Source: Rhodanobacteraceae bacterium
Lineage (GTDB): Bacteria; Pseudomonadota; Gammaproteobacteria; Xanthomonadales; SZUA-5
Reading direction: 5' to 3'
NCBI GenBank assembly: GCA_016717705.1
Contig: JADKFD010000036.1
Span: 129 to 64,128 of the forward strand
DNA: 64,000 bases
Below are positions 1 through 64,000 of this stretch, piece by piece; the stretch's first letter is position 1, and each line of letters begins with the position of its first letter. The notes beneath the pieces were generated by a model that searched no databases, had not been told where the DNA came from, and saw only the letters and a list, made by a program, of their open reading frames with translations. Made by a program: the position numbers and the translations under genes.

Positions 1-462
1 GGCGTCGAACAGTTTGGCGATATGCGGATGGTTCAGGCGCGCCAGCGTCGCACGTTCGATGCCGAAGCGGCGCGCGACAGTTGCGCCGACGTGCGAGCGC
101 AGCAGCTTGATCGCCACCCGCTGGGTGAATTCGTCCACGCGGCGAGCGGCATACACAATGCTCGATCCGCCCTCCCCCAGGCAGGCTTCGAGCTCGAACA
201 CGCCTACCCGCTCGCCGCTGCGATCGGGTTGCGCGAAGGCCTCCGCGAGTGAATCCCAAATCGCTTCCGGCAACTGCTCCGGCAGCTTGTCTTCGCAGGC
301 CAGCAAGGCTTCGACTTCACCGCGCAGCGCCGGATCGTCGACACACAGGGTATCCAGCAGGGTTTGCCGCTGGGCAGGCGGGGCCTCGAGTACAGCTGCC
401 AGCACGCCGCGGACGCGCGACCAGGTCAGCGCATCCATCGGCATCCTGCCGGTGATGCTCAT
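1..462 (-). CDS. Ser/Thr protein kinase, N-terminal part (gene runs off the window start)
   Basis: Not in the ORF track because it is open at the window edge. My reverse-strand translation from ATG 462 reads MSITGRMPMDALTWSRVRGVLAAVLEAPP...VGVFELEACLGEGGSSIVYAARRVDEFTQRVAIKLLR...LARLNHPHIAKLFDA. This shows the Gly-rich loop and the VAIK lysine of Hanks-type kinases. It starts 5 nt after the sigma-factor stop. Confidence 0.8.
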   Translation of the reverse strand, partial: MSITGRMPMDALTWSRVRGVLAAVLEAPPAQRQTLLDTLCVDDPALRGEVEALLACEDKLPEQLPEAIWDSLAEAFAQPDRSGERVGVFELEACLGEGGSSIVYAARRVDEFTQRVAIKLLRSHVGATVARRFGIERATLARLNHPHIAKLFDA

Positions 463-466
463 GGCG

Positions 467-1057
467 TCACGACCGCAACTCGCGCGCCAGCCACAACTTG
501 GCGACGCTCCAGTCGCGGCGCACGGTGGCGCTCGACACGCCCAGCGCCAGCGCCATTTCGTCGATCTCCATGCCGGCGAAGTACTTGAGTTCGACGATGC
601 GCGCCTGGCGCGCGTCGAGCAGCGCCAGCGCATCCAGCGCTTCGTGCAGCCCAATCAGGTCGAGGCCCTCGATGGCGATCTGCCCGGCTTCCGCCAGCTC
701 CACATGCACCGCCCCGGCACCGCGTTTTTCGGCGCGACGATCGCGCGCGTGATTGACCAGGATGCGCCGCATCATGGTCGCCGCCAGCCCCATGAACCAG
801 GCGCGGTCGCAGCCATCGACGGCTGCGACGCCGAGCAGGCGCAAGTAAGCCTCGTGCACCAGCGCGGTGGCCTGCAGCGTATGCCCCGCTCGCTCGCGCT
901 TGAGCTGCGAGCGGGCGATCCGCTTGAGCTCGTCGTAGACCACCGGCAGCAACGCATTCAGCGCCGACTCGTCGCCGGCGCGGGCAGCGTGGAACTGTTG
1001 CGTGAAGTCGGAGGTTGCGGACACCCTGATCGTACTTGTCGAGAAAGGTGCCGCCAT
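467..1057 (-). CDS. ECF-type RNA polymerase sigma factor (kinase-associated subgroup)
   Basis: ORF 467..1450(-) trimmed to ATG 1057. Region 2 is seen in LPVVYDELKRIARSQL...LVHEAYLRL. The region 4 HTH is seen in KYFAGMEIDEMALALGVSSATVRRDWSVAKLWL. It lies immediately upstream of a Ser/Thr kinase, as in the TIGR02999-like ECF group. Confidence 0.9.
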   Translation of the reverse strand: MAAPFSTSTIRVSATSDFTQQFHAARAGDESALNALLPVVYDELKRIARSQLKRERAGHTLQATALVHEAYLRLLGVAAVDGCDRAWFMGLAATMMRRILVNHARDRRAEKRGAGAVHVELAEAGQIAIEGLDLIGLHEALDALALLDARQARIVELKYFAGMEIDEMALALGVSSATVRRDWSVAKLWLARELRS

Positions 1058-1151
1058 AGTACCCGTGGGATTGCCTTCCGGCTGCCCCGCCTTGATGCAC
1101 GGGTCCGGCCGATCCGGACCCGCGCATTCCGGCAGGAGGCGACGGGCACAT

Positions 1152-1511
1152 TCAAGGCCCCTCGAATCCGTTGACGAACACCGTCGGCGGCAATGGCGCC
1201 CCGGCCCAATAGCCACCGGTGACTCCATAGATACCGCCACTGGCTGGACCCAGTGGATCGGCTGTTGCTTGCCCGACACTGCCGGCAATCCGATAGATGC
1301 CGCCGGCAGAACTGCCGCCGCCCGCACCGATGCTGAAGCGATCGACCGCAAAGGCACTGCCCTGCATGATTGAACTCGCGGCAGGAAAAGCATGCGCTGC
1401 CGGCGCCGCCACGGGCTGCGCGCGCTCAGCGGCGACGGGCAGCGCCGCAATCACCAGCGCCAGACCGGCGCCAGCCATCCACGCCAGGTTCTGTCGCGCT
1501 TGCGGGCTCAT
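1152..1511 (-). CDS. small secreted Gly-rich protein ending in VFVNGFEGP
   Basis: ORF 1152..1688(-) trimmed to ATG 1511, which overlaps the upstream stop as ATGA (1508-1511). Signal-like N-terminus LAWMAGAGLALVIAALPVAA. Internal duplication GGIYRIAGSVGQ / GGIYGVTGGYW. Carries the C-terminal F-x-N-G-F-E motif. Confidence 0.6.
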   Translation of the reverse strand: MSPQARQNLAWMAGAGLALVIAALPVAAERAQPVAAPAAHAFPAASSIMQGSAFAVDRFSIGAGGGSSAGGIYRIAGSVGQATADPLGPASGGIYGVTGGYWAGAPLPPTVFVNGFEGP

Positions 1512-3496
1512 TGGCAACTCCGCGTGCCGCACTTGGCGACTTTGAGCGTGCCGCCGACGCCCTGATAGCTGATCACCGGCAGCCCATCGGTGCCAATGGC
1601 AATCGAGCCGTACCAGCCGCCGTTGGTTCCCGACGGATCGTCGAGTACGGTGATCAGGGAGGCGCCGGTACAGGCCGCGTTGTTGCACTTGGCTGTCTTC
1701 AGCGCGCCGACCGTGTCGTCGCGATAGGTCAGCACCGGGAAACCGTCGCTGCCGATGGCCAGATCGAGGTATTCGCCGACCGAATTGGCGGGGTCGTCAA
1801 CGACCGTGATCGTGGATGCGCCCGTGCAGGCGGGATTGGCGCACTTGGCGACCTTGACCGTGTTGGCGGTGGCATCCTGATAGGCAATCACCGGGATGCC
1901 GTCGCTGCCGATGGCCAGCGCCGAGAAGGCGCCAACGTCGTTCGCCGAATTGTCGACGGTGGTAAGCGTTGCCGCACCGGAGCAGGCCATGTTGCTGCAC
2001 TTGGCTACCTTCAGCGAACCGGCGCTGCCGTCCAGATAGCCGATCACCGGAAAGCCGTCGGCGCCGATGGCTATCGACGAAAAGTAACCGACGCTCGCCG
2101 TCGCATCGACGGTGCTGATGGTCGCCGTCCCGGTGCAGTTGGCATTGGCGCAGCGGGCCACCTTGAGCGCGCCCACGCCGGTTTCGTCCACGTAGCTGAT
2201 CACCGGGATACCGTCATTGCCGATCGCCAACGAGGTGTAGGTGCCGACCCCGGTGGTTGCATCGACCGTGGTGATGATCGCCGGACTGGCGCAGGCAGCG
2301 TCGACGCACTTGGCGACCTTCAGGACTTCCAGTCCGTCAGCGTAGTAACTGACGATCGGCAGGCCATCGGCGCCAATCGCCACCGAGGTGTATTGCCCGG
2401 CGGCATCGACGCCATCCTCGATGATCGACAGCGTGGACGGGCCGGTGCAACGGGCGTTGGAGCACTTGGCGGCCCACAGCGACAGCGCCGTGTTGCTGTC
2501 GTCGCGATAGACGATGATCGGCAGGCCATCGGCCGGGACCGCTATCGTCGTGAAATCGCCGACATAGTCGGCCGGATCGTCGACCGTGGTGATGCTGTTG
2601 GCGCCCGGCACGTCGACACAGACGACGCTGCCGTCGGCATTGATGCCGCGCAGGTAGCTGCCCAGCGGGCAACTGCCGCTGACGCGCGCCTGCACCTGGG
2701 CGACGTTGATCTGCGCGAGCCCGACGCCGCCGTTGGCGATGGCGATGGTGCCCGTGCCGCTGATCGGACCGCCCGTCAGACCCGTGCCGCTGCCTACACT
2801 GGTGACCGTGCCGCCGCTGTTGGCGTCCGTCCCGCACACCACCGTGCCGTCGGCATTGACCTGGCGCACATACTGCCCGGCCACGCAGTTGCCGCTGACG
2901 CGGCTCTGGATCAGCGTGGTGTCCACTGCCAGCGTGCCACTGCCGGTGATGACGCCGCCGGTCAGCCCGGCACCGGCAGCGATGCTGGTCACGCTGCCGC
3001 CGCTGTCGTTGTCGATACCATCCGCGAATCCCGCTGGTACGCCGCTGACGCCGGACCAGGGTACGAGGTTGGCGACCGCTGCGTGCTGCGCTTCCGGCGC
3101 TGCGCGGACCAACTGGCGCGGACTCAGCGCCGTGTAAGCGCCAGTGCTGGCACCCGCCCGCACGCGCAGTTCAAGGTAGCGCTCCTGACCGGCAAATGCG
3201 CCGGCGCCGAAATCGATCGAAATGGCGAACAGCCCGGATTCGACCGGCACATCGTTGGCATCCGCCGCACAGGCGATCTGCACCGGGTTGACGAGACTGT
3301 CGAACAGGCAGACCTGCAGGTCGTACAAGCCGGAGGCAGGCTGGCCGGACTCGGTCAGTTGTCCCTGGTAACTGAAGGCGGTTCCCAATGCGGCGGCCGG
3401 CAACTGCAGCGGAGCGATGATCAGCCCCGCGCAGCACAGCCCAATCCAGAAACCGATCCCGTTTCCTGCAACGCCGGAAGGCGAGTGTCCGAGCAT
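1508..3496 (-). CDS. secreted repeat protein: tail-fibre-like N-half plus seven Cys-clamped ~47-aa repeats (propeller-like)
   Basis: ORF 1508..3583(-). Start set to ATG 3496 (GGGGA 6 nt upstream; hydrophobic GFWIGLCCAGLIIAPLQLPAAALG). The N-half has duplicated SGG(S/T)VTS..G.GLTGG.I.G(S/T)GT and RVSG.C..G.Y.R.(V/I)NADG.VVC segments. The C-half has 7 units TTVD....VG.Y.S.AIG.DG.PVI.Y.D.....LKVAKC.N..CTG. No characterised homologue recognised. Confidence 0.75.
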   Translation of the reverse strand: MLGHSPSGVAGNGIGFWIGLCCAGLIIAPLQLPAAALGTAFSYQGQLTESGQPASGLYDLQVCLFDSLVNPVQIACAADANDVPVESGLFAISIDFGAGAFAGQERYLELRVRAGASTGAYTALSPRQLVRAAPEAQHAAVANLVPWSGVSGVPAGFADGIDNDSGGSVTSIAAGAGLTGGVITGSGTLAVDTTLIQSRVSGNCVAGQYVRQVNADGTVVCGTDANSGGTVTSVGSGTGLTGGPISGTGTIAIANGGVGLAQINVAQVQARVSGSCPLGSYLRGINADGSVVCVDVPGANSITTVDDPADYVGDFTTIAVPADGLPIIVYRDDSNTALSLWAAKCSNARCTGPSTLSIIEDGVDAAGQYTSVAIGADGLPIVSYYADGLEVLKVAKCVDAACASPAIITTVDATTGVGTYTSLAIGNDGIPVISYVDETGVGALKVARCANANCTGTATISTVDATASVGYFSSIAIGADGFPVIGYLDGSAGSLKVAKCSNMACSGAATLTTVDNSANDVGAFSALAIGSDGIPVIAYQDATANTVKVAKCANPACTGASTITVVDDPANSVGEYLDLAIGSDGFPVLTYRDDTVGALKTAKCNNAACTGASLITVLDDPSGTNGGWYGSIAIGTDGLPVISYQGVGGTLKVAKCGTRSCQ

Positions 3497-3541
3497 GAAT
3501 TTCCCCAATGGCTGCACCCGGCGCCCGGGTGTCATTGCCAT

Positions 3542-3572
3542 AAGCACGCTGCGGCGTGCAAAGCGCTCACGT
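3542..3572 (-). promoter_or_regulatory. conserved 31-nt box, copy 1 (AAGCACGCTGCGGCGTGCAAAGCGCTCACGT on + strand)
   Basis: 27/31 identical to 9271-9301. Both copies sit 5' of large minus-strand secreted-repeat-protein genes: 46 nt upstream of ATG 3496 and 112 nt upstream of ATG 9159. Confidence 0.3.
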
Positions 3573-3767
3573 TCATGACGCAATGCGCGAATTCAGTGGC
3601 TTGTTGAATGAGACGCGCCCGAGGTAGGCCGCGTATGCGCTTCACCGCGCCCACCGGCGCTTGTGACGCAAGCGACGCGACAAGCGCCGGTGAGCCGCTG
3701 CGCGGCACCCTCGGCCTACGGGGGCGTGTTCAATCGGCGGCACTCGGCGAAATCACCGGTGGTCGCA

Positions 3768-3810
3768 GGAACCCGCACGCGCTGCAACGCGCGGACTCCA
3801 CCCACGCGCG
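3768..3810. repeat. partial or degenerate copy of the ~135-nt intergenic element
   Basis: GGAACCCGCACGCGC (15/15) and GGACTCCACC (9/10) match the 5' part of the 9374-9507 copy. Confidence 0.3.
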
Positions 3811-3848
3811 CGGCACGGCGCACGTTGGTATGTCGCGGTTCGAGCGCG

Positions 3849-4268
3849 TCATTGCAGCGGCACCAGGCTCACGAGATCTGGCCGCAGCGCTGCCAGTCCG
3901 CGGTCGAAGCTGACCAGGCGGGCGTGTTTGGAACCGGCCAATGCGACCAGATAGGCGTCGGTCACCTGCTTGTGGCCGATCACGCCGCGCCAGTCGATAT
4001 CGACATAACTCAAGCTATCGCCCCAGAAATGGCAACCGGGCCAGGCCTTGACTGCCGCCAGAATGGCGATCGCATTGGCGATTCCCGCAACGGGATTGTC
4101 GCGCAACATCTGACGCACCAAGGCACCTTCGGTGATCGCACAAAGCGCAAGAGTCGGCTGCTCGCGAGCGACCTTGCCCAGACTGGCAAGCCAGCGCATC
4201 GCGTCCTCGTGATGCACATGCTCGGGCATGCACAGCGCGATCAACAGATTCGAATCCAGCAGGTACAT
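3849..4268 (-). CDS. vapC: type II toxin VapC (PIN domain ribonuclease)
   Basis: ORF 3849..4271(-). MYLLDSNLLIAL...AITEGALVR...VTDAYLVALAGSKHARLVSFDRG shows the PIN acidic residues and layout. The ATG overlaps the antitoxin stop as TGATG. Confidence 0.85.
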   Translation of the reverse strand: MYLLDSNLLIALCMPEHVHHEDAMRWLASLGKVAREQPTLALCAITEGALVRQMLRDNPVAGIANAIAILAAVKAWPGCHFWGDSLSYVDIDWRGVIGHKQVTDAYLVALAGSKHARLVSFDRGLAALRPDLVSLVPLQ

Positions 4269-4513
4269 CACTCGTCATCCTGCATCTGCCGCACCATCTC
4301 TGTGGTGATCGGACCACTGCCCAGACGCATGGTCGGAAATCCGGTCACCGGGTGATAGACGATCTTGCCGAGCGACTGTCCCTGCTGCGGAGGCGAATTC
4401 AGCGCTCGGCGCATGAGGTCGACGACCACCTGGCTCATGCTCACACGCTGGTTGTGCGCGAGTTGTCCGGCGATGGCGTGCAGATCGGCCGGCAAATCGA
4501 TGGTTGTTCGCAT
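4268..4513 (-). CDS. vapB: VapB-type antitoxin (81 aa)
   Basis: ORF 4268..4711(-) trimmed to ATG 4513. MRTTIDLPADLHAIAGQLAHNQRVSMSQVVVDLMRRAL. Small size and position directly upstream of the PIN toxin. Confidence 0.75.
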   Translation of the reverse strand: MRTTIDLPADLHAIAGQLAHNQRVSMSQVVVDLMRRALNSPPQQGQSLGKIVYHPVTGFPTMRLGSGPITTEMVRQMQDDE

Positions 4514-4606
4514 GAAAACACCTTGATGCATTGATGACAAGCGCATCTTAGTGCTGCGTTCCGCTTGCGTGCAACTGGGCCTGACCCACGCAAGGCGCAA
4601 TCGGGC

Positions 4607-4743
4607 GGAAGCCGCACGCGCCTCATAGTGCGGATTCCACCGCTCGCCGCGCATGTAGCGGCGGTCGGGGCGGCGGAATCCGCGCACCGGTTCTCTACGA
4701 CGGAATCGCAAACTACGGTGGCGCGGGTTCCGCCCTCGGGCTA
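4607..4743. repeat. ~135-nt structured intergenic repeat, copy A
   Basis: Aligns over its whole length at roughly 75-80% identity (by eye) with 9374-9507. It contains complementary arms GCGGATTCCACCGC / GCGGCGGAATCCGC. It abuts the stop codon (4741-4743) of the upstream minus-strand gene. Confidence 0.7.
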
Positions 4744-6174
4744 CAACGGCGGCGCCTCAAAGCCGTTTCCGAATATGCTGACCAATGACGTCAACACCTC
4801 GAAGCTGCCGTCCGCGTCCTCGGCTACTCCGCTGGTTGCGCTCACTTCGATGTGGTAGGTCGCCGCGGAACCGGTACCGGCTGCCGAGGTGTCGCTGGCG
4901 CTGGCGGTCCAGGTCAGCTCCCGCGTTTCGCCCGCCGGAATCGTTTGCAGTTCGATCACGGACGGCGAAGTCAGCAGCGCCACCGGCACCGGGCCGGGCG
5001 TCGATCCGAAGCTGAGCGCGACCGTCACACCGGTGGCCGCTTGTTGTCCGGCATTCACCACCCGCGCACGGATGACGATCGGGCCCGGCGGAGTCTCGAT
5101 CGGGGTGCGGACGTTATCCAAACCGTGCTCCGGCACCCGTACATGGGATGGCGCGGTCAAACCGGCCGCCGCCCCTTGCGCGTTGGCGAGCGCGCTCTCG
5201 AAATTCGTGATTGCCGCGCTGACAGCATCGATCTGCGCGATGCGGAGAGCATCCGTGGTGCCGGGATCGGCAAAATCCGAAATGAGATAGCCCGCGAGCC
5301 GTCCATACAGGATGACGCGCTGACCGGCGAAAACACCTGCGCTCGCCAGTGCCGCGCGATGCGCCGTCGCCAGCGGTTGGGACGGGTTGGCTGCGGCAAG
5401 CGCCAACAGCGGCAGCAGTTCCGACTCGACGGCAAGCTCGAGCGCCGCATCGGCAGCAGCCAGGGCTTCGACCTCGGCGATGGCGCCCGGCCGGTCGTTG
5501 GCCGCAAGCCGGCCTCTGAGTGCGGCCAGACGGGTCGAGTACTCCGACGGCACGACGCCCCCGGAAGGCGAAGATTGAACTGTCTGGTCGACGGTCGCGA
5601 CGACGGCTGCCGGCAGCGATGGGTCGAACGCGCGCCCGGCAACGACGGAAGCGTCGTGGAAGGCGGTGTCGGCGATCATGGTGTAGTCACGGACGCCGAG
5701 TTGCACCAGATCGGCCACGCTGATATCGATGAGGCTGGCTCCGATCAAATCGAACAGCTGCTCCAGTGGGAATGCTTCGTTCGGGCTAACGACCAATTGC
5801 ACAAACAACGCTGCGCTTCGCCATCCCTCCCGCGCAGAGCCCACGGCTTCGGAGGCTAGCGCCTGATCGAAGTTGCGCTGCAGCACCATCGTTGCGTGCT
5901 GCCGCGAAGCGAGGTAGCCCGCATTGACCGTACCGACGCCTTCGAGGGCGCCAGCTCGGGCCACGGCCAGGTTGAAATCGTTCTGCGTCTGCTCGACGTA
6001 AGTTGAACCGTTGACCGCGGCGCCGACATCCCCGGTGAGCGTGTTGACGACCGCCGCGAGCTGCGCCTCGCGGCCGTCGATGTCCGCCCACGCTGCGGAC
6101 TGGAAGGCACCGAGCACCCCCACCGCAGTGAGCGCAACGCCTGTCCCCACTTGGTCCTGGCCCCACTGCGGCAA
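4741..6174 (-). CDS. C-terminal portion of a giant secreted protein (helical region plus CARDB/DUF11-like domain), ends IFGNGFEAPPL
   Basis: ORF 4741..6174(-), first codon TTG. It has no signal peptide and no SD. It is in the same frame as 6193..9159, separated only by TAA 6193-6195 plus six sense codons (QDFHSL). It is probably one gene with the upstream ORF. Confidence 0.6.
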   Translation of the reverse strand: MPQWGQDQVGTGVALTAVGVLGAFQSAAWADIDGREAQLAAVVNTLTGDVGAAVNGSTYVEQTQNDFNLAVARAGALEGVGTVNAGYLASRQHATMVLQRNFDQALASEAVGSAREGWRSAALFVQLVVSPNEAFPLEQLFDLIGASLIDISVADLVQLGVRDYTMIADTAFHDASVVAGRAFDPSLPAAVVATVDQTVQSSPSGGVVPSEYSTRLAALRGRLAANDRPGAIAEVEALAAADAALELAVESELLPLLALAAANPSQPLATAHRAALASAGVFAGQRVILYGRLAGYLISDFADPGTTDALRIAQIDAVSAAITNFESALANAQGAAAGLTAPSHVRVPEHGLDNVRTPIETPPGPIVIRARVVNAGQQAATGVTVALSFGSTPGPVPVALLTSPSVIELQTIPAGETRELTWTASASDTSAAGTGSAATYHIEVSATSGVAEDADGSFEVLTSLVSIFGNGFEAPPL

Positions 6175-6192
6175 CAGGCTATGGAAGTCCTG

Positions 6193-9159
6193 TTAGGCCC
6201 GATGCTCCTTCTCGGTCCACGCTCTGGCCGCGCGCACGTCCAACGACATAGCCCTCACAATGGCCGCGAGGAGGTTGCTCAGCCCGTGATTCACGCGGCG
6301 CTGGTAGGCGTCGTACATGTCCCACACGAGTCTTCCCGCCGTCAGATAAGACGCTTGCAGATCGACCGTGTGGTGCGCGCTGGCGACGTTCAGCAGTTGG
6401 GTGCCGCTGTACAGATCGGCCAAACCTTCGCTGGCCACCAGCAGGCGTCCCAGCGCACGGTCGCGGGCAGCATGCACCGCAGCAGTTGCCGGCTGCGCCG
6501 AGCTCCAGTTCGACAGCAACGCCCGCGCGTTGGTGGTCGTGTATTTCTGCACCTGGATATCGGTGGTCTCGAGCCGGACGAGTTCAGCGTCCAGCCGCGC
6601 GTGCAAGTCGACCGGCAGCACCAGCGACGTTGCGCCCAGATTGGCTGGCACGACCGCCTGATACGCCCGTTGCAGCCCGAATCCCGCGAGTCTCAGCGTG
6701 TACGGCTGCGATAGATTGACCGCCGCGTTGAAGGAGAAATTGCCCTGGGCGTTGCTGGTCGCCGTGTCGATGACCTGCGCGCCTGAAAGCAGGGTGACGC
6801 TGACCCCGGCAAGTCCAGTTGCGGCGGGATCGCCGAAGCGGTCGGCATCGCGAACGCTGAACGTCGGCGGCGTGACTCCCGGCGGCGCCGCGATGAAGGT
6901 ACCGAAGGCGAATGGTGAGGTTCCCACTGCCACCGTGGCCACCACCGTGTTGCTGCTGGTGGCAATGACCGAGACGTCGTTGCTGACTAAGTTGGCCACG
7001 TAAACATGGCTGCCGCTCGGATTGACGGAAATGCCGAGTGGAGCGGCTCCCACCGCGACGTTGGCTATGCTGGCGTTGCTGGCAAGGTCGACGACGCGGA
7101 CCGTATTGCTGCCGGTCACCGCCACGTAGGCGCGGGTGCCGCTGGCGTTGATGGCGATACCGGTCTGGGGACCGCCTACGTTAATGGTGTCGACAACGGT
7201 GTTGGTGGCGGTATCGATCACCGAAACAAAGGCGATGCCGCCACTGCCTCTGGTCACATAGACGCGGGTGCCCGAGGGGTTGATGGCAACGCCATGTGGA
7301 GAGTTGGCGACCGCCACGGTGGCCACAACCACGTTGGTGGCGCTGTCGATCACCGAGACGCTGTTGGACTCGTTGTTTGCAACATAGACCCGCGTGCCTG
7401 ACGGATTGACCACGACGCCACGCGGAAACGATCCGACGGCCACGGTTGCCACAAACGCGTTGGTAGCTGCATCGAAGACGCTGACGTTGTCGGTTCCCTC
7501 ATTGGTCACGTAAAGGCGGGTTCCGGCCGGGTTGCCCGCCAGGCTATACGTACCCCTGCCGGTAACCATGTTATCGATTACGGTGTTGGTTGCCGTATCG
7601 ATCACCGAGACGCTGCCGTTGATGAAGTTGGGGCCGTTGAGGTAATTGCTCACATAGACCCGGGTCCCTGCCGGGTTCACGGTGACGCCACCAGGCTCGT
7701 CGCCGACGCCGACCGTCGCGACCACCGTGTTGGTCACGGTGTCGATCACCGAGACGTTGTTGTTGGCCGAGTTGGGAATGTAGGCAAATGCTTGTTGCAC
7801 CTGTGGCGCCTGTGGCGTCACGCTGACGCTGGCCGACGCCGGACCGTCGCCGATCCCGTTGGTAGCGACGACCGAACAACCGTAGGCGGTGCCGTTGGTC
7901 AATCCATCGACGGTAATCGGCGAGGCCGCGCCGCTATCGCTGATGCTGCCCGGATTGCAGGTGGCGGTGTAGCCGATGATCGGCGATCCGCCATCGGATG
8001 CCGGGGCGGTGAAATTGATTGTCGCCGTGCCATTGCCAGGCGTCGCGCTTCCGATCCCCGGTGCACCCGGTGCGGTCGCCGCGGCGGGCAAAGTGGCGAT
8101 GAACAGTCCGAAGGCCGCGGGGCCGCCACCAACACCGATCGTCGTGGTCACGCTATTGGTCGCGGTGTCGATGACCGAAACATTGCCGCTGCTGGTGTTG
8201 GCGACATAGACATGGGTACCGGCCGGATTGACCGACACCCCGCGCGGACTGGTTCCCGCCGCCACCGTGGCGACCACGGTGTTGCTGGCGGTATCGATCA
8301 CCGAGACATTGCCGCTGGTCGAATTCGCCACATAGGCGCGGGTCCCGGCCGGATTGATCGCCACGCCGCGGGGTGCAGTGCCGACCGGAATGGTCGCGAT
8401 CACCGCATTGCTGGCGGTATCGATCACCGAAACGTTGTTGCTGCTGAAATTGCCGACATAGGCACGCGTGCCGGCAGGGTTGACGGCCACCCCCTCCGGC
8501 TGGGTGCCGACCGGCACCACTGCGATCACGCTGTTGCTGGTCGTATTGATGATGGAGATATCGTTGCTGAGCCCGCCCGCCACGTAAACGCGAGTTCCCG
8601 CCGGATTGACCGCAAGGCCGCGTGGGCTGCTGCCCACGGCCAGCACGGTTGCGATCACGCCGTTGTCGGCGGTATCGATCACCGACACGCTGCTGCTGGT
8701 GCGATTGGCGACATAGGCGCGGGTGCCTGCCGGATTCACGGCGACACCGATCGGGCCGGTGCCGACGGCGATCGTCGCCAGCACGGCGTTGCTCGCGGTG
8801 TCGATGACCGACACATTGCTGCTGGAGAAATTGCCCACATAGGCGCGCGTGCCCGCCGGATTGACGCCGACGCCGAAGGGGTTGTCGCCGACGGCGACGG
8901 TCGCCACCACCGTGTTGCTGCTGGTGTCGATCACCGAGACATTGTCGGTGCTCTGGTTGCTGATGTAGGCGTACACATCCTGCGCACCGCGGTCCTTGAC
9001 CAGGTCCGCGGCGAACGAGGGGTTCGCCAGCAGCGACAACTGCAGCAGCGCGTGCAGCCAGGCGGTCGATCTGATGGAGGCCTTCCGGCTGGTGGACACC
9101 TGTAGCTGAGTTGTCGCGAGCGACCCTGGACCCGGGTCTGATTCTGAATAGTCGAACAT
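6193..9159 (-). CDS. secreted protein with two 7-unit YVTN-family beta-propellers, an FN3-like module and a CarboxypepD_reg-like domain
   Basis: ORF 6193..9276(-), start set to ATG 9159. Signal-like segment STAWLHALLQLSLLANPSFAADL. There are 7+7 units of the type YV.N..S..VSVIDT..N.V..T..VG..P.GV..NP.GTR.YV. Between them lies APGAPGIGSATPGNGTATINFTAPASDGGSPIIGYTATC...GTAYGCSVVATNGIGDG (FN3-like). Confidence 0.85.
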   Translation of the reverse strand: MFDYSESDPGPGSLATTQLQVSTSRKASIRSTAWLHALLQLSLLANPSFAADLVKDRGAQDVYAYISNQSTDNVSVIDTSSNTVVATVAVGDNPFGVGVNPAGTRAYVGNFSSSNVSVIDTASNAVLATIAVGTGPIGVAVNPAGTRAYVANRTSSSVSVIDTADNGVIATVLAVGSSPRGLAVNPAGTRVYVAGGLSNDISIINTTSNSVIAVVPVGTQPEGVAVNPAGTRAYVGNFSSNNVSVIDTASNAVIATIPVGTAPRGVAINPAGTRAYVANSTSGNVSVIDTASNTVVATVAAGTSPRGVSVNPAGTHVYVANTSSGNVSVIDTATNSVTTTIGVGGGPAAFGLFIATLPAAATAPGAPGIGSATPGNGTATINFTAPASDGGSPIIGYTATCNPGSISDSGAASPITVDGLTNGTAYGCSVVATNGIGDGPASASVSVTPQAPQVQQAFAYIPNSANNNVSVIDTVTNTVVATVGVGDEPGGVTVNPAGTRVYVSNYLNGPNFINGSVSVIDTATNTVIDNMVTGRGTYSLAGNPAGTRLYVTNEGTDNVSVFDAATNAFVATVAVGSFPRGVVVNPSGTRVYVANNESNSVSVIDSATNVVVATVAVANSPHGVAINPSGTRVYVTRGSGGIAFVSVIDTATNTVVDTINVGGPQTGIAINASGTRAYVAVTGSNTVRVVDLASNASIANVAVGAAPLGISVNPSGSHVYVANLVSNDVSVIATSSNTVVATVAVGTSPFAFGTFIAAPPGVTPPTFSVRDADRFGDPAATGLAGVSVTLLSGAQVIDTATSNAQGNFSFNAAVNLSQPYTLRLAGFGLQRAYQAVVPANLGATSLVLPVDLHARLDAELVRLETTDIQVQKYTTTNARALLSNWSSAQPATAAVHAARDRALGRLLVASEGLADLYSGTQLLNVASAHHTVDLQASYLTAGRLVWDMYDAYQRRVNHGLSNLLAAIVRAMSLDVRAARAWTEKEHRA

Positions 9160-9270
9160 GGCGCTTCCCCTGGGCAGAGTGCGTTGCAGTGACCGACACG
9201 ACTCAAACGGGCGAACTTCCAGGCGCGGCGCGCTGACAAGCTCGGCGATATCGGCTGCGGTCAGAGTCCC

Positions 9271-9301
9271 AAGCACGCTTTGGCGCCCAAAGCGCTCACG
9301 T
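9271..9301 (-). promoter_or_regulatory. conserved 31-nt box, copy 2 (AAGCACGCTTTGGCGCCCAAAGCGCTCACGT on + strand)
   Basis: 27/31 identical to 3542-3572. It is internally palindromic (CGCTTTGGG.GCCAAAGCG) and lies upstream of ATG 9159. Confidence 0.3.
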
Positions 9302-9373
9302 CGACCTCAAGATGCGTCCACGCAATTGGGCGACCGCCTATGGCAAACCGGGTGAGGCGGAAAATGGGTGGAT

Positions 9374-9507
9374 GGAACCCGCACGCGCCTCATCGTGAGG
9401 ATTCCACCGCTTGCTGCGAGCGTGTCGACGGTTGGACGGCGGAATCCGCGCACGGATTCGACGGTGGAACCGCAAACTCAGGTGGCGCGGCTTTCGCCTG
9501 GGCCTAC
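9374..9507. repeat. ~135-nt structured intergenic repeat, copy B
   Basis: Homologous to 4607-4743, with the same stem-forming arms (GGATTCCACCGC / GGCGGAATCC). It lies between two giant secreted-protein genes. Confidence 0.7.
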
Positions 9508-9632
9508 TGGACCCACCAACGCTACGCCCGGATCATCGTGCGCGAGGTGCAGCCGGCCGATGCGGGACCCGGCAACACTTAGAAGAGCTGCCGGGTCGAT
9601 TGGCGGTCACGATTGACGGAAACGCCGTCGGT

Positions 9633-12102
9633 TCACTCCAGGCCGTTGGCAAAGATCTGCTGCGCCTGCACGGTGACGCATGAAGAGAACTCGCTGGTAT
9701 TGCCCTCCGGATCCGTCGCGGTGGCGGTGACCACGGATCCGAGCGGCAGATCGGCAAGCGCGATCGAGGCCTGACGTTGTTCGCTGGAGATGCCGCCCAG
9801 GTTGATCGTCAGCGTCAGCAGGTGATCTTCGCCCTCGCCGTTGCCACTGCTGTCGCAGGCCGCTGAGCGGTAAAACTCGAAGTAATAGGGCAGCTGGCGT
9901 GGAGTGGTCGGCACGTCGAGGCGAAAATCCACTTCGACGGAAGCGCCGTCGACCACCGCACGCTGCAGTTCCGGGAAGTTCTGCAGTCCGTTGGGGCCAG
10001 TGTCGATGTCGTCCGGGTCATTGGCGGTGACGCCAACGGCGCCGAGATCGATGCCGAGGAAAGCGCTGGCCAGAATCGAGTTGTGGCGCACGCTGAGCGG
10101 TGCGAAACCCACCGTTGAGTGCTTCACGCCCACGTTGTTTCCGCGGATCAGATTGGCGCCCTCGGGCGTTCCGTCGCCAACCAGCACCGGCGCCTTCGAC
10201 GTGGACGGCACGATGGTTTGCACCCCGATGGCATTGCTCAGGGTCGGACGGCCGATCTCGTTGCGGAGAATGCGCGCGCCCGCCTCTCTGACAATGACGC
10301 CGGAGGACTGCCCACCTGCGATCAGATTGCTCTGCGCGGTCAAGTTTTCCGCCGATCAGTGCATTGCTGGCGCCCGCGGCAACCACCACGGCGTTGGTGT
10401 GCGCGTGGCGCACGCTCGCCGTGGCATTGGTGCCGATGATGCATCCCTGCACCGCGACGGAGGCCGCCTGCACACTCACCGAGGCGCTGTCGAAACGGTT
10501 GATCACCAGCCCGCGCACCACGCTTTGTGCGCCCTGCAGGACCAGCCCGGTGGCCGAGACGCCCGCCGCGACACCATTGAGTTCGATGCGCAGTTGCGCA
10601 TTGCCCGGCAGCGTGGTCGCCGTATTCACCGCCGCGCCCGGCTGGGTGTAGCCATCGATCAGCGTCTGTCCGGTCAGCGCCGGCAGCGGCGAGGTCGGGG
10701 CGATGCTCTGCACACCGGCGGCGGGGATGTTGAAGTGGATGCGGTCGGCGCCAGCCTGGGCATTCGCTGCGATGATCGCCTCGCGCAGGCTGCAGTCGGC
10801 GTTACACACGCCATCGGAGGTGTCGGCGGTCTTGCTGACGACGAAGGGCGCCGGCTCGGTGAGCGCCAGGCACGGCGAGAACTCCGAGCTATTGCCCTGG
10901 TTGTCGGTGGCGGTCAGCGTGATGAAGGCGCCGAACGGAATCGGCCTGGCACTGGTGATGTTGCCGGAGAAGCTCTCCACGCTGCCGTTGGCCGAGGCGA
11001 AGGACAAGGTTCCGAGCGCGATCTCGCCGCTGCGGTGCGTGGCGCTGTCGCAACTGCTGCTGGCAAAGGCGCTGATGGTGTAAATCATGAAAAGGTTGCC
11101 GGCGGGGCGATCCAGCGTGCCGCTGATCGAGATGCCGCTGGCGCTGCGCGTGGCGGCCGTCGGCAGCGGGTGGTTCTGCAGGTTGTTGGAGCCGCTGTCG
11201 GCGTCGTCGGGATCGTTCGCGGTGATGCCATCGGTGGTGCTGCCGGACGCCAGGTCGATGCCGAGGCCGCCCAGGTCTTCGAAATCGTTGTTGCCCAGGT
11301 TGACCCGGTTTGCCGACTGCAGCACGGCGATGCCGGTGGTGGAGCCCATCAGGCGATTGGCGCGCAGTGTGCCGATCAGCGTCTGGTCGGCGGCCGCCGG
11401 ACCGTTCACGCGGATACCGACGGTTCCGCTCGACAGGACGAGGGGACGCCCGTGGCGATCGCCACCGATCACGTTGCCATCGATCACCGCACCCACGGCG
11501 TTCACGTCGATGGCGAAGAATCCGGCGATCAGATTGCGATCGGCCGGCTGCGTGCCGCCGATGGTGGCAGCCGGGATGCTCAAGCCCAGTCCGCCGGTGG
11601 TGCTGGGCTTGCTGACCCCGTCTGCGCGCAAGCCGATGAAATTGCCACGCACGGTCACCGCACCAGGATTGGGGCAAGTGGCTTGCAGCGCCAGATCGTC
11701 ACCAATGAAGCCGGACAGCGACAATCCGCGCACCAGCGTGGGCCCGCCGCACACGCGCAGCCCGGTGCCCGCACCGTTGCCGTCCAGTTCGATCAGGATC
11801 ACCGCATTGCTGCCCTCGGCCAGGGTGTTGGGAGCCGCGCCCGGCTGGGTGTAGCCGTCGATCGTCAGCGCTTCGGTGACGGTGCCGAAGCCGATGCCAC
11901 TGGGCTGGATCCGGTGCGGTCCGTTGCCCGGGATGGCGAAGGCGATGGTATCGGCACCGGCGGCGGCGTTCGCTGCATCGACGGCTTCGCGCAAGCTCCC
12001 GGCGCCAAGTCCGGCTGTGGTGGTCACGGTGAAGGTTGCAGCGGCGATCGTGGTGGTCGACAGACACAGCAGGCAGGCGAGCACGGTGTGCGGCAGGCGC
12101 AT
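9633..12102 (-). CDS. secreted double-module beta-helix protein (CSLREA / choice-of-anchor-Q-like), frameshifted as sequenced
   Basis: ORFs 10018..12264(-) and 9633..10343(-) join if one A is removed from the A4 run (T4 at 10345-10348): ...ASNALIGG(N)LTAQSNLIAGG.... Start at ATG 12102 with signal MRLPHTVLACLLCLSTTTIAAA. There are two modules. Each has GSLREAVDAANAAAGADTIAF / CSLREAIIAANAQAGADRIHF, then beta-helix-like repeats, then ANDPDD.D.G.N.LQN.P, then an Ig-like ATD..GN(S/T)SEFS.C. Ends QQIFANGLE. Confidence 0.8.
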
Positions 12103-12452
12103 GGCGGCAAATCCCGTTGGGTGACGGGTCAACGCTATCGCTTCGAAGCGGCCGGCATTGCACATCAGGTTGCCAGCGGTTGTCCGGATGATGCAAATCA
12201 CGCCTGCGCGGCCCGATCGGGTTCCGCTGGAGCCTGGATGACGCCTGCCCGCTGTGTCTAGCACGGCTGCGGGCCGCGACAGCGTAGCCGGGCCACATGC
12301 ACCGCCCCGGGGCGCGCTTCTGGGTGCGCCAATCGCGCGCGAGATTGACCAGAATGCGCCATATCATGGTCTCTGCCGGACAGCGACCGGCGACGGCAGG
12401 CTTGCGGCTCGTGCCGCGTCGATCAGCAAATCCGTATCTGGAAAGGGAATCG

Positions 12453-13400
12453 ATGCACCCACGCAACCGCCACCAGGATCGCTACGAGTTCACCCGGCTG
12501 ACCCGCGAGCTGCCGGCTTTGAAGCCCTTTGTGGTGCGCACGCCAGACGGCCAGCCAAGCATCGACTTTGGCGATCCGACGGCAGTGCGCATGCTCAACA
12601 GGGCACTGATGCAAAGCCAGTACGGCATTGCCGGTTGGCAGTTCCCGGCGGGCTATCTGTGCCCACCGATCCCCGGACGTGCCGACTACCTGCACGGTCT
12701 GGCCGACCTGCTGGCGCAGGACAACGGCGGCGCGATCCCGCGCGGCGGCGCGATCTGCGCGCTCGACATCGGCACCGGCGCCAGTTGCATCTATCCCCTG
12801 CTCGGCCATGTCGACTATGGCTGGCGTTTCGTGGGCACGGAGATCGACAGCGCTGCGCTGGCTTCGGCGGCCGCCATCATTGCCGCCAATTCCGGCCTCA
12901 GGGCAGCCGTTGAACTCCGCCTGCAGCCCGATCCGACGCTGATCCTCAAAGGCGTCGTCCAGCCCGGCGAGCGCTTCGACCTGACGCTGTGCAATCCGCC
13001 CTTCCACGCCTCGGCGGCTGAAGCCGCGCAAGGCAGCGCGCGCAAGTGGCAGAACCTGGGCCGCAGCGGCGGCCCCAGATCACGGCCCGCGCGCAATTTC
13101 GGGGGCCACGCCCACGAACTCTGGTGTCGCGGCGGCGAACTCGGCTTCGTGGGTCAGATGATCAAGGAGAGCGCGGAGTTGGCCAGTTCGGTGTACTGGT
13201 TCAGCAGCCTGATCGCCAACGGGGCACATTTGGCGCCGCTGAAGCAGCAGTTGCAAAAAGCCGGCGCGCAGCAGGTGCAATCCGTGGCCATGGCGCAGGG
13301 ACAGAAGCAGAGCCGCTTTCTGGCCTGGACCTTTCTTGATGCCGGGCAGCGCGCGGCGTGGCGACAGCAACGCTGGACCGGTGCTGGCGAGCAGACGTAG
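12453..13400 (+). CDS. rlmF: 23S rRNA (adenine1618-N6)-methyltransferase
   Basis: ORF 12297..13400(+) trimmed to ATG 12453 (GAAAGGGA upstream). MHPRNRHQDRYEF...GYLCPPIPGRADYLH...LDIGTGASCIYPLLG...LCNPPFH are RlmF/YbiN hallmarks. Confidence 0.85.
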   Translation: MHPRNRHQDRYEFTRLTRELPALKPFVVRTPDGQPSIDFGDPTAVRMLNRALMQSQYGIAGWQFPAGYLCPPIPGRADYLHGLADLLAQDNGGAIPRGGAICALDIGTGASCIYPLLGHVDYGWRFVGTEIDSAALASAAAIIAANSGLRAAVELRLQPDPTLILKGVVQPGERFDLTLCNPPFHASAAEAAQGSARKWQNLGRSGGPRSRPARNFGGHAHELWCRGGELGFVGQMIKESAELASSVYWFSSLIANGAHLAPLKQQLQKAGAQQVQSVAMAQGQKQSRFLAWTFLDAGQRAAWRQQRWTGAGEQT

Positions 13401-13427
13401 CGCGGCCCCGGCGCGCGCGTGCCCGGC

Positions 13428-14516
13428 CTACGACAAGGACTCGACGGCAGCGACCATCGGCAGCCGCCGATCCTCGCGCAACATCGACTCGACCTGCGCG
13501 AGCGGCAGCGGCGGGCTGAAGTAGTAGCCCTGGATGTAGTCGCATTGATGCTGCTGCAGCGAATGCAGCTGCGCCAGCGTCTCGACGCCCTCGGCGACCA
13601 CTGCGATCTTCAGGCTGTGAGCCATGCAGATGATCGCCAGCACAATGGCGGAGGCGTCGGCGTTGCGGGTCAGATCGCGGATGAAGGCAATATCGATCTT
13701 CAGCGTATCGATGGGGAATCGCCGCAAATAGGCCAGGCTGGAATAGCCGGTGCCGAAATCGTCGATCGAAATCTGCACGCCGCAGCGACGCAGATTGGTG
13801 AGACTTGCCATCGTGCGCTCGGTGTTGGCCATCAGCGAACTCTCGGTCAGCTCCAGCTCCAGCAATTCTCCGGCGATGCAGTTGTCCTCGATCGCGGCGA
13901 GCGTATCGCCCTCCAGATCGCCTTCGATGAACTGCCGCCCGGACACGTTGACGGACACCCGTACCGGCCCGATATCGGAACGCAGCCATAGACCGATCTG
14001 CTTGCAGGCGGCAGCGATCACCGCCCTGCCGACGCGAATGATCAGTCCGGTGTCTTCCAGTACCGAAATGAACTGCTGCGGCGGCACCAGGCCGTAACCC
14101 GGCCGCTGCCAGCGAATGAGCGCCTCGAACCCGGCGATCCGGCCGCTGTCGATCTGCGCCTTCGGCTGATAGTGCAATACAAACTGGTCATCATCGACAG
14201 CGACGCGCAAGGCAGCCTCAAGCTCCGCGCGCGCCAGAATCTCGACATTCATCTGTGGCGTGAAAAAGCGGAAGGTGTCGCGACCGGCCTGTTTGGCGCG
14301 ATACATGGCCACATCGGAATACTTGATCAGCGTATCGAGATCAGTGGCATCGACCGGATAGATCGCCATTCCGATGCTCGCGGTCACGACCACACGGTTG
14401 CCGTCGAGATTGAACGGCGCACGCAGGATTTCGCGGATGGCGGTCGCCACGTCTCCGGCGCTGTCCTGTCCCTCGCGCAAGGCCAGAGTCAGCGAGAATT
14501 CACTGTTGCAAGGCAT
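13428..14516 (-). CDS. EAL-domain c-di-GMP phosphodiesterase preceded by only the C-terminal half of a GGDEF domain
   Basis: The EAL catalytic set is present: FEALIRW, ELTES, DDFGTGYSSL, KIDIAF, EGVE, QGYYF. The N-terminus begins at a degenerate GGDEF position (CNSEF), followed by ...VTASIGMAIYP...SDVAMYRAKQAGRD. Confidence 0.85.
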   Translation of the reverse strand: MPCNSEFSLTLALREGQDSAGDVATAIREILRAPFNLDGNRVVVTASIGMAIYPVDATDLDTLIKYSDVAMYRAKQAGRDTFRFFTPQMNVEILARAELEAALRVAVDDDQFVLHYQPKAQIDSGRIAGFEALIRWQRPGYGLVPPQQFISVLEDTGLIIRVGRAVIAAACKQIGLWLRSDIGPVRVSVNVSGRQFIEGDLEGDTLAAIEDNCIAGELLELELTESSLMANTERTMASLTNLRRCGVQISIDDFGTGYSSLAYLRRFPIDTLKIDIAFIRDLTRNADASAIVLAIICMAHSLKIAVVAEGVETLAQLHSLQQHQCDYIQGYYFSPPLPLAQVESMLREDRRLPMVAAVESLS

Positions 14517-14877
14517 GCCGGACTTCGGAGATGAAGCTGGCGCGGTTGAAATGGGCCTTCTTGACGATATGGATGGCGCCCCCGTTGTGGTCGCTCAAGG
14601 CTGCGAGATCGAAGGCGGTGACTTCCTTGGCGGTCACCACCAGGATCGGAATCCTGGCGGTCTCGGCGTCGCCGCGCAGCGCCTCGACGACGTCGAAGCC
14701 ACTGATCCCGGGCATCGTCAGGTCCAGCAAGATCAAATCGAGCCGCTTGCGCCGCGCCATGTCGATGGCATCGTTGCCACTGTAGGCGCGCATCACCGCG
14801 TAAGCAGGCGGTGGCAGCAGCGCAGCGATCACCTCAACCGCTTTGGGATCGTCGTCGACCACCAGGATCGAATGCAC
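14500..14877 (-). CDS. response-regulator receiver domain (REC2)
   Basis: ILVVDDDPKAVEVIA...LDLILLDLTMPGISGFDVV...PILVVTAK. It overlaps the EAL ORF by 17 nt in another frame. Its first codon GTG continues in frame from the shifted end of REC1. Confidence 0.8.
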   Translation of the reverse strand: MHSILVVDDDPKAVEVIAALLPPPAYAVMRAYSGNDAIDMARRKRLDLILLDLTMPGISGFDVVEALRGDAETARIPILVVTAKEVTAFDLAALSDHNGGAIHIVKKAHFNRASFISEVRHALQQ

Positions 14878-14921
14878 CAGTTCGGCCGCGGGTTGCAGGC
14901 CGAGTTCAGTCAGCGACGCTT

Positions 14922-15347
14922 TCAGCTGGGCCCGGCCGATCGGCTTCTGCAGACCGCCGCACCGCCGCTGAGCGCCATGTTGGCGTCCGCCGGGCCGGCG
15001 ATCATCACCACCGGCACCCGCGCGAGCGTCGAGTTTTCGCGCAGACGCAACAGAAACTCCCAGCCGCCAGCGCCGGGCAACTGATGATCGAGCGCGATCA
15101 GACTCAGTCGATTGCGCGACGCCAGGAGCAGCGCCGCCTCGGCACTGGCAGCACGCAACACGACAAAACCTTCGTCCTCCAGCAACAGTCGGATCAGAAC
15201 GGCGGTGCGGTCGTCGGACTCGACGACCAGCGCGGTGCGCTCAAAAGCGGAGCTACCGACGGCCTCGCTCATTGCACCCGATGCAAGGATGCCATCGACG
15301 CCGCCGTGCTTTTCGACGACCGCTTCGCTCGAAATCTGACTGGACAT
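14922..15347 (-). CDS. response-regulator receiver domain (REC1), 3' end frameshifted into REC2
   Basis: ALVVESDDRTAVLIRLLLEDEGF...LSLIALDHQLPGAGGWEF...VPVVMIAG. After ...ALSGGAA, the alternative frame reads GLQKPIGRAQLKASLTELGLQPAAELVHSILVVDDD, running straight into REC2. Confidence 0.7.
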   Translation of the reverse strand: MSSQISSEAVVEKHGGVDGILASGAMSEAVGSSAFERTALVVESDDRTAVLIRLLLEDEGFVVLRAASAEAALLLASRNRLSLIALDHQLPGAGGWEFLLRLRENSTLARVPVVMIAGPADANMALSGGAAVCRSRSAGPS

Positions 15348-15705
15348 GGGGCGCCGCGCTCCGGGAATTCGACTGCTCAAGTTCCCTTCGAACCCGTAAT
15401 TCGCCGGGCAGTCGGGTGCGGGCAAGGTCTGCCGCTGCGTCTGCCACCCTGGGGCGAGCGCAACCGTGCAAGAGCGGTTGATTCTGGACGGATACCCACA
15501 GCCGTCTGTGCGCAAGCGAACATTGGGCATCGGCGCGGGCGGCCACGGCACGCGCATCACCTGGAGCGCGCCCGAAACTGCCCGAGTGCGGTTCGCTGCC
15601 GCACCGACCGCGGCGCCAGCGGCGTCTAGTCTGCATCCAGGGACGGAAATCCGCGCCGCTGCGCCCATCATGCCCGCATCAGAAGGCGGGATCAGGAGTC
15701 ACGAA

Positions 15706-15951
15706 ATGATCTGGACCATACTCGTAGGCCTGCTGGCCGGTTTGCTGGCACGCATGCTCAAGCCGGGCAACGATGACATGGGCATCATCATGACGACCGT
15801 GCTCGGCGTCTGCGGCGCCTTCGCCATGACTGCGGTGGGCCGATCGCTGGGCTGGTACGGCCCCGGCGACGCGGCCGGATTCGTCGGCGCTTTTGTCGGC
15901 GCTTTCGTGATCCTGTTGATCATCGGCGTCGTTCGTCGGCGCACCAGCTGA
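15706..15951 (+). CDS. GlsB/YeaQ/YmgE-family stress membrane protein
   Basis: ATG 15706 with AGGAG upstream. An 81-aa protein with Gly-zipper TM helices: MIWTILVGLLAGLLARML...GVCGAFAMTAVG...FVGAFVGAFVILLIIG. Confidence 0.8.
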   Translation: MIWTILVGLLAGLLARMLKPGNDDMGIIMTTVLGVCGAFAMTAVGRSLGWYGPGDAAGFVGAFVGAFVILLIIGVVRRRTS

Positions 15952-15993
15952 ACAACGCAGCGGCGCGCGATGGCACGCCGCTCGCGCGCGAGC

Positions 15994-16812
15994 TTAATCG
16001 CGATTGCGCGGCCCGATCGGCGTCTCCGGCACCGGGTAACCGGCTGCAGTGAACACCTCGACGATCTTGCGGTTGGTGTCGAAATACACCTGCCAGTAAT
16101 GGTCGGTATGGGTGTACGGCCGCACGCAGAGCTTGGGACCTTCCGGGGTGAATTCGAGCAGATCGATATCCGGCGGCGGGTTGCTGCAAACATTGGCGAT
16201 CGACGCGATCGCCGGCTTCAGCCGCGCGATGGCATCGATCGGCGAAACGCTGTTGGCAATCTTGGCCACGCAGTCGACGCGCCGATACGGCAAGGTGCTG
16301 AAGTTCTGGATATTGTCGGCGAAGATCTTGTTGTTGCCGACCACCACGATGGTGTTGTCCGGCGTGACCACTGTGGTGGCGAACAGACCCAGCTCACGCA
16401 CCGTGCCCAGGGTGCCGCCGGCGCAGATGAAATCACCGACGTTGTAGGGGCGCAGCACCTGCATGAAGATGCCGGCGGCAAAACTGCCGAGCATGCCGCT
16501 CCAGGCCGCGCCGATGGCCAGACCAGCACCCGCGAGCAAGGCCGCAAACGACGTCGTCTTGACCCCGAACATCTCCATCAGCGCCAGGATCAGCACGATG
16601 TTCAGCAACACCGAGACGATCGACTTCAGATAGTTGATCAGCGTGATGTCGAGCTTCTTGGCGCGCTCCATCACCGCGCCCATGGCGCGCGTGGCGATGC
16701 CGATCAGCCAGCGACCGACCACCCAGGCGACGATCGCGCCGACAATCTTCAGGCCGATATCGACGCCCTGGGTGCTGAGATAACCCCACGCGCTCTGCAG
16801 ACTGGCTTCCAT
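15994..16812 (-). CDS. mechanosensitive ion channel (MscS family)
   Basis: Three N-terminal TM segments, then LLAGAGLAIGAAWSGMLGSFAAGIFMQVLRPYNVGDFI...GTVRELGLFATTVVTPDNTIVVVGNNKI, the MscS pore and beta-domain signature. Confidence 0.9.
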   Translation of the reverse strand: MEASLQSAWGYLSTQGVDIGLKIVGAIVAWVVGRWLIGIATRAMGAVMERAKKLDITLINYLKSIVSVLLNIVLILALMEMFGVKTTSFAALLAGAGLAIGAAWSGMLGSFAAGIFMQVLRPYNVGDFICAGGTLGTVRELGLFATTVVTPDNTIVVVGNNKIFADNIQNFSTLPYRRVDCVAKIANSVSPIDAIARLKPAIASIANVCSNPPPDIDLLEFTPEGPKLCVRPYTHTDHYWQVYFDTNRKIVEVFTAAGYPVPETPIGPRNRD

Positions 16813-16942
16813 GGTCGTCCTCGAAGTCGTCGCCTATGAAGGTCGACGTTGTAGCTTCTGAATGCGCACGAAGCAAGAGCGCCGGGCGTCGCGCGTAAGG
16901 GGCGTAGCGCACTGGCGAAGCTTGAGGACGCGCGTGCCCGGC

Positions 16943-17740
16943 CTACTTCGGCGGCGAGAGCGCTGGCGGCATGCTGTTCAACAGATTCACCAACGCCGCG
17001 TCGGCGAAATCGACGCGGACCAGCCCGACGCGCGGGAATTCGACGTCGATGATCACGTACAGCACCATGCTGATGGTCAGCGCGAAGGCTACCGCGTGCC
17101 ACACATGGCGCCGGCGCGCCACGCCCATGTTGTAACCGCCGAGGAATCCGCAGACCATGGCCAGACCGACCAGCAGCATGTAGATGATCATCGGCGGGTG
17201 CGTGCGCGCGGCCAGCCAGCGGGTACTGGTGATGTCGATCATCTCGTTGACCGGGTCGAGCACCGCGTCGACGATCGGCGGACCTTGATGCTGTTGCAAC
17301 GCGGCGATGGTGAGTTTCCAGATCTCGTTCTGCAGCCTGGCAGTGTCATCGACCCCGCCCTGAAGCGTGATGGCCGAGGACTTCAGTCGCACTTCCACGT
17401 ACTGTCGGTAAAGATTGCGCAGTTCCGGCTGGCTGTCCGCCGGCAGCAGGCCGATGCGCAGGTAGGCGGTGCCGATGGCGTTGGCTTCGTCGTTGATCAA
17501 CTCGCGGCGATCGCCAAAACGCGAAGCCGCGCCGGAAAAGACGAACGCCAGCAGCAGCCCCAACAGCGCGAACACCGCTGAATCCATCATGGTCGTACCT
17601 TTCTCGGCGCCCTCCGGGTCGCGCAGGACACGCCGGTTGCCGCGTCGCCAACCGAACTCCATGGCGACCAGTATCAGGACAATCAACCCGGCGAGCAGCG
17701 CCAGCACAAGGGCGATCGCGGGGTATTCGGCTGCAAACAT
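16943..17740 (-). CDS. membrane protein, DUF4239-like
   Basis: ORF 16943..17761(-), start set to ATG 17740. Two N-terminal and two C-terminal TM segments flank a helical region. The family call is from memory only. Confidence 0.55.
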   Translation of the reverse strand: MFAAEYPAIALVLALLAGLIVLILVAMEFGWRRGNRRVLRDPEGAEKGTTMMDSAVFALLGLLLAFVFSGAASRFGDRRELINDEANAIGTAYLRIGLLPADSQPELRNLYRQYVEVRLKSSAITLQGGVDDTARLQNEIWKLTIAALQQHQGPPIVDAVLDPVNEMIDITSTRWLAARTHPPMIIYMLLVGLAMVCGFLGGYNMGVARRRHVWHAVAFALTISMVLYVIIDVEFPRVGLVRVDFADAALVNLLNSMPPALSPPK

Positions 17741-17820
17741 GGACAGGCAATCCCGGCACAAATCAACGTTGCCGATTCCACCACGTTAGCCTGACTACGA
17801 GCAAACCTGGCGTCTGCGCA

Positions 17821-18378
17821 ATGGACTCATCGCAGCGCTGGGCGGGGCTGTCGGGTAAAGACGGAAAACCGCCGCCCCGAGTTCTTGGGATAGCGCTGGA
17901 GTGTCTTCTGGCAGCGCTGAGCGGCGGCTGCGATAGCCAAGACGACGCAGCCAGACGCGAGTACTTCAAGGCGCTGGAGCTGAGCAAGACCGGCTTTCCC
18001 GAGGAGCAGCAGCTGGCGCACATCGATCATGCGGGTAAGTTCGCGGGCAACCATGCGCTTGCCGCGGTGCTGCTGATGGAAGGCCGCTTCAATGAAGCCC
18101 TCGGCCTGCTCGACGAGCTGATCGCAACAGCAGACAGTGCACACTCAGGCTTGCCGAAAACCCTGCGCCTGCTGGTGCATGCGGCCATGGATCGGCCCGA
18201 TCTGGTCACCGCGGAGTTCGACGCGCAATCCCTCGCGGCGGCCGAACACTGGCCCGAGATGGGTTATCGATACTGGTTCGTGGTGCGCAATTGCAGCAAT
18301 GCCTTCTTCACCTCCACCGCGGGCGAAGTGCTGGCCAAAGCGCAGGGAATCCTCGCCGCATCAGCGCCCGCTCATTGA
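17821..18378 (+). CDS. hypothetical protein (possible lipoprotein, helical)
   Basis: 185-aa ORF with an LLAALSGGC lipobox-like segment. The composition looks like a real protein. No recognisable family. Confidence 0.5.
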   Translation: MDSSQRWAGLSGKDGKPPPRVLGIALECLLAALSGGCDSQDDAARREYFKALELSKTGFPEEQQLAHIDHAGKFAGNHALAAVLLMEGRFNEALGLLDELIATADSAHSGLPKTLRLLVHAAMDRPDLVTAEFDAQSLAAAEHWPEMGYRYWFVVRNCSNAFFTSTAGEVLAKAQGILAASAPAH

Positions 18379-18410
18379 CCGCTGCCGCGGCCAGCCTGTC
18401 GACGATCGTC

Positions 18411-19311
18411 TCAAGCGCGTTCGTCGCCCGACTCGTCGGTTTCATCCGCCGCATCGATGCTTTCATCGACTTGCGCATCGTCGACTTCCGCTGATTCGTC
18501 GCCGTCGACCGCCTCGACCTCCGCTGACGCGTCGCCGTCGGACTCTTCCTCTTCGCCCGCAAGATCTTCGCTGGCGTCGAGCGCAGCCTCGCCATCATCC
18601 ATGGCTTCGTCCGCGGCGCGGATCGGCGTCCAGAGCGTCCAGTTCGGCATCTACCTCGGCGTCATCGAGCACCTCGTCGCTGCTCGGTTCGTCGGCTGCG
18701 ACGTCGCCGACAGCGGGCACGTCGGCGACCGTTGGTGTTGGTGTTGGTGTTGGTGCTGGTGTTGGTGTTGGTGTTGGTGTTGGTGTTGGTGTTGGTGTTG
18801 GTGTTGGTGTTGGCGGCTTCGGACTCGAGTCAAGGCCAGCTGCAGGGCCCAGACCGCCGCCGCCGCCGAGGCCACCGCGCACACTGCCACCGCCGCCAAA
18901 GCCACCGGCAGGACGTGCACCACCGCCGCCACCAAAGCCACCGGCGGGGCGCGCGGTGCCCGCGTCGGCGGACTCCCTCGGCTCAGCGCGCTTGACCACG
19001 ATGGTGTGGCCATCGAGGTCGGATCCGTCGAGGGCGACGATCGCTGCCCGTGCCTCCTGATCGTCAGGCATTTCTACAAAGCCGTATCCCTTGGACCTCC
19101 CGGTTGCGCTATCGGTGATGACTTTGGCGCTGGACACGGCACCGAATTGCTCGAACGCTTCCCGCAAGGACTCGCTGGACGTGCTGAAGTTCAGCTTTGC
19201 GACAAAGATGTTCGCCGCGCCTGCCGCCGGCGCCTGGGCCAGTGCGAGCGCAGCCAGGATGGTGATGATGGCGAATCGGCACGGCAGCAAGGTCAAACGG
19301 AGGATCGGCAT
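18411..19311 (-). CDS. RRM (RNP-1/RNP-2) domain protein with N-terminal signal-like segment, Gly-rich region, (TP)n linker and acidic tail; frameshifted near 18611-18623
   Basis: ATG 19311 (GGGAG upstream). MPILRLTLLPCRFAIITILAALALAQAPAAGA, then NIFVAKLNF (RNP-2) ...KGYGFVEM (RNP-1). Next come GGFGGGGGARPAGGFGGGG and PTPTPT.... The acidic sequence DEVLDDAEVDAELDALDAD continues in ORF 18411..18650(-) as AADEAMDDGEAALDASEDLAGEEEESD.... Confidence 0.7.
18731..18813. repeat. hexanucleotide microsatellite (GGTGTT)n, about 14 units with one GGTGCT variant
   Basis: Read directly from the sequence. It encodes the (Thr-Pro)n linker of the RRM protein on the minus strand. Confidence 0.95.
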
Positions 19312-19504
19312 GGCAGAACACTCCCGGTGAACCGGCCGCGCAAGGGCGGCTCGCGGGATCATGCTGCCACGAATGCGTCTTCGGTTGCGGCTTGCAGCGG
19401 GCAACTGGTGTAGCGTGATTCATCCCGGAAACCTCAGTTGAACGCTTTTGAGCCGCCCAACTGAAGCTTCCAGGATCATCAATCTCAAATGGAGACCGGG
19501 CGTC

Positions 19505-21592
19505 ATGTCTGCTGCACGCAAGCGGGTGATGGTGCTGGCGCTGTGGACGCTGCTCGCGGCGCCGCTGGCGGCGCAAACCGAAATCGAAGTCGATCCGGGC
19601 GTTGTGCCAGCGAGCGCGGCGCAAGCGGAGCCGGTCGCAGCGCCAATCCCGGCCGAGCAGCCGGATGCGACGCTGGCCGAGTTGCCGGCGCCGACCACCA
19701 GTAGCGAGATGCCGGTCGACGAGCAGATTGCGGAGACTCCGCCGCCTGCGCCAGACGCCGGCGCTGACGCCGAGCGTGTCGCGCTCAAGGCCTACGTCGA
19801 CGGCGTGCTGTCGAGCCTGCAGCGCGAGCACGGACTGGCCGCGGTGACGCTGGCCGTGGTCAAGGACGACGCCCTGTGGCTCGCCCAGGGCTACGGCCAG
19901 GCGGATCTGGCGAGCGCGCGCCCGGTCATTGCCGACACCACGCTGTTCCGCATCGGCTCGGTGTCCAAGACCTTCATCTGGACCGCAGTGATGCTGCTGG
20001 TCGAGCGCGGGCAGATCGATCTCGACGCCGATCTCAACAGCTACCTGAAGACAGTCCGTATCGCCGAAGCCTTCGGCACGCCGGTGACCATGCGCCAGCT
20101 GATGCACCACCGCGCCGGCTTCGAGGACAGCATGCGGCTGTTCGCGGTGGGCGACGACGATCCGCGCACGCTGGCCGAGGTGCTGGCGCAGCAGCAGCCC
20201 AAACGCGTCTACGCACCCGGCTTGCGCACCTCGTATTCGAACTGGGGTGCCGCGTTGGCGGCGCAGGTGGTCGCCGACGTCAGCGGCAAGGACTACGGGG
20301 ATTTCCTGCGCGGCGAAATCCTCGATCCACTCGGCATGCACGCCACCACCTGGATCGCGCCAGCGAAACTCGACGCGGCGCAGCGCGCCAATCTCGCCAC
20401 CGGCTACAAGAAGGACCAGGGCGCGCTGGGCCTGCAGGGCTACATGCAGATCGGCGCCTATTGGCCCGCTGGCGGCATTGCTTCGACCGCCACCGACATG
20501 GCGCGCTGGATGCGCTTTCACCTGAATGGCGGCGAGTTGGAGGGTGTACGCCTGATGCGCGCCGATACCCATGCCAGCATGTGGACGCGCGCCTATGACG
20601 ACCGTCCGGGCGCGCCGGACCTGGCGCACGGTTTCCAGGACCGCAGCTACCACGGACTGCGCCTGCTCGGCCACGGCGGCGCGACGGCAGCCTTCTTGAG
20701 CAACATGGTGCTGGTACCGGAACTGCGTCTGGGCATCTACATCTCGCAGAACAGTGCGCAGACGCGGCTGCCGATCACCCAGTTGCCGGAGCTGACCGTC
20801 GACCACTTCCATGGCAGCGGTTTCGTCGCGGCGGCAGCGGTCACCTCCGGCGAAACCGGCGCCCTGTCCGAGCTGACCGGCACCTATCTGCAGAATCGTC
20901 GCGTGTTCTCCAGTTTCGCTGCGGTGCTGGGCCTGGACTCAACGGCGACGGTTACAGCGCGTTCGGATGACACCCTGCTGCTCGAATCCGGCGATGACAG
21001 CAAGCAGTACCGCCGGGTGGGCAAGGAACGCGATCTGTTCGAGGCCGCCGACGGCGCGCGCATCGCCTTCGTGCGCGAGGGTGGTCGCGCCGTCGCGCTG
21101 GCCGACAGCTCGGGCGTGCACACGCTGGAAAAAGTCGGACTGTTGACGGCGCCGATGACGCTGTTTGGCGCCCTGGGCGCCTGTCTGCTGCTGGCGCTGA
21201 CCAGTCTGCTCGGCTTCTGCTGGCGCCTCGGTCGCGGGCCGAGCTACGGCGAAGGCTTTGCCGCTGGCCTGGCCGCAACGGTCAGCCTGTTGTCCTCGCT
21301 GTGCGTGCTCGGCTTCGTCGTCATGGTCATCCTGATGGCGATCGAGCTTTCCGGCCTCGACCTCAGCACCATGGCAGCGACTTATCCAAACGAGTCCATG
21401 CTGCACGTCAGTTACGCCGGCTGGGCCATGGCCGGCGCCGCCGCGGCGATGCTGCTCGCCCTGCTGCCGGCCTGGCTGGCCACCGGCTGGGGCCTGTGGC
21501 GACGCCTGCATTTCAGCGTGTTCGCCGTAGCATTGGCATGCGCTGCCGGGCTGCTGTGGCACTGGCGGGTGTACGCCGCACCGGTGTACTGA
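19505..21592 (+). CDS. serine hydrolase (beta-lactamase / PBP4*-like) with C-terminal TM segments
   Basis: ORF 19448..21592(+), ATG 19505. Signal peptide present. S-x-x-K motif in FRIGSVSKTF. YSNWG is also present. The C-terminal ~150 aa carry 4 hydrophobic helices. Confidence 0.85.
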   Translation: MSAARKRVMVLALWTLLAAPLAAQTEIEVDPGVVPASAAQAEPVAAPIPAEQPDATLAELPAPTTSSEMPVDEQIAETPPPAPDAGADAERVALKAYVDGVLSSLQREHGLAAVTLAVVKDDALWLAQGYGQADLASARPVIADTTLFRIGSVSKTFIWTAVMLLVERGQIDLDADLNSYLKTVRIAEAFGTPVTMRQLMHHRAGFEDSMRLFAVGDDDPRTLAEVLAQQQPKRVYAPGLRTSYSNWGAALAAQVVADVSGKDYGDFLRGEILDPLGMHATTWIAPAKLDAAQRANLATGYKKDQGALGLQGYMQIGAYWPAGGIASTATDMARWMRFHLNGGELEGVRLMRADTHASMWTRAYDDRPGAPDLAHGFQDRSYHGLRLLGHGGATAAFLSNMVLVPELRLGIYISQNSAQTRLPITQLPELTVDHFHGSGFVAAAAVTSGETGALSELTGTYLQNRRVFSSFAAVLGLDSTATVTARSDDTLLLESGDDSKQYRRVGKERDLFEAADGARIAFVREGGRAVALADSSGVHTLEKVGLLTAPMTLFGALGACLLLALTSLLGFCWRLGRGPSYGEGFAAGLAATVSLLSSLCVLGFVVMVILMAIELSGLDLSTMAATYPNESMLHVSYAGWAMAGAAAAMLLALLPAWLATGWGLWRRLHFSVFAVALACAAGLLWHWRVYAAPVY

Positions 21593-21675
21593 AGTTCGCG
21601 CTCGCCACGCTGCACGTTGCAACCTCGTCGCGTTGCGCGGGTCGGCCCTGCGAGCGCCCGGATCATCGGCCAGGG

Positions 21676-22830
21676 TCAGGCGCGCGCCAGTCGATGGTAA
21701 AGATCGACCACCCGCTGCATCAAAGCGGGTGCGCTCCAGGCCTCGGCGTCCACCGGGCCAGCAGCCGAGAGTCGCCGGCGTTCTTCCGGGGAGCGCAGCA
21801 GTTGACTGACATGACCGGCGAATTCGGCGACATTCTCGGCACTGATCCGCGCACTCCGGGCTCGTTCAAGCACCGTGGCGGTTCCCATCACCGCGGTAGA
21901 GACGATCGGCACCCCCAGCGCCATGGCCTCGATCAACACCAGCCCCTGCGTTTCCGTCGGCGACGCGAACACGAAGATATCGCCGGCCTTGTAGCAATCC
22001 AGCAGTTGTGTGCTGCGGTCCAGATTGCCGAGAAAGCCGACGTGGTCGTGCAGGCCCAGATCACGTGCGCGCTGCTTCAATCGCGGCGCATCCGGCCCCT
22101 CACCGGCGACGACGAAATAAAGGTCGGGAAACTCCTTGACCAGAACTCGCGCGACGTCCAGCAGAAACACGATGTTTTTCTCGACTGCCAGTCGACTGAC
22201 GGTCACCAGAGTCGGTCGCTCGCGGCCAATTCCGTGCAGTTCGCGAAACCGGGCGCCGTCGCCACCACTGAACTCGTCGAGGTGGATTCCGGTGGGAATG
22301 ACCGTCGACGACGTGCGAATACCGTATCCATTCAGGACGCGCAACATTTGTTGTGTCGGCACGATCAGATGATCAACGCCATGACACAGCCGCCGCGAGA
22401 TCCAGCGGGCGCCGGAACGCAAGGCAGGCGCTGGCAACCACGGCATATAATGCGACACATACTGTTCGAAATAGGTGTGATAGGTCTCGACCGTGGGGAT
22501 GCCGCTCAACCGACTCAGGCGCGTCCCAAGCTGGTGCGCCCGAAACGGCGTATGAATGTGAATCACGTCGAAGCGTCGAGCCAACAACTGCGGCAGCAGA
22601 CCGCGCAATGCCGAGCTCTTGATCAAGCGATCTTCCGGATCAAAGAAGATCCGCCGCGACGGCAGGCGAATCAGCTCGAATTCCTCGGTCTGGTCTTCGG
22701 GACCGTAACTCGGCGCCACCACCGTGACTTCGTGACCGCGGCGAACGAGATCTCGGGCAAAGGTCCGCATCGAGGCAGACACGCCGTTGACCCGGGGGAA
22801 ATAAACGTCGGACAGCATCAATATGCGCAT
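21676..22830 (-). CDS. glycosyltransferase family 4 (GT-B)
   Basis: MRILMLSDVYFPRVNGVS at the N-terminus. E-x7-E region ETQGLVLIEAMALGVPIV. Confidence 0.9.
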   Translation of the reverse strand: MRILMLSDVYFPRVNGVSASMRTFARDLVRRGHEVTVVAPSYGPEDQTEEFELIRLPSRRIFFDPEDRLIKSSALRGLLPQLLARRFDVIHIHTPFRAHQLGTRLSRLSGIPTVETYHTYFEQYVSHYMPWLPAPALRSGARWISRRLCHGVDHLIVPTQQMLRVLNGYGIRTSSTVIPTGIHLDEFSGGDGARFRELHGIGRERPTLVTVSRLAVEKNIVFLLDVARVLVKEFPDLYFVVAGEGPDAPRLKQRARDLGLHDHVGFLGNLDRSTQLLDCYKAGDIFVFASPTETQGLVLIEAMALGVPIVSTAVMGTATVLERARSARISAENVAEFAGHVSQLLRSPEERRRLSAAGPVDAEAWSAPALMQRVVDLYHRLARA

Positions 22831-22888
22831 GGCCGCGCAGCATATGCTGGCCTGATGACAACTTCATGGCAGAACTGACCGCAGCAAT

Positions 22889-23338
22889 CTATTCCACGAC
22901 CGGAGAAAATTCCCCGCTCCAGCCGCTGGTCGCAATACGCAACTGGTCTGAATCGAGCTTGGTCAGTGTGAACTTTCCGCCATTTTTCAATGAGCTGCGC
23001 AAAATCCACCCGGCTGCCGGCCCGATGCGAATCTGCTTGGCGGAGAACCGAGCCTCGAAAACCGAGCCCGATCTGCAAATGGCACCGGAACTCTCCGCCC
23101 AAAGCCCTTCTCCAGTCTTGGTGAACCCGAGCAGCAAAGACCCGTGGTTTTCAACGATGGACAGCACCAGGGGCCTGCCGTCATCCATCGTTGTCTCTGC
23201 CCACGTCTGCGGCAAGGCCGGTTCGTCCAGCAGGCGTTCCAGTTCCTTGATCGTCGTCGCACAGACCGGCGAGGCTGCGACCTCGCCATTCAAGGTCAGC
23301 AGAACGGGGAGCAGGAACCAGTAACAAGTTCGAAGCAT
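22889..23338 (-). CDS. hypothetical secreted protein (149 aa)
   Basis: ORF 22889..23611(-) trimmed to ATG 23338. Signal peptide MLRTCYWFLLPVLLTLNGEVAA. Visibly lower GC than its neighbours. Preferred over the antisense ORF 22866..23324, which is Ser/Pro-rich. Confidence 0.55.
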   Translation of the reverse strand: MLRTCYWFLLPVLLTLNGEVAASPVCATTIKELERLLDEPALPQTWAETTMDDGRPLVLSIVENHGSLLLGFTKTGEGLWAESSGAICRSGSVFEARFSAKQIRIGPAAGWILRSSLKNGGKFTLTKLDSDQLRIATSGWSGEFSPVVE

Positions 23339-23658
23339 GGCGAGACCCGTGCTTGGTGACCTGAAGGCGGTGATCTGAGGGCGGCTACTGGCGTCGCGGG
23401 CAGATGCTAGATCGCGATTGTTGCAGTCGTGAGCGAATCGGATCGGCGATCCAGGGCCCCGAGACCGCGATCGGAATCCGAATCCGCGTGAGCGTCCGCG
23501 CGACTGGACTCCGCTGCAGAAAGCGGCGTTGCCGGCCGTCACCGGCTGCAGCGCTGCCCGGCTTGGCGCAACTTGCCGGCATTCCCACGCAGCCCTCCAT
23601 CCTTGCTGCACATTCAGACCCTAAGCTGCGCCACAAGTCTCCCGATGGAAGCCACACC

Positions 23659-25308
23659 GTGCGCGCATTCCTGAACTTCGCCGCCACCGCTCTGCTGTCG
23701 GCCCTCGCCCTGGCACCGCGCATCGTCGCCGCGCAGGGCGGCCCACCGCCGCTGCCGCCGCTCGGCGCGCCGCCGATTCCGGCGAGCAATCCGCAGACGC
23801 CGGCCAAGATCGCGCTCGGGCAAGCGCTGTATTGGGACGAGCAGCTGTCGATCACCGGCACGGTGGCCTGCGGCACCTGCCATATGCCGCGCGCCGGGGG
23901 CAATGAGCCGCGCACGGCGCAGCCCAACAGCGCCAGCGTCAATCCCGGCAGCGACCAGTTGTTCGGCAGCAACGACGATATCGTCGGCTCGATGGGCGTC
24001 GCCAACCACGACGCCGACGGCCTGTACCAGACCTCTGCCTTGTTCGGGATGGCGCCGCAGGTCGGCACCCGGCAATCGCAGTCGGCGATCAACGCGGCCT
24101 ACCCGACCACCTTGTTCTGGGATGGCCGCGCCGGCAGCGTGTTTGTCGACCCGATCACCCAGACCACGCTGATCGCCAACGGCGGCGCACTCGAAAACCA
24201 GGCGCTCGGACCCGTGGTCAACGGTGTCGAAATGGCGCACACCGCGCGCACGCTGCTCGATGTCGCCACCCGCGTTGCCGGCGTGCGTCCGCTGCGACTG
24301 TCGCCGTACGTGCCGCCAGCGCTGCAGAGCTGGATTGCCAATCGCGATTACCCGACGCTGTTTGCCGAAGTATTCGGCAGCAACGAAGTCACACCGGCGC
24401 GGATTGCGCTGGCGATCGCCAGCTACGAGCGTTCGCTGATCGCCAACCAGACGCCGCATGACCTGCAGAGCCTGACCCAGGCCGAAGTGGCCGGACGCCA
24501 GGCCTTCCAACAGGCTGGCTGCGCACGCTGCCATGGCGGCCCGCTGCTCAGCGACAATGATTTCCACTACATCGGCGTGCGCCCGCAAAACGCCGATCCT
24601 GGCCGCTTTGCGGTGACCGCCAACAATGCCGATCGCGGGCGCATGCGCACGCCGCCGTTGCGCAACGTGGAACTGTCGGCGCCCTACTTCGCCGACGGGC
24701 GTTTCCGCACGCTCGAGGAAGTGGTCGATTTCTACAACCGCGGCGGCGATTTCACGGCGCCGAACAAGGACCCCCGGATCGTGCCGCTGGGCCTCAACGC
24801 GCAACAACGCGCGGCCATCGTCACTTTCCTCAAGCGTCCATTGACCGATCCGCGCGCGCAGAACGAAACGGGACCCTTCGAACGACCGATGTTGTTCAGT
24901 GAGTCACCCTACCTGCCGCAACCAGCCAGTGCCGGCACCCCCGGCCTTGGCGCCACCACGCCTCGATTGTTCGCCGCCGAGCCGCCGCTGGCCGGCAGCA
25001 GCGAATTCACCATTGGCGTCGACCGCGGTCGCGCACTGGCCGCGGCGCGCGCCGTGTTGTCGCTGTCGGACCCGACGTCGGCGGACGCGCCCGCAGTGCT
25101 GACGCAGAACTTCGCGCTGACCAGCAGCGGCAGTGGCTCGATGCACCTTGCTCTGCCCAATGACGCCAATCTCCAGGGCGTGACCCTGTACCTGCGCGTG
25201 TTCGTCGAGGACGCTGCGGCCAGCGGCGGCTGGTCGTCGAGTAACAGCGTCAGCTTCCAGTTGCTGGAGATCAACGATGAGGTGTTCCGCCAGGGCTTCG
25301 AGGACTGA
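23659..25308 (+). CDS. di-haem cytochrome c peroxidase family protein with ~140-aa C-terminal extension ending EVFRQGFED
   Basis: GTG 23659 with a signal peptide. Two CXXCH motifs (CGTCH, CARCH). Family motifs include LGQALYWDEQLS, FWDGRA, MRTPPLRNV and YFADGRF. Confidence 0.85.
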   Translation: MRAFLNFAATALLSALALAPRIVAAQGGPPPLPPLGAPPIPASNPQTPAKIALGQALYWDEQLSITGTVACGTCHMPRAGGNEPRTAQPNSASVNPGSDQLFGSNDDIVGSMGVANHDADGLYQTSALFGMAPQVGTRQSQSAINAAYPTTLFWDGRAGSVFVDPITQTTLIANGGALENQALGPVVNGVEMAHTARTLLDVATRVAGVRPLRLSPYVPPALQSWIANRDYPTLFAEVFGSNEVTPARIALAIASYERSLIANQTPHDLQSLTQAEVAGRQAFQQAGCARCHGGPLLSDNDFHYIGVRPQNADPGRFAVTANNADRGRMRTPPLRNVELSAPYFADGRFRTLEEVVDFYNRGGDFTAPNKDPRIVPLGLNAQQRAAIVTFLKRPLTDPRAQNETGPFERPMLFSESPYLPQPASAGTPGLGATTPRLFAAEPPLAGSSEFTIGVDRGRALAAARAVLSLSDPTSADAPAVLTQNFALTSSGSGSMHLALPNDANLQGVTLYLRVFVEDAAASGGWSSSNSVSFQLLEINDEVFRQGFED

Positions 25309-25403
25309 TCCTGGAAGTCGTCGGCAATCGGCGCCAGGACTTGATCGAAGGCTCGGTGGCGCACGCGGGGTGTGCTGGCGCACGGAAGGCCACTGCCGGC
25401 GCT

Positions 25404-25519
25404 GGGGGGGGAGAGAAAAAAAGGGGAAAAGGAAGGAGAAGGAAGAAAGGGAAGGGAAAGGGAGAAAAAAGAAGAAGGGGAGGGAGGAAGGAGAAAAAGA
25501 AAAAGAGAAGGGGGGGGGG
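25404..25519 (+). repeat. 116-nt uninterrupted polypurine (G/A only) tract
   Basis: Read base by base. It runs from G8 (25404-25411) to G10 (25510-25519) with no pyrimidine on the + strand. It ends 31 nt upstream of the CBS-gene ATG. Confidence 0.97.
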
Positions 25520-25550
25520 CGATCTGCGGGTCGAAACAGGAAACCCGCCG

Positions 25551-25976
25551 ATGACCGTCCAATCCGTGATGACCGCGAATCCGGCCTGCTGCACGCCGAC
25601 CTCGTCCTTGCATCAGGTTGCGATGCTGATGCGCGACCACGATTGCGGGCAGATTCCGGTGATCGACGGCCTCGACTCGGCGCTGCCGCTGGGCGTGGTG
25701 ACCGATCGCGACATCGCCATCCGTGTGCTCGCCGCGGGCAAGAATCCGCTGGAAGGCTTTGCTGGCGACTGCATGAGCACGCCCTGCGTGACCGTGACCG
25801 CCGACACCAGCCTGGCCGATTGCTGTGCCCTGATGGAATCGAGCAAGATTCGCCGCGTGCCGGTGGTTGACGCCAACGGCCGCGTGTGCGGCATTGTCTC
25901 GCTGGCGGATGTCGCTCGCTGCGCGGACGCGGCCACGACGATCGATGTGGTCAAAGAGGTCTCGGCTGCGGCTTGA
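25551..25976 (+). CDS. CBS-pair domain protein (141 aa)
   Basis: ORF 25341..25976(+) trimmed to ATG 25551. Two CBS motifs (VMTANPACCTP...GQIPVIDG...LGVVTDRDI and CMSTPCVTV...RRVPVVDANGRVCGIVSLADV). Confidence 0.85.
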   Translation: MTVQSVMTANPACCTPTSSLHQVAMLMRDHDCGQIPVIDGLDSALPLGVVTDRDIAIRVLAAGKNPLEGFAGDCMSTPCVTVTADTSLADCCALMESSKIRRVPVVDANGRVCGIVSLADVARCADAATTIDVVKEVSAAA

Positions 25977-26041
25977 GCGCCGGCATTCAGCGCGTTCGGT
26001 CTGCGGCCAGATCCCGGCGAAGATGCATAGCGGTCACGACT

Positions 26042-26836
26042 TCAGGACATCTCCGCCGCATCGGCTTCTGCCGCTGGCGTTCGATGGACGCCGTTCGCTC
26101 CCGGCGCACGAAGCGGGAGCAACTCGTGCGGATACTGGACGTCGGACAACAATCGCTTGATCTCGCGCTTGACCACGGCATAGCACTCGCAGGCGCGCGA
26201 TTCCAGTCCGCGGCGATCAAGCACCGTGATGTGACCGCGGCGATAACTGATGAATCCGGCTGACTGCAGGTTTCCGGCCGCCTCGGTGATTCCTTCGCGA
26301 CGCACGCCGAGCATGCTGGCAACCAGTTCGTGGGTAATCACCAATTCGCGCGTCGACACCCGATCGGCGGTCAGCAGCAGCCATCGGCACAGCTGCTGAT
26401 CGACGCTGTGATGCCGATTGCAGGCTGCGGTCTGGGTCATCTGCGTGATCAGGGCCTGGGTGTAACGCAGCAACAGGCGTTGCGCCAGTTCACCGCGATT
26501 GAATTCCTGCTGCAGGATGCGTCCAGGCAGGCGATAGGCATGTCCGGCAGTCTGCACCACCGCAGAGCTGGGCGTGGTGTCACCACCCATGAACAGCGAA
26601 ACGCCGACCACACCCTCGTTGCCGACGCCGGCGGTCTCCGCCGATGCGCCGGATTCCATCACATAGTGCAACGAGACGATGCTGGTGGTGGGGAAATAGG
26701 CGTGCAACAACTGGCCACCCGGCTCATACAGGACTCTGCCGAGTGGCAGCGCCACCAGTTCCAGGTGCGCTGCCAGGCGCTCAAACTCGGCTGGAGGCAG
26801 CGCCCCCAGCAAGAAGTTCTGGCTGGGGTTATGCAT
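26042..26836 (-). CDS. Crp/Fnr-family transcriptional regulator
   Basis: ATG 26836 overlaps the upstream stop by 8 nt. cNMP-like beta-barrel, then HTH ELVASMLGVRREGITEAAGNLQSAGFISYRRGHITV. Confidence 0.85.
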   Translation of the reverse strand: MHNPSQNFLLGALPPAEFERLAAHLELVALPLGRVLYEPGGQLLHAYFPTTSIVSLHYVMESGASAETAGVGNEGVVGVSLFMGGDTTPSSAVVQTAGHAYRLPGRILQQEFNRGELAQRLLLRYTQALITQMTQTAACNRHHSVDQQLCRWLLLTADRVSTRELVITHELVASMLGVRREGITEAAGNLQSAGFISYRRGHITVLDRRGLESRACECYAVVKREIKRLLSDVQYPHELLPLRAPGANGVHRTPAAEADAAEMS

Positions 26837-27665
26837 GGGCCCGGTCGCCTCCGAATATCTCCACGCCGATGCCGCGATAGCCGATGAATCGGCATGACCG
26901 ATTGAACATCGGCTCGCCGCTGACGCGAAAGCGCTGCAGCGAGCCATTGGGCCGGGTGCGGCTGAAAGTGAAGTCGAGAAATGGCTGGCGTGCCTCGATC
27001 GCGGCACGCAACACGGCACGCTCGGTCTCGTCCCAGCCCGATTGATCGGGACGGGCGGGTCCGCCAGCCAACGGCTCCACCTGGATGCCGAGCATTTCCA
27101 GCGCCGGGCCCGAGACTCTGGTGAACTTGCCCTCTTCGTCCTGCTCCCAGTACCAGTCCGATGCCAGTTCCGTCAGGCTGCGATAGGAGGCCTCGCTCTC
27201 GCGCAATTCGGCGGTGCGCTTGTCCACCAGCTTTTCCAGCGTGGCGTTGTACTGCTCCAGCTTGCGGTACAACAGACGCACTTCCAGCATGTTGCGGATG
27301 CGCGTGCGCGCCTCGACCAGATCGAAGGGCTTGCTGATGAAGTCCCTGGCGCCGGCCTGCAATGCGCGCAGCTTGTGGCCCGGTTGTGCGGTCAGCACGA
27401 TCACCGGCAGATAGCCATCCGCGGTGTTGGTGTTCAGCCCCGCCATCACCTGGAAGCCATCCATGACCGGCATCTGCAGGTCGAGCAGGATCAGGTCGTA
27501 GCCATTTTCGCGGTGCAGCGCACAGACCTCTTGCGGATTCATCGTCGAACTCACCTGGCTATAACCAGCATCCGCCAGGATCTGCTCCAGCAGCATGACG
27601 TTGGCTTCCTGGTCGTCGACCACGAGGATCCGGGCCTGCAGGATTTCGGCAGCATCGAGAATCAT
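26829..27665 (-). CDS. response regulator: REC plus coiled coil plus PAS domain
   Basis: ILVVDDQEANVMLLEQIL...DLILLDLQMPVMDGFQV...VIVLTAQ...KPF, then SEASYRSLTELASDWYWEQDEEGKFTRVSG (PAS). Confidence 0.85.
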   Translation of the reverse strand: MILDAAEILQARILVVDDQEANVMLLEQILADAGYSQVSSTMNPQEVCALHRENGYDLILLDLQMPVMDGFQVMAGLNTNTADGYLPVIVLTAQPGHKLRALQAGARDFISKPFDLVEARTRIRNMLEVRLLYRKLEQYNATLEKLVDKRTAELRESEASYRSLTELASDWYWEQDEEGKFTRVSGPALEMLGIQVEPLAGGPARPDQSGWDETERAVLRAAIEARQPFLDFTFSRTRPNGSLQRFRVSGEPMFNRSCRFIGYRGIGVEIFGGDRAHA

Positions 27666-29371
27666 GTGCTGGTCTCCGCAGCAGTCAGGTCGGTTCCGGT
27701 TTCGGCAAATTTCAATGCCAGGTCCAGCGTATCCATGAATTCATTGACCTTGATAGGCTTGGTCAGATAACGGAAGAACCCGGCCTCGAGTCCCTTCTTG
27801 ATATCGCGCGGAATGGCATTCGCGCTCAGCGCAATCACCGGAATGTGCAGGGTCAACGGATCCTCGGACAGGATCCGCAACGCCCGGATGCCATTGATAC
27901 CCGGCAAATTGATGTCCATCAGGATCACATCCGGACGCGCCGCCCGCGCCAGTTCGATGCCCTGGTAGCCATCCCGGGCACTGAGCAACCGCAGGTCGGA
28001 CCGGCGCGCGATCAGATCTTCGACCAGCATCAGATTCGCCGGATTGTCCTCCACATAGAGGATCGTGCGCAGGCGCGCGTCGGCCGCGATCGCCAGCGCG
28101 ACCAGAGCGCTGATATCCGCTCTTACCGGCGCCAGTTGGTCGTTGTCGGCGAGGTCGATTTCAATCCAGAACACGCTGCCCTGCCCGACCGTGCTCTCGA
28201 CACCGATCGTGCCGCCCATCAGCTCGATCAGACGCTTGGTCATCACCAGCCCGATGCCGGTACCCTCTTCGGCGTGCGCTTCCTGGCCAAGCCGATTGAA
28301 CGGTTGGAACAACTGCGCCATCTTGTCGGGCGACAGACCCAGACCGGTGTCTTCGATGCAGATGCGGATGCGGTGATCGGCCAGGTTGGTGCATGCCAGT
28401 TTGACGCTGCCACCCACGCGGTTGTACTTGATCGCGTTGGACAACAGATTGATCAAGATCTGCTTGATGCGCATGCGATCGGCCCTGAGGATGCAGGGCT
28501 TCGCGAAATGCGGAAAACTGATGCGGATGCCGCGACCCTGGGCCTGCGGCTCGATCATGGTCTGGCACTCGTGCAGCACTTCGCCCAGCGAGATCGGCTC
28601 CAGCGACAACGACAGACGGCCAGATTCGATCAATGCCAGATCGAGAATCTCGTTGATCAGCTCCAGCAGGTACCAACCGGCACGCAGAATCTGGTCGACA
28701 CTGCGCTTTTGAGCGGGCGTCGGCTGCGGCGTGCCGGATTCGATCAACTGGGCGAAGCCGAGGATGGCGCTGAGCGGCGTGCGCAATTCGTGGCTCATGC
28801 TCGACAGGAAATCGGATTTGGCCCGGTTGGCCTTCTCCGCTACCGACATCGCCTCGTGCAGCGCCAGTTCGACCTGTTTGCGCACCGAATTGTCTGTGCC
28901 GATCAGCAAATAGCCGATGATCTGCCCGAAGTCGTCGCGCAGCGCGGTAATCGACACGATCGCCGGAAAGCGGCTGCCATCCTTGCAGATGTAGGTCAGC
29001 TCGTAGATGTCCTCGATGCCGCGCGAGGCCTTGAAAGCCAGCGCCTCGAAACCGGGCGTGATGGTGGTCCCGAGTTCCGCGCTCAGCGCCTGCGCGCGCG
29101 CCAGCACTTCGGAAGGATCGTGGATATCGCTGGGATTGATGCGGTTGACGACCTCCGCGGCCCGGTAGCCGAGCATGCGCTCGGCGCCGATGTTGAACAG
29201 CTGGATGATGCCCTTCTCGTCGGTGGCGATGATCGAGAAATTGGCGCTGGTCAGAATCGCGTTCTGCAGCGCCCCCGCCTTCAGCAGGGCCAGTTGCCGC
29301 TGTGCTTCCTGGCTGCCATCGGCCTTCGAGGCCCCGGCCATCAGAGCAGAATCAGTCGCCGATTCGGACAT
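27662..29371 (-). CDS. hybrid sensor histidine kinase (PAS-HisKA-HATPase-REC)
   Basis: ATG 29371. H-box FLSSMSHELRTPLSAILGF. N and G boxes LLSNAIKYN, DTGLGL, GTGIGL. C-terminal REC ILYVEDNPANL...DVILMDINLPGINGI. ATGA overlap with the downstream regulator (27662-27665). Confidence 0.9.
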   Translation of the reverse strand: MSESATDSALMAGASKADGSQEAQRQLALLKAGALQNAILTSANFSIIATDEKGIIQLFNIGAERMLGYRAAEVVNRINPSDIHDPSEVLARAQALSAELGTTITPGFEALAFKASRGIEDIYELTYICKDGSRFPAIVSITALRDDFGQIIGYLLIGTDNSVRKQVELALHEAMSVAEKANRAKSDFLSSMSHELRTPLSAILGFAQLIESGTPQPTPAQKRSVDQILRAGWYLLELINEILDLALIESGRLSLSLEPISLGEVLHECQTMIEPQAQGRGIRISFPHFAKPCILRADRMRIKQILINLLSNAIKYNRVGGSVKLACTNLADHRIRICIEDTGLGLSPDKMAQLFQPFNRLGQEAHAEEGTGIGLVMTKRLIELMGGTIGVESTVGQGSVFWIEIDLADNDQLAPVRADISALVALAIAADARLRTILYVEDNPANLMLVEDLIARRSDLRLLSARDGYQGIELARAARPDVILMDINLPGINGIRALRILSEDPLTLHIPVIALSANAIPRDIKKGLEAGFFRYLTKPIKVNEFMDTLDLALKFAETGTDLTAAETST

Positions 29372-29502
29372 GAGAACTCCACGGTTGCGGGCGCGCACGA
29401 ACGGTGCGCATCCACAATCGCGACGCGCGATCCCGAACCGCACCCAGAGTCTCTACTCTGCGCGCAATCCGGGTCGCTGTCTGTGCGCTGGCAGACCGAC
29501 GC

Positions 29503-29678
29503 TTACAGCGCGTCCTTGATGTCTTCCTTGACGTCGCCGAAGGCCTTTGCGCCTTGCCGGTGGCGTTCTGCAGCTTGCCCTTGTTCTCCATGGTCTTGTC
29601 GCCGAGGATGCGACCGGTGACTTCCTTGACCTTGCCCTTTGCTTCCTTGACGCGACCGTTGACCTGATCCTTGTTCAT
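29503..29678 (-). CDS. CsbD-family stress protein, 1-nt frameshift at T3 run 29546-29548
   Basis: MNKDQVNGRVKEAKGKVKEVTGRILGDKTMENKGKLQNATGKAQ, then the shifted frame gives KAFGDVKEDIKDAL-stop (TAA 29503-29505). An AAAA in place of AAA would restore a 58-aa CsbD. Confidence 0.75.
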
Positions 29679-29811
29679 GAACTACTCCGATAGCTGGGGG
29701 GAGCTCGCCGCGGCGGTTGTTTTGCAGCGCGGCCAGTGCGCCAAGACTCGGCCAGAGCAGTCGGCGGGTCTGTACGGGAACACACCGATGCGGTCAGTGC
29801 GTATGCGTGGG

Positions 29812-30237
29812 TCAGGGCGAAATCAGCTCAACGACATTCTCGGCGAGCAGATGCATGCCGCGATCGAAACTCAGTACCCGTGCCTGGTGATGCTGCGCAA
29901 TGGCCAGCAGATAGGCATCGGTGATCTGGCGGTAGCCCTGCAGTGCATCCATCGTCGCTGCCATTTCAACCGGCGCCGTCGGCGGATCGGTCAGGAAACG
30001 GTGCTGTGTGTGCGCCAATAAGGCGTGCAATACCTGGCGTGCGCCACCCGGCGTTGGCGCAGGCCGAAACAATCCCGGCGTGCTCGACACGCGCATGAAC
30101 CCCAATTGAGTGATGGCACAACTGGCCCACTGATCGCCTTCCAAACGCATCATCCGCGCCAGAATCCTGCCGTGAAATTCATGCTCTTCCCAAGCGAGGG
30201 CAAGCAGTGCGTTGACGTCGAGCAGCCAGACCGACAT
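29812..30237 (-). CDS. vapC: type II toxin VapC (PIN domain), second copy
   Basis: MSVWLLDVNALLALAW...AITQLGFMRV...ITDAYLLAIAQHHQARVLSFDRG. Same TGATG overlap with its antitoxin as the first pair. Confidence 0.85.
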   Translation of the reverse strand: MSVWLLDVNALLALAWEEHEFHGRILARMMRLEGDQWASCAITQLGFMRVSSTPGLFRPAPTPGGARQVLHALLAHTQHRFLTDPPTAPVEMAATMDALQGYRQITDAYLLAIAQHHQARVLSFDRGMHLLAENVVELISP

Positions 30238-30482
30238 CAGATGAAGCCTTCGTCGTCGATAGCACGCTGGATCGCAGTTGCACTGATCACCGGACTGCCC
30301 GGCCGCGCTGCAACGACGTTGAAACCATGCGATTGCTTGACCACCAAGGGCGTGGCGGCTTCGGCCGCAAGTGCCTGCTCGACCAGCATCCCGAGCATTC
30401 GGCCAACACTGACGCCACTGCGTTGAGCGCGCTCGCGCACACTGCGGTAGGACTGTTCATCCAGATCTGCGGTCGTACGCAT
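30237..30482 (-). CDS. vapB: VapB-type antitoxin (81 aa), second copy
   Basis: MRTTADLDEQSYRSVRERAQRSGVSVGRMLGMLVEQAL. Same length and MRTT.DL start as 4268-4513. Confidence 0.75.
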   Translation of the reverse strand: MRTTADLDEQSYRSVRERAQRSGVSVGRMLGMLVEQALAAEAATPLVVKQSHGFNVVAARPGSPVISATAIQRAIDDEGFI

Positions 30483-30502
30483 CCGATTGATTCCATGAAT
30501 CC

Positions 30503-30769
30503 GTGATGCATTACATCATATCAACGATCAGGATTGACCGGACGGTGCCGCAGCTCATCCAGACTGACCGACGTGAGCAACTGCAGGCGTCCCTGACGGT
30601 GCGCGACTGGGCGGCCGAAGAGGCGGCACTGGAAATACTCCAGCCCACACGCGTGCCGGCGAATGACAATGAGCGCCGCGACGTCGGCGGCCTGGTGCGA
30701 AGCGGAGCAGAAAGCGTCAACCGCAGCGCGCCGCACGCCTGGGCGGCGTTCCAGTTCTATCGTTACTGA
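30503..30769 (+). CDS. hypothetical small ORF (88 aa), doubtful
   Basis: The only sizeable ORF in the 280-nt gap. Codon third positions are mostly G/C after the first ~10 codons. No recognisable family, and the 3' end overlaps the murB stop. Confidence 0.25.
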   Translation: MMHYIISTIRIDRTVPQLIQTDRREQLQASLTVRDWAAEEAALEILQPTRVPANDNERRDVGGLVRSGAESVNRSAPHAWAAFQFYRY

Positions 30770-31809
30770 AGAACTGGGCTGCGCAGCACGCGCGGCTCGA
30801 TCTCCAGCTCAACCCCGAAACGCGCCTGCACGTCGGCCTGGATGCGCTGCGCGAGCGCGAGGATCTGGCGTCCGCTGGCATGGCCGTGGTTGACCAGCAC
30901 CAGCGCGTGCTGCTGATGCACAGCGGCGTCGCCGTCGCGATAACCCTTCCATCCGCAATGTTCGATCAGCCAGCCGGCGGCGAGTTTGCTCAATCCGGCG
31001 GCAGCCGGATACACCGGCAACCCCGGGTGCCCGATTTTCAACCGCAAGGCCTGATCGGCGGGCAGCAGCGGATTCTTGAAGAAACTGCCGGCATTGCCCA
31101 GTCGTGCAGGGTCCGGCAACTTGCGCTGACGAATCGCCGACACGGCGCGGTAAACATCGACCGGCGCCGGATTGGCGATGCCCAGCGAGCGCAACTCCTC
31201 GCGCACGCCGGCGTAGTCGAGCAGCAGCTGCGGTGAAGCCGACAGCGCAAATTCGACCGCAACGATCAGATGGCGCTCGCCGTCGTGCTTGAAGCGGGAA
31301 TCGCGGTAGCTGAAACCGCAATCGGCGGCTTCGATGCGGACAAAGCGCCGCTCGACGCGGTCATAGGCCTCGACCGCCGCCACGAAACGCTCCAGTTCGA
31401 CACCGTAGGCGCCGATGTTCTGGATCGGCGCCGCACCCACATTGCCCGGTATCAACGCCAGGTTTTCCAGGCCACAGGCGCCCTGAGCCAAAGTGGCGCC
31501 GACGAAGGCATGCCAGTTCTCGCCCGCTGCAGCACGCACGCGGATGCGTCCATCAGCGCCCTGCCGCAACCATTCGATTCCGCGCAGTTGCGGCTGCAAC
31601 ACCAGAGCATCGAGATCATTGACGATCAGCACGTTGCTGCCACCGCCGAGCACTTCGACGCGCAGGCCCTGGCTCGCGGCGAAGTCGAGTGCGGCGACCA
31701 GACCGTCGCGCGTATCAGCCCGCGCCAGCGCGCGCGCCCGCGCCGCGACACCGAAACTGTTCAGCCGCTGGAGGTCGGCGTCGCGGATTAGTTCGAAGCG
31801 CTGGGTCAC
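30763..31809 (-). CDS. murB: UDP-N-acetylenolpyruvoylglucosamine reductase
   Basis: GTG 31809 with GAGGA upstream. LNSFGV.ARA, VLGGGSNVLI, GAAPIQNIGAYGVE, SYRDSRFK, GNAGSFFKNP. Confidence 0.92.
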   Translation of the reverse strand: MTQRFELIRDADLQRLNSFGVAARARALARADTRDGLVAALDFAASQGLRVEVLGGGSNVLIVNDLDALVLQPQLRGIEWLRQGADGRIRVRAAAGENWHAFVGATLAQGACGLENLALIPGNVGAAPIQNIGAYGVELERFVAAVEAYDRVERRFVRIEAADCGFSYRDSRFKHDGERHLIVAVEFALSASPQLLLDYAGVREELRSLGIANPAPVDVYRAVSAIRQRKLPDPARLGNAGSFFKNPLLPADQALRLKIGHPGLPVYPAAAGLSKLAAGWLIEHCGWKGYRDGDAAVHQQHALVLVNHGHASGRQILALAQRIQADVQARFGVELEIEPRVLRSPVLQ

Positions 31810-31884
31810 CTGTCCTCACAGAAAATGACTTAACAAATTGATCTATAACAATATCAAGGCGCACGCCCTGACCGAGTACTGATT

Positions 31885-31998
31885 GGGGCCGCAAAGGACG
31901 CAAAGGCGCAAAGGACGCAAAACAGCAAGTCCAAGAATTCTGAGTTCCTTTCCAGGCTGTTGATTTCCTTTGCGCCCCTTTGCGTCCTTTGCGTCCCC
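31885..31998. repeat. inverted repeat whose arms are tandem 8-9-mers (CAAAGGACG/CAAAGGCG) around an AT-richer ~40-nt core
   Basis: Left arm GGGGCCGCAAAGGACGCAAAGGCGCAAAGGACGCAAAA. Right arm TTTGCGCCCCTTTGCGTCCTTTGCGTCCCC. It lies between the pyrD stop and the murB start. Confidence 0.85.
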
Positions 31999-32042
31999 AA
32001 GAAACAGCCAACGGCCTTGCGTCGTCGGCGCTCATGCATCCC

Positions 32043-33068
32043 CTACCACCGCCCCCGCAGCGCCTCGACGCATTCGCCGATCAACTCCGGTCCGCGATAG
32101 ATCATGCCGCTGTAGAACTGCACCAGTTGCGCGCCGGCATCGAACTTCGCGGCGGCATCGGCACCTCCGAGAATGCCGCCGACGCCGATGATCGGCACCC
32201 GCTCACCCAGGCGTTCATGCATGCCGCGCAGCACCGCGGTGGAGCGCGCCATCAACGGGCGACCCGATAGTCCGCCGGCCTCATTGGCCAGTTCATGACC
32301 TGCGATGACATGCCGGTCGATGGTGGTATTGGTGCAGATCAGGCCGTCGATCCCGGAAGCCAGCAACACTTCGGCGATGCCGTCCATTTCAGTCGGCGTC
32401 AGGTCGGGCGCGATCTTCAGCAACATCGGCTTGCGCTTGCCGTGGACAGCGGCGAGGCGCTCCTGGTCTTCGCGCAGCGTGCCGATGAAACGCGCCAGCG
32501 CGGTTTCCTCTTGCAGATCGCGCAGGCCCTGGGTATTCGGCGACGAGATGTTGATGGTGATGTAGGTCGCCAGCGGATAGACGCGCTGCAGGCATAGCCG
32601 ATAGTCGTCGACGGCATGCTCGTTCGGCGTCTCTTTGTTGCGGCCGATATTGATGCCGAGCACGCCCTGGAATCGGCTGCATTCGATGTTACGCACCAGT
32701 GCATCGACACCGCGATTGTTGAAACCCAGCCGATTGATCACCGCCTGGCGGTCCGCCAGGCGGAACATGCGCGGTTTCGGGTTGCCCGCCTGCGGCCGCG
32801 GCGTGATGGTGCCGACCTCGATGAAGCCAAATCCCAGCGAACCCAGCGCGTCGATGTGCGCCGCGTTCTTGTCGAGACCCGCAGCCAGTCCGACTGGATT
32901 GGGGAAATCGATGCCGAACACGCGCGTCGGCAATGGCTGCGGACGCGTCGCCAGCAAGGGGTTCAAGCCGCTGCGGTAGGCCAGTTCGATCGCCTTGAGG
33001 CCAAGCTCATGCGCGCGCTCGGCGTCGAGCGCGAACAACAGCGGTTGTGCGAGGCGATAGATCGACAT
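32043..33068 (-). CDS. pyrD: dihydroorotate dehydrogenase (quinone)
   Basis: ORF trimmed to ATG 33068. [57 protein letters not shown]. Confidence 0.92.
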
Positions 33069-33076
33069 GGGTGGGC

Positions 33077-33601
33077 TCAGTGGGTCAGTGCCTTGGCGTA
33101 GACCTCGAACCACAGGTCCTGCCGCTTCGGTAGTCCGAAACGCTCGTCGCCATAGGGAAACGGAGCGCGCTCGCCGGTCGCCGCGTAGCCGCGGCGACGG
33201 TAAAAGGCGATCAGTTCGGTGCGCGTCCAGATCACCGTCATGCGCACGCAGCGCAGGCGCCAATCGCGCGCAATGCGCTCGCATTCGCGCAGGATCGCGT
33301 CGCCGATGCCCTTACCCTGCAGCCCGGGCCGGACGGCAAACATGCCGAAGTAGGCAGCATCGCCCTGGCGCTCGAGATTGGCGCATCCCAGTAGTTCGCC
33401 ATCGCGCTCGGCGAGCACGATCAGCGAACCATCCTTGTCGATGGTCGCCCGCAAACCGTCATGATCGGTGCGCTGTCCATCCAGCAGATCGGCCTCGGTG
33501 GTCCAGCCCAGGCGGCTGGAATCGCCGCGATAGGCCGATTCGACCAGTTCCAGCAGAGCGTCGATGTCGTCGTGGGTGGCGGTGCGGAAGGCGATGGTCA
33601 T
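33077..33601 (-). CDS. GNAT-family N-acetyltransferase
   Basis: ORF 33077..33739(-) trimmed to ATG 33601. Acetyl-CoA motif [24 protein letters not shown]. Confidence 0.85.
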
Positions 33602-35033
33602 GGGTGCGGGTGAAAGTGTAGTGAGTAAGAGCTGGCGTAAGTTGATCGAAATCGAAGGTGGCGATTGAGGGTCCGGGCATCCGGTGAAACGTACGATGAA
33701 CGTCAACGTCAATAGAACAGCGACGACGACGTCGCTCAAGCGCCCGGCTTCCAGGTTTTACCACGTTCACTCTCACTTGCCCACGGCACGCCCCAATCAC
33801 CGGGTACTTCGCCGCCACATATTCCTCGATCATCGCAACGAACTCCTCGGTGATGCGCTCGCCGCGCAGGGTTGCCACCTTGCTGCCGTCGATGAACACC
33901 GGCGCGGCCGGGCTTTCGCCGGTGCCGGGCAAGCTGATGCCAATGTTGGCCTGCTTGCTCTCGCCGGGTCCGTTGACGATGCAGCCCATCACCGCGAGCG
34001 TCAGGTCCTCGACGCCGCGATAACGCAGGCGCCAGTCCGGCATGCGTTCGCGCACATGGTCCTGGACGGTCTTGGCCAATTCCTGGAAGAAGCTGCTGGT
34101 GGTGCGGCCGCAGCCGGGGCAGGCGGTGACCATCGGCGTGAAGGCGCGCAAACCCATGGTCTGCAGCAGTTCCTGGGCGACGATCACTTCGGTCGTGCGG
34201 CTTTCGCCCGGCTCGGGCGTCAGCGAGATGCGGATGGTGTCGCCGATGCCCTCCTGCAGCAGCACCGCCAGCGCGGCGGTCGAGGCGACGATGCCCTTGC
34301 TGCCCATGCCGGCCTCGGTCAGGCCCAGATGCAGCGGATAGTCGCTGCGCCGCGCCAGTTCGCGATACACCGCGATCAGGTCCTGCACGCCGCTGACCTT
34401 GCACGAAACGATGATGCGATCGGCGGAAAGGCCGATTTCCTCGGCTTTGGCCGCGCTCAGCAGTGCCGACTGGATCAGCGCCTCGCGCGCCACCGCGGGG
34501 GCGTCGAGCGGAGCGTCCGACGCCGCATTGGCATCCATCAAGCGCGTCAACAGACTCTGGTCCAGACTGCCCCAGTTGGCGCCAATGCGCACCGGCTTGT
34601 CGTAGCGGATGGCGAGTTCGATGATCGTCGCGAACTGCGTATCGCGCTTGTTGCCAAAGCCCACGTTACCGGGGTTGATCCGGTATTTCCCCAGCGCCTG
34701 CGCGCAATCCGGATGGCGCGTCAGCAGCAGATGGCCGTTGTAATGGAAATCACCGATCAGCGGCACCGCCACCGACATGCGATCCAGCTTCTCGCGGATG
34801 CGCGGCACGGCGGCGGCCGCTTCCTCGGTGTTGACGGTGATGCGCACCAGTTCCGAACCGGCGCGCCACAACTGGGCAACCTGGCGCGTCGTGGAATCGA
34901 TGTCCGCAGTGTCGGTGTTGGTCATCGACTGCACCACCACCGGAGCGCCGGCACCGACGCTGATCGAACCGATACGCACAGCGAGGGTGTGGCGACGGGG
35001 CTGGGGGCCGTAGGTTGGCGTTGGAGCGGTCAT
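33459..35033 (-). CDS. ispG: 4-hydroxy-3-methylbut-2-enyl diphosphate synthase; ORF lacks a plausible stop (native end probably near 33795-33810)
   Basis: ATG 35033. [47 protein letters not shown]. After ...[10 protein letters not shown] the in-frame translation becomes nonsense-like ([18 protein letters not shown]...). It crosses a repeat element and overlaps the GNAT start. Confidence 0.85.
33608..33782. repeat. imperfect inverted repeat with GTGA-rich oligomer arms (same style as 40382 and 59788 elements)
   Basis: Left arm GGGTGAAAGTGTAGTGAGTAAGAG. Right arm TTTTACCACGTTCACTCTCACTTGCCC (reverse complement GGGCAAGTGAGAGTGAACGTGGTAAAA). The arms match only ~70% by eye. The ispG frame reads through this element. 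Confidence 0.5.
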
Positions 35034-35148
35034 GGGGGACAAGGGGGCGGGGGGGGGCACGAAGTGCGCGCGGGTGAATAGTGTTGACGATAACCGGCAG
35101 AGCTGAAGGTGCGGGCCCCGTGCCCGCGCGTGCCCCGTGCCCCGTCGC

Positions 35149-36882
35149 TCACACCGTCGACCAGATCTCGTCCAGCTCCGCCGACGGCGGCGCTTCGGGT
35201 GCAGCCAGAGTCGCTCCCTGCGCTTGCTGTTCGCCATAGCGGAACTGTTTGTAGGCGCCGGAGTTCTCCACCAGGTCAAGCGATTCCAGCGGCTCGGACA
35301 GCACTCGAAGTTCCATGCCCATGGGATCGGGCAAGCGCAACAATTCGAGTCCACCGGTGGAATCGAGGATCGACGGCGCCAGCAGCGTCGGATGCTGCGA
35401 GCCATCGATCGCCAGCGGCGCCAGCAGCAGCCCGCGCAGAATCACGCGGCTGTTGTGCGCCTCGCTGGTCGCGCGCACCGCGATCGCCTCCACGCGCCGG
35501 CTCAGCAGTTGCACACCGGCCTCCAGGCTGTCGTTGTTGCCCCCCTTGAGCCAGCGCAGCACGCCGACCATCCAGTCGGGCTCATCGTCGTCGTCGGTCG
35601 CCGGCGCCGACAGCGCCACCAACTCACCCACCTTGGCCTTCAGGCCCTCGGCGTTTTCCCAGAACAGGCGGTAGCCACCCAGGCTCTGATCGACCACCCG
35701 GACGCGCAACATGGTCGGGGCCGCCGACTCGGCGCTCGCCTGCGCCCAGGCGGCCGAGCGCTCGCGATCGCTCAGGGTCACACCGCCGCCCAACTCCGCG
35801 ACGAACTCGTTGAAGTCACGCTTGCCGGCAGCCAGATAGTGCACCGCATGCAGACCGATGCAGGAATTCATGTTGTGGTTGGCCGGCAGTCGCGGATGCC
35901 CGCGTTCGCCGCTGAAGCTCCAGGCCACCGTCAACTTCTCGACCACCTCACCGGGCACGTCCGGCCCCAGGCCGAGACGGCCACGCACCGCCACCGGCGC
36001 GTCCAGGGAGGACAGCATGCGCAACTGGTTCTTCAGCGACTGCACCAGACCACTGCTGTCAAGGCGCCAGTAGCGCCCCTCGACTTCGGCGCGCGGCGAC
36101 ATCGGCGGAAGGTCCGAGCGCGGGTCGATGACGAAGGACCCGCTGGTGCCGTTCAGATCGACCCGGCAATGCGTCGACCAGACCTTGGCGGCCGCCTCGA
36201 CATCGACGATTTCCTTCTGCGTCAAGCGATAGGGATTGCCGATGAAGGTCAGCAGCGTCTGCAGGTAGACGCTCTCGGCGGTCAGCGTGATACCGCCGAC
36301 CTGACTGTCGGTCACCGCCTTGTCGGCCAGTTGCGACTCGTAGGCAAACCCGACCAGACGATGCAGCAGGCCCCACACACCGCTCGGTATCTCGCTGTAG
36401 GCGATGTAGCACTTGCTCAGCATCTGCGAGCAATGACAAAGGGCGCGCACCAGCGCCAGCGCGGTGCTGCGACCGCGCAGGAACGGCACATTGCCTTTCG
36501 GCGCGCAGTAGTCATGCACACAGGTGGCAAAACCGACCGCCAGTTCGCGGTGAAAATCGCGCATTACTGCGCCGATCTGGCGCTTCTGCAATGGCAGCGG
36601 CAGCGACTGGCCAAGGACGTGGCGCTCCATGCTGGAGATCACCACCGACACCGGATGGCGCATCTGTTCGAGGATTTCGATGCGCTGATTCGGTTCGACT
36701 TCCAGCTGGTTGAGTTCCTTCAGACCGTTGTACAGCAGGCGCGCGGTGGCGCCGCTGTTGGCCATCGGCAGCGCCTCGATCCACAGCTTGACGGCCTTGC
36801 CAGTGGTCGGAAACGCATCACGACCGGGTCGCTCGCGCTTGGGCAGCGCCCCCCTGAGCAACTCGAACGCGTTGTCAGCCAT
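35149..36882 (-). CDS. large cytoplasmic protein with C-terminal PilZ-like segment (D-x-S-x-G-G)
   Basis: ATG 36882 (AGGGAG upstream). 577 aa. [19 protein letters not shown] resembles the PilZ DxSxxG element, but no clean RxxxR lies upstream. It is divergent from the oxidoreductase gene. Confidence 0.6.
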
Positions 36883-37053
36883 AGGTCCAACTCCCTGCAC
36901 TGGGACTGCCGATGATAACTCGGCAACGGGCAGGCTCGACGGTTTTGCGGCCGACTCGGGTCGATTGAAAATTTAGCACTCATCACCGATTGCAGCCGAC
37001 CCATCCGCATACCTACACTCCACGCCCGGGGATTAGGCACAGGCGGGGCTTTG

Positions 37054-39453
37054 ATGTCGGATATCTTCGAAATTGCAATCGTGGGCTCGGGACCGGGTGG
37101 CATCAGTGCCGCGGCGCGGGCGGCCGAACTCAAGGTGTCGCATGTGTTGCTGGAAGCGGCGCCGCACCTGTCGAACACGATCTATCGCTATCAGAAAGGC
37201 AAGCACGTGATGGCCGAGCCCGAGGCTCTGCCCTTGCGTTCGCCGCTGACCTTCAGCGCCGGCAGTCGCGAGTCGATCCTCGAAGCCTGGGACGAAGGCG
37301 TCGCCAAGCTCGGCGTGAACATCCGTCACGGCGCCGAAATCACCGCGATCAAGAAGCTCGACGACCATTTCGAGCTGAGCATCGGGCGCAAGGACAAGGT
37401 GCTTGCACGCAACATCGTGCTCGGCGTAGGTCTGCAGGGCAACATCCGCAAGCTCGGCGTTCCTGGCGACGACGCGCCCTTCGTGCAGTACACGCTCGAC
37501 GATCCGGACGAGTACGAGGGCGAGACCATCATCGTCGTCGGCGCCGGCGATGCCGCGATCGAGAACGCCGTTGCGCTGGCCAAACAGAACCAGGTCGTCG
37601 TGGTCAATCGCCGCGACGAATTTGCGCGCGCCAAGGAAGGCAATCTGCGCAACATCAGCAAAGCCATCGAGGACGGCGTCATCGAGTGCTACTTCGGCAC
37701 CGCACCCGAGCGCGTCGACAAGTTGTCGGTAGGTCGCAAGCCGGGCCGCTTGATCCTGAATACGCCCAAGGGCCGCGCCCAGGTGCTGTGCGACCGCATC
37801 ATCGGTCGCCTCGGCGCCAATCCGCCGCGCGCTTTCGTCGAGGCCTGCGGCGTGGTGTTCCCGAACGCCGACCCTTCCGCGGTGCCGGCGATCAGCGCCA
37901 AGTACGAGAGCAACGTGCCGGGCCTGTACATCGTCGGCGCGCTCGGCGGCTATCCGCTGATCAAGCAGGCGATGAACCAGGGCTATGAAGTGGTCGAGTA
38001 CATCCTCGGCCGCAGCGTGGAGCCTGCCGACGAACCGCTGCTGCGCGCGAAGTTCCAGAGCATGGCCGGCTTCACTTCGGTTTCCGCGGCGCTGGAGAAG
38101 GTGCAGACCGCGGTGCCGCTGCTGGCCACGATCACGCCGCTGCAGTTGCGCGAGTTCATGATCGACTCGGGTATCCGCACGCCCAAGGCCGGCGAGGTGC
38201 TGTTCAAGCGCAACGACTACACCAACAGTTTCTACTGCATCGTCGAGGGCCAGGTGGAAGTGCTGGTCGACGAAGCCGCCGGCAAGCGCGTGGCGCTCGG
38301 CCCCGGCGAGTTCTTCGGCGAAATGAGCCTGATTTCCGGACGCCGCCGCAGCGCCACCGTGTTCGCCGGCGCCAACTGTGTGCTGATCGAGACGCCGCGG
38401 CGCTCGATGACCAAGCTGATCAACTCGGTCGATGCGGTCAAGAAACTGGTCGACCGCACCTTCGTCGAGCGCGCCATCCGCGCCCGCTTCGGCGACGAGG
38501 CGACCGCGGCGCAGATCAAGGAAGTGGTGTCCGGCGCCACGCTGCAGCGCTTCAAGGCCGGCGAGACGCTGTTCCGCGAGGGCGATGAAGGCGACTGCCT
38601 GCATCTGGTGCGGGTCGGCTCGCTGACCATCTCGCGCACCATCGGCGGCCGCGACATCGTGCTGTCCTATGTACCGGCCGGCAACTACGTCGGTGAAATG
38701 GCGGTGATCGGCGGCAGCAAGCGTTCCGCCACCGCCAAGGCCGCGGTCGCCACCGAGACCATCCGCGTCGAACGCGATGCCTTCCGCAAGCTGATGAACC
38801 AGAACCCGCTGCTGCGGGCGAAACTGGCTCAGGAAGTCAAGCAGCGCACGGCGGAAAACATCACCATGCAGGCCGCCGCTTCCGGCGGCGACATCATCTC
38901 CTTCCTGGTCGGCCAGGGCCTCGGCGAGGCCACCGACGTCCTGCTTATCGACGAATCGCTGTGCGTGCGCTGCGACAACTGCGAAAAGGCCTGCGCCGAG
39001 ACCCACGGCGGCACTTCGCGGCTGGATCGCGAGGCCGGGCCGACCTTCGCCAACGTCCACGTGCCGACCTCGTGCCGGCATTGCGAACATCCCCACTGCA
39101 TGAAGGACTGTCCGGCGGATGCGATCCACCGCGCGCCGAATGGCGAGGTCTACATCGCCGACAACTGCATCGGCTGCGGCAACTGCGAGCGCAACTGCCC
39201 TTACGGTGTGATCCACATGTCGGCCAAACCGAAGAAGAAGCCCGGTCTGCTGCAGTGGCTGCTGCTCGGCGCCGGCCCGGGGCCCGGCGAATCCCCCTAT
39301 GACCCCGACAGCCACGAGAAGAAGGCGGTCAAGTGCGATATGTGCAAGGACATCAAGGGCGGTGCATCGTGCGTGCGCGCCTGCCCGACCGGCGCGGCGA
39401 TTCGCATCAGCCCGGAACAACTGCCTGAATACGCCTTTGCCCGGGGGCCGTAA
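37054..39453 (+). CDS. FAD/NAD(P)-binding oxidoreductase fused to two cNMP-binding domains and a poly-ferredoxin (4Fe-4S) domain
   Basis: Rossmann motifs VGSGPGG and VGAGDAA. cNMP modules FGEMSLISGRRRSATV and VGEMAVIGGSKRSATAKA. Cys clusters CVRCDNCEKAC, CRHCEHPHCMKDCP, CIGCGNCERNCP and CDMC..(x)..CVRACP. No signal peptide. Confidence 0.85.
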   Translation: MSDIFEIAIVGSGPGGISAAARAAELKVSHVLLEAAPHLSNTIYRYQKGKHVMAEPEALPLRSPLTFSAGSRESILEAWDEGVAKLGVNIRHGAEITAIKKLDDHFELSIGRKDKVLARNIVLGVGLQGNIRKLGVPGDDAPFVQYTLDDPDEYEGETIIVVGAGDAAIENAVALAKQNQVVVVNRRDEFARAKEGNLRNISKAIEDGVIECYFGTAPERVDKLSVGRKPGRLILNTPKGRAQVLCDRIIGRLGANPPRAFVEACGVVFPNADPSAVPAISAKYESNVPGLYIVGALGGYPLIKQAMNQGYEVVEYILGRSVEPADEPLLRAKFQSMAGFTSVSAALEKVQTAVPLLATITPLQLREFMIDSGIRTPKAGEVLFKRNDYTNSFYCIVEGQVEVLVDEAAGKRVALGPGEFFGEMSLISGRRRSATVFAGANCVLIETPRRSMTKLINSVDAVKKLVDRTFVERAIRARFGDEATAAQIKEVVSGATLQRFKAGETLFREGDEGDCLHLVRVGSLTISRTIGGRDIVLSYVPAGNYVGEMAVIGGSKRSATAKAAVATETIRVERDAFRKLMNQNPLLRAKLAQEVKQRTAENITMQAAASGGDIISFLVGQGLGEATDVLLIDESLCVRCDNCEKACAETHGGTSRLDREAGPTFANVHVPTSCRHCEHPHCMKDCPADAIHRAPNGEVYIADNCIGCGNCERNCPYGVIHMSAKPKKKPGLLQWLLLGAGPGPGESPYDPDSHEKKAVKCDMCKDIKGGASCVRACPTGAAIRISPEQLPEYAFARGP

Positions 39454-39455
39454 CG

Positions 39456-40349
39456 ATGCATGACTCAATCCTCGACTATCGCGGCTTCCGCTATCTGTGG
39501 GTGGCGTTGATCCTGTCCATCGGGTCGATCGTGGCCTACCTCTGGCATGACCCGATCGGCGTGCCCAACGGCGGATCCTGGCTGGGCTACACGCTGGGCA
39601 CCATCGGCGCCCTGCTGATCCTGTGGCTGCTCTGGTTCGGCGTGCGCAAGCGCCGCTACTCCGGCGCCACCGGCAGTGTGCGCGGCTGGTTGTCGGCGCA
39701 CGTGTATCTGGGCACCACACTGATCCTGATCGCCTTCCTGCACGCGGGCTTCCAGGTTGGCTGGAACATCCACACGCTGGCACTGGTGCTGATGCTGCTG
39801 GTGATCTTCAGCGGCTTTTTTGGTGTCTATGCCTACCTGCGCTATCCGGCGATGATGACGCGCAATCGCGCCGACAGCACCCGCGACGCAATGCTTGCCG
39901 AGATCCGCGAACTCGACGGACAGACGTTGCAACTCGCCGACAAGGTCGACAAGAGCATCCACGATGCGATCTTGAGTTCGATCCAGCACAGCCAACTCGG
40001 CGGCGGCGTCTGGGCACAATTGACCCGGCGCGACGATTCGGCAATCGCCCTGGCCAAGCTCAAGGAAGCAGTACTGAAGTCCAACGGCGAGTCCAAGCAA
40101 TCGAAGTCCGGCCAGACCATGGTGATGATGGTGGATTTCCTCGCCAATCAGGCCAACGATACCCAATCGGAAAACCTGCGACGGCTGATCGACCTGGTCT
40201 CGCGCAAGCGCGCACTCGCCACCCGCGTGGCCCGCGACATCCAGTTGCAGGCGCTGATGGAAATCTGGCTGTACATCCACATTCCGCTGTCGCTGGGATT
40301 GCTCGGCGCATTGACCGCGCATGTGCTGTCGGTGTTTTTCTACTGGTAG
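39456..40349 (+). CDS. 5-TM membrane protein with two H-x13-H motifs (candidate di-haem b carrier)
   Basis: Starts 2 nt after the upstream stop. TM3 SAHVYLGTTLILIAFLHAG and the C-terminal TM YIHIPLSLGLLGALTAHVL each carry His-x13-His. A ~140-aa helical soluble insert lies between TM4 and TM5. Confidence 0.75.
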   Translation: MHDSILDYRGFRYLWVALILSIGSIVAYLWHDPIGVPNGGSWLGYTLGTIGALLILWLLWFGVRKRRYSGATGSVRGWLSAHVYLGTTLILIAFLHAGFQVGWNIHTLALVLMLLVIFSGFFGVYAYLRYPAMMTRNRADSTRDAMLAEIRELDGQTLQLADKVDKSIHDAILSSIQHSQLGGGVWAQLTRRDDSAIALAKLKEAVLKSNGESKQSKSGQTMVMMVDFLANQANDTQSENLRRLIDLVSRKRALATRVARDIQLQALMEIWLYIHIPLSLGLLGALTAHVLSVFFYW

Positions 40350-40381
40350 TGGGCGTTGTTTTCTTGCGGCTTTTCGCCGAT

Positions 40382-40473
40382 TGGTAAAACGTGAAAGGTG
40401 AAACGTGAAGAAGAGCGCGCGAATCGCATCCGTTGCAACGAAGTCCAATTTACGTTTCACGTTTCACGTTTTA
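40382..40473. repeat. inverted repeat with tandem GTGAAA(C/G) arms
   Basis: Left arm GGTAAAACGTGAAAGGTGAAACGTGAAG. Right arm TTTACGTTTCACGTTTCACGTTTTAC. It lies in the gap between the membrane-protein gene and the FHA-cytochrome gene. Confidence 0.9.
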
Positions 40474-40520
40474 CTGACTGCCCAGCAAAGTGACGTCCAG
40501 GCGAAGGGAGCCGGCACACC

Positions 40521-42233
40521 ATGAAATGGTTCATTCGCCGCGTCATCAAGAAGGGCAAGGGCAGCCTGCAGTTCGAGGAGGAAATTCATTTTGGCGAAAC
40601 CCTGACCATTGGCCGCGCTGCCAATCAGGCCATCTTCATCAACGATCTGCGCGCGGCGCTGGAACATGCCCGCGTGGTCGCGCTGGGCAACGGCCGTTTT
40701 CGCGTCGAATCGCTGGTGGCTGCAGGCGTCCGCATCGATGGCCGCTTCGAACATTCGGCCACGGCGACTGCAGGCAGCGCCATCGAGGTGGGCAACCTGC
40801 GCATCACGCTGGTCGACCCGCCGGCGGATTTCGAAGCGGCGGTCGAAGTGGGTCTGGTCGACAAGGCCGAAGTTGCCGCGCGCGAAGTATCCGAGGCGCT
40901 GCCGCAATCGCTGGCCGAAACCGGCCTGCGCAAACGCCGCTGGTCATGGGCCCTGCTGCTGTTGACGCTGACATTCGGACTGGCGATTCCGGTGACCGCG
41001 CATTTCGTGCCCACCTTGCGCTCGCTGACCAAGGATGTGCCGGCGATCGGCATGTCGACCTGGGACACCGGGCCACTGGCGTCGGCCCACCACACCATGG
41101 CCAACGACTGCCAGAGTTGTCACGGCACGCCGTTCAGTGTCATTGCGGACGACAAATGCATCGTCTGTCATACCAACACCAAGGCGCACGCCGATCCGGT
41201 GCGTTATGCATTGCCCGAAATTGCGGCCGCTCGCTGCGCCCACTGCCATCGCGACCACAACGGCGACACCGGACTGGTGCGCGCCGACCAGGAACTGTGC
41301 AGCGACTGCCATCGCAATCTGACCGAGCGCGTGAACAACGATACGCAATTGGCCAATGTCGGCGACTTCGGCACCGACCATCCGCAATTCAAGGTGCTGC
41401 TGCCGGCCTGGGACGCGCAGGGCAAGTTCACGCCCGAACGCGTGAGCATGGACCAGAAGCCGCTGACCGAGCGTTCCGGCCTCAAGTTCCCGCATTCCAA
41501 GCACCTGAACCCCGAAGGCCTGAAGACGCCCGACGGTGTGAAGAAGCTCGATTGCGCCAACTGCCACGCGCCCGAACCCGGAGGCGCGCTGCTGGCGCCG
41601 ATCGATTTCGAGCAGCATTGCCAGTCCTGCCATCGCCTCGATTTCGATCTGCGCATTCCCGACCGTCAGGTGGTCCACGGTGACGTGGCGGAGGTGCAAT
41701 TCACGCTTGCCGAGTTCTATTCCAAGGTGGCGCTGGAAGGCGGCTACGATGACGTCAAGGCACCGGTATTCGTGCGCGAACGCCGTCGTCCGGGGCAACC
41801 CGCGATGACCGCGCAGGAACAGCGTGATGCCCTGGTCTGGGCGCGCGACAAAGCCACCGAGATGACCGACTCGCTGATCAACAGCCGCACCTGTACCGTC
41901 TGCCATACGGTTTCCAAGGACCCGGCGGCCACCCAACTGGGCTGGGTGGTTGCGCCGGTACGCGTGGCCGGCGCGTGGTACGAGAAAGCCAGCTTCACGC
42001 ATGCCAAACACGCCACCATGGGCTGCAAGGACTGCCACGCGGCAGATCTCTCGCTGAGCAGCGCCGACCTTTTGATCCCGGATATCGGCGCGGTCGGTTC
42101 CAACAATGCCGTGGCACCTTACGCCTGCCGTGACTGCCACGGCGGCGAGAATGCCAAGCACAAGCTGGGCAGCACCTGCATCGATTGCCACGGATTCCAT
42201 CAGGCGCCGATGCCGTTGCGAGCCGCCAAATAG
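40521..42233 (+). CDS. FHA-like domain / single TM / decahaem c-type cytochrome
   Basis: ATG 40521 (GAAGGGAG upstream). N-terminus ...LTIGRAANQAIFINDLRAALEHARVV...VRIDGR...IEVGNLRITL is FHA-like, with some canonical residues substituted. TM segment WSWALLLLTLTFGLAIPVTA. Ten CXXCH: CQSCH, CIVCH, CAHCH, CSDCH, CANCH, CQSCH, CTVCH, CKDCH, CRDCH, CIDCH. Confidence 0.85.
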   Translation: MKWFIRRVIKKGKGSLQFEEEIHFGETLTIGRAANQAIFINDLRAALEHARVVALGNGRFRVESLVAAGVRIDGRFEHSATATAGSAIEVGNLRITLVDPPADFEAAVEVGLVDKAEVAAREVSEALPQSLAETGLRKRRWSWALLLLTLTFGLAIPVTAHFVPTLRSLTKDVPAIGMSTWDTGPLASAHHTMANDCQSCHGTPFSVIADDKCIVCHTNTKAHADPVRYALPEIAAARCAHCHRDHNGDTGLVRADQELCSDCHRNLTERVNNDTQLANVGDFGTDHPQFKVLLPAWDAQGKFTPERVSMDQKPLTERSGLKFPHSKHLNPEGLKTPDGVKKLDCANCHAPEPGGALLAPIDFEQHCQSCHRLDFDLRIPDRQVVHGDVAEVQFTLAEFYSKVALEGGYDDVKAPVFVRERRRPGQPAMTAQEQRDALVWARDKATEMTDSLINSRTCTVCHTVSKDPAATQLGWVVAPVRVAGAWYEKASFTHAKHATMGCKDCHAADLSLSSADLLIPDIGAVGSNNAVAPYACRDCHGGENAKHKLGSTCIDCHGFHQAPMPLRAAK

Positions 42234-42403
42234 GCGCTTGAATCGGGAGTGCGGCGCCAGTCGCCGCCTCCCGGAAGCCCGCAGGCGCTGATGGGGGGTG
42301 CGGGGCTTCTGGCCGACCCAGATCAGCAGCGGCGCCGCAGTCGCTGCGCCCTGCAAACGCACCCAAGCGCCTGCCAGCCGACCACTCCAAAATGCTCTTA
42401 CTT

Positions 42404-42507
42404 GGGGCGGTGGCCAGCCACCGCCCCCTACACGACAAAGCGCCGGCAAGCCGGCGCTTTGAAGGAGCCTGAACCCCCGGAAGCGGCCAGCGGACCGCCT
42501 CCGGGGG
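42404..42507. terminator. three consecutive GC-rich hairpins between convergent genes
   Basis: GGGGCGGTGG-CCAG-CCACCGCCCC (42404-42427). AAAGCGCCGGC-AA-GCCGGCGCTTT (42437-42460). CCCCCGGA..GCGG...CCGC..TCCGGGGG (42474-42507). Confidence 0.6.
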
Positions 42508-42514
42508 ATCACGC

Positions 42515-43552
42515 TCAATGCACGTTTGAACCAAAGTGCGCGCGGCAACCGCGATCCACCCACAAGCCACGGCGCGGCGTGTATCCCCAGGTCACGCCTT
42601 CGATGCAGGATTGACGCGAATACTGTTCGATCAGCACTGGCGTCCCGAAACGGGCATTCCAGCTGCACAGGGCATAGGCCCCGTCGAGACTTGCGCAGTC
42701 CATGGTGAAGCCGTCGTAATCGTCGGCGTCATAAAAACCGCCGCTCGGGCGATAGGCCTCGGCGAACACGCCGCCGCAACCGCGATCGACCCAGATCACA
42801 CCCGGCTTCTGACCCCAGGTGCGGCCTTCCACACACAGACTGCTGCGCGGAACCTGGCGCAGCAATTCAACCTGGCCGCGGAAGGCCACGTTGCATTCGC
42901 GATAGCCACGCACGCTCTGACAGGTGACTTCCGGAAGCTGACCGACCACCGGTGCCGATTCGATGAAGCGCGCACGGCAACCGCCGTGAACCCAGACCAT
43001 GCCCGGGCGATGGCCCCAGTTGCTGCCTTCAACGCAGCGGGTCGACGACAGTTGGCGCTCGATCACCGGAACATTGCGAAAACCGGTCGCACATTCGCGA
43101 TAGCGACCATCATTGGACTCGCAGGCGACGATCTGTCCACGCCCGGGGGGCTGATTGGTCCAACCCGGCGTGGTCCACCGCACCGGGGGCGGCGGCGGCG
43201 AGGGCGTGCCCGCATAGGTGTTGCCATCGACTCGATCGCGCAGCGATTGCGTCATGTCGTCTGTGATCTGCGCATAGGTCCAGCCACGCGGAATCTGTTC
43301 CAGGTAGAACTCCAGCTGGTCTTCCGGCAACGGACGGCCACCGGACAATTCGGCGAATTGCGCCTCCAGCACGCGCACCTGCTCCGGCTGCGTCAACTTG
43401 CGCAAGTCCTCAGGCGCGTACTTTGCGTTCGGCTCCTGAACCGCGGGCGTCTTGCCACTGGGTGTCTGCGCAAAGGCCAGGGGCATCGATGCAAACGTCA
43501 GTAACAGCAATGCGAGCGTGCTTGCCTTCAAAACGGTCGCTGCAAATCTCAT
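42515..43552 (-). CDS. secreted DUF3011-type Cys-repeat protein
   Basis: Signal peptide present. There are three repeats of the C.S..G.YREC.....V.L..Q.S...C.EG..WG.....(I/V)WV..GCRA.F pattern. Confidence 0.75.
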   Translation of the reverse strand: MRFAATVLKASTLALLLLTFASMPLAFAQTPSGKTPAVQEPNAKYAPEDLRKLTQPEQVRVLEAQFAELSGGRPLPEDQLEFYLEQIPRGWTYAQITDDMTQSLRDRVDGNTYAGTPSPPPPPVRWTTPGWTNQPPGRGQIVACESNDGRYRECATGFRNVPVIERQLSSTRCVEGSNWGHRPGMVWVHGGCRARFIESAPVVGQLPEVTCQSVRGYRECNVAFRGQVELLRQVPRSSLCVEGRTWGQKPGVIWVDRGCGGVFAEAYRPSGGFYDADDYDGFTMDCASLDGAYALCSWNARFGTPVLIEQYSRQSCIEGVTWGYTPRRGLWVDRGCRAHFGSNVH

Positions 43553-43879
43553 GTCACGTCTCCAGGGACTGCGCTCGGCGAACAGCCGCGCGGGAAACTC
43601 ATGTTAGCGCGGGTCCTGAGCCACGGTATGTGCGGCAGCAAACGCAGTTGGTTGCGCGACAGCTTGGGAAATCGGAAGCCCTCCCCCGGCGAATCTGTAG
43701 TGCGTTCCACGGCATTGCCCGCAGGGATCTGGAGATCGCCGCCGCTGAAGGCAAAAGCGTATTGATTGAATTGATATCCTCAGTCCACGCAAACGACGTG
43801 AATCCGAGGTTATGATCTGGACGCCGCGCATGACTCCGGGGGGAGCCATCGGCGCATAGAACTTCTGGGAGGGTGCACG

Positions 43880-45925
43880 ATGGCTTTCAGACGCATGCAC
43901 GGCTTGGCGTTGGGGATTGCAGTTGCCCTGCTCGCCGGGTGCGGAGGTGGCAGTGGCCGCGACACGACCGGCACGGCGCCGCCGCCCAACGCCCCATCCG
44001 AGGGTTGCACCGGCAGTTGCGCTGGAGCGGAATCGCGCCTGACCGTCGCCGACGTGCAGACGGTGATCGCGCAGGCCGTGGCCGAAGCCCAGGCCAACAA
44101 CCTGCCCGCCACCATCGCGGTGGTCGACCGTGTCGGCAATGTGCTCGGTGTCTATCGGATGACCAACGCACAGCCCACGGTTGCGATTCACTCCGAGCGC
44201 GATGTCGCCGGTGGTCTCGAAGACCTGATCGTGCCGTCGGAGCTCGCCGCGATTGCCAAGGCGATGACCGGCGCCTACCTGTCGAGCGAAGGCAACGCTT
44301 TCACCACCCGGACAGCCAGCCAGATCGTCCAGCAGGCCTTCAATCCGGGCGAGAGCAATGCGCCTTCAGGACCGTTGTTCGGCGTGCAGTTCTCGCAACT
44401 GCCCTGTTCCGACTTCATGACCCGGTTCCAGACCGGACAAGCGGCCGGCCCCGGCCCGCGGCGCTCGCCGCTCGGACTGTCGGCGGACCCGGGCGGTTTT
44501 CCGCTGTACAAGAATGGTGTTCCGGTCGGCGGCATCGGCGTTGCCGCTGACCCCGACTACACCCTGGACGCACGCATCTTCGATCGCGACCGCGACGTCG
44601 ACGAGATGATCGCGCTTGCCGGTACCTTCAACTTTGGCGCGCCAGTCAACCGCCGCGCCGACGCGATCACCGCCGATGGCAAGACCTTCCGCTACAGCGA
44701 CGTCGAATTCGCCGATCTGGCGCGCACACCGGGCAATGCGCCGGCGCTCACCGCGACAATGGGCGCATTCATTAAGGTGCCGGCCTATGCCGACGCGATT
44801 CCGCGCGAAGGCACCGCGTTTGGCACGGCCCTGTCGGGTATCCGCGCGGCCGGCAGCGAACTGTCGGACCTCGACGCCTTCATCGTGGTCGATGCCGCCA
44901 ACCAGAATCGCTATCCGGCGCGCGCCGGCACCGATGGCAGCGGCGCGCTGAGCGCCAACGAGGCACAGACCGTGCTGCGCGAAGCGCTCAAGGTCGCCAA
45001 CCGCGCCCGCGCGCAGATTCGCCAGCCGTTTGGAACGCAGGCGCGCGTCAGTGTTTCGGTCGTGGACACCAACGGCGCGGTGCTGGCACTGGCGCGCACC
45101 CGCGATGCGCCGGTGTTCGGCCTCGATGTTTCCCTGCAGAAAGCGCGTTCGGCGATGTTCTTTTCCAATGCCAACGCGGCGGCGGGACTGAACAGCCTGC
45201 CGAATCCAAGCTATTTCGGCGACACGGTGAACCTCGGTGCGACCCCGCCGGAAGTGCGCTTGCGCACCGTCGGCACGGGCACTCTGAGCACGACGGTGGC
45301 GCGCACCCGCGAGTTCCTCGGTTCAGCCACGGCGCTCGCCGACGGCGCCATCGCATTCAGCGACCGTGCGATCGGCAATCTGGCACGGCCGTACTATCCG
45401 GACGGCATCACCGGCCAAGCGGCGGGCCCGTTCAGCAACGAATTCAATTCCTGGAGCCCATTCGACGTCGGGCTGCAACTGGACCTGGCCTACAGCCAGA
45501 TCGCGCTGCACGTAGCCCACTATCTCAATCAGGCTGGACTTGCGCTGTACCTGGATGGGCAACTGCTGGCGCCACCGCCTTCGACCCAGAATCCGGTTCC
45601 GCTGCCCGATATCGGCTTCAACTGCACCGGGTTGCCCAGCCTCGCCAATGGCATCCAGATCTTTCCCGGCGCGGTGCCGATCTACCGCGGCGATCGCCTG
45701 GTCGGTGCGATCGGCGTTTCCGGCGACGGCGTCGATCAGGACGACATGGTGTCCTTCCTCGGTTTGCACAACGCCAGCGTTGCGCTGAACGGTGCCATCG
45801 GCCATGCGCCGACGACGCGTCGAGCCGATCTGCAGGTCCCACGCGGTGCGCGACTGCGTTATGTGCAATGTCCGCAGGCGCCTTTCATCGACTCCACCGA
45901 ACAGAACGTGTGCGAGGGCAAGTGA
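43880..45925 (+). CDS. lipoprotein with two GlcG/DUF336 (haem-degrading-like) domains
   Basis: Canonical lipobox ALLAGC. First domain ...ATIAVVDRVGNVLGVYRM...GGFPLYKNGVPVGGIGVAAD. Second domain ...VSVVDTNGAVLALARTRDAP...IFPGAVPIYRGDRLVGAIGVSGDGVDQDDMV. Confidence 0.75.
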   Translation: MAFRRMHGLALGIAVALLAGCGGGSGRDTTGTAPPPNAPSEGCTGSCAGAESRLTVADVQTVIAQAVAEAQANNLPATIAVVDRVGNVLGVYRMTNAQPTVAIHSERDVAGGLEDLIVPSELAAIAKAMTGAYLSSEGNAFTTRTASQIVQQAFNPGESNAPSGPLFGVQFSQLPCSDFMTRFQTGQAAGPGPRRSPLGLSADPGGFPLYKNGVPVGGIGVAADPDYTLDARIFDRDRDVDEMIALAGTFNFGAPVNRRADAITADGKTFRYSDVEFADLARTPGNAPALTATMGAFIKVPAYADAIPREGTAFGTALSGIRAAGSELSDLDAFIVVDAANQNRYPARAGTDGSGALSANEAQTVLREALKVANRARAQIRQPFGTQARVSVSVVDTNGAVLALARTRDAPVFGLDVSLQKARSAMFFSNANAAAGLNSLPNPSYFGDTVNLGATPPEVRLRTVGTGTLSTTVARTREFLGSATALADGAIAFSDRAIGNLARPYYPDGITGQAAGPFSNEFNSWSPFDVGLQLDLAYSQIALHVAHYLNQAGLALYLDGQLLAPPPSTQNPVPLPDIGFNCTGLPSLANGIQIFPGAVPIYRGDRLVGAIGVSGDGVDQDDMVSFLGLHNASVALNGAIGHAPTTRRADLQVPRGARLRYVQCPQAPFIDSTEQNVCEGK

Positions 45926-45926
45926 C

Positions 45927-47720
45927 ATGAGCCTCTGTCTCTCCGCCGCTTTGGCCGCGCTGATGTGCCCGGCCGCCCTGCCCGCCAATTCGATGTCCAG
46001 CGTGCAGCCGATGATCGGCCATTCGCTGCCGGCCTATCTGTACGATCCGGACCAGTCGAGCGTCGTGCGCCGGCGTCCGGGCCATCCAGCGCCCGGACCG
46101 CGCACCCGACCCGACCAGAATCCGGGCAACGCCGACCCGGCGCCGATCGACGCGGTCGGTGAATTCGTCCCGGTGCCCGATCGCTGGCGCCTGATGGAGG
46201 CGCTCGGCTTCAAGCACCCGTGGTACGACCCGTACAACCAGAATATCTGGAAGGGCGACAAGCCGATCAACGAGGATGAGTGGTTCCTCAGTCTGCTGGC
46301 AGTGTCCGATACGCTGCTCGAACCGCGCTCGCTGCCGACGCCGGTGGGTGCGCAGTCGAGCGCCAATCCAGGCGCCGTGGACATTTTCTCCGGCTTCGAT
46401 CAGACCATTTTGTCGCAGACAGTGCTCGCGGGTCTGGTCTATTACAAGGGCAATACCACCTTCAAGCCGCCCGAATACGAGTACCGCCTGACGCTGGCGT
46501 TGAACTACAACCGCGTCGAAGTCGACGATGTGCGCGCGCTCACCATCGATCCGCGCAAGGGCACGGTGCGCGACGACGGCTTCATCGCGGTGCAGGAAGT
46601 TTTCGCCGACTTCCATTTGCGCGATGTTTCGCCGCGCTATGACTTCGATGCGATCCGCTTCGGCATTCAGCCCTTCTCCAGCGATTTCCGCGGCTTTCTG
46701 TTCCAGGATCTGCAGTTCGGCGTGCGCCTGTTCGGCAACCGCGACAACAACCACCGCCAATACAACCTGGCGTGGTTCCGCCGCGTCGAGAAGGACTTGA
46801 ATTCCGGTCTCAACGACGTCGCCGAGGGATTGCGCGACGACGATGTGTTCATCGCCAACTACTACTGGCAGGACCTGTTCGGACTGCTCGGTTTCACCTC
46901 GCAGGCAGTCGTGGCCTACAACCGCAATCGCGAGGACGAACTGTTCTTCGATTCCAATGGCTTCATCCAGCGACCATCCTCGATCGGCACCGAGCGTACC
47001 CGCGAATACGATGCGGTCTACATCGGCTACAACGGCGATGGCCACATCGGCCGCTTCAATCTATCGACCTCCGCCACCTACGTCTTCGGCGACAACGACA
47101 ACACCTTCACCGGCGAGAACAGCGATATCGCCGCCGGCTTCTTTGCCGCCGAACTGTCGCGCGACTTCGACTGGATTCGCCCGCGCCTGTCGATCGCCTA
47201 CGCCAGCGGCGACGACGATCCTTTCGACGACAAGAGCAACGGTTACGACGCGATCTTCGAAAACCCGATCTTCGCCGGCGCCGACACCAGCTACTGGATC
47301 CGCCAGAACATCCCGCTGATCGGTGGCGGTGGCGTCGCCCTCTCCGGGCGCAACGGGTTGCTGCCGTCGCTGCGCCCGTCCAAGGAACAGGGACAGTCGA
47401 ATTTCGAGAATCCGGGCCTGCACCTGATTGGCATTGGCGCCGATTTCGACATCACGCCGGAATCGCGGGTGTCCTTCAACCTCAACCAGCTGTGGTTCGA
47501 CGACACCGCGGTGCTCGAAGTGGCGCGCAACCAGGCACCGATCGACAAGGAGATCGGCACCGACCTGTCGGTGGCCTGGATCTGGCGCCCGTTCATGAGC
47601 CAGAACGTCGTCGTGCGACTGTCCGGCGCCCTGCTCGAACCCGGCAGCGGCCTCGAAGACCTCTACGGCGAACGCGACCCGTTCTACACCGTGTTGGGCA
47701 ATGTGATTCTGACGTACTGA
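45927..47720 (+). CDS. outer-membrane beta-barrel protein (porin-like)
   Basis: ATG 45927, 1 nt after the upstream stop. Signal MSLCLSAALAALMCPAALPA. Abundant alternating-hydrophobic strands. The C-terminus ...YTVLGNVILTY ends in an aromatic residue. Confidence 0.7.
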   Translation: MSLCLSAALAALMCPAALPANSMSSVQPMIGHSLPAYLYDPDQSSVVRRRPGHPAPGPRTRPDQNPGNADPAPIDAVGEFVPVPDRWRLMEALGFKHPWYDPYNQNIWKGDKPINEDEWFLSLLAVSDTLLEPRSLPTPVGAQSSANPGAVDIFSGFDQTILSQTVLAGLVYYKGNTTFKPPEYEYRLTLALNYNRVEVDDVRALTIDPRKGTVRDDGFIAVQEVFADFHLRDVSPRYDFDAIRFGIQPFSSDFRGFLFQDLQFGVRLFGNRDNNHRQYNLAWFRRVEKDLNSGLNDVAEGLRDDDVFIANYYWQDLFGLLGFTSQAVVAYNRNREDELFFDSNGFIQRPSSIGTERTREYDAVYIGYNGDGHIGRFNLSTSATYVFGDNDNTFTGENSDIAAGFFAAELSRDFDWIRPRLSIAYASGDDDPFDDKSNGYDAIFENPIFAGADTSYWIRQNIPLIGGGGVALSGRNGLLPSLRPSKEQGQSNFENPGLHLIGIGADFDITPESRVSFNLNQLWFDDTAVLEVARNQAPIDKEIGTDLSVAWIWRPFMSQNVVVRLSGALLEPGSGLEDLYGERDPFYTVLGNVILTY

Positions 47721-47727
47721 GGCGCTC

Positions 47728-50700
47728 ATGAAGCTCACGACGATTTCCGCATTGCTGGCGCTGGTGATCGGAGCGACCAGCCTGTCGCAGGTGGCTCTTG
47801 CCTCGGGCGGCGAAACGCCGGTGGACCGCGTCTACACCAAGGCGCCGGATGCCCCGAAGAACCAGACCTGGGCGCAGGCCGACGCCAAGAGCGCCGGCTG
47901 CATGAGCTGCCACAATCCGATCGACCAGAAATCCATGCACGCCTCGGAAGCGGTGGTGCTGGGCTGCGTCGACTGCCACGGCGGCGATCCGACAATCCAC
48001 GGGCCCAAAGACGGGAACGGGCACGTCGCCAGCGCCCCGGGACATGGCAACGAAGGCGAACACGGCCACGCGGCTGCCGCCTATGGCCCCGAGTACACGG
48101 CGGCGATGGAACAAGCACATGTGCTGCCGCGCTATCCGCACACCTGGCACTACCCGAGTTCGGCCAATCCCGAACGCAGCTACACGCTGTTGAATCGGGA
48201 AGCACCCGAGTTCACCCGCTTCGTCAACCCGAGCGATCTGCGCATCGCCCATGAGGCCTGCGGCGCCTGCCACATGCCGATCATCGAGGCGCCAAGCGCT
48301 CGATCATGGCCACCAGCGCCATGCTCTGGGGTGGTGCTTCCTACAACAACGGGATTTTGCCCTACAAGCGCTACATCCTCGGCGAAGGTTACGAGCGCGA
48401 TGGCGAGGCCGCGATCATCAAGGCGCTGCAGCCAGTCACGCCGGACATGGCCGTTAAGGGCGCGCTGGAGCAACTGGTGCCACTGCCGGCCTGGGAAGTG
48501 ATTCCGCCGGGCGACGTCTTCCGCGTGTTCGAGCGCGGTGGCCGCAACATCAATACCACCTTCCCGGAAACCGGATTGCCGAACTCACTGGGCCAGATTC
48601 AGCGCCTTGAGGAACCCGGGCGCCCCGACTTCAAGCAATCCAATCGCGGCCCGGGTACCGGTCAGCGCATCGGCGTGCCGGTGATCAACATCACCAAGAC
48701 CCGCCTCAATGATCCCAACATGTGGTTCATGGGCACCAACGACCAACCGGGCGACTTCCGCCAGTCCGGCTGCAGCGCCTGTCATGTGCCTTACGCCAAT
48801 GATCGCGATCCGCGCCACTCCGGGCCCTACGCGCAGCACGGCCACATGGGCCTGAGCCAGCAGTCCGACCCGACCATCCCGAAGGACCAGCCCGGACACC
48901 CGCTGAAGCACGCCTTCACGCGTTCGATCCCGACCAGCCAGTGCATGAACTGCCACATGCACCAGCCGAACATGTTCATCAACACCTTCCTCGGCTACAC
49001 CATGTGGGACTACGAGTCCGACGCGCCCTTCATGTGGCCGGAGAAGCAGCAGTACCCGAGCCACGACGAGATGCGCAAGGCGCTCGACCGCAACCCGGAG
49101 GAAGCGGTGATCCGTGGCAAGTGGGCCGACCTGGAATTCGTCAAGGAAGTCTCGGCGCTGAATCCGCAGCTGAAGGACACCCAGTTCGCCGACTACCACG
49201 GCCATGGCTGGAACTTCCGCGCCATCTTCAAGCGTGACCGCAAGGGCAACCTGCTCGACGCCGAAGGCGCCAAGGTTTCCGACGACGACCCGAAGAAGTT
49301 CGAGAAAGCCGTGCACATGTCGAGCATCCACGTCGACCTCGGCTTCCATTGCGTCGACTGCCACTTCGCCCAGGACATGCACGGCAACGGCCATATCGTC
49401 GGCGAAGTCGCCCAGGGCGTCGAGATCCAGTGCAAGGACTGCCATGGCACGCCGGACGCCTATCCGAACCTGATCACCTCAGGTCCGATGGCCAGCAAGC
49501 AAGGCCGCAACCTCGGCGACCTGCGCAATCCGGACGGCAAGAAGCGCTTCGAGTGGATCGACGGCAAACTGATCCAGCGCTCGATCATGGAAAGCGGGCT
49601 GCAGTGGGAAATGTCGCTGGTCAAGGACGTCTCCGACAAGGCCAGCCCGGCCTACAACGCCAAGGCCGATCGCGCGCACACCATGCGCAAGGATCCGCTC
49701 AACCAGAGCTACGGATCAGACGTGCCGCCAGCGAGTACGCGCATGGCGAGGACAAGATGCTGTGCTTCAGCTGCCACACCAGCTGGACCACCAGCTGCGG
49801 CGGCTGCCATCTGCCGATCCAGGCCAACTGGAAGACCGAGCGCCATCATTTCGAAGGCGGCGAGACGCGCAACTACGCGACCTACAACCCGCAGGTCGCG
49901 CGCGACGACGTGTTCATGCTGGCCAAGCATGGCGAGGCCAAGGGCTACAAGTACGCGCCGATGCGTTCGTCCAGCGCCCTGATCCTGTCGTCGACCAACT
50001 CCAACCGCGAGCGCATCTACATCCAGCAGCCGCCGATCGCGGCTTCCGGCTACAGCTCGCAGGCTCTGGCACCGCACTATCCGCACACCGAGCGCCGCAC
50101 CGAAACCAAGACCTGTACCGATTGTCATCTGTCCCAGGAAGGCGACAACAACGCCATCATGGCCCAGTTGCTCGGCCAGGGCACCAAGTTCATGGACTTC
50201 CTCGGCTTCAATGCCTGGGTCGGCGGCGAAGGCGAGATCAGCGCCGTGCGCGTCACCGAATGGGAAGAGCCGCAGGCGGTGGTCGGCAGCTATCTGCATC
50301 GCTATGCCTACCCCGACTGGTACAAGAAGCACGAGGACAACGGGCGCCAGCTGACCGAGGCCTACAAGCATTCCGCGGGCGTGGCCAACTGCATCCAGCT
50401 GCGCGGCGAGTACGTCTACGTGGCCGAAGGCAGCAAGGGCTTCCGGGTCTACGACGCGGCCAGCATCGCCAACAAGGGCATCAGCGAACGCATCATCACC
50501 GCACCCTTCTCGCCGCTGGGCCACGACACCCACATCGACACCAAGAACGCCACTTGTGTCGTGCTGCCGACCACGCAGCCGGTGCAGCCCTCGCGCAACG
50601 AGGGCGATCTGATGCGCAAGGTGAACCTGGAACAGCCGGCGCATCCGATCTACCGCTATGCGTTCATCAGTGATGCCGAGGAAGGCCTGATCGTGGTCGA

Positions 50701-51610
50701 CATCGACACGCTGCACGATGGCGAACCGCGCGACAATTTCCTCGAGCGCGCACTGACCTGGAACGAGAACGGCGTACTGACCGGCGCCCGCCATCTGACC
50801 ATCGCCGGCTACTGGTTCTACTTTGCGACGCCCAAGGGCATCGTCGTGGTCAACATGAATGACCCGCTGAAGCCGCAATACGTGCGCACCGTGGATCTGC
50901 CGGATGTGCGCGGCAGCCAGCAGCAGTTCCGCTACCTGTTCGTGACCACCGGCCGCGGACTGGAGGTGGTCGACATCACCCATCCGGACAAGGCCTATGT
51001 CGTGGCCGATGCCTACGTGCCGATCAAGGACGCACACAAGGTGCACGTCGCGCGCACATACGCCTACGTCGCCGCCGGAGCCGAGGGGCTGGTGATCGTC
51101 GACATCACCAAGCCGGTGAAGCCCGTGCTGTACCAGCGTTTCGACGGCGGCGGCGCCATCTCCGATTCGCGCGACGTCACGGTGGCCTCGACCAATGCCT
51201 CGCTGTATGCCTACATCGCCGACGGTCGCAACGGATTGCACGTGGTGCAACTGACCGGCCCGGACATCCAGCCGAAGTTCTACGGCTACAGCCCGGAACC
51301 GATGCCCAAGCTGATCGCCAGCTACGCCACCGGCAAGGCGGCACTGTCGCTGTCGGACGCCCTGGAACGCGACCGCGCGGTCGATGAAACCGGCGGCCAG
51401 ATCTCGGTACTTGGCCGCATCGGCGCACGTCCGTTGAACGAGGCCGAGCAGCGCGCTTTCTTCCTCGATACCAACGGCAACCCGTGGTTCGTCAGCGACA
51501 AGGTCGATGGTCCGCGTGGAATCACTTCGCCGGTGCTGCCGCGCAAGAACAACCGCACCTACGATCAGCAGCGGGCCGAGGCGGCAAAACCGGCTGGCTC
51601 GCCGCACTGA
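47728..51610 (+). CDS. secreted decahaem c-type cytochrome fused to LVIVD-repeat beta-propeller; two frameshifts as sequenced
   Basis: Three ORFs (47728..48501, 48306..49982, 49349..51610) join at about 48286-48293 (...CHMPIIEA/KRSIMATSAMLWGG) and about 49722-49732 (...NQSYGSDVP/ASEYAHGEDKMLCFSCH). Signal peptide present. Ten CXXCH: CMSCH, CVDCH, CGACH, CSACH, CMNCH, CVDCH, CKDCH, CFSCH, CGGCH, CTDCH. The C-terminal half has GLIVVDI, GIVVVNM, GLEVVDI, GLVIVDI and GLHVVQL. Confidence 0.8.
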
Positions 51611-51618
51611 GGGCAGTT

Positions 51619-51649
51619 ACGGTCAGGGCGCGCAAGGCGCCCTGACCGT
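51619..51649 (+). terminator. GC-rich hairpin after the cytochrome gene
   Basis: ACGGTCAGGGCGC..GCGCCCTGACCGT lies 9 nt after the stop. It has no clear U-tract. Confidence 0.5.
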
Positions 51650-51744
51650 CCGATTCGGGAGCAACCCGACGCCACGCCAGTTGCGGTGACGCAGCACCGT
51701 CGGAGTTCGGGTCGCACCTGGCGGTGCGCTTGATCGCGCAGCAA

Positions 51745-51930
51745 ACCTGAGGGAGCGGGTTTATCCCGCGATGCTTTGCTTCATTGTCGGGAGCGGGTCT
51801 ATCCCGCGATCCCCTGCTTCATTGTGGGAGCGGGTTCATCCCGCGATGCTTTGTCCAAAGCTCGCGGGATAAACCCGCTCCCACAACAGCAAAGCCAGAA
51901 CTCGCGGAATCAGTCCGCTCCCACATCGGA
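51745..51930. repeat. REP cluster (BIME-like): three direct plus two inverted copies of GGGAGCGGGT(T/C)(T/C)ATCCCGCGAT
   Basis: Copies read at about 51751, 51789 and 51826 (direct) and about 51861 and 51901 (inverted). The same unit recurs at 61551-61620. Confidence 0.85.
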
Positions 51931-52047
51931 GTCAACCGATCAGGGCGTGGCCGATGCGCAGTTTCGAAACTGACCAGCTGCCCGCGCATTGGCCGCCGAC
52001 ATCGGGCTAGCCTTGTGCTCTTCTGCCCTACTCGCCTGGAACAGCCG

Positions 52048-52452
52048 ATGTCGGAGCCTTTGCCGGGACCCTGGCCTAATCGGTTCCTGATCCTCGCCGG
52101 TGTCTTCGGCGCGATCGGCGTGGCCCTGGCTGCGATTGGCGCGCACGCGCTGGCCGACATCCTGGTCGGCAAGGCCGCGCTGCGCTTTGACACCGCTCTG
52201 CGCATGCACCTGACCCACGCCCCCGCCCTGCTCGCGCTCGCAGCGTCGGCGAAGTTGAGCGCGCCGCGCTGGTGGCTGGCCGCTTGCAGCTTGATGGGAC
52301 TTGGCACCCTGGTCTTCTGTGGCGGCCTTTACCTGGCAGCGATGGGCGTCAGCACCCTGCTGCTGCCGATCGTCCCCGCCGGCGGAAGTGCGCTGATCGC
52401 GTCCTGGCTCGCCGCCGCAATCGGATTCGCACGCGGCGTGCGACCGGGATAA
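52048..52452 (+). CDS. DUF423-family membrane protein
   Basis: ORF trimmed to ATG 52048. 134 aa with 4 TM segments. GAHALAD early in the protein, and a Gly-rich last helix. Confidence 0.65.
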   Translation: MSEPLPGPWPNRFLILAGVFGAIGVALAAIGAHALADILVGKAALRFDTALRMHLTHAPALLALAASAKLSAPRWWLAACSLMGLGTLVFCGGLYLAAMGVSTLLLPIVPAGGSALIASWLAAAIGFARGVRPG

Positions 52453-52588
52453 CCGATCGGCACACCGCGTCCAGCAGCCGGGCTTGCTCGCATCTGGCCG
52501 CAAGCGAGTCGATTTGCCCACCAGCCTTGCCGACCTGCATAGGGTCGGACCGGTCGTGGCAGGCAGATCGCCGACGGCGAGTCGAACC

Positions 52589-55289
52589 TCAATCCTCCAA
52601 GCCATCGGCGAACAGACTGTCGCCGCCAGTCGACACCAACCGGAATGTGATCCCCTGTCCGTTGATCGGATGCAGGGCTGGCACGGTGTCGCCCTGGCTC
52701 AGATCGCAGAGACTGAGGTAGGCGGGTCCAAGCGGGCACGGGACATTGTTGTACACCTCGTTGATGTAACCGTTGCCGACGCTGGTCGCCAGTCGGTAGC
52801 TGGTCACATAGGAATCGGTTGCCGGCAGCACGAATCGCCCGTCGGTTCCGCTGACTCCGGAGCGCACGTAGTTGGCCCCCCACGTGCTCTCGGACCACAT
52901 GTCGATCACCACGCCGGCCAACGGCTCCCCTGTCGACGCACTCAGCACGCGTCCCTTGGCACCACGCTGCAGGCGCAGATTGAAATCCACTCCGGTCACT
53001 GGTTGTTCGCCGAGTGTAAGCAGCTGGCCCAAAGCCGACGATACGCAGGCAGTGCCGGCGCAATCGACGCCCGGATAGGCCTGGCCGTAGGCCACCAACG
53101 AGTCTTCGACGATGACGCTATACAAGCCCGGATCGACGTCGCTGAGGCTGTAGCGTCCGGCAGCCAGTTGCAGCACACCGTTCGCCAAAGTGCCCGTCTC
53201 GCGGCGCAGGCGCAACTGCAGCGAGCCGCTGCTGATCATGCCTTCAATCGCGACACTCCCCTCGACTCGACCGCTTTGAGTCAGGCTGAAATCAAACTGG
53301 AAGACGCTCTGCGTCGCGACAACCGTCACTGGCGTTGCGCTCGGGCACACCGGGGTGTAGCCGCCGACGACGCACGGGGCATTCGGGTACGCAACATCGA
53401 CATGCTGCGGTGATGACACCGCCACCAGATACGAACCCGGTCGTGCGTAGTTGAATCGATATTCGCCGGTCTGCCCAACGGAAACGGTCAACTGGCTGCC
53501 AACACCGGACAGCGGAATGAGGTAGGCAGTGGCGCCGGCAACCGGCGCGCCGCTGAGCTGGTCGACCACGTTGCCGCGTACCGCCGGGAAGGGACGTGGG
53601 TCGAGGAAGTACTCCTGTGTGCCCTGATTCGCGGTGACGGTGATGGCACTGGCCTGGTTGAGCAGGGATTGGCAATCGGTCAGACAATCAACGTTGGGAT
53701 GAAGGCGCCAGAAGCTGGCATCGGGGTAGCCCGCCTGCACGTAATAGGTGCCGACCGGCACATCGACGAAAGTGACACTGCGATATCCCGGGATGGGGCT
53801 GCTGTAATAGACGTAGGCGTTCTGCGCGACCTGACCACTGGCGTACAACAGATTGACGGCAGCACTGTAATTGGCCTGCGGAAGATCGCGCACATACACC
53901 ACCAATTTGCGCGTCGGCGCCAGTCCTACCGCGTGTTCACGAAAATAGGGATCGCCCGCCTGGAAGGTGATGGGCGTTCCCTGCCCGGTCTGGCAGTAGC
54001 TGACACAGGGAATGTTGTCGAAGGCCTCCGGACGGAAACCTTCGGCGTTGAACGCCGCACGGTAATCGATGCCCGGCCGCAGGCCGAGGAAGCTGACTCG
54101 TCCTGCCCCATCCGCGTAAGCGGTTCCCGGAGCTGAAGTTCGACCACGAAAGCAATGCGGTCGCGCCGGTGAGCGGCGTCCCGTCGACCTCGTTGCTCAG
54201 CCGGAACGACAGCGCATGGCCCAATCCAAGGTCAAAATCGATACCGTCGGTGTTCAGATTGCCCGCAACCGTGATCGGCGCCGGCTGACCCGGGCCACAC
54301 GAACTCAGCGAGTAGGTATCGCCGCCATTGGTGCAGATCACATCGCCATAGGCCTCGTGCAGCACCGAGCCGGATTGCGAATACGCGTTGCCGGTGCGTG
54401 CATAGAAGGTACCGTTGGAACTGGTCATCATCGCGTAATTGCCGTTGGCATCGGTCCCGACGGTGCCGGTGTAGTAGCCGCTGATGCTGGTGAAATTCGA
54501 AACGATCAGCCCAGCCGAAGAAACCGCGCCAGCTGGACTGATCGACACCTTGCCGCTGAACCCGCTGGCCAGGATCGCTGCGATCCGCGCACGCACCGGG
54601 CGAGCCGCATCGCGATTACCGACGCGCACCAGATACGCGGACCTTGATTGCGTCGGCAGCAGGGCCAGCGCCTGCAAACCGTAATAGTCGTCGTTGCTGA
54701 TCAGCGGCTGCGCATCCGCGCATCCGCCGTAGACGGCGATTTCCGTGTCGCCACCTGAGCCCAAGGTCGAAATCGCCGTTCGGCCAGCCGCCGTTGACCT
54801 CACGCGCACCCAGAAAGCATCGCCCTTGGTGCCGGCAGCCGCCAAAGTGGGGGCAAGCGCCGAGCCGGTCGCCAGATCCATCGGGCCGGCGCAGTTCGCG
54901 CCAAGGCTTTCATCGGTGGACGCGCGCACCGCAAGACCCGGCTCAAGTTCGCTGTAGGGCAGGTCGGCAGGTGTCCTCAACTGGCGCAGTTCGTTGTAGC
55001 GATGGGCGTTGGCGAGAAGGCCGAGCAGTTGCCCCAGTTTTGACGTGTCTTCGGCGCGCCCGCGACGCCGCATCCATTCGCCAGTGCCGGCATTGACCTC
55101 GGCCTCGATCCGCGCCAGAGCTGTCGCATCGATGTCGGCACCTTCGCGACCCGCACTATCGGTCAGCATGGTCAACTCGACTTCCAGCCGCTGCGCCAGG
55201 GCGATCGGGTCGTTGGCCGGCCCTGACGCCGGTGCAGACGTCGATAGGGCAATGAGCAAAATCAGCAATAGCGCGCGGATCGGTTTCAT
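52589..55289 (-). CDS. large secreted protein (PPC-like domain plus several CarboxypepD_reg-like domains), ends SLFADGLED; frameshift near 54121-54135
   Basis: ORFs 53937..55394(-) and 52589..53905(-) join: ...ATALLSWSNFS / PGTAYADGAGRVSFLGLRPGIDY...KLVVYVRDL. Start at ATG 55289 with signal MKPIRALLLILLIALSTSAPA. PPC-like segment DAFWVRVRS...GGDTEIAVYGG. Confidence 0.75.
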
Positions 55290-55618
55290 GTGGGGTTCGG
55301 CAATTCCGGTAAAGCGGCGGAGTATAGGGAATGCCTCGTTGTTGTAAACGATCGTGAAGCAAAAGAGGTGCCGACCCGTCCGTTCAACCACCATCCCTGC
55401 GCTCCCGTCAGCATCACGCCACTCTCCAGTGGGCCTTGATGGCCGGCCGCCCGGACCGTCGACGAAACTCCCGGGCCTCGCGAGCGTGCTGCTTTAGTCC
55501 AAGATTGCCCTGATTCAGTCCCTCGACCACGCCGTCTGTTCACGCTCGCTGGCTATACTTCGACAAGTCGGCCCATGTTGCGCCGCACCAATTCCCGTCC
55601 CTTGAAGCCACTACTGCC

Positions 55619-58476
55619 GTGTGTGCTGACCTGAACGAGTTGTACCAGTCCTCGCAACTGTCCGGCGCCAATGCCGCGTTCGTGGAGGAGTTGTACGAAG
55701 CCTGGCTGGCCGATCCGAAGGCCGTTCCCGACCATTGGAACGACTATTTCGAGACGCTGCAGACCGAGGGCACGCCGGATGTGGCGCATGGCCCGATCAT
55801 GGATCGCATCGCCGAGATTTCGCGCATCCACGGCCGCTGGGCCACCGCGATCGTCGCCGATGCCGCGCACTCGGTGGACCAGCACAAGCAAGGCGCGATG
55901 CTGCGGCTGATCAACTCCTATCGCGTGCGCGGTCACCTGGCCGCCAGACTCGATCCACTGGGCATGACGCCGCCGGAGTTGGTGCCCGATCTGTCGCTGG
56001 AGTTCCACGATGTCGGCCCCGCCGACCTCGACACCGAATTCGACGCCGGCTCACTGATCGGCAAGCGTCGCAAGAAGCTGCGTGAAGCGGTGACCCAACT
56101 CGAAGGCGCCTATTGCGGCTCGATCGGCGTCGAGTACATGCACATCAGCGACTACCCGCAGCGCCGCTGGATGCAGCAGCGCTTCGAGGAGACCGCCGGC
56201 AACTACGGATTCAGTCCCGCGCAGAAGCAGCGCGTGCTCGATCGCCTGACCGCGGCCGAGGGTCTGGAGCGCTATCTGCACACCAAGTATGTCGGCCAGA
56301 AGCGCTTTTCGCTGGAGGGCGGCGACAGCTTGATCCCGCTGATCGACGAGATGATCCAGCGCGCCGGCACCGGTGGCGCCAAGGACGTGGTCATCGGCAT
56401 GGCCCATCGCGGCCGCCTCAACGTGCTGGTCAACATCCTCGGCAAGCCGCCGCGCAATCTGTTCGACGCCTTCGAGGGCAAGTACGACGAGCACCCCGAT
56501 CCGGCGCACTCCGGGGACGTCAAGTACCACCTCGGCTTTTCGTCCGACGTGACCACGCCGGGCGGCACGGTGCATCTGGCGCTGGGCTTCAACCCCTCGC
56601 ATCTGGAGATCATCGATCCGGTGGTGGTCGGTTCGGTGCGCGCGCGGCAGACGCGCCGCAGAACGGCGATCGCACCCAGGTGGTGCCGATCCTGATCCAC
56701 GGCGACGCCGCGTTCTCCGGGCAAGGCGTGGTGATGGAACTGTTCCAGATGTCGCAGGCGCGTCACTACTCGGTCGGCGGCACCATCCACGTCGTGGTCA
56801 ACAACCAGGTCGGCTTCACCACCAGCAATCCTGACGACACGCGTTCGACGCATTACTGCACGGATGTCGCCAAGATCGTTTCGGCGCCGGTGCTGCACGT
56901 CAATGGCGATGATCCGGAAGCGGTGCTGTTCTGCGCGCAGGTCGCGCTGGACTACCGCCAGACCTTCAAGCGCGACGTGGTCATCGATCTGGTCTGCTAC
57001 CGCCGCCACGGCCACAACGAGGCCGATGAGCCGGCAGCCACGCAGCCGTTGATGTACCAGAACATCCGCGCCCGGCCGTCAACGCGTGAGTTGTATGCGC
57101 GCAAGCTCGAAGCCGAGGGCGTGCTGCCCGCGGGCGAAGCCAAGGCGATGACCGACCGCTATCGCGCGGCGCTGGAACAGGGCGACCCGGTGGTGGCGGA
57201 GCTGACCACGGTGGATCCGTCGGAAGCCGGCGTGGCGGTCGACTGGTCTCCGTATCTGCGCGGCAAGCTGGCCGATCGCGTCGCCACTGGCGTGCCCGCG
57301 GCGCGTATCCAGGCGTTGGCGACACAGATCAACACGCTGCCCGCCGAGCTCAAGCTGCACTCGCGCGTGGCCAAGGTCTACGAAGACCGCCTGAAGATGG
57401 CAACCGGCGAGTTGCGCATGGACTGGGGCTTCGCCGAAACCATGGCCTACGCCACGCTGCTGGAGGACGGCTACAACCTGCGCCTGTCCGGCCAGGATTG
57501 CGGCCGCGGCACCTTCTTCCATCGCCACGCCGTGCTGCACGACCAGAACAATGGCAGCACCCACCTGCCCTTGCGCAATCTGGTCGACTCCCCCGAGCGC
57601 GTCACCATCATCGACTCGCTGCTGTCGGAAGAGGCGGTGATGGGCTTCGAGTACGGCTACGCCAGCGCCGAGCCGAACACGCTGATCATCTGGGAAGCGC
57701 AGTTCGGTGACTTCGTCAACGGCGCCCAGGTGGTGATCGACCAGTTCATCAGCTCCGGCGAGGCCAAATGGGGACGCCTCTGCGGCCTGGTGCTGTTCCT
57801 GCCGCACGGCTATGAAGGCCAGGGTCCGGAGCATTCATCGGCGCGCCTGGAGCGCTTCCTGCAGCTGTGCGCGCTCGACAACATGCAGGTGTGCGTGCCG
57901 ACCACGCCGGCGCAGATGTTCCACATGCTGCGCCGGCAGATGCTGCGCGGCACGCGCAAGCCGCTGATCGTGATGACACCGAAAAGCATGCTGCGTCATC
58001 GCTTGTCGACCTCGACACTGGCCGATCTGGAGCACGGCGAATATCAGCGCGTGATCCCGGATTCACTGGCAAAAGACGCCAACGCGGTCACCCGCGTCGT
58101 GCTGTGCAGCGGCAAGGTCTATTACGACCTGGTCGAGGAATACGAAAAGCGCCACATCAGCGATGTCGCCGTGGTGCGCGTCGAGCAGTTGTATCCCTTC
58201 CCGCGCGTCGATCTGTACGCCGAAATCGTGCGTTTTCCGAATGTGCGCACGGTGGTCTGGTGCCAGGAAGAGCCGATGAACCAGGGTGCCTGGTTCCAGA
58301 TCCGGCATCATCTGAAGGCGTCGATTTCCGAACGCCACGAGCTCCACTACGCCGGACGTCATCGCTCGCCGGCGCCGGCGACCGGAAATTCCAACACGCA
58401 TACCCGGGAACAGGCGGCGCTGGTCAACGAGGCGCTGTCGGTTGCTGACCTGGGCAGTTTGCCCAAACCCGAATAA
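55619..58476 (+). CDS. sucA: 2-oxoglutarate dehydrogenase E1 component; frameshift near 56646-56665
   Basis: ORFs 55619..56695 and 56113..58476 join at ...VVGSVRARQ / ..QNGDRTQVVPILIHGDAAFSGQGVV. N-terminus SSQLSGANAAFVEELYEAWL. GTG start is uncertain. Confidence 0.9.
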
Positions 58477-58537
58477 GAGTTCGTGGCCGTCCCCGGGACG
58501 GCCATGGGACATCCTCACCCGTTTTTTAGGATCCGCC

Positions 58538-59766
58538 ATGACCGTCGAAGTCAAAGTTCCCATCCTCCCCGAGTCGGTTGCCGACGCCATCATCGCCACC
58601 TGGCACAAGAAGCCCGGTGATGCGGTCAAGCGCGAGGAGAATCTGGTCGACCTGGAAACCGACAAGGTCGTGCTCGAAGTGCCCTCGCCGGTCGACGGCG
58701 TGCTGATGTCGATCGTCAAGCAGACCGGCGACAACGTCACCAGCCAGGAGCTGATTGCGACGATTCAGGAAGGCGCGGCCGTTGCCGCTGCCCCCGTCGC
58801 TGCAGCAGCCGCTTCGCCGGGTCCCGGGTCCCGGGCCCCGGGTCCCGATGCTTCTGATCAAGCGCCGTCCGTGCGTCGCATCGCCGCCGAAACCGGCATC
58901 GATCCGGCCAGCGTCGCCGGCACCGGCCGTGGCGATCGGGTGACCAAGGAAGACATGCTGAAGGCGCAGAGCGCGCCGCGCCGGTTGCAGCACCCGCCGC
59001 TGCGCCGAGCAAAGCGGTGGCGACGACTCCCGCGCCGAGCACCGCCATCAGCGTGCCGGCCGGCGCCCGTACCGAGCAACGCGTGCCGATGACGCGCCTG
59101 CGTGCGCGCATTGCTGAACGCATGATGCAGAGCAAGAACTCGATCGCCATGCTGACCTCGTTCAACGAGATCAACATGAAGCCGGTCATGGACATCCGCA
59201 AGAAGTACGCGGAGACCTTCGAGAAGGTGCACGGCATCAAGCTCGGCTTCATGAGCTTCTTCGTCAAGGCCTGCACCGAGGCGCTCAAGCTGCATCCGAT
59301 CGTCAACGCCAGCGTCGACGGCAATGACGTGATCTATCACGCCTACCAGGACATCGGCGTCGCCGTGGCCACCGAAAAAGGCCTGGTGGTGCCGATCCTG
59401 CGCAACACCGACACCATGAGCCTGGCCGACGTCGAGAAAGGCATCGGCGGCTTCGCCAGGCAGGCGCGCGAAGGCGGCCTGCAGCTCGAAGACCTGCAGG
59501 GCGGCACCTTCACCATCACCAACGGCGGCACCTTCGGCTCGCTGTTCTCCACGCCGATCGTCAATCCGCCGCAGAGCGCGATCCTCGGCATGCACGCGAT
59601 CAAGGAACGCGCCGTCGTCGAAGACGGCCAGGTCGTCGCCCGCCCGATGATGTACGTGGCGATCAGCTACGACCACCGCATCATCGACGGCAAGGACGCG
59701 GTGCTGTTCCTGGTCGCGGTGAAGAATTTCCTCGAGGATCCGGTGCGGTTGATGTTGCATCTTTGA
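58538..59766 (+). CDS. sucB: dihydrolipoyllysine-residue succinyltransferase (E2o); frameshift near 58975-58985
   Basis: Lipoyl domain [16 protein letters not shown]3-binding segment [30 protein letters not shown]. Catalytic segment [14 protein letters not shown]. The two ORFs (58442..59092 and 59017..59766) join in the Ala/Pro linker. Confidence 0.9.
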
Positions 59767-59787
59767 TCGGGCATTGCCCGATCAAAG
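59761..59787 (+). terminator. perfect 13-bp hairpin spanning the sucB stop codon
   Basis: CTTTGATCGGGCA-T-TGCCCGATCAAAG. The TGA stop at 59764-59766 lies within the stem. Confidence 0.55.
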
Positions 59788-61468
<1,681 letters not shown>

Positions 61469-61477
61469 CGGAAGAGC

Positions 61478-61715
61478 GGTAAGTGGTGAGTGGTAAGTGG
61501 CGGTCGCGTCACCGTCGCTCCCCGCGGGGGGGGCTCACCCGGGAATTGCTTCCTGTGGGAGCGGGTTTATCCCGCGATCTTTGCCTTGCTTCCTGTGGGA
61601 GCGGGTTTATCCCGCGATGCTGCCAACGGCATCGCGCGCAAGCGCGCTCCTACAACTTCGACGAGAATCCACGCAGGATTTGTAGGAGCGCGCTCGCGCG
61701 CGATGCCTTTGCCCC
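61478..61715. repeat. orphan GTGAGTGG-type arm (61478-61500) followed by a REP cluster
   Basis: GGTAAGTGGTGAGTGGTAAGTGG resembles the arms of the 59788 element. It is followed by two direct GTGGGAGCGGGTTTATCCCGCGAT units and an inverted pair of GTAGGAGCGCGCT(T/C)GCGCGCGAT units. Confidence 0.8.
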
Positions 61716-61729
61716 ACGGTGAACTACCC

Positions 61730-62541
61730 ATGATGAAACTGCCATCCATCCTGGCAGGCGCGGTTTTCGGACTGCTGCTCGGCGGCATCCAGGCGGCACA
61801 ACAACTCGCCGACACCGGCATGGTGGGCCGGAGCATGAGCATCGGCCTGATCTGGATGGTGTGCGCCGGCCCGCTGTTCGCGTTGGCAGCCTATTTGTTC
61901 GTGAATTCGCGGTACGTTCGCAAGCAGATATGCCTCGACGATGCCGATCTGCTGGCCGGCGAACAGATCCTGCATTCGGCCCTGGCCAATCTGGTAGTGA
62001 GACCCAAGGATTTCGGGCTCGGCAAATTCGCATTCGGCGACTTGCTCTGGCTTGCCGGCATGCAGGACAAGGAAGCCATCGGCGGCGGCTTGCACCTGAC
62101 CACCCATCGACTGGTGTTCAAGAGTCACCGCTTGAACCGTCTTCGCGGCAGCGTCAGCATCTTTCTGCCCACTATCGTGGACTTGCGCAACAGCTCGTTA
62201 CTGCTGCTGCGCCGACTCACCGTGACCACCGGTTTTGCCCGCATCGATCTGATCACGCCCCAGGTCGACCAACTGATCGCGCGCATCGAGCAGGCGCGCA
62301 GCGCAACAGTTCCATCGACTGCAGCGATGCAGGACTTCTTGCACGGCGGCCTGCCGCTGGCCTCGATGGCCTGCAGCCGTTCCGCGCGGTCGAGCGGATC
62401 AATCAGGCGATCAATCTGGCCAGCCACGGACAAGGGGTGCTGGAGCTGGCGGGCAAGCCCCTGGTGGCGCTGTCCTCGATCTTCATGAAGGAACTGTTCG
62501 ACCGTTCGGTCGCGGACCCATGGCAGAAGCTGATGGAATGA
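61730..62541 (+). CDS. hypothetical membrane protein (2 TM plus PH/GRAM-like soluble part); frameshift near 62355-62365
   Basis: ATG 61730. ORF 61490..62488 turns nonsense-like after ...AMQDFLHGGLP. ORF 61861..62541 then reads AAGLDGLQPFRAVERINQAINLASHGQGVLELAGKPLVALSSIFMKELF.... Confidence 0.55.
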
Positions 62542-62610
62542 GCGGCAATCGATGGGGGGACGGTGCACCCATTGCCGGAAAAGGGAACTCGCAATGACAT
62601 CTGGTCTGGC

Positions 62611-62985
62611 TCACCAGAACCCTGCATCCTCCCGCTCACCCACAACGCGCACACAGTACTCGGCGATCTTGCGCACCAGATCCTCGGGCACCGGCTGATC
62701 GTAGGGAATCTTCAGGAAATTCGCCGTTGTACTGTGGCCTGCCAGTTCCTTGCGGAACGCCTCCAGCGCCGACGCCATCGGCGCAAAGCTGAGATGCGCC
62801 TTGTGCGCGGAAAAGGCGAACACGAATCGCGGCTCGACGAAAAATGGCGTTCCCCACTTGATCGCCTCCTGCGCGTCCGGCGCGACGCTCTTCAGAATCG
62901 CGTAGATCAGTCGGCAATGCGGCTGGCCTGCGCTGGGCGCAGCCTGGATGTACTCGGCGATCGTGGTCGGACGCTTGCCTGCCAT
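62611..62985 (-). CDS. DUF1801 (YdhG-like) domain protein
   Basis: ORF trimmed to ATG 62985. 124 aa. TIAEYIQAAP...AIKWGTPFF...AHKAHLSF. Confidence 0.7.
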   Translation of the reverse strand: MAGKRPTTIAEYIQAAPSAGQPHCRLIYAILKSVAPDAQEAIKWGTPFFVEPRFVFAFSAHKAHLSFAPMASALEAFRKELAGHSTTANFLKIPYDQPVPEDLVRKIAEYCVRVVGEREDAGFW

Positions 62986-63078
62986 CGCTCTCTTCCTCCG
63001 CGCTGAATCGGCCGAGTTTCTCCGGATAGCCTGCGCGACTATGCTCCCGTGCACGCATCTTTTCCGGAGGATGAGACC

Positions 63079-63498
63079 ATGCGCGAGTCGGAAGCAAGCC
63101 CGGACCCATCCGCGTCGGAGCTCATTTCCCGGCGCATCGCCGAACTGGGCGATTGGCGCGGTGAAACCCTGGCACGCATGCGCCTGCTGATCCGGGAAGC
63201 CGACCCGGACGTCGTCGAGGAATGGAAATGGATGGGCACGCCGGTCTGGTCGCACGACGGCATTCTCTGCACCGGCGAGTCGTACAAGAAGATCGTCAAG
63301 CTCACCTTCGCCAAGGGCGCGTCGCTGGATGATCCGAGCGGCCTGTTCAACTCGAGTCTAGCCGGCAACACGCGTCGGGCGATCGACATCCACGAAAACG
63401 ACGCCATTGATGAGTCCGCCTTCAAGGCATTGCTTCGTCGGGCGATCGAGCACAACCGTTCAGGCAAGTCCAAGGCATCGAAGAAGTCAAAATCCTGA
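63079..63498 (+). CDS. DUF1801 domain protein with Lys/Ser-rich tail
   Basis: ATG 63079 (GGAGG upstream). EEWKWMGTPVWSHDG...VKLTFAKGASL. It is divergent from the other DUF1801 gene. Confidence 0.65.
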   Translation: MRESEASPDPSASELISRRIAELGDWRGETLARMRLLIREADPDVVEEWKWMGTPVWSHDGILCTGESYKKIVKLTFAKGASLDDPSGLFNSSLAGNTRRAIDIHENDAIDESAFKALLRRAIEHNRSGKSKASKKSKS

Positions 63499-63712
63499 GG
63501 GCGCGCCTGGCAATGCGATGGCGATTCCGGGATCGGCAGTTTCGCGCGCACGTCTGCCGATTCGGCGGGTGTCGCCCCACTCGCCGCTGATCCTGTCCAG
63601 AACGCGGCAACAGCGCCGATTTGCCATTCATCCTGTTTCGCCACGCTCGAACGCCGCGACGCACCTAGCCTGAGCTTCGTTCCCACAACGGAGTGATCAG
63701 GTGAACCATTCA

Positions 63713-64000
63713 ATGCTGAAGACTTTGCGCGTCCTGGCGGTACTGGGCGTTCTCATGCAACCGCTGCTGGCCGCAGCCGACACGTCGATCGAAGCGCAAC
63801 TGGAACTGCGCGCGGCGCAGTTCTTCAAGCCTGGCGAGCCCGGCGGCGTGGTGCTGGTCAAGCGCGGCGATGAGATCCTGTTGCGCCAGGCCTACGGGCT
63901 GGCGGATCTGGAAAATCAGTTGCCGATGCGCGCGGATGGCGTGTTTCCGCTGGCCTCGGCCACCAAGCAGTTCACGTCGATGGCGGTCCTCAAACTGGTC
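63713..64000 (+). CDS. serine hydrolase / beta-lactamase-family protein, N-terminal part (runs off the window end)
   Basis: Not in the ORF track because it is open-ended. My translation is MLKTLRVLAVLGVLMQPLLAAADTS...GGVVLVKRGDEILLRQAYGLADLEN...FPLASATKQFTSMAVLKLV (S-x-x-K). Confidence 0.75.
   Translation, partial: MLKTLRVLAVLGVLMQPLLAAADTSIEAQLELRAAQFFKPGEPGGVVLVKRGDEILLRQAYGLADLENQLPMRADGVFPLASATKQFTSMAVLKLV

Follow-up and report, generated by a model that had tools for sequence, protein, structure and literature searches.

A conserved proteobacterial gene cluster encoding a decahaem-propeller cytochrome and an 18-strand outer-membrane barrel, with a possible role in envelope-spanning electron transfer

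The window (the whole 64,000-nucleotide stretch analysed) carries a cluster of redox and envelope genes, designated A to F, whose features are collected in Table 1. The preliminary description had recognised the last three, D, E and F, as a cluster. These genes and their tight packing hold, with gaps of 1 nt between the D stop codon and the E start and of 7 nt between the E stop and the F start, but the functional unit is larger: it extends upstream to position 37054 and takes in A, B and C, which had been overlooked.

Table 1. Features of the cluster and its surroundings (window coordinates)
Feature	Position	Strand	Content or evidence
A, cytoplasmic flavoprotein, 799 aa	37054..39453	+	Pfam Pyr_redox_2/3, cNMP_binding (2 stretches), Fer4_7/9/11
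B, 297-aa inner-membrane protein, 5 predicted TM helices	39456..40349	+	putative di-haem b cytochrome
C, 570 aa: cytoplasmic FHA domain, one TM helix, periplasmic decahaem c domain	40521..42233	+	Cytochrome c7/c3 matches
DUF3011 gene	42515..43552	-	inserted between C and D; Pfam DUF3011, 3.7e-46
D, 681-aa outer-membrane-type lipoprotein	43880..45925	+	lipobox and two GlcG/HbpS-like (DUF336) domains
E, 597-aa outer-membrane beta-barrel, 18 predicted strands	45927..47720	+	AF2 model, Foldseek, C-terminus
F, whole span	47728..51610	+	read in three frames
F piece 1, signal peptide and haems 1-3	47728..48289	+	frame 1; CMSCH, CVDCH, CGACH
F piece 2, haems 4-7	48290..49729	+	frame 0; CSACH, CMNCH, CVDCH, CKDCH; most conserved segment
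F piece 3, haems 8-10 and LVIVD propeller of about seven blades	49730..51610	+	CFSCH, CGGCH, CTDCH; PF08309
Frameshift site 1	48290	+	1 base missing: GAGGC-GCC versus GAGGCTGCC in orthologues and same-species contig
Frameshift site 2	49730	+	1 base missing: CCGCC-AGCGA versus CCGCCGAGCGA in L003/L004
Stable hairpin after F stop	51620..51648	+	-31.1 kcal/mol, z = -4.11, no U tract

Protein A combines a pyridine-nucleotide-disulfide-oxidoreductase fold with two cyclic-nucleotide-binding domains and a 4Fe-4S ferredoxin domain; it also matches PF13247, and against NCBIfam it returns partial matches only. It could act as a regulator instead of an electron donor. Its gene lies 3 nt upstream of that for B, in which the motifs W78-X3-H82-X13-H96, S119-G120-X-X-G123 and W271-X3-H275-X13-H289 are invariant or nearly so in 30 homologues. 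All 30 match the Pfam cytochrome b561 model (PF01292) weakly (best 2.9e-7), and five give marginal matches to Ferric_reduct (E ~0.17). Quinones are the usual partners of cytochrome b561/HyaC family members. For C, ten CXXCH motifs are found in the window copy and in 52 of 56 homologues, and Pfam recognises an FHA domain in 25 of the 31 proteins of the family (best 4e-13). With ten haems per ~400 periplasmic residues, the protein is wire-like.

The expected lipobox and pair of GlcG/DUF336-type domains are present in D. The N-terminus reads MAFRRMHGLALGIAVALLAG-C21 with the lipobox LLAG-C21, and the Pfam HbpS-like model (PF03928) is matched at 95.5 bits (cut-off 25) in three stretches that correspond to two domains, at residues ~55-230 and 360-640. 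Sequence matches in the PDB are to EfgA, 2a2l and HbpS. Four cysteines are conserved in D; it has no invariant histidine and is therefore probably not a haem carrier.

That E is an outer-membrane barrel, as had been proposed, is supported by its predicted structure. The AF2 model has 18 strands (pLDDT 66.5, pTM 0.63), and Foldseek returned AlgE as the best match (7e-14), followed by OccD/K, MOMP, OmpF and LamB. AlgE and OccD/OccK are 18-strand monomeric barrels; the E-values span 7e-14 to 1e-7, with target-normalised TM-scores of 0.52-0.59 at 9-15% sequence identity. No match to Pfam Alginate_exp was found, and no polysaccharide genes lie near the cluster. E begins with a signal-peptide-like N-terminus at the ATG at 45927, its homologues being 596-599 aa long, and closes with an aromatic C-terminus (LTY in the window), as do most of 82 E-family sequences, whose eight commonest endings are all Y or F. 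Relative to AlgE and the Occ proteins it carries two additional conserved elements, namely an N-terminal extension of ~115 aa, modelled with low confidence, and an acidic loop of ~70 aa (residues 427-497). E has ~7900 homologues, and its mean column identity of 71% is unusually high for a porin. The MtrB barrel in the MtrCAB structure has 26 strands; on the AF2 model, E would be too narrow to form an MtrB-like sheath round a decahaem domain.

The assignment of F as a decahaem domain fused to an LVIVD propeller proved correct. It contains exactly ten CXXCH motifs, distributed 3 + 4 + 3 over the frame pieces and all within the first ~800 residues, and its C-terminal part matches Pfam LVIVD (PF08309) at 67.6 bits (cut-off 20.2). 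The ten motifs are retained in 118 of 120 homologues, and the fusion persists in relatives at 36-45% identity. Two cysteines are invariant in the propeller. In the AF2 model of an F homologue the propeller is well defined (pLDDT 80-97), and its fold matches are AztD, BtuG, YVTN and cd1 propellers; the haem domain lies at 26-70 over many stretches, so the model shows neither the active site nor how the haems pack. F carries a Sec signal of the plain type, with no lipobox (a lipobox-like string occurs in one of 120 homologues), and surface cytochromes of the MtrC/OmcA type are lipoproteins. F has ~80 residues per haem in the haem region and 129 overall, compared with ~33 in MtrA and 26-33 in known wire-like multihaem cytochromes, by the figures in PMC5566968. 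No other protein of the cluster is as conserved as F (60-78% identity between classes), a pattern that would suit an enzyme better than a wire.

The window copy of F is interrupted by two frameshifts, which had been suspected and which we find to be genuine features of the window sequence: third-position GC phase changes at ~48300 and ~49720, and alignment to intact orthologues opens 1-nt gaps at just two points, following 48289/48290 and 49729. No other indel separates F from intact orthologues with 95% amino acid identity, and a same-species contig, 98.5% identical to the window, retains the base missing at site 1; the deletion is therefore not a species trait. The dN/dS values of 0.073 for piece 1 (versus L003), 0.028 for piece 2 and 0.042 for piece 3 indicate strong purifying selection on all of the pieces. 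Together, the low dN/dS, the lack of other indels and the intact site 1 in the same-species contig point either to sequencing or assembly error or to a very recent strain-specific mutation.

If both 1-nt deletions are real, F would be a fresh pseudogene with only 187 correct residues before its truncation, leaving the module dead in this organism. We regard this as possible and lean against it. Two independent breaks fall within a single 3.9-kb gene while the coding sequences of C, D and E are free of indels relative to the same-species contig, neither site is a long homopolymer, and site 1 is intact in that contig. Set against this, no stop interrupts the restored frame, every piece has a dN/dS of 0.03-0.07 and a GC3 of 0.79-0.86, and a REC-REC-EAL gene elsewhere in the window (minus strand, 13428 to ~15700) is apparently also spread over several frames, which suggests indel errors in the assembly.

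Comparison across ~80 loci from Gamma-, Beta- and Alphaproteobacteria revealed an invariant D-E-F order, supporting a functional link between the products of these genes. The order B-C-D-E-F is kept in essentially all of the ~80 loci with enough flanking sequence. In 53 related loci A either adjoins B or comes after G, a tetrahaem cytochrome gene of many lineages that is absent from the lineage of the window. F is encoded by at least 592 species genomes, and the hosts of the module are hundreds of proteobacterial, mostly aerobic, species. No experimental characterisation of any member was found in the literature.

Several parts of the cluster resemble systems already described. PCC4 is a putative and uncharacterised porin-cytochrome gene cluster proposed on bioinformatic grounds (He, Barco, Emerson & Roden 2017, PMC5566968). 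In the account given there, its inner-membrane protein has ~300 aa and five TM helices, the fourth bearing SGXXG, together with a pair of WX3HX13H motifs, a signature also noted for PCC3 and one that B matches exactly; this protein was proposed to carry out di-haem b electron transfer and was compared with NOX/FRE-type logic. In PCC4 subgroup II an Fe-S gene (pfam13247) lies upstream of the inner-membrane protein gene, and A likewise matches PF13247. By these sequence signatures A and B match PCC4 components. As described there, PCC4 also shares with the present cluster a porin, by prediction, the lack of a lipoprotein surface cytochrome, an occurrence in Proteobacteria and Planctomycetes, and a set of multihaem cytochromes in the periplasm, decahaem and tetrahaem proteins among them. 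The cytochromes of PCC4 have 4, 5 and 10 haems; here there are two with 10 each, joined in other lineages by one with 4. The PCC4 passages mention no propeller fusion, GlcG/HbpS lipoprotein or FHA domain, the comparison being one of descriptions and not of sequences.

A second likeness is to the 'Group 1' porin-cytochrome clusters that a 2026 paper describes from metagenome-assembled genomes of karst (FEMS Microbiol Ecol, PMC13264449), in which a large decahaem gene of 4-5 kb lies beside a ~20-strand porin, with a ferredoxin-NADP reductase-like gene nearby in 7 of 11 cases. The karst community is dominated by a porin-cytochrome-bearing Limnobacter genome (PMC13264449), and Limnobacter genomes carry the present cluster. 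Judging from the description and not from sequence, Group 1 is probably the same cluster type; that description occupies one sentence and covers no domain analysis, propeller, lipoprotein, FHA domain, b-haem protein or function.

The MtrCAB, MtoAB and PioAB systems likewise have decahaem cytochromes encoded beside an outer-membrane barrel and move electrons between the inner and outer membranes, and some members of the C and F families match the Pfam model for MtrC/MtrF domain II/IV. Their barrel has 26 strands against the 18 of E, however, and profile comparison found no MtrB-family match in the present cluster. F is four times longer than MtrA, with three to four times more residues per haem and the propeller in addition; at the inner membrane, a di-haem b protein and an FHA-decahaem protein take the place of a CymA/NapC-type partner, and the lipoprotein cytochrome of Mtr-type systems is missing. 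The A-B pair, in turn, follows the logic of NOX, ferric reductase (FRE) and MsrQ systems, in which an NAD(P)H-type flavoprotein and two HX13H motifs with two stacked b haems export electrons from the cytoplasm to the outside. It differs from them in that A and B are separate polypeptides whose pairing is putative, that A adds Fe-S and cNMP-binding domains, and that B is closer to cytochrome b561/HyaC than to Pfam Ferric_reduct.

The analysis demonstrates which domains the proteins contain, the fold of E as a barrel of 18 strands, the invariant order of the genes, their wide distribution and the strong purifying selection. On these grounds we propose, with about even confidence, that D-E-F forms the outer-membrane-proximal half of a six-to-seven-gene envelope-spanning electron-transfer module, in which F is a substrate-specific terminal oxidoreductase and E is not a sheath. 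Electrons would pass between the cytoplasmic membrane and F via C, a membrane-anchored periplasmic decahaem 'wire'. NAD(P)H could supply them by way of A, the NAD(P)H-type flavoprotein of the cytoplasm that carries Fe-S clusters, and then of B, a five-helix inner-membrane step whose two His pairs would hold two b haems; alternatively, the quinone pool could feed B directly. Outward, reductive flow is slightly favoured because A adjoins B. F would lie at the outer membrane, on its periplasmic side, where it would dock to D and to the conserved N-terminal extension that E would present in the periplasm. The barrel would serve as a channel or anchor through which an external or incoming substrate reaches F, and its conserved acidic loop would suit a cation. 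Cyclic-nucleotide binding by A and phospho-threonine signalling, through the FHA domain of C and, in other lineages, PP2C and FHA genes, may gate the activity.

The preliminary description had compared the locus with a porin-cytochrome module. This stands insofar as a cytochrome is encoded beside a barrel with inner-membrane redox partners, B bearing the PCC3/PCC4 signature; the 18 strands, the non-lipoprotein F and the ~80-130 residues per haem speak against an Mtr-type sheath. A true conduit, which we consider unlikely, would place part of F, such as a small N-terminal di-haem region, in or through E and display the propeller at the surface to minerals, electrodes or cells, with D capping or stabilising the assembly. 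Besides the gene neighbourhood and the periplasmic redox partner, the strong conservation of E would fit such a tight protein-protein complex, and Cyc2 is a precedent for a small barrel able to hold a haem domain. The first LVIVD repeats to be described came from cell-surface proteins (PMC2447325), the nearest propeller folds include the surface proteins BtuG and the YVTN S-layer protein, and the 2026 survey placed what is probably the same cluster type among porin-cytochrome complexes (PMC13264449). However, 18 strands instead of 26 could not sheathe a decahaem domain, the residues per haem lie far from the wire-like range, and F has no lipobox and the cluster no secretion system. Fold matches to the propeller are of a generic kind that extends to the periplasmic AztD and cd1 nitrite reductase, and the hosts are mostly aerobes for which extracellular electron transfer is not known.

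It is very improbable that the module is instead a redox sensor. Its multihaem proteins would then sense redox conditions in the periplasm or outside the cell and relay them over the inner membrane to A and to the FHA domain of C, with targets controlled by phospho-threonine and cyclic-nucleotide signalling. The FHA and paired cNMP-binding domains would fit, as would the PP2C phosphatase, double-FHA protein and Ser/Thr kinases adjoining the cluster in Halieaceae and other lineages, but the PP2C and FHA genes are missing from many lineages, the window included. A di-haem b protein, a dedicated barrel and at least twenty haems would also be a costly outfit for a sensor, and the extreme conservation of F suggests chemistry beyond sensing alone.

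The DUF3011 gene is outside the electron-transfer module; it occurs at this place only in the close relatives L003, L004, L090 and L094 and in none of the other loci. As it lies on the opposite strand and splits the window cluster, D-E-F would need a promoter of their own, and none was detected for them. Downstream, the hairpin was not called by the terminator scan; the region as earlier delimited, ending at 51649, takes in this hairpin beyond the F stop at 51610.

The lipoprotein gene D, the barrel gene E and the decahaem cytochrome gene F are packed as tightly as the preliminary description had proposed, with intergenic gaps of 1 nt between D and E and 7 nt between E and F. The cluster is, however, larger than these three genes, and extends upstream to a flavoprotein (A), a putative di-haem b protein (B) and a decahaem protein with an FHA domain (C). 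Co-occurrence, which the preliminary description had suggested checking, holds across the surveyed loci: from the neighbourhoods of homologues and tblastn of 86 loci, the order B-C-D-E-F is fixed in essentially every locus with enough flanking sequence. The position of A varies, either just 5' of B or at the 3' end of the cluster. In many lineages a tetrahaem cytochrome gene, G, which was not found in the window, lies directly 3' of F, and in Halieaceae and others G is followed by PP2C and double-FHA genes.

Genes of the cluster in the window
Gene	Position	Strand	Size or form	Description
A	37054-39453	+		flavoprotein with pyridine-nucleotide-disulfide oxidoreductase fold, two cNMP-binding and 4Fe-4S ferredoxin domains
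B	39456-40349	+		putative di-haem b protein
C	40521-42233	+		FHA-TM-decahaem protein
DUF3011 gene	42515-43552	-	345 aa	between C and D
D	43880-45925	+	681 aa	GlcG/HbpS-like lipoprotein
E	45927-47720	+	597 aa	predicted outer-membrane barrel
F	47728 to stop at 51610	+	three reading frames	decahaem cytochrome with LVIVD propeller

The extended form of the cluster, with a tetrahaem protein (Pfam Cytochrome_C554), a PP2C phosphatase and a double-FHA protein, is seen for example at 13699-17069 of locus L002 and 13726-17215 of locus L088, and occurs in Halieaceae, Spongiibacteraceae, Salinisphaerales and others, with Ser/Thr kinases nearby. As judged from gene content, the PP2C, double-FHA and kinase neighbours suggest phospho-threonine control of the module. 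The DUF3011 gene at the C-D junction is seen solely in the window's closest relatives, where it divides a cluster that is uninterrupted elsewhere, leaving two transcription units.

Motif counting and a Pfam search recovered both features by which F had been recognized, namely ten CXXCH motifs, kept in 118 of 120 homologues, and LVIVD repeats (PF08309, 67.6 bits versus a gathering score of 20.2). F has a Sec-type signal peptide, and a lipobox-like string is present in just one of the 120 homologues. The middle and C-terminal parts of the protein are 60–78% identical across proteobacterial classes. With the haem region as query, 2730 representatives were recovered by exhaustive searching at E ≤ 1e-3. 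Full-length relatives with 36–53% identity, among them proteins from genomes labelled Planctomycetota and Candidatus Xenobia, keep the propeller and 8–10 CXXCH motifs, and one of them has 28.

The fold of F was modelled with AlphaFold2 from residues 39–1238 of a homologue (P0098). The model comprises a propeller of about seven blades (pLDDT 80–97) and a haem region that is too poorly defined to give fold matches. Matches to the propeller are generic, and include both periplasmic proteins (AztD, cd1 nitrite reductase) and surface-located ones (BtuG, YVTN S-layer). A sequence search of the PDB with full-length P0001 gave as its sole match 6lod, which is marginal and confined to a 44-residue haem motif (E = 0.06). 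Membership of F in the family of ExtM, a cytochrome of the selenite/tellurite operon, was rejected, as the NCBIfam match spans 50 residues and covers the di-haem motif only. The window encodes another propeller protein of 1027 aa (6193-9276, minus strand), probably secreted, with several beta-propeller-type domains (lactonase/YNCE/NHL) and fibronectin type III. A 644-codon open frame at 23374-25308 on the plus strand carries two CXXCH motifs and may encode a c-type cytochrome unrelated to the cluster.

In the window the coding sequence of F is broken near 48290 (site 1) and 49730 (site 2), and the three frames hold 3, 4 and 3 haem motifs. GC3 shifts phase at approximately 48300 and 49720 while staying at 0.79–0.86 in all three pieces. 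Addition of one base per site yields a protein of 1294 aa free of internal stops, which has more than 8000 full-length homologues of 1240–1400 aa. Against the closest intact orthologues, in loci L003 and L004 (86% nucleotide and 95% amino-acid identity), the window sequence has two 1-nt gaps, which are its only indels, and in the restored frame dN/dS versus L003 amounts to 0.073, 0.028 and 0.042 for the first, second and third piece, respectively. A same-species comparison, from a single metagenome scan and covering site 1 only, was provided by the JGI metagenome contig L094, which shares 98.5% identity with the window across 42063-48337. At site 1 L094 reads GAGGCTGCC and the window GAGGC-GCC, so that this deletion is peculiar to the window sequence; all remaining indels between the two are intergenic, several of them in the stretch 3' of C (42284-42431), where one 54-nt block is missing from the window. 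No identical copy of E, of D or of the truncated F product of 257 aa came up in exact look-ups; the exact B protein was found solely on short contigs ending before F, and no member of the 90% clusters of F exceeds 95% identity to the repaired protein.

Both deletions could be real, making F a fresh pseudogene. This reading, which we consider the less probable one, draws on the presence of two breaks in one gene with clean neighbours; against it, at least one other gene of the window also appears to be split between frames, which favours indel errors of the assembly. The latter gene, on the minus strand from 13428 to about 15700, encodes a REC-REC-(half GGDEF)-EAL protein apparently distributed over three frames: the first receiver domain breaks off at position 86 of the 111 in its Pfam model, resuming in another frame, and the GGDEF domain is without its N-terminal half. 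These breaks are probably further 1-nt assembly indels, or else mark a second decaying gene. The REC/EAL proteins of loci L001 and L089 proved non-orthologous and were set aside as comparators. Programmed frameshifting at F is not credible, since the two sites, both requiring a -1 shift, are unlike each other and have no slippery heptamers, and since the orthologues and the same-species contig are in frame. The F gene of the window should be treated as intact until reads confirm it, and not as three ORFs. Two minus-strand ORFs at 9633-10343 and 10018-12264, neither with a Pfam match, share about 330 nt, read in different frames, with a GC3 switch at approximately 10362, and could be another frameshifted gene.

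E has a signal-like N-terminus and an aromatic C-terminus of outer-membrane type, the last residue being Y or F in most of 82 family sequences compared. It has no match to a Pfam family, none in the PDB by sequence search and no CXXCH motif, and its sole NCBIfam match, to DESULF_POR1, is weak (1e-3, 17.9 bits, cut-off 250). The AlphaFold2 model, built with 52 homologues (pLDDT 66.5, pTM 0.63, strands mostly 72–88), has 18 long strands spanning residues 119–595, preceded by approximately 115 N-terminal residues of low confidence. A Foldseek search of the PDB identified AlgE as the best match (E = 7e-14, target-normalised TM-score 0.56), followed by OccD/OccK, MOMP, OmpF/C and LamB. The model thus supplies the strand number that had been sought and agrees with the initial assignment, in that E is predicted to be an outer-membrane barrel of the 18-strand class. 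The identity of E across classes is 49–72%, and many of its invariant residues lie in the N-terminal extension and in a 70-residue acidic segment between strands 13 and 14 (SGDDDPFDD...). Such conservation is unusual for a porin, and suggests that E binds partner proteins and that its pore has a defined lining.

D is a lipobox protein (LLAG-C21) with two domains of the GlcG/DUF336 type, as had been proposed from the sequence (PF03928, HbpS-like/GlcG/DUF336; 95.5 bits, cut-off 25). The two domains, located at approximately residues 55–230 and 360–640 by matches to EfgA, 2a2l and HbpS, both carry a motif of the type G-G-x-P-[LI]-x(n)-G-[AG]-[IV]-G-V-[SA]-G. No histidine is conserved at 90% or above among 64 homologues, in contrast to haem-binding members of the family, which bind haem through a conserved histidine, and D has no haem motif. 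The protein is 43–65% identical across classes.

On the inner side of the proposed pathway, the ferredoxin region of A matches PF13247 (Fer4_11; 1.6e-9), and the gene ends 3 nt 5' of B. B has five hydrophobic helices, and residues W78/H82/H96, S119/G120/G123 and W271/H275/H289 show little or no variation among 30 homologues. They make up two WX3HX13H motifs and an SGXXG motif, in which the four histidines and their 14-residue spacing are invariant. All 30 homologues match PF01292 (cytochrome b561 / Ni-hydrogenase cytochrome b) weakly, mostly below the cut-off of 30.1 bits (12.8 bits for B of the window; best E in the family 2.9e-7). PDB matches to the B profile were coiled-coil noise only. C crosses the membrane with one TM helix, and its ten CXXCH motifs are present in 52 of 56 homologues; an N-terminal FHA domain was detected by Pfam in 25 of 31 members (best 4e-13). 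Compared with the MtrA/DmsE family, C matches TIGR03508 only at E = 0.002 (17.6 bits, cut-off 192). Its identity across classes is 26–59%.

Barrels of the MtrB/PioB/MtoB family have about 26 strands and are wide enough to enclose MtrA; the MtrA/DmsE family consists of compact periplasmic decahaem proteins of about 330 aa, and MtrC and OmcA are surface decahaem lipoproteins with a lipobox. In contrast, E is modelled with 18 strands and an AlgE/Occ-type fold, F with its 1294 aa has 129 residues per haem overall (approximately 80 within the haem region) versus about 33 in MtrA/DmsE, and no lipoprotein cytochrome is encoded, as F is without a lipobox and D is a lipoprotein but haem-free. The porin-cytochrome module of the preliminary description is partly supported: a predicted barrel adjoins a decahaem-propeller protein, but none of the Mtr-type hallmarks tested (barrel size, an MtrA-like cytochrome, a lipoprotein cytochrome) is present. 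Cyc2 is a single polypeptide in which an N-terminal monohaem domain precedes a 16-strand barrel; E differs from it in having no CXXCH motif and in that the cytochrome is a separate gene.

A closer likeness is found in the putative porin-cytochrome clusters PCC3 and PCC4 of He et al. (2017). Their conserved inner-membrane protein is described as having five TM helices, of which TM4 carries SGXXG and both TM3 and TM5 carry WX3HX13H, and is read as a di-haem b electron carrier (PMC5566968). B has exactly this signature, and the position of A recalls PCC4 subgroup II, in which an Fe-S (pfam13247) gene lies 5' of that for the inner-membrane protein (PMC5566968). PCC4 has a porin and three periplasmic multihaem cytochromes, with 4, 5 and 10 haems (PMC5566968); here a porin is present, C and F have 10 haems and G, in other lineages only, has 4, and a pentahaem cytochrome was not found in the present cluster. 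The same paper gives wire-like cytochromes 26–33 residues per haem, and its description of PCC4 includes no propeller, GlcG-like lipoprotein or FHA domain (PMC5566968). As judged from the description, two of the three published PCC4 features are shared, namely the signature of the inner-membrane protein and the Fe-S gene 5' of it. A metagenome study of 2026 mentions, in one sentence and with no further analysis, 'group 1' porin-cytochrome clusters in which a decahaem gene of 4–5 kb adjoins the gene of a porin with about 20 strands and, in many cases, is accompanied by a ferredoxin-NADP reductase gene (PMC13264449). Matched by description, these are very probably clusters of the present type.

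In the searchable library, no LVIVD or DUF336 domain was found with a multihaem cytochrome of the F kind. The LVIVD protein of the Tenderiales uet paper is separate and haem-free, and the domain in an Idiomarina paper is DUF3365 and not DUF336; both were rejected as precedents. None of six taxon and propeller terms looked for occurs in a survey of outer-membrane cytochromes (PMC11475568). The cluster is a variant of the porin-cytochrome kind that is widespread, strongly conserved and uncharacterised, and that has been noticed only fleetingly in the literature.

In our interpretation, D, E and F make up the outer half of a redox module that spans the cell envelope. Electrons from A (NAD(P)H, FAD, Fe-S), from the quinone pool or from both would pass to the two b haems of B, from B to the ten c haems of C, and from C to F, via G where present. 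By analogy with NOX enzymes, outward flow is somewhat more likely, because A adjoins B. The most likely arrangement, to which we give about an even chance, has F at the periplasmic face of the outer membrane, where it would dock to D and to E, the latter through its N-terminal extension; E would then serve as a channel or anchor and not as a sheath. The 18-strand barrel, the non-lipoprotein nature of F and its enzyme-like conservation all point this way. An arrangement with a surface-exposed propeller, as first put forward, and with part of F lodged in the barrel is less likely but conceivable, because a haem domain can fit into a small barrel, as in Cyc2. A signalling role, prompted by the FHA, cNMP and PP2C parts, is a minor and quite improbable alternative to the redox module.

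A more far-reaching and speculative proposal can be framed, namely that the cluster might encode a trans-envelope oxidoreductase of a new class, carried by aerobic Proteobacteria, NOX-like and gated by cyclic nucleotides and phospho-threonine. Electrons would run from NAD(P)H through FAD/Fe-S (A), two b haems (B) and a decahaem wire (C) to a catalytic F at a dedicated cation-selective 18-strand channel (E). In this way ordinary aerobic heterotrophs of soil, groundwater and sea water could reduce, or else oxidise, a metal or oxidant outside the cell, and their route would have no relation to Mtr, Pcc or Cyc2. To our knowledge, the known Gram-negative envelope electron routes (Mtr/Mto/Pio, Geobacter Pcc, Cyc2) come from specialised metal reducers or oxidisers, and we know of no characterised system that combines the parts found here: an NAD(P)H-type cNMP flavoprotein, a di-haem b protein, an FHA-decahaem protein, a GlcG-like lipoprotein, an AlgE-like barrel and a decahaem-propeller protein. 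If electron export or uptake is true, more organisms would be expected to exchange electrons with metals, humics and oxidants, and such a pathway would be under direct second-messenger control.

A pattern-matching scan with one genome per species (at least 600 matches, including a few bins with improbable taxon labels) placed a relative of F in at least 592 species-level genomes. Most hosts are aerobes, among them Lysobacterales, Halieaceae, Alcanivoracaceae, Limnobacter, Nevskiales and Zavarzinia. The best 80 of these at least 592 belong to Lysobacterales, Halieaceae, Spongiibacteraceae, Alcanivoracaceae, Nevskiales, Salinisphaerales (Spectribacter) and Steroidobacterales, as well as to Granulosicoccus, Limnobacter and other Burkholderiales, Casimicrobiaceae, Zavarzinia and Rhodospirillaceae. 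Several hosts are cultured aerobes, so that the hypotheses are directly testable; cultured hosts include Limnobacter alexandrii, Zavarzinia sp., Tahibacter amnicola, Pseudohalioglobus lutimaris and Spectribacter species.

The window has a G+C content of approximately 64%, and a scan for promoters and terminators returned nothing above chance. A G+C-rich hairpin of 12–13 bp (51620-51648; -31 kcal/mol, z = -4.1) lies 10 nt past the F stop, and lacks the U tract of a canonical intrinsic terminator. Copies of a palindromic, REP-like unit about 22 nt long, GGGAGCGGGTnnATCCCGCGAT, for which the chance expectation is none, cluster at 51748-51925, with four copies in both orientations just 3' of F, and at 61557-61618, with two more copies 10 kb on.
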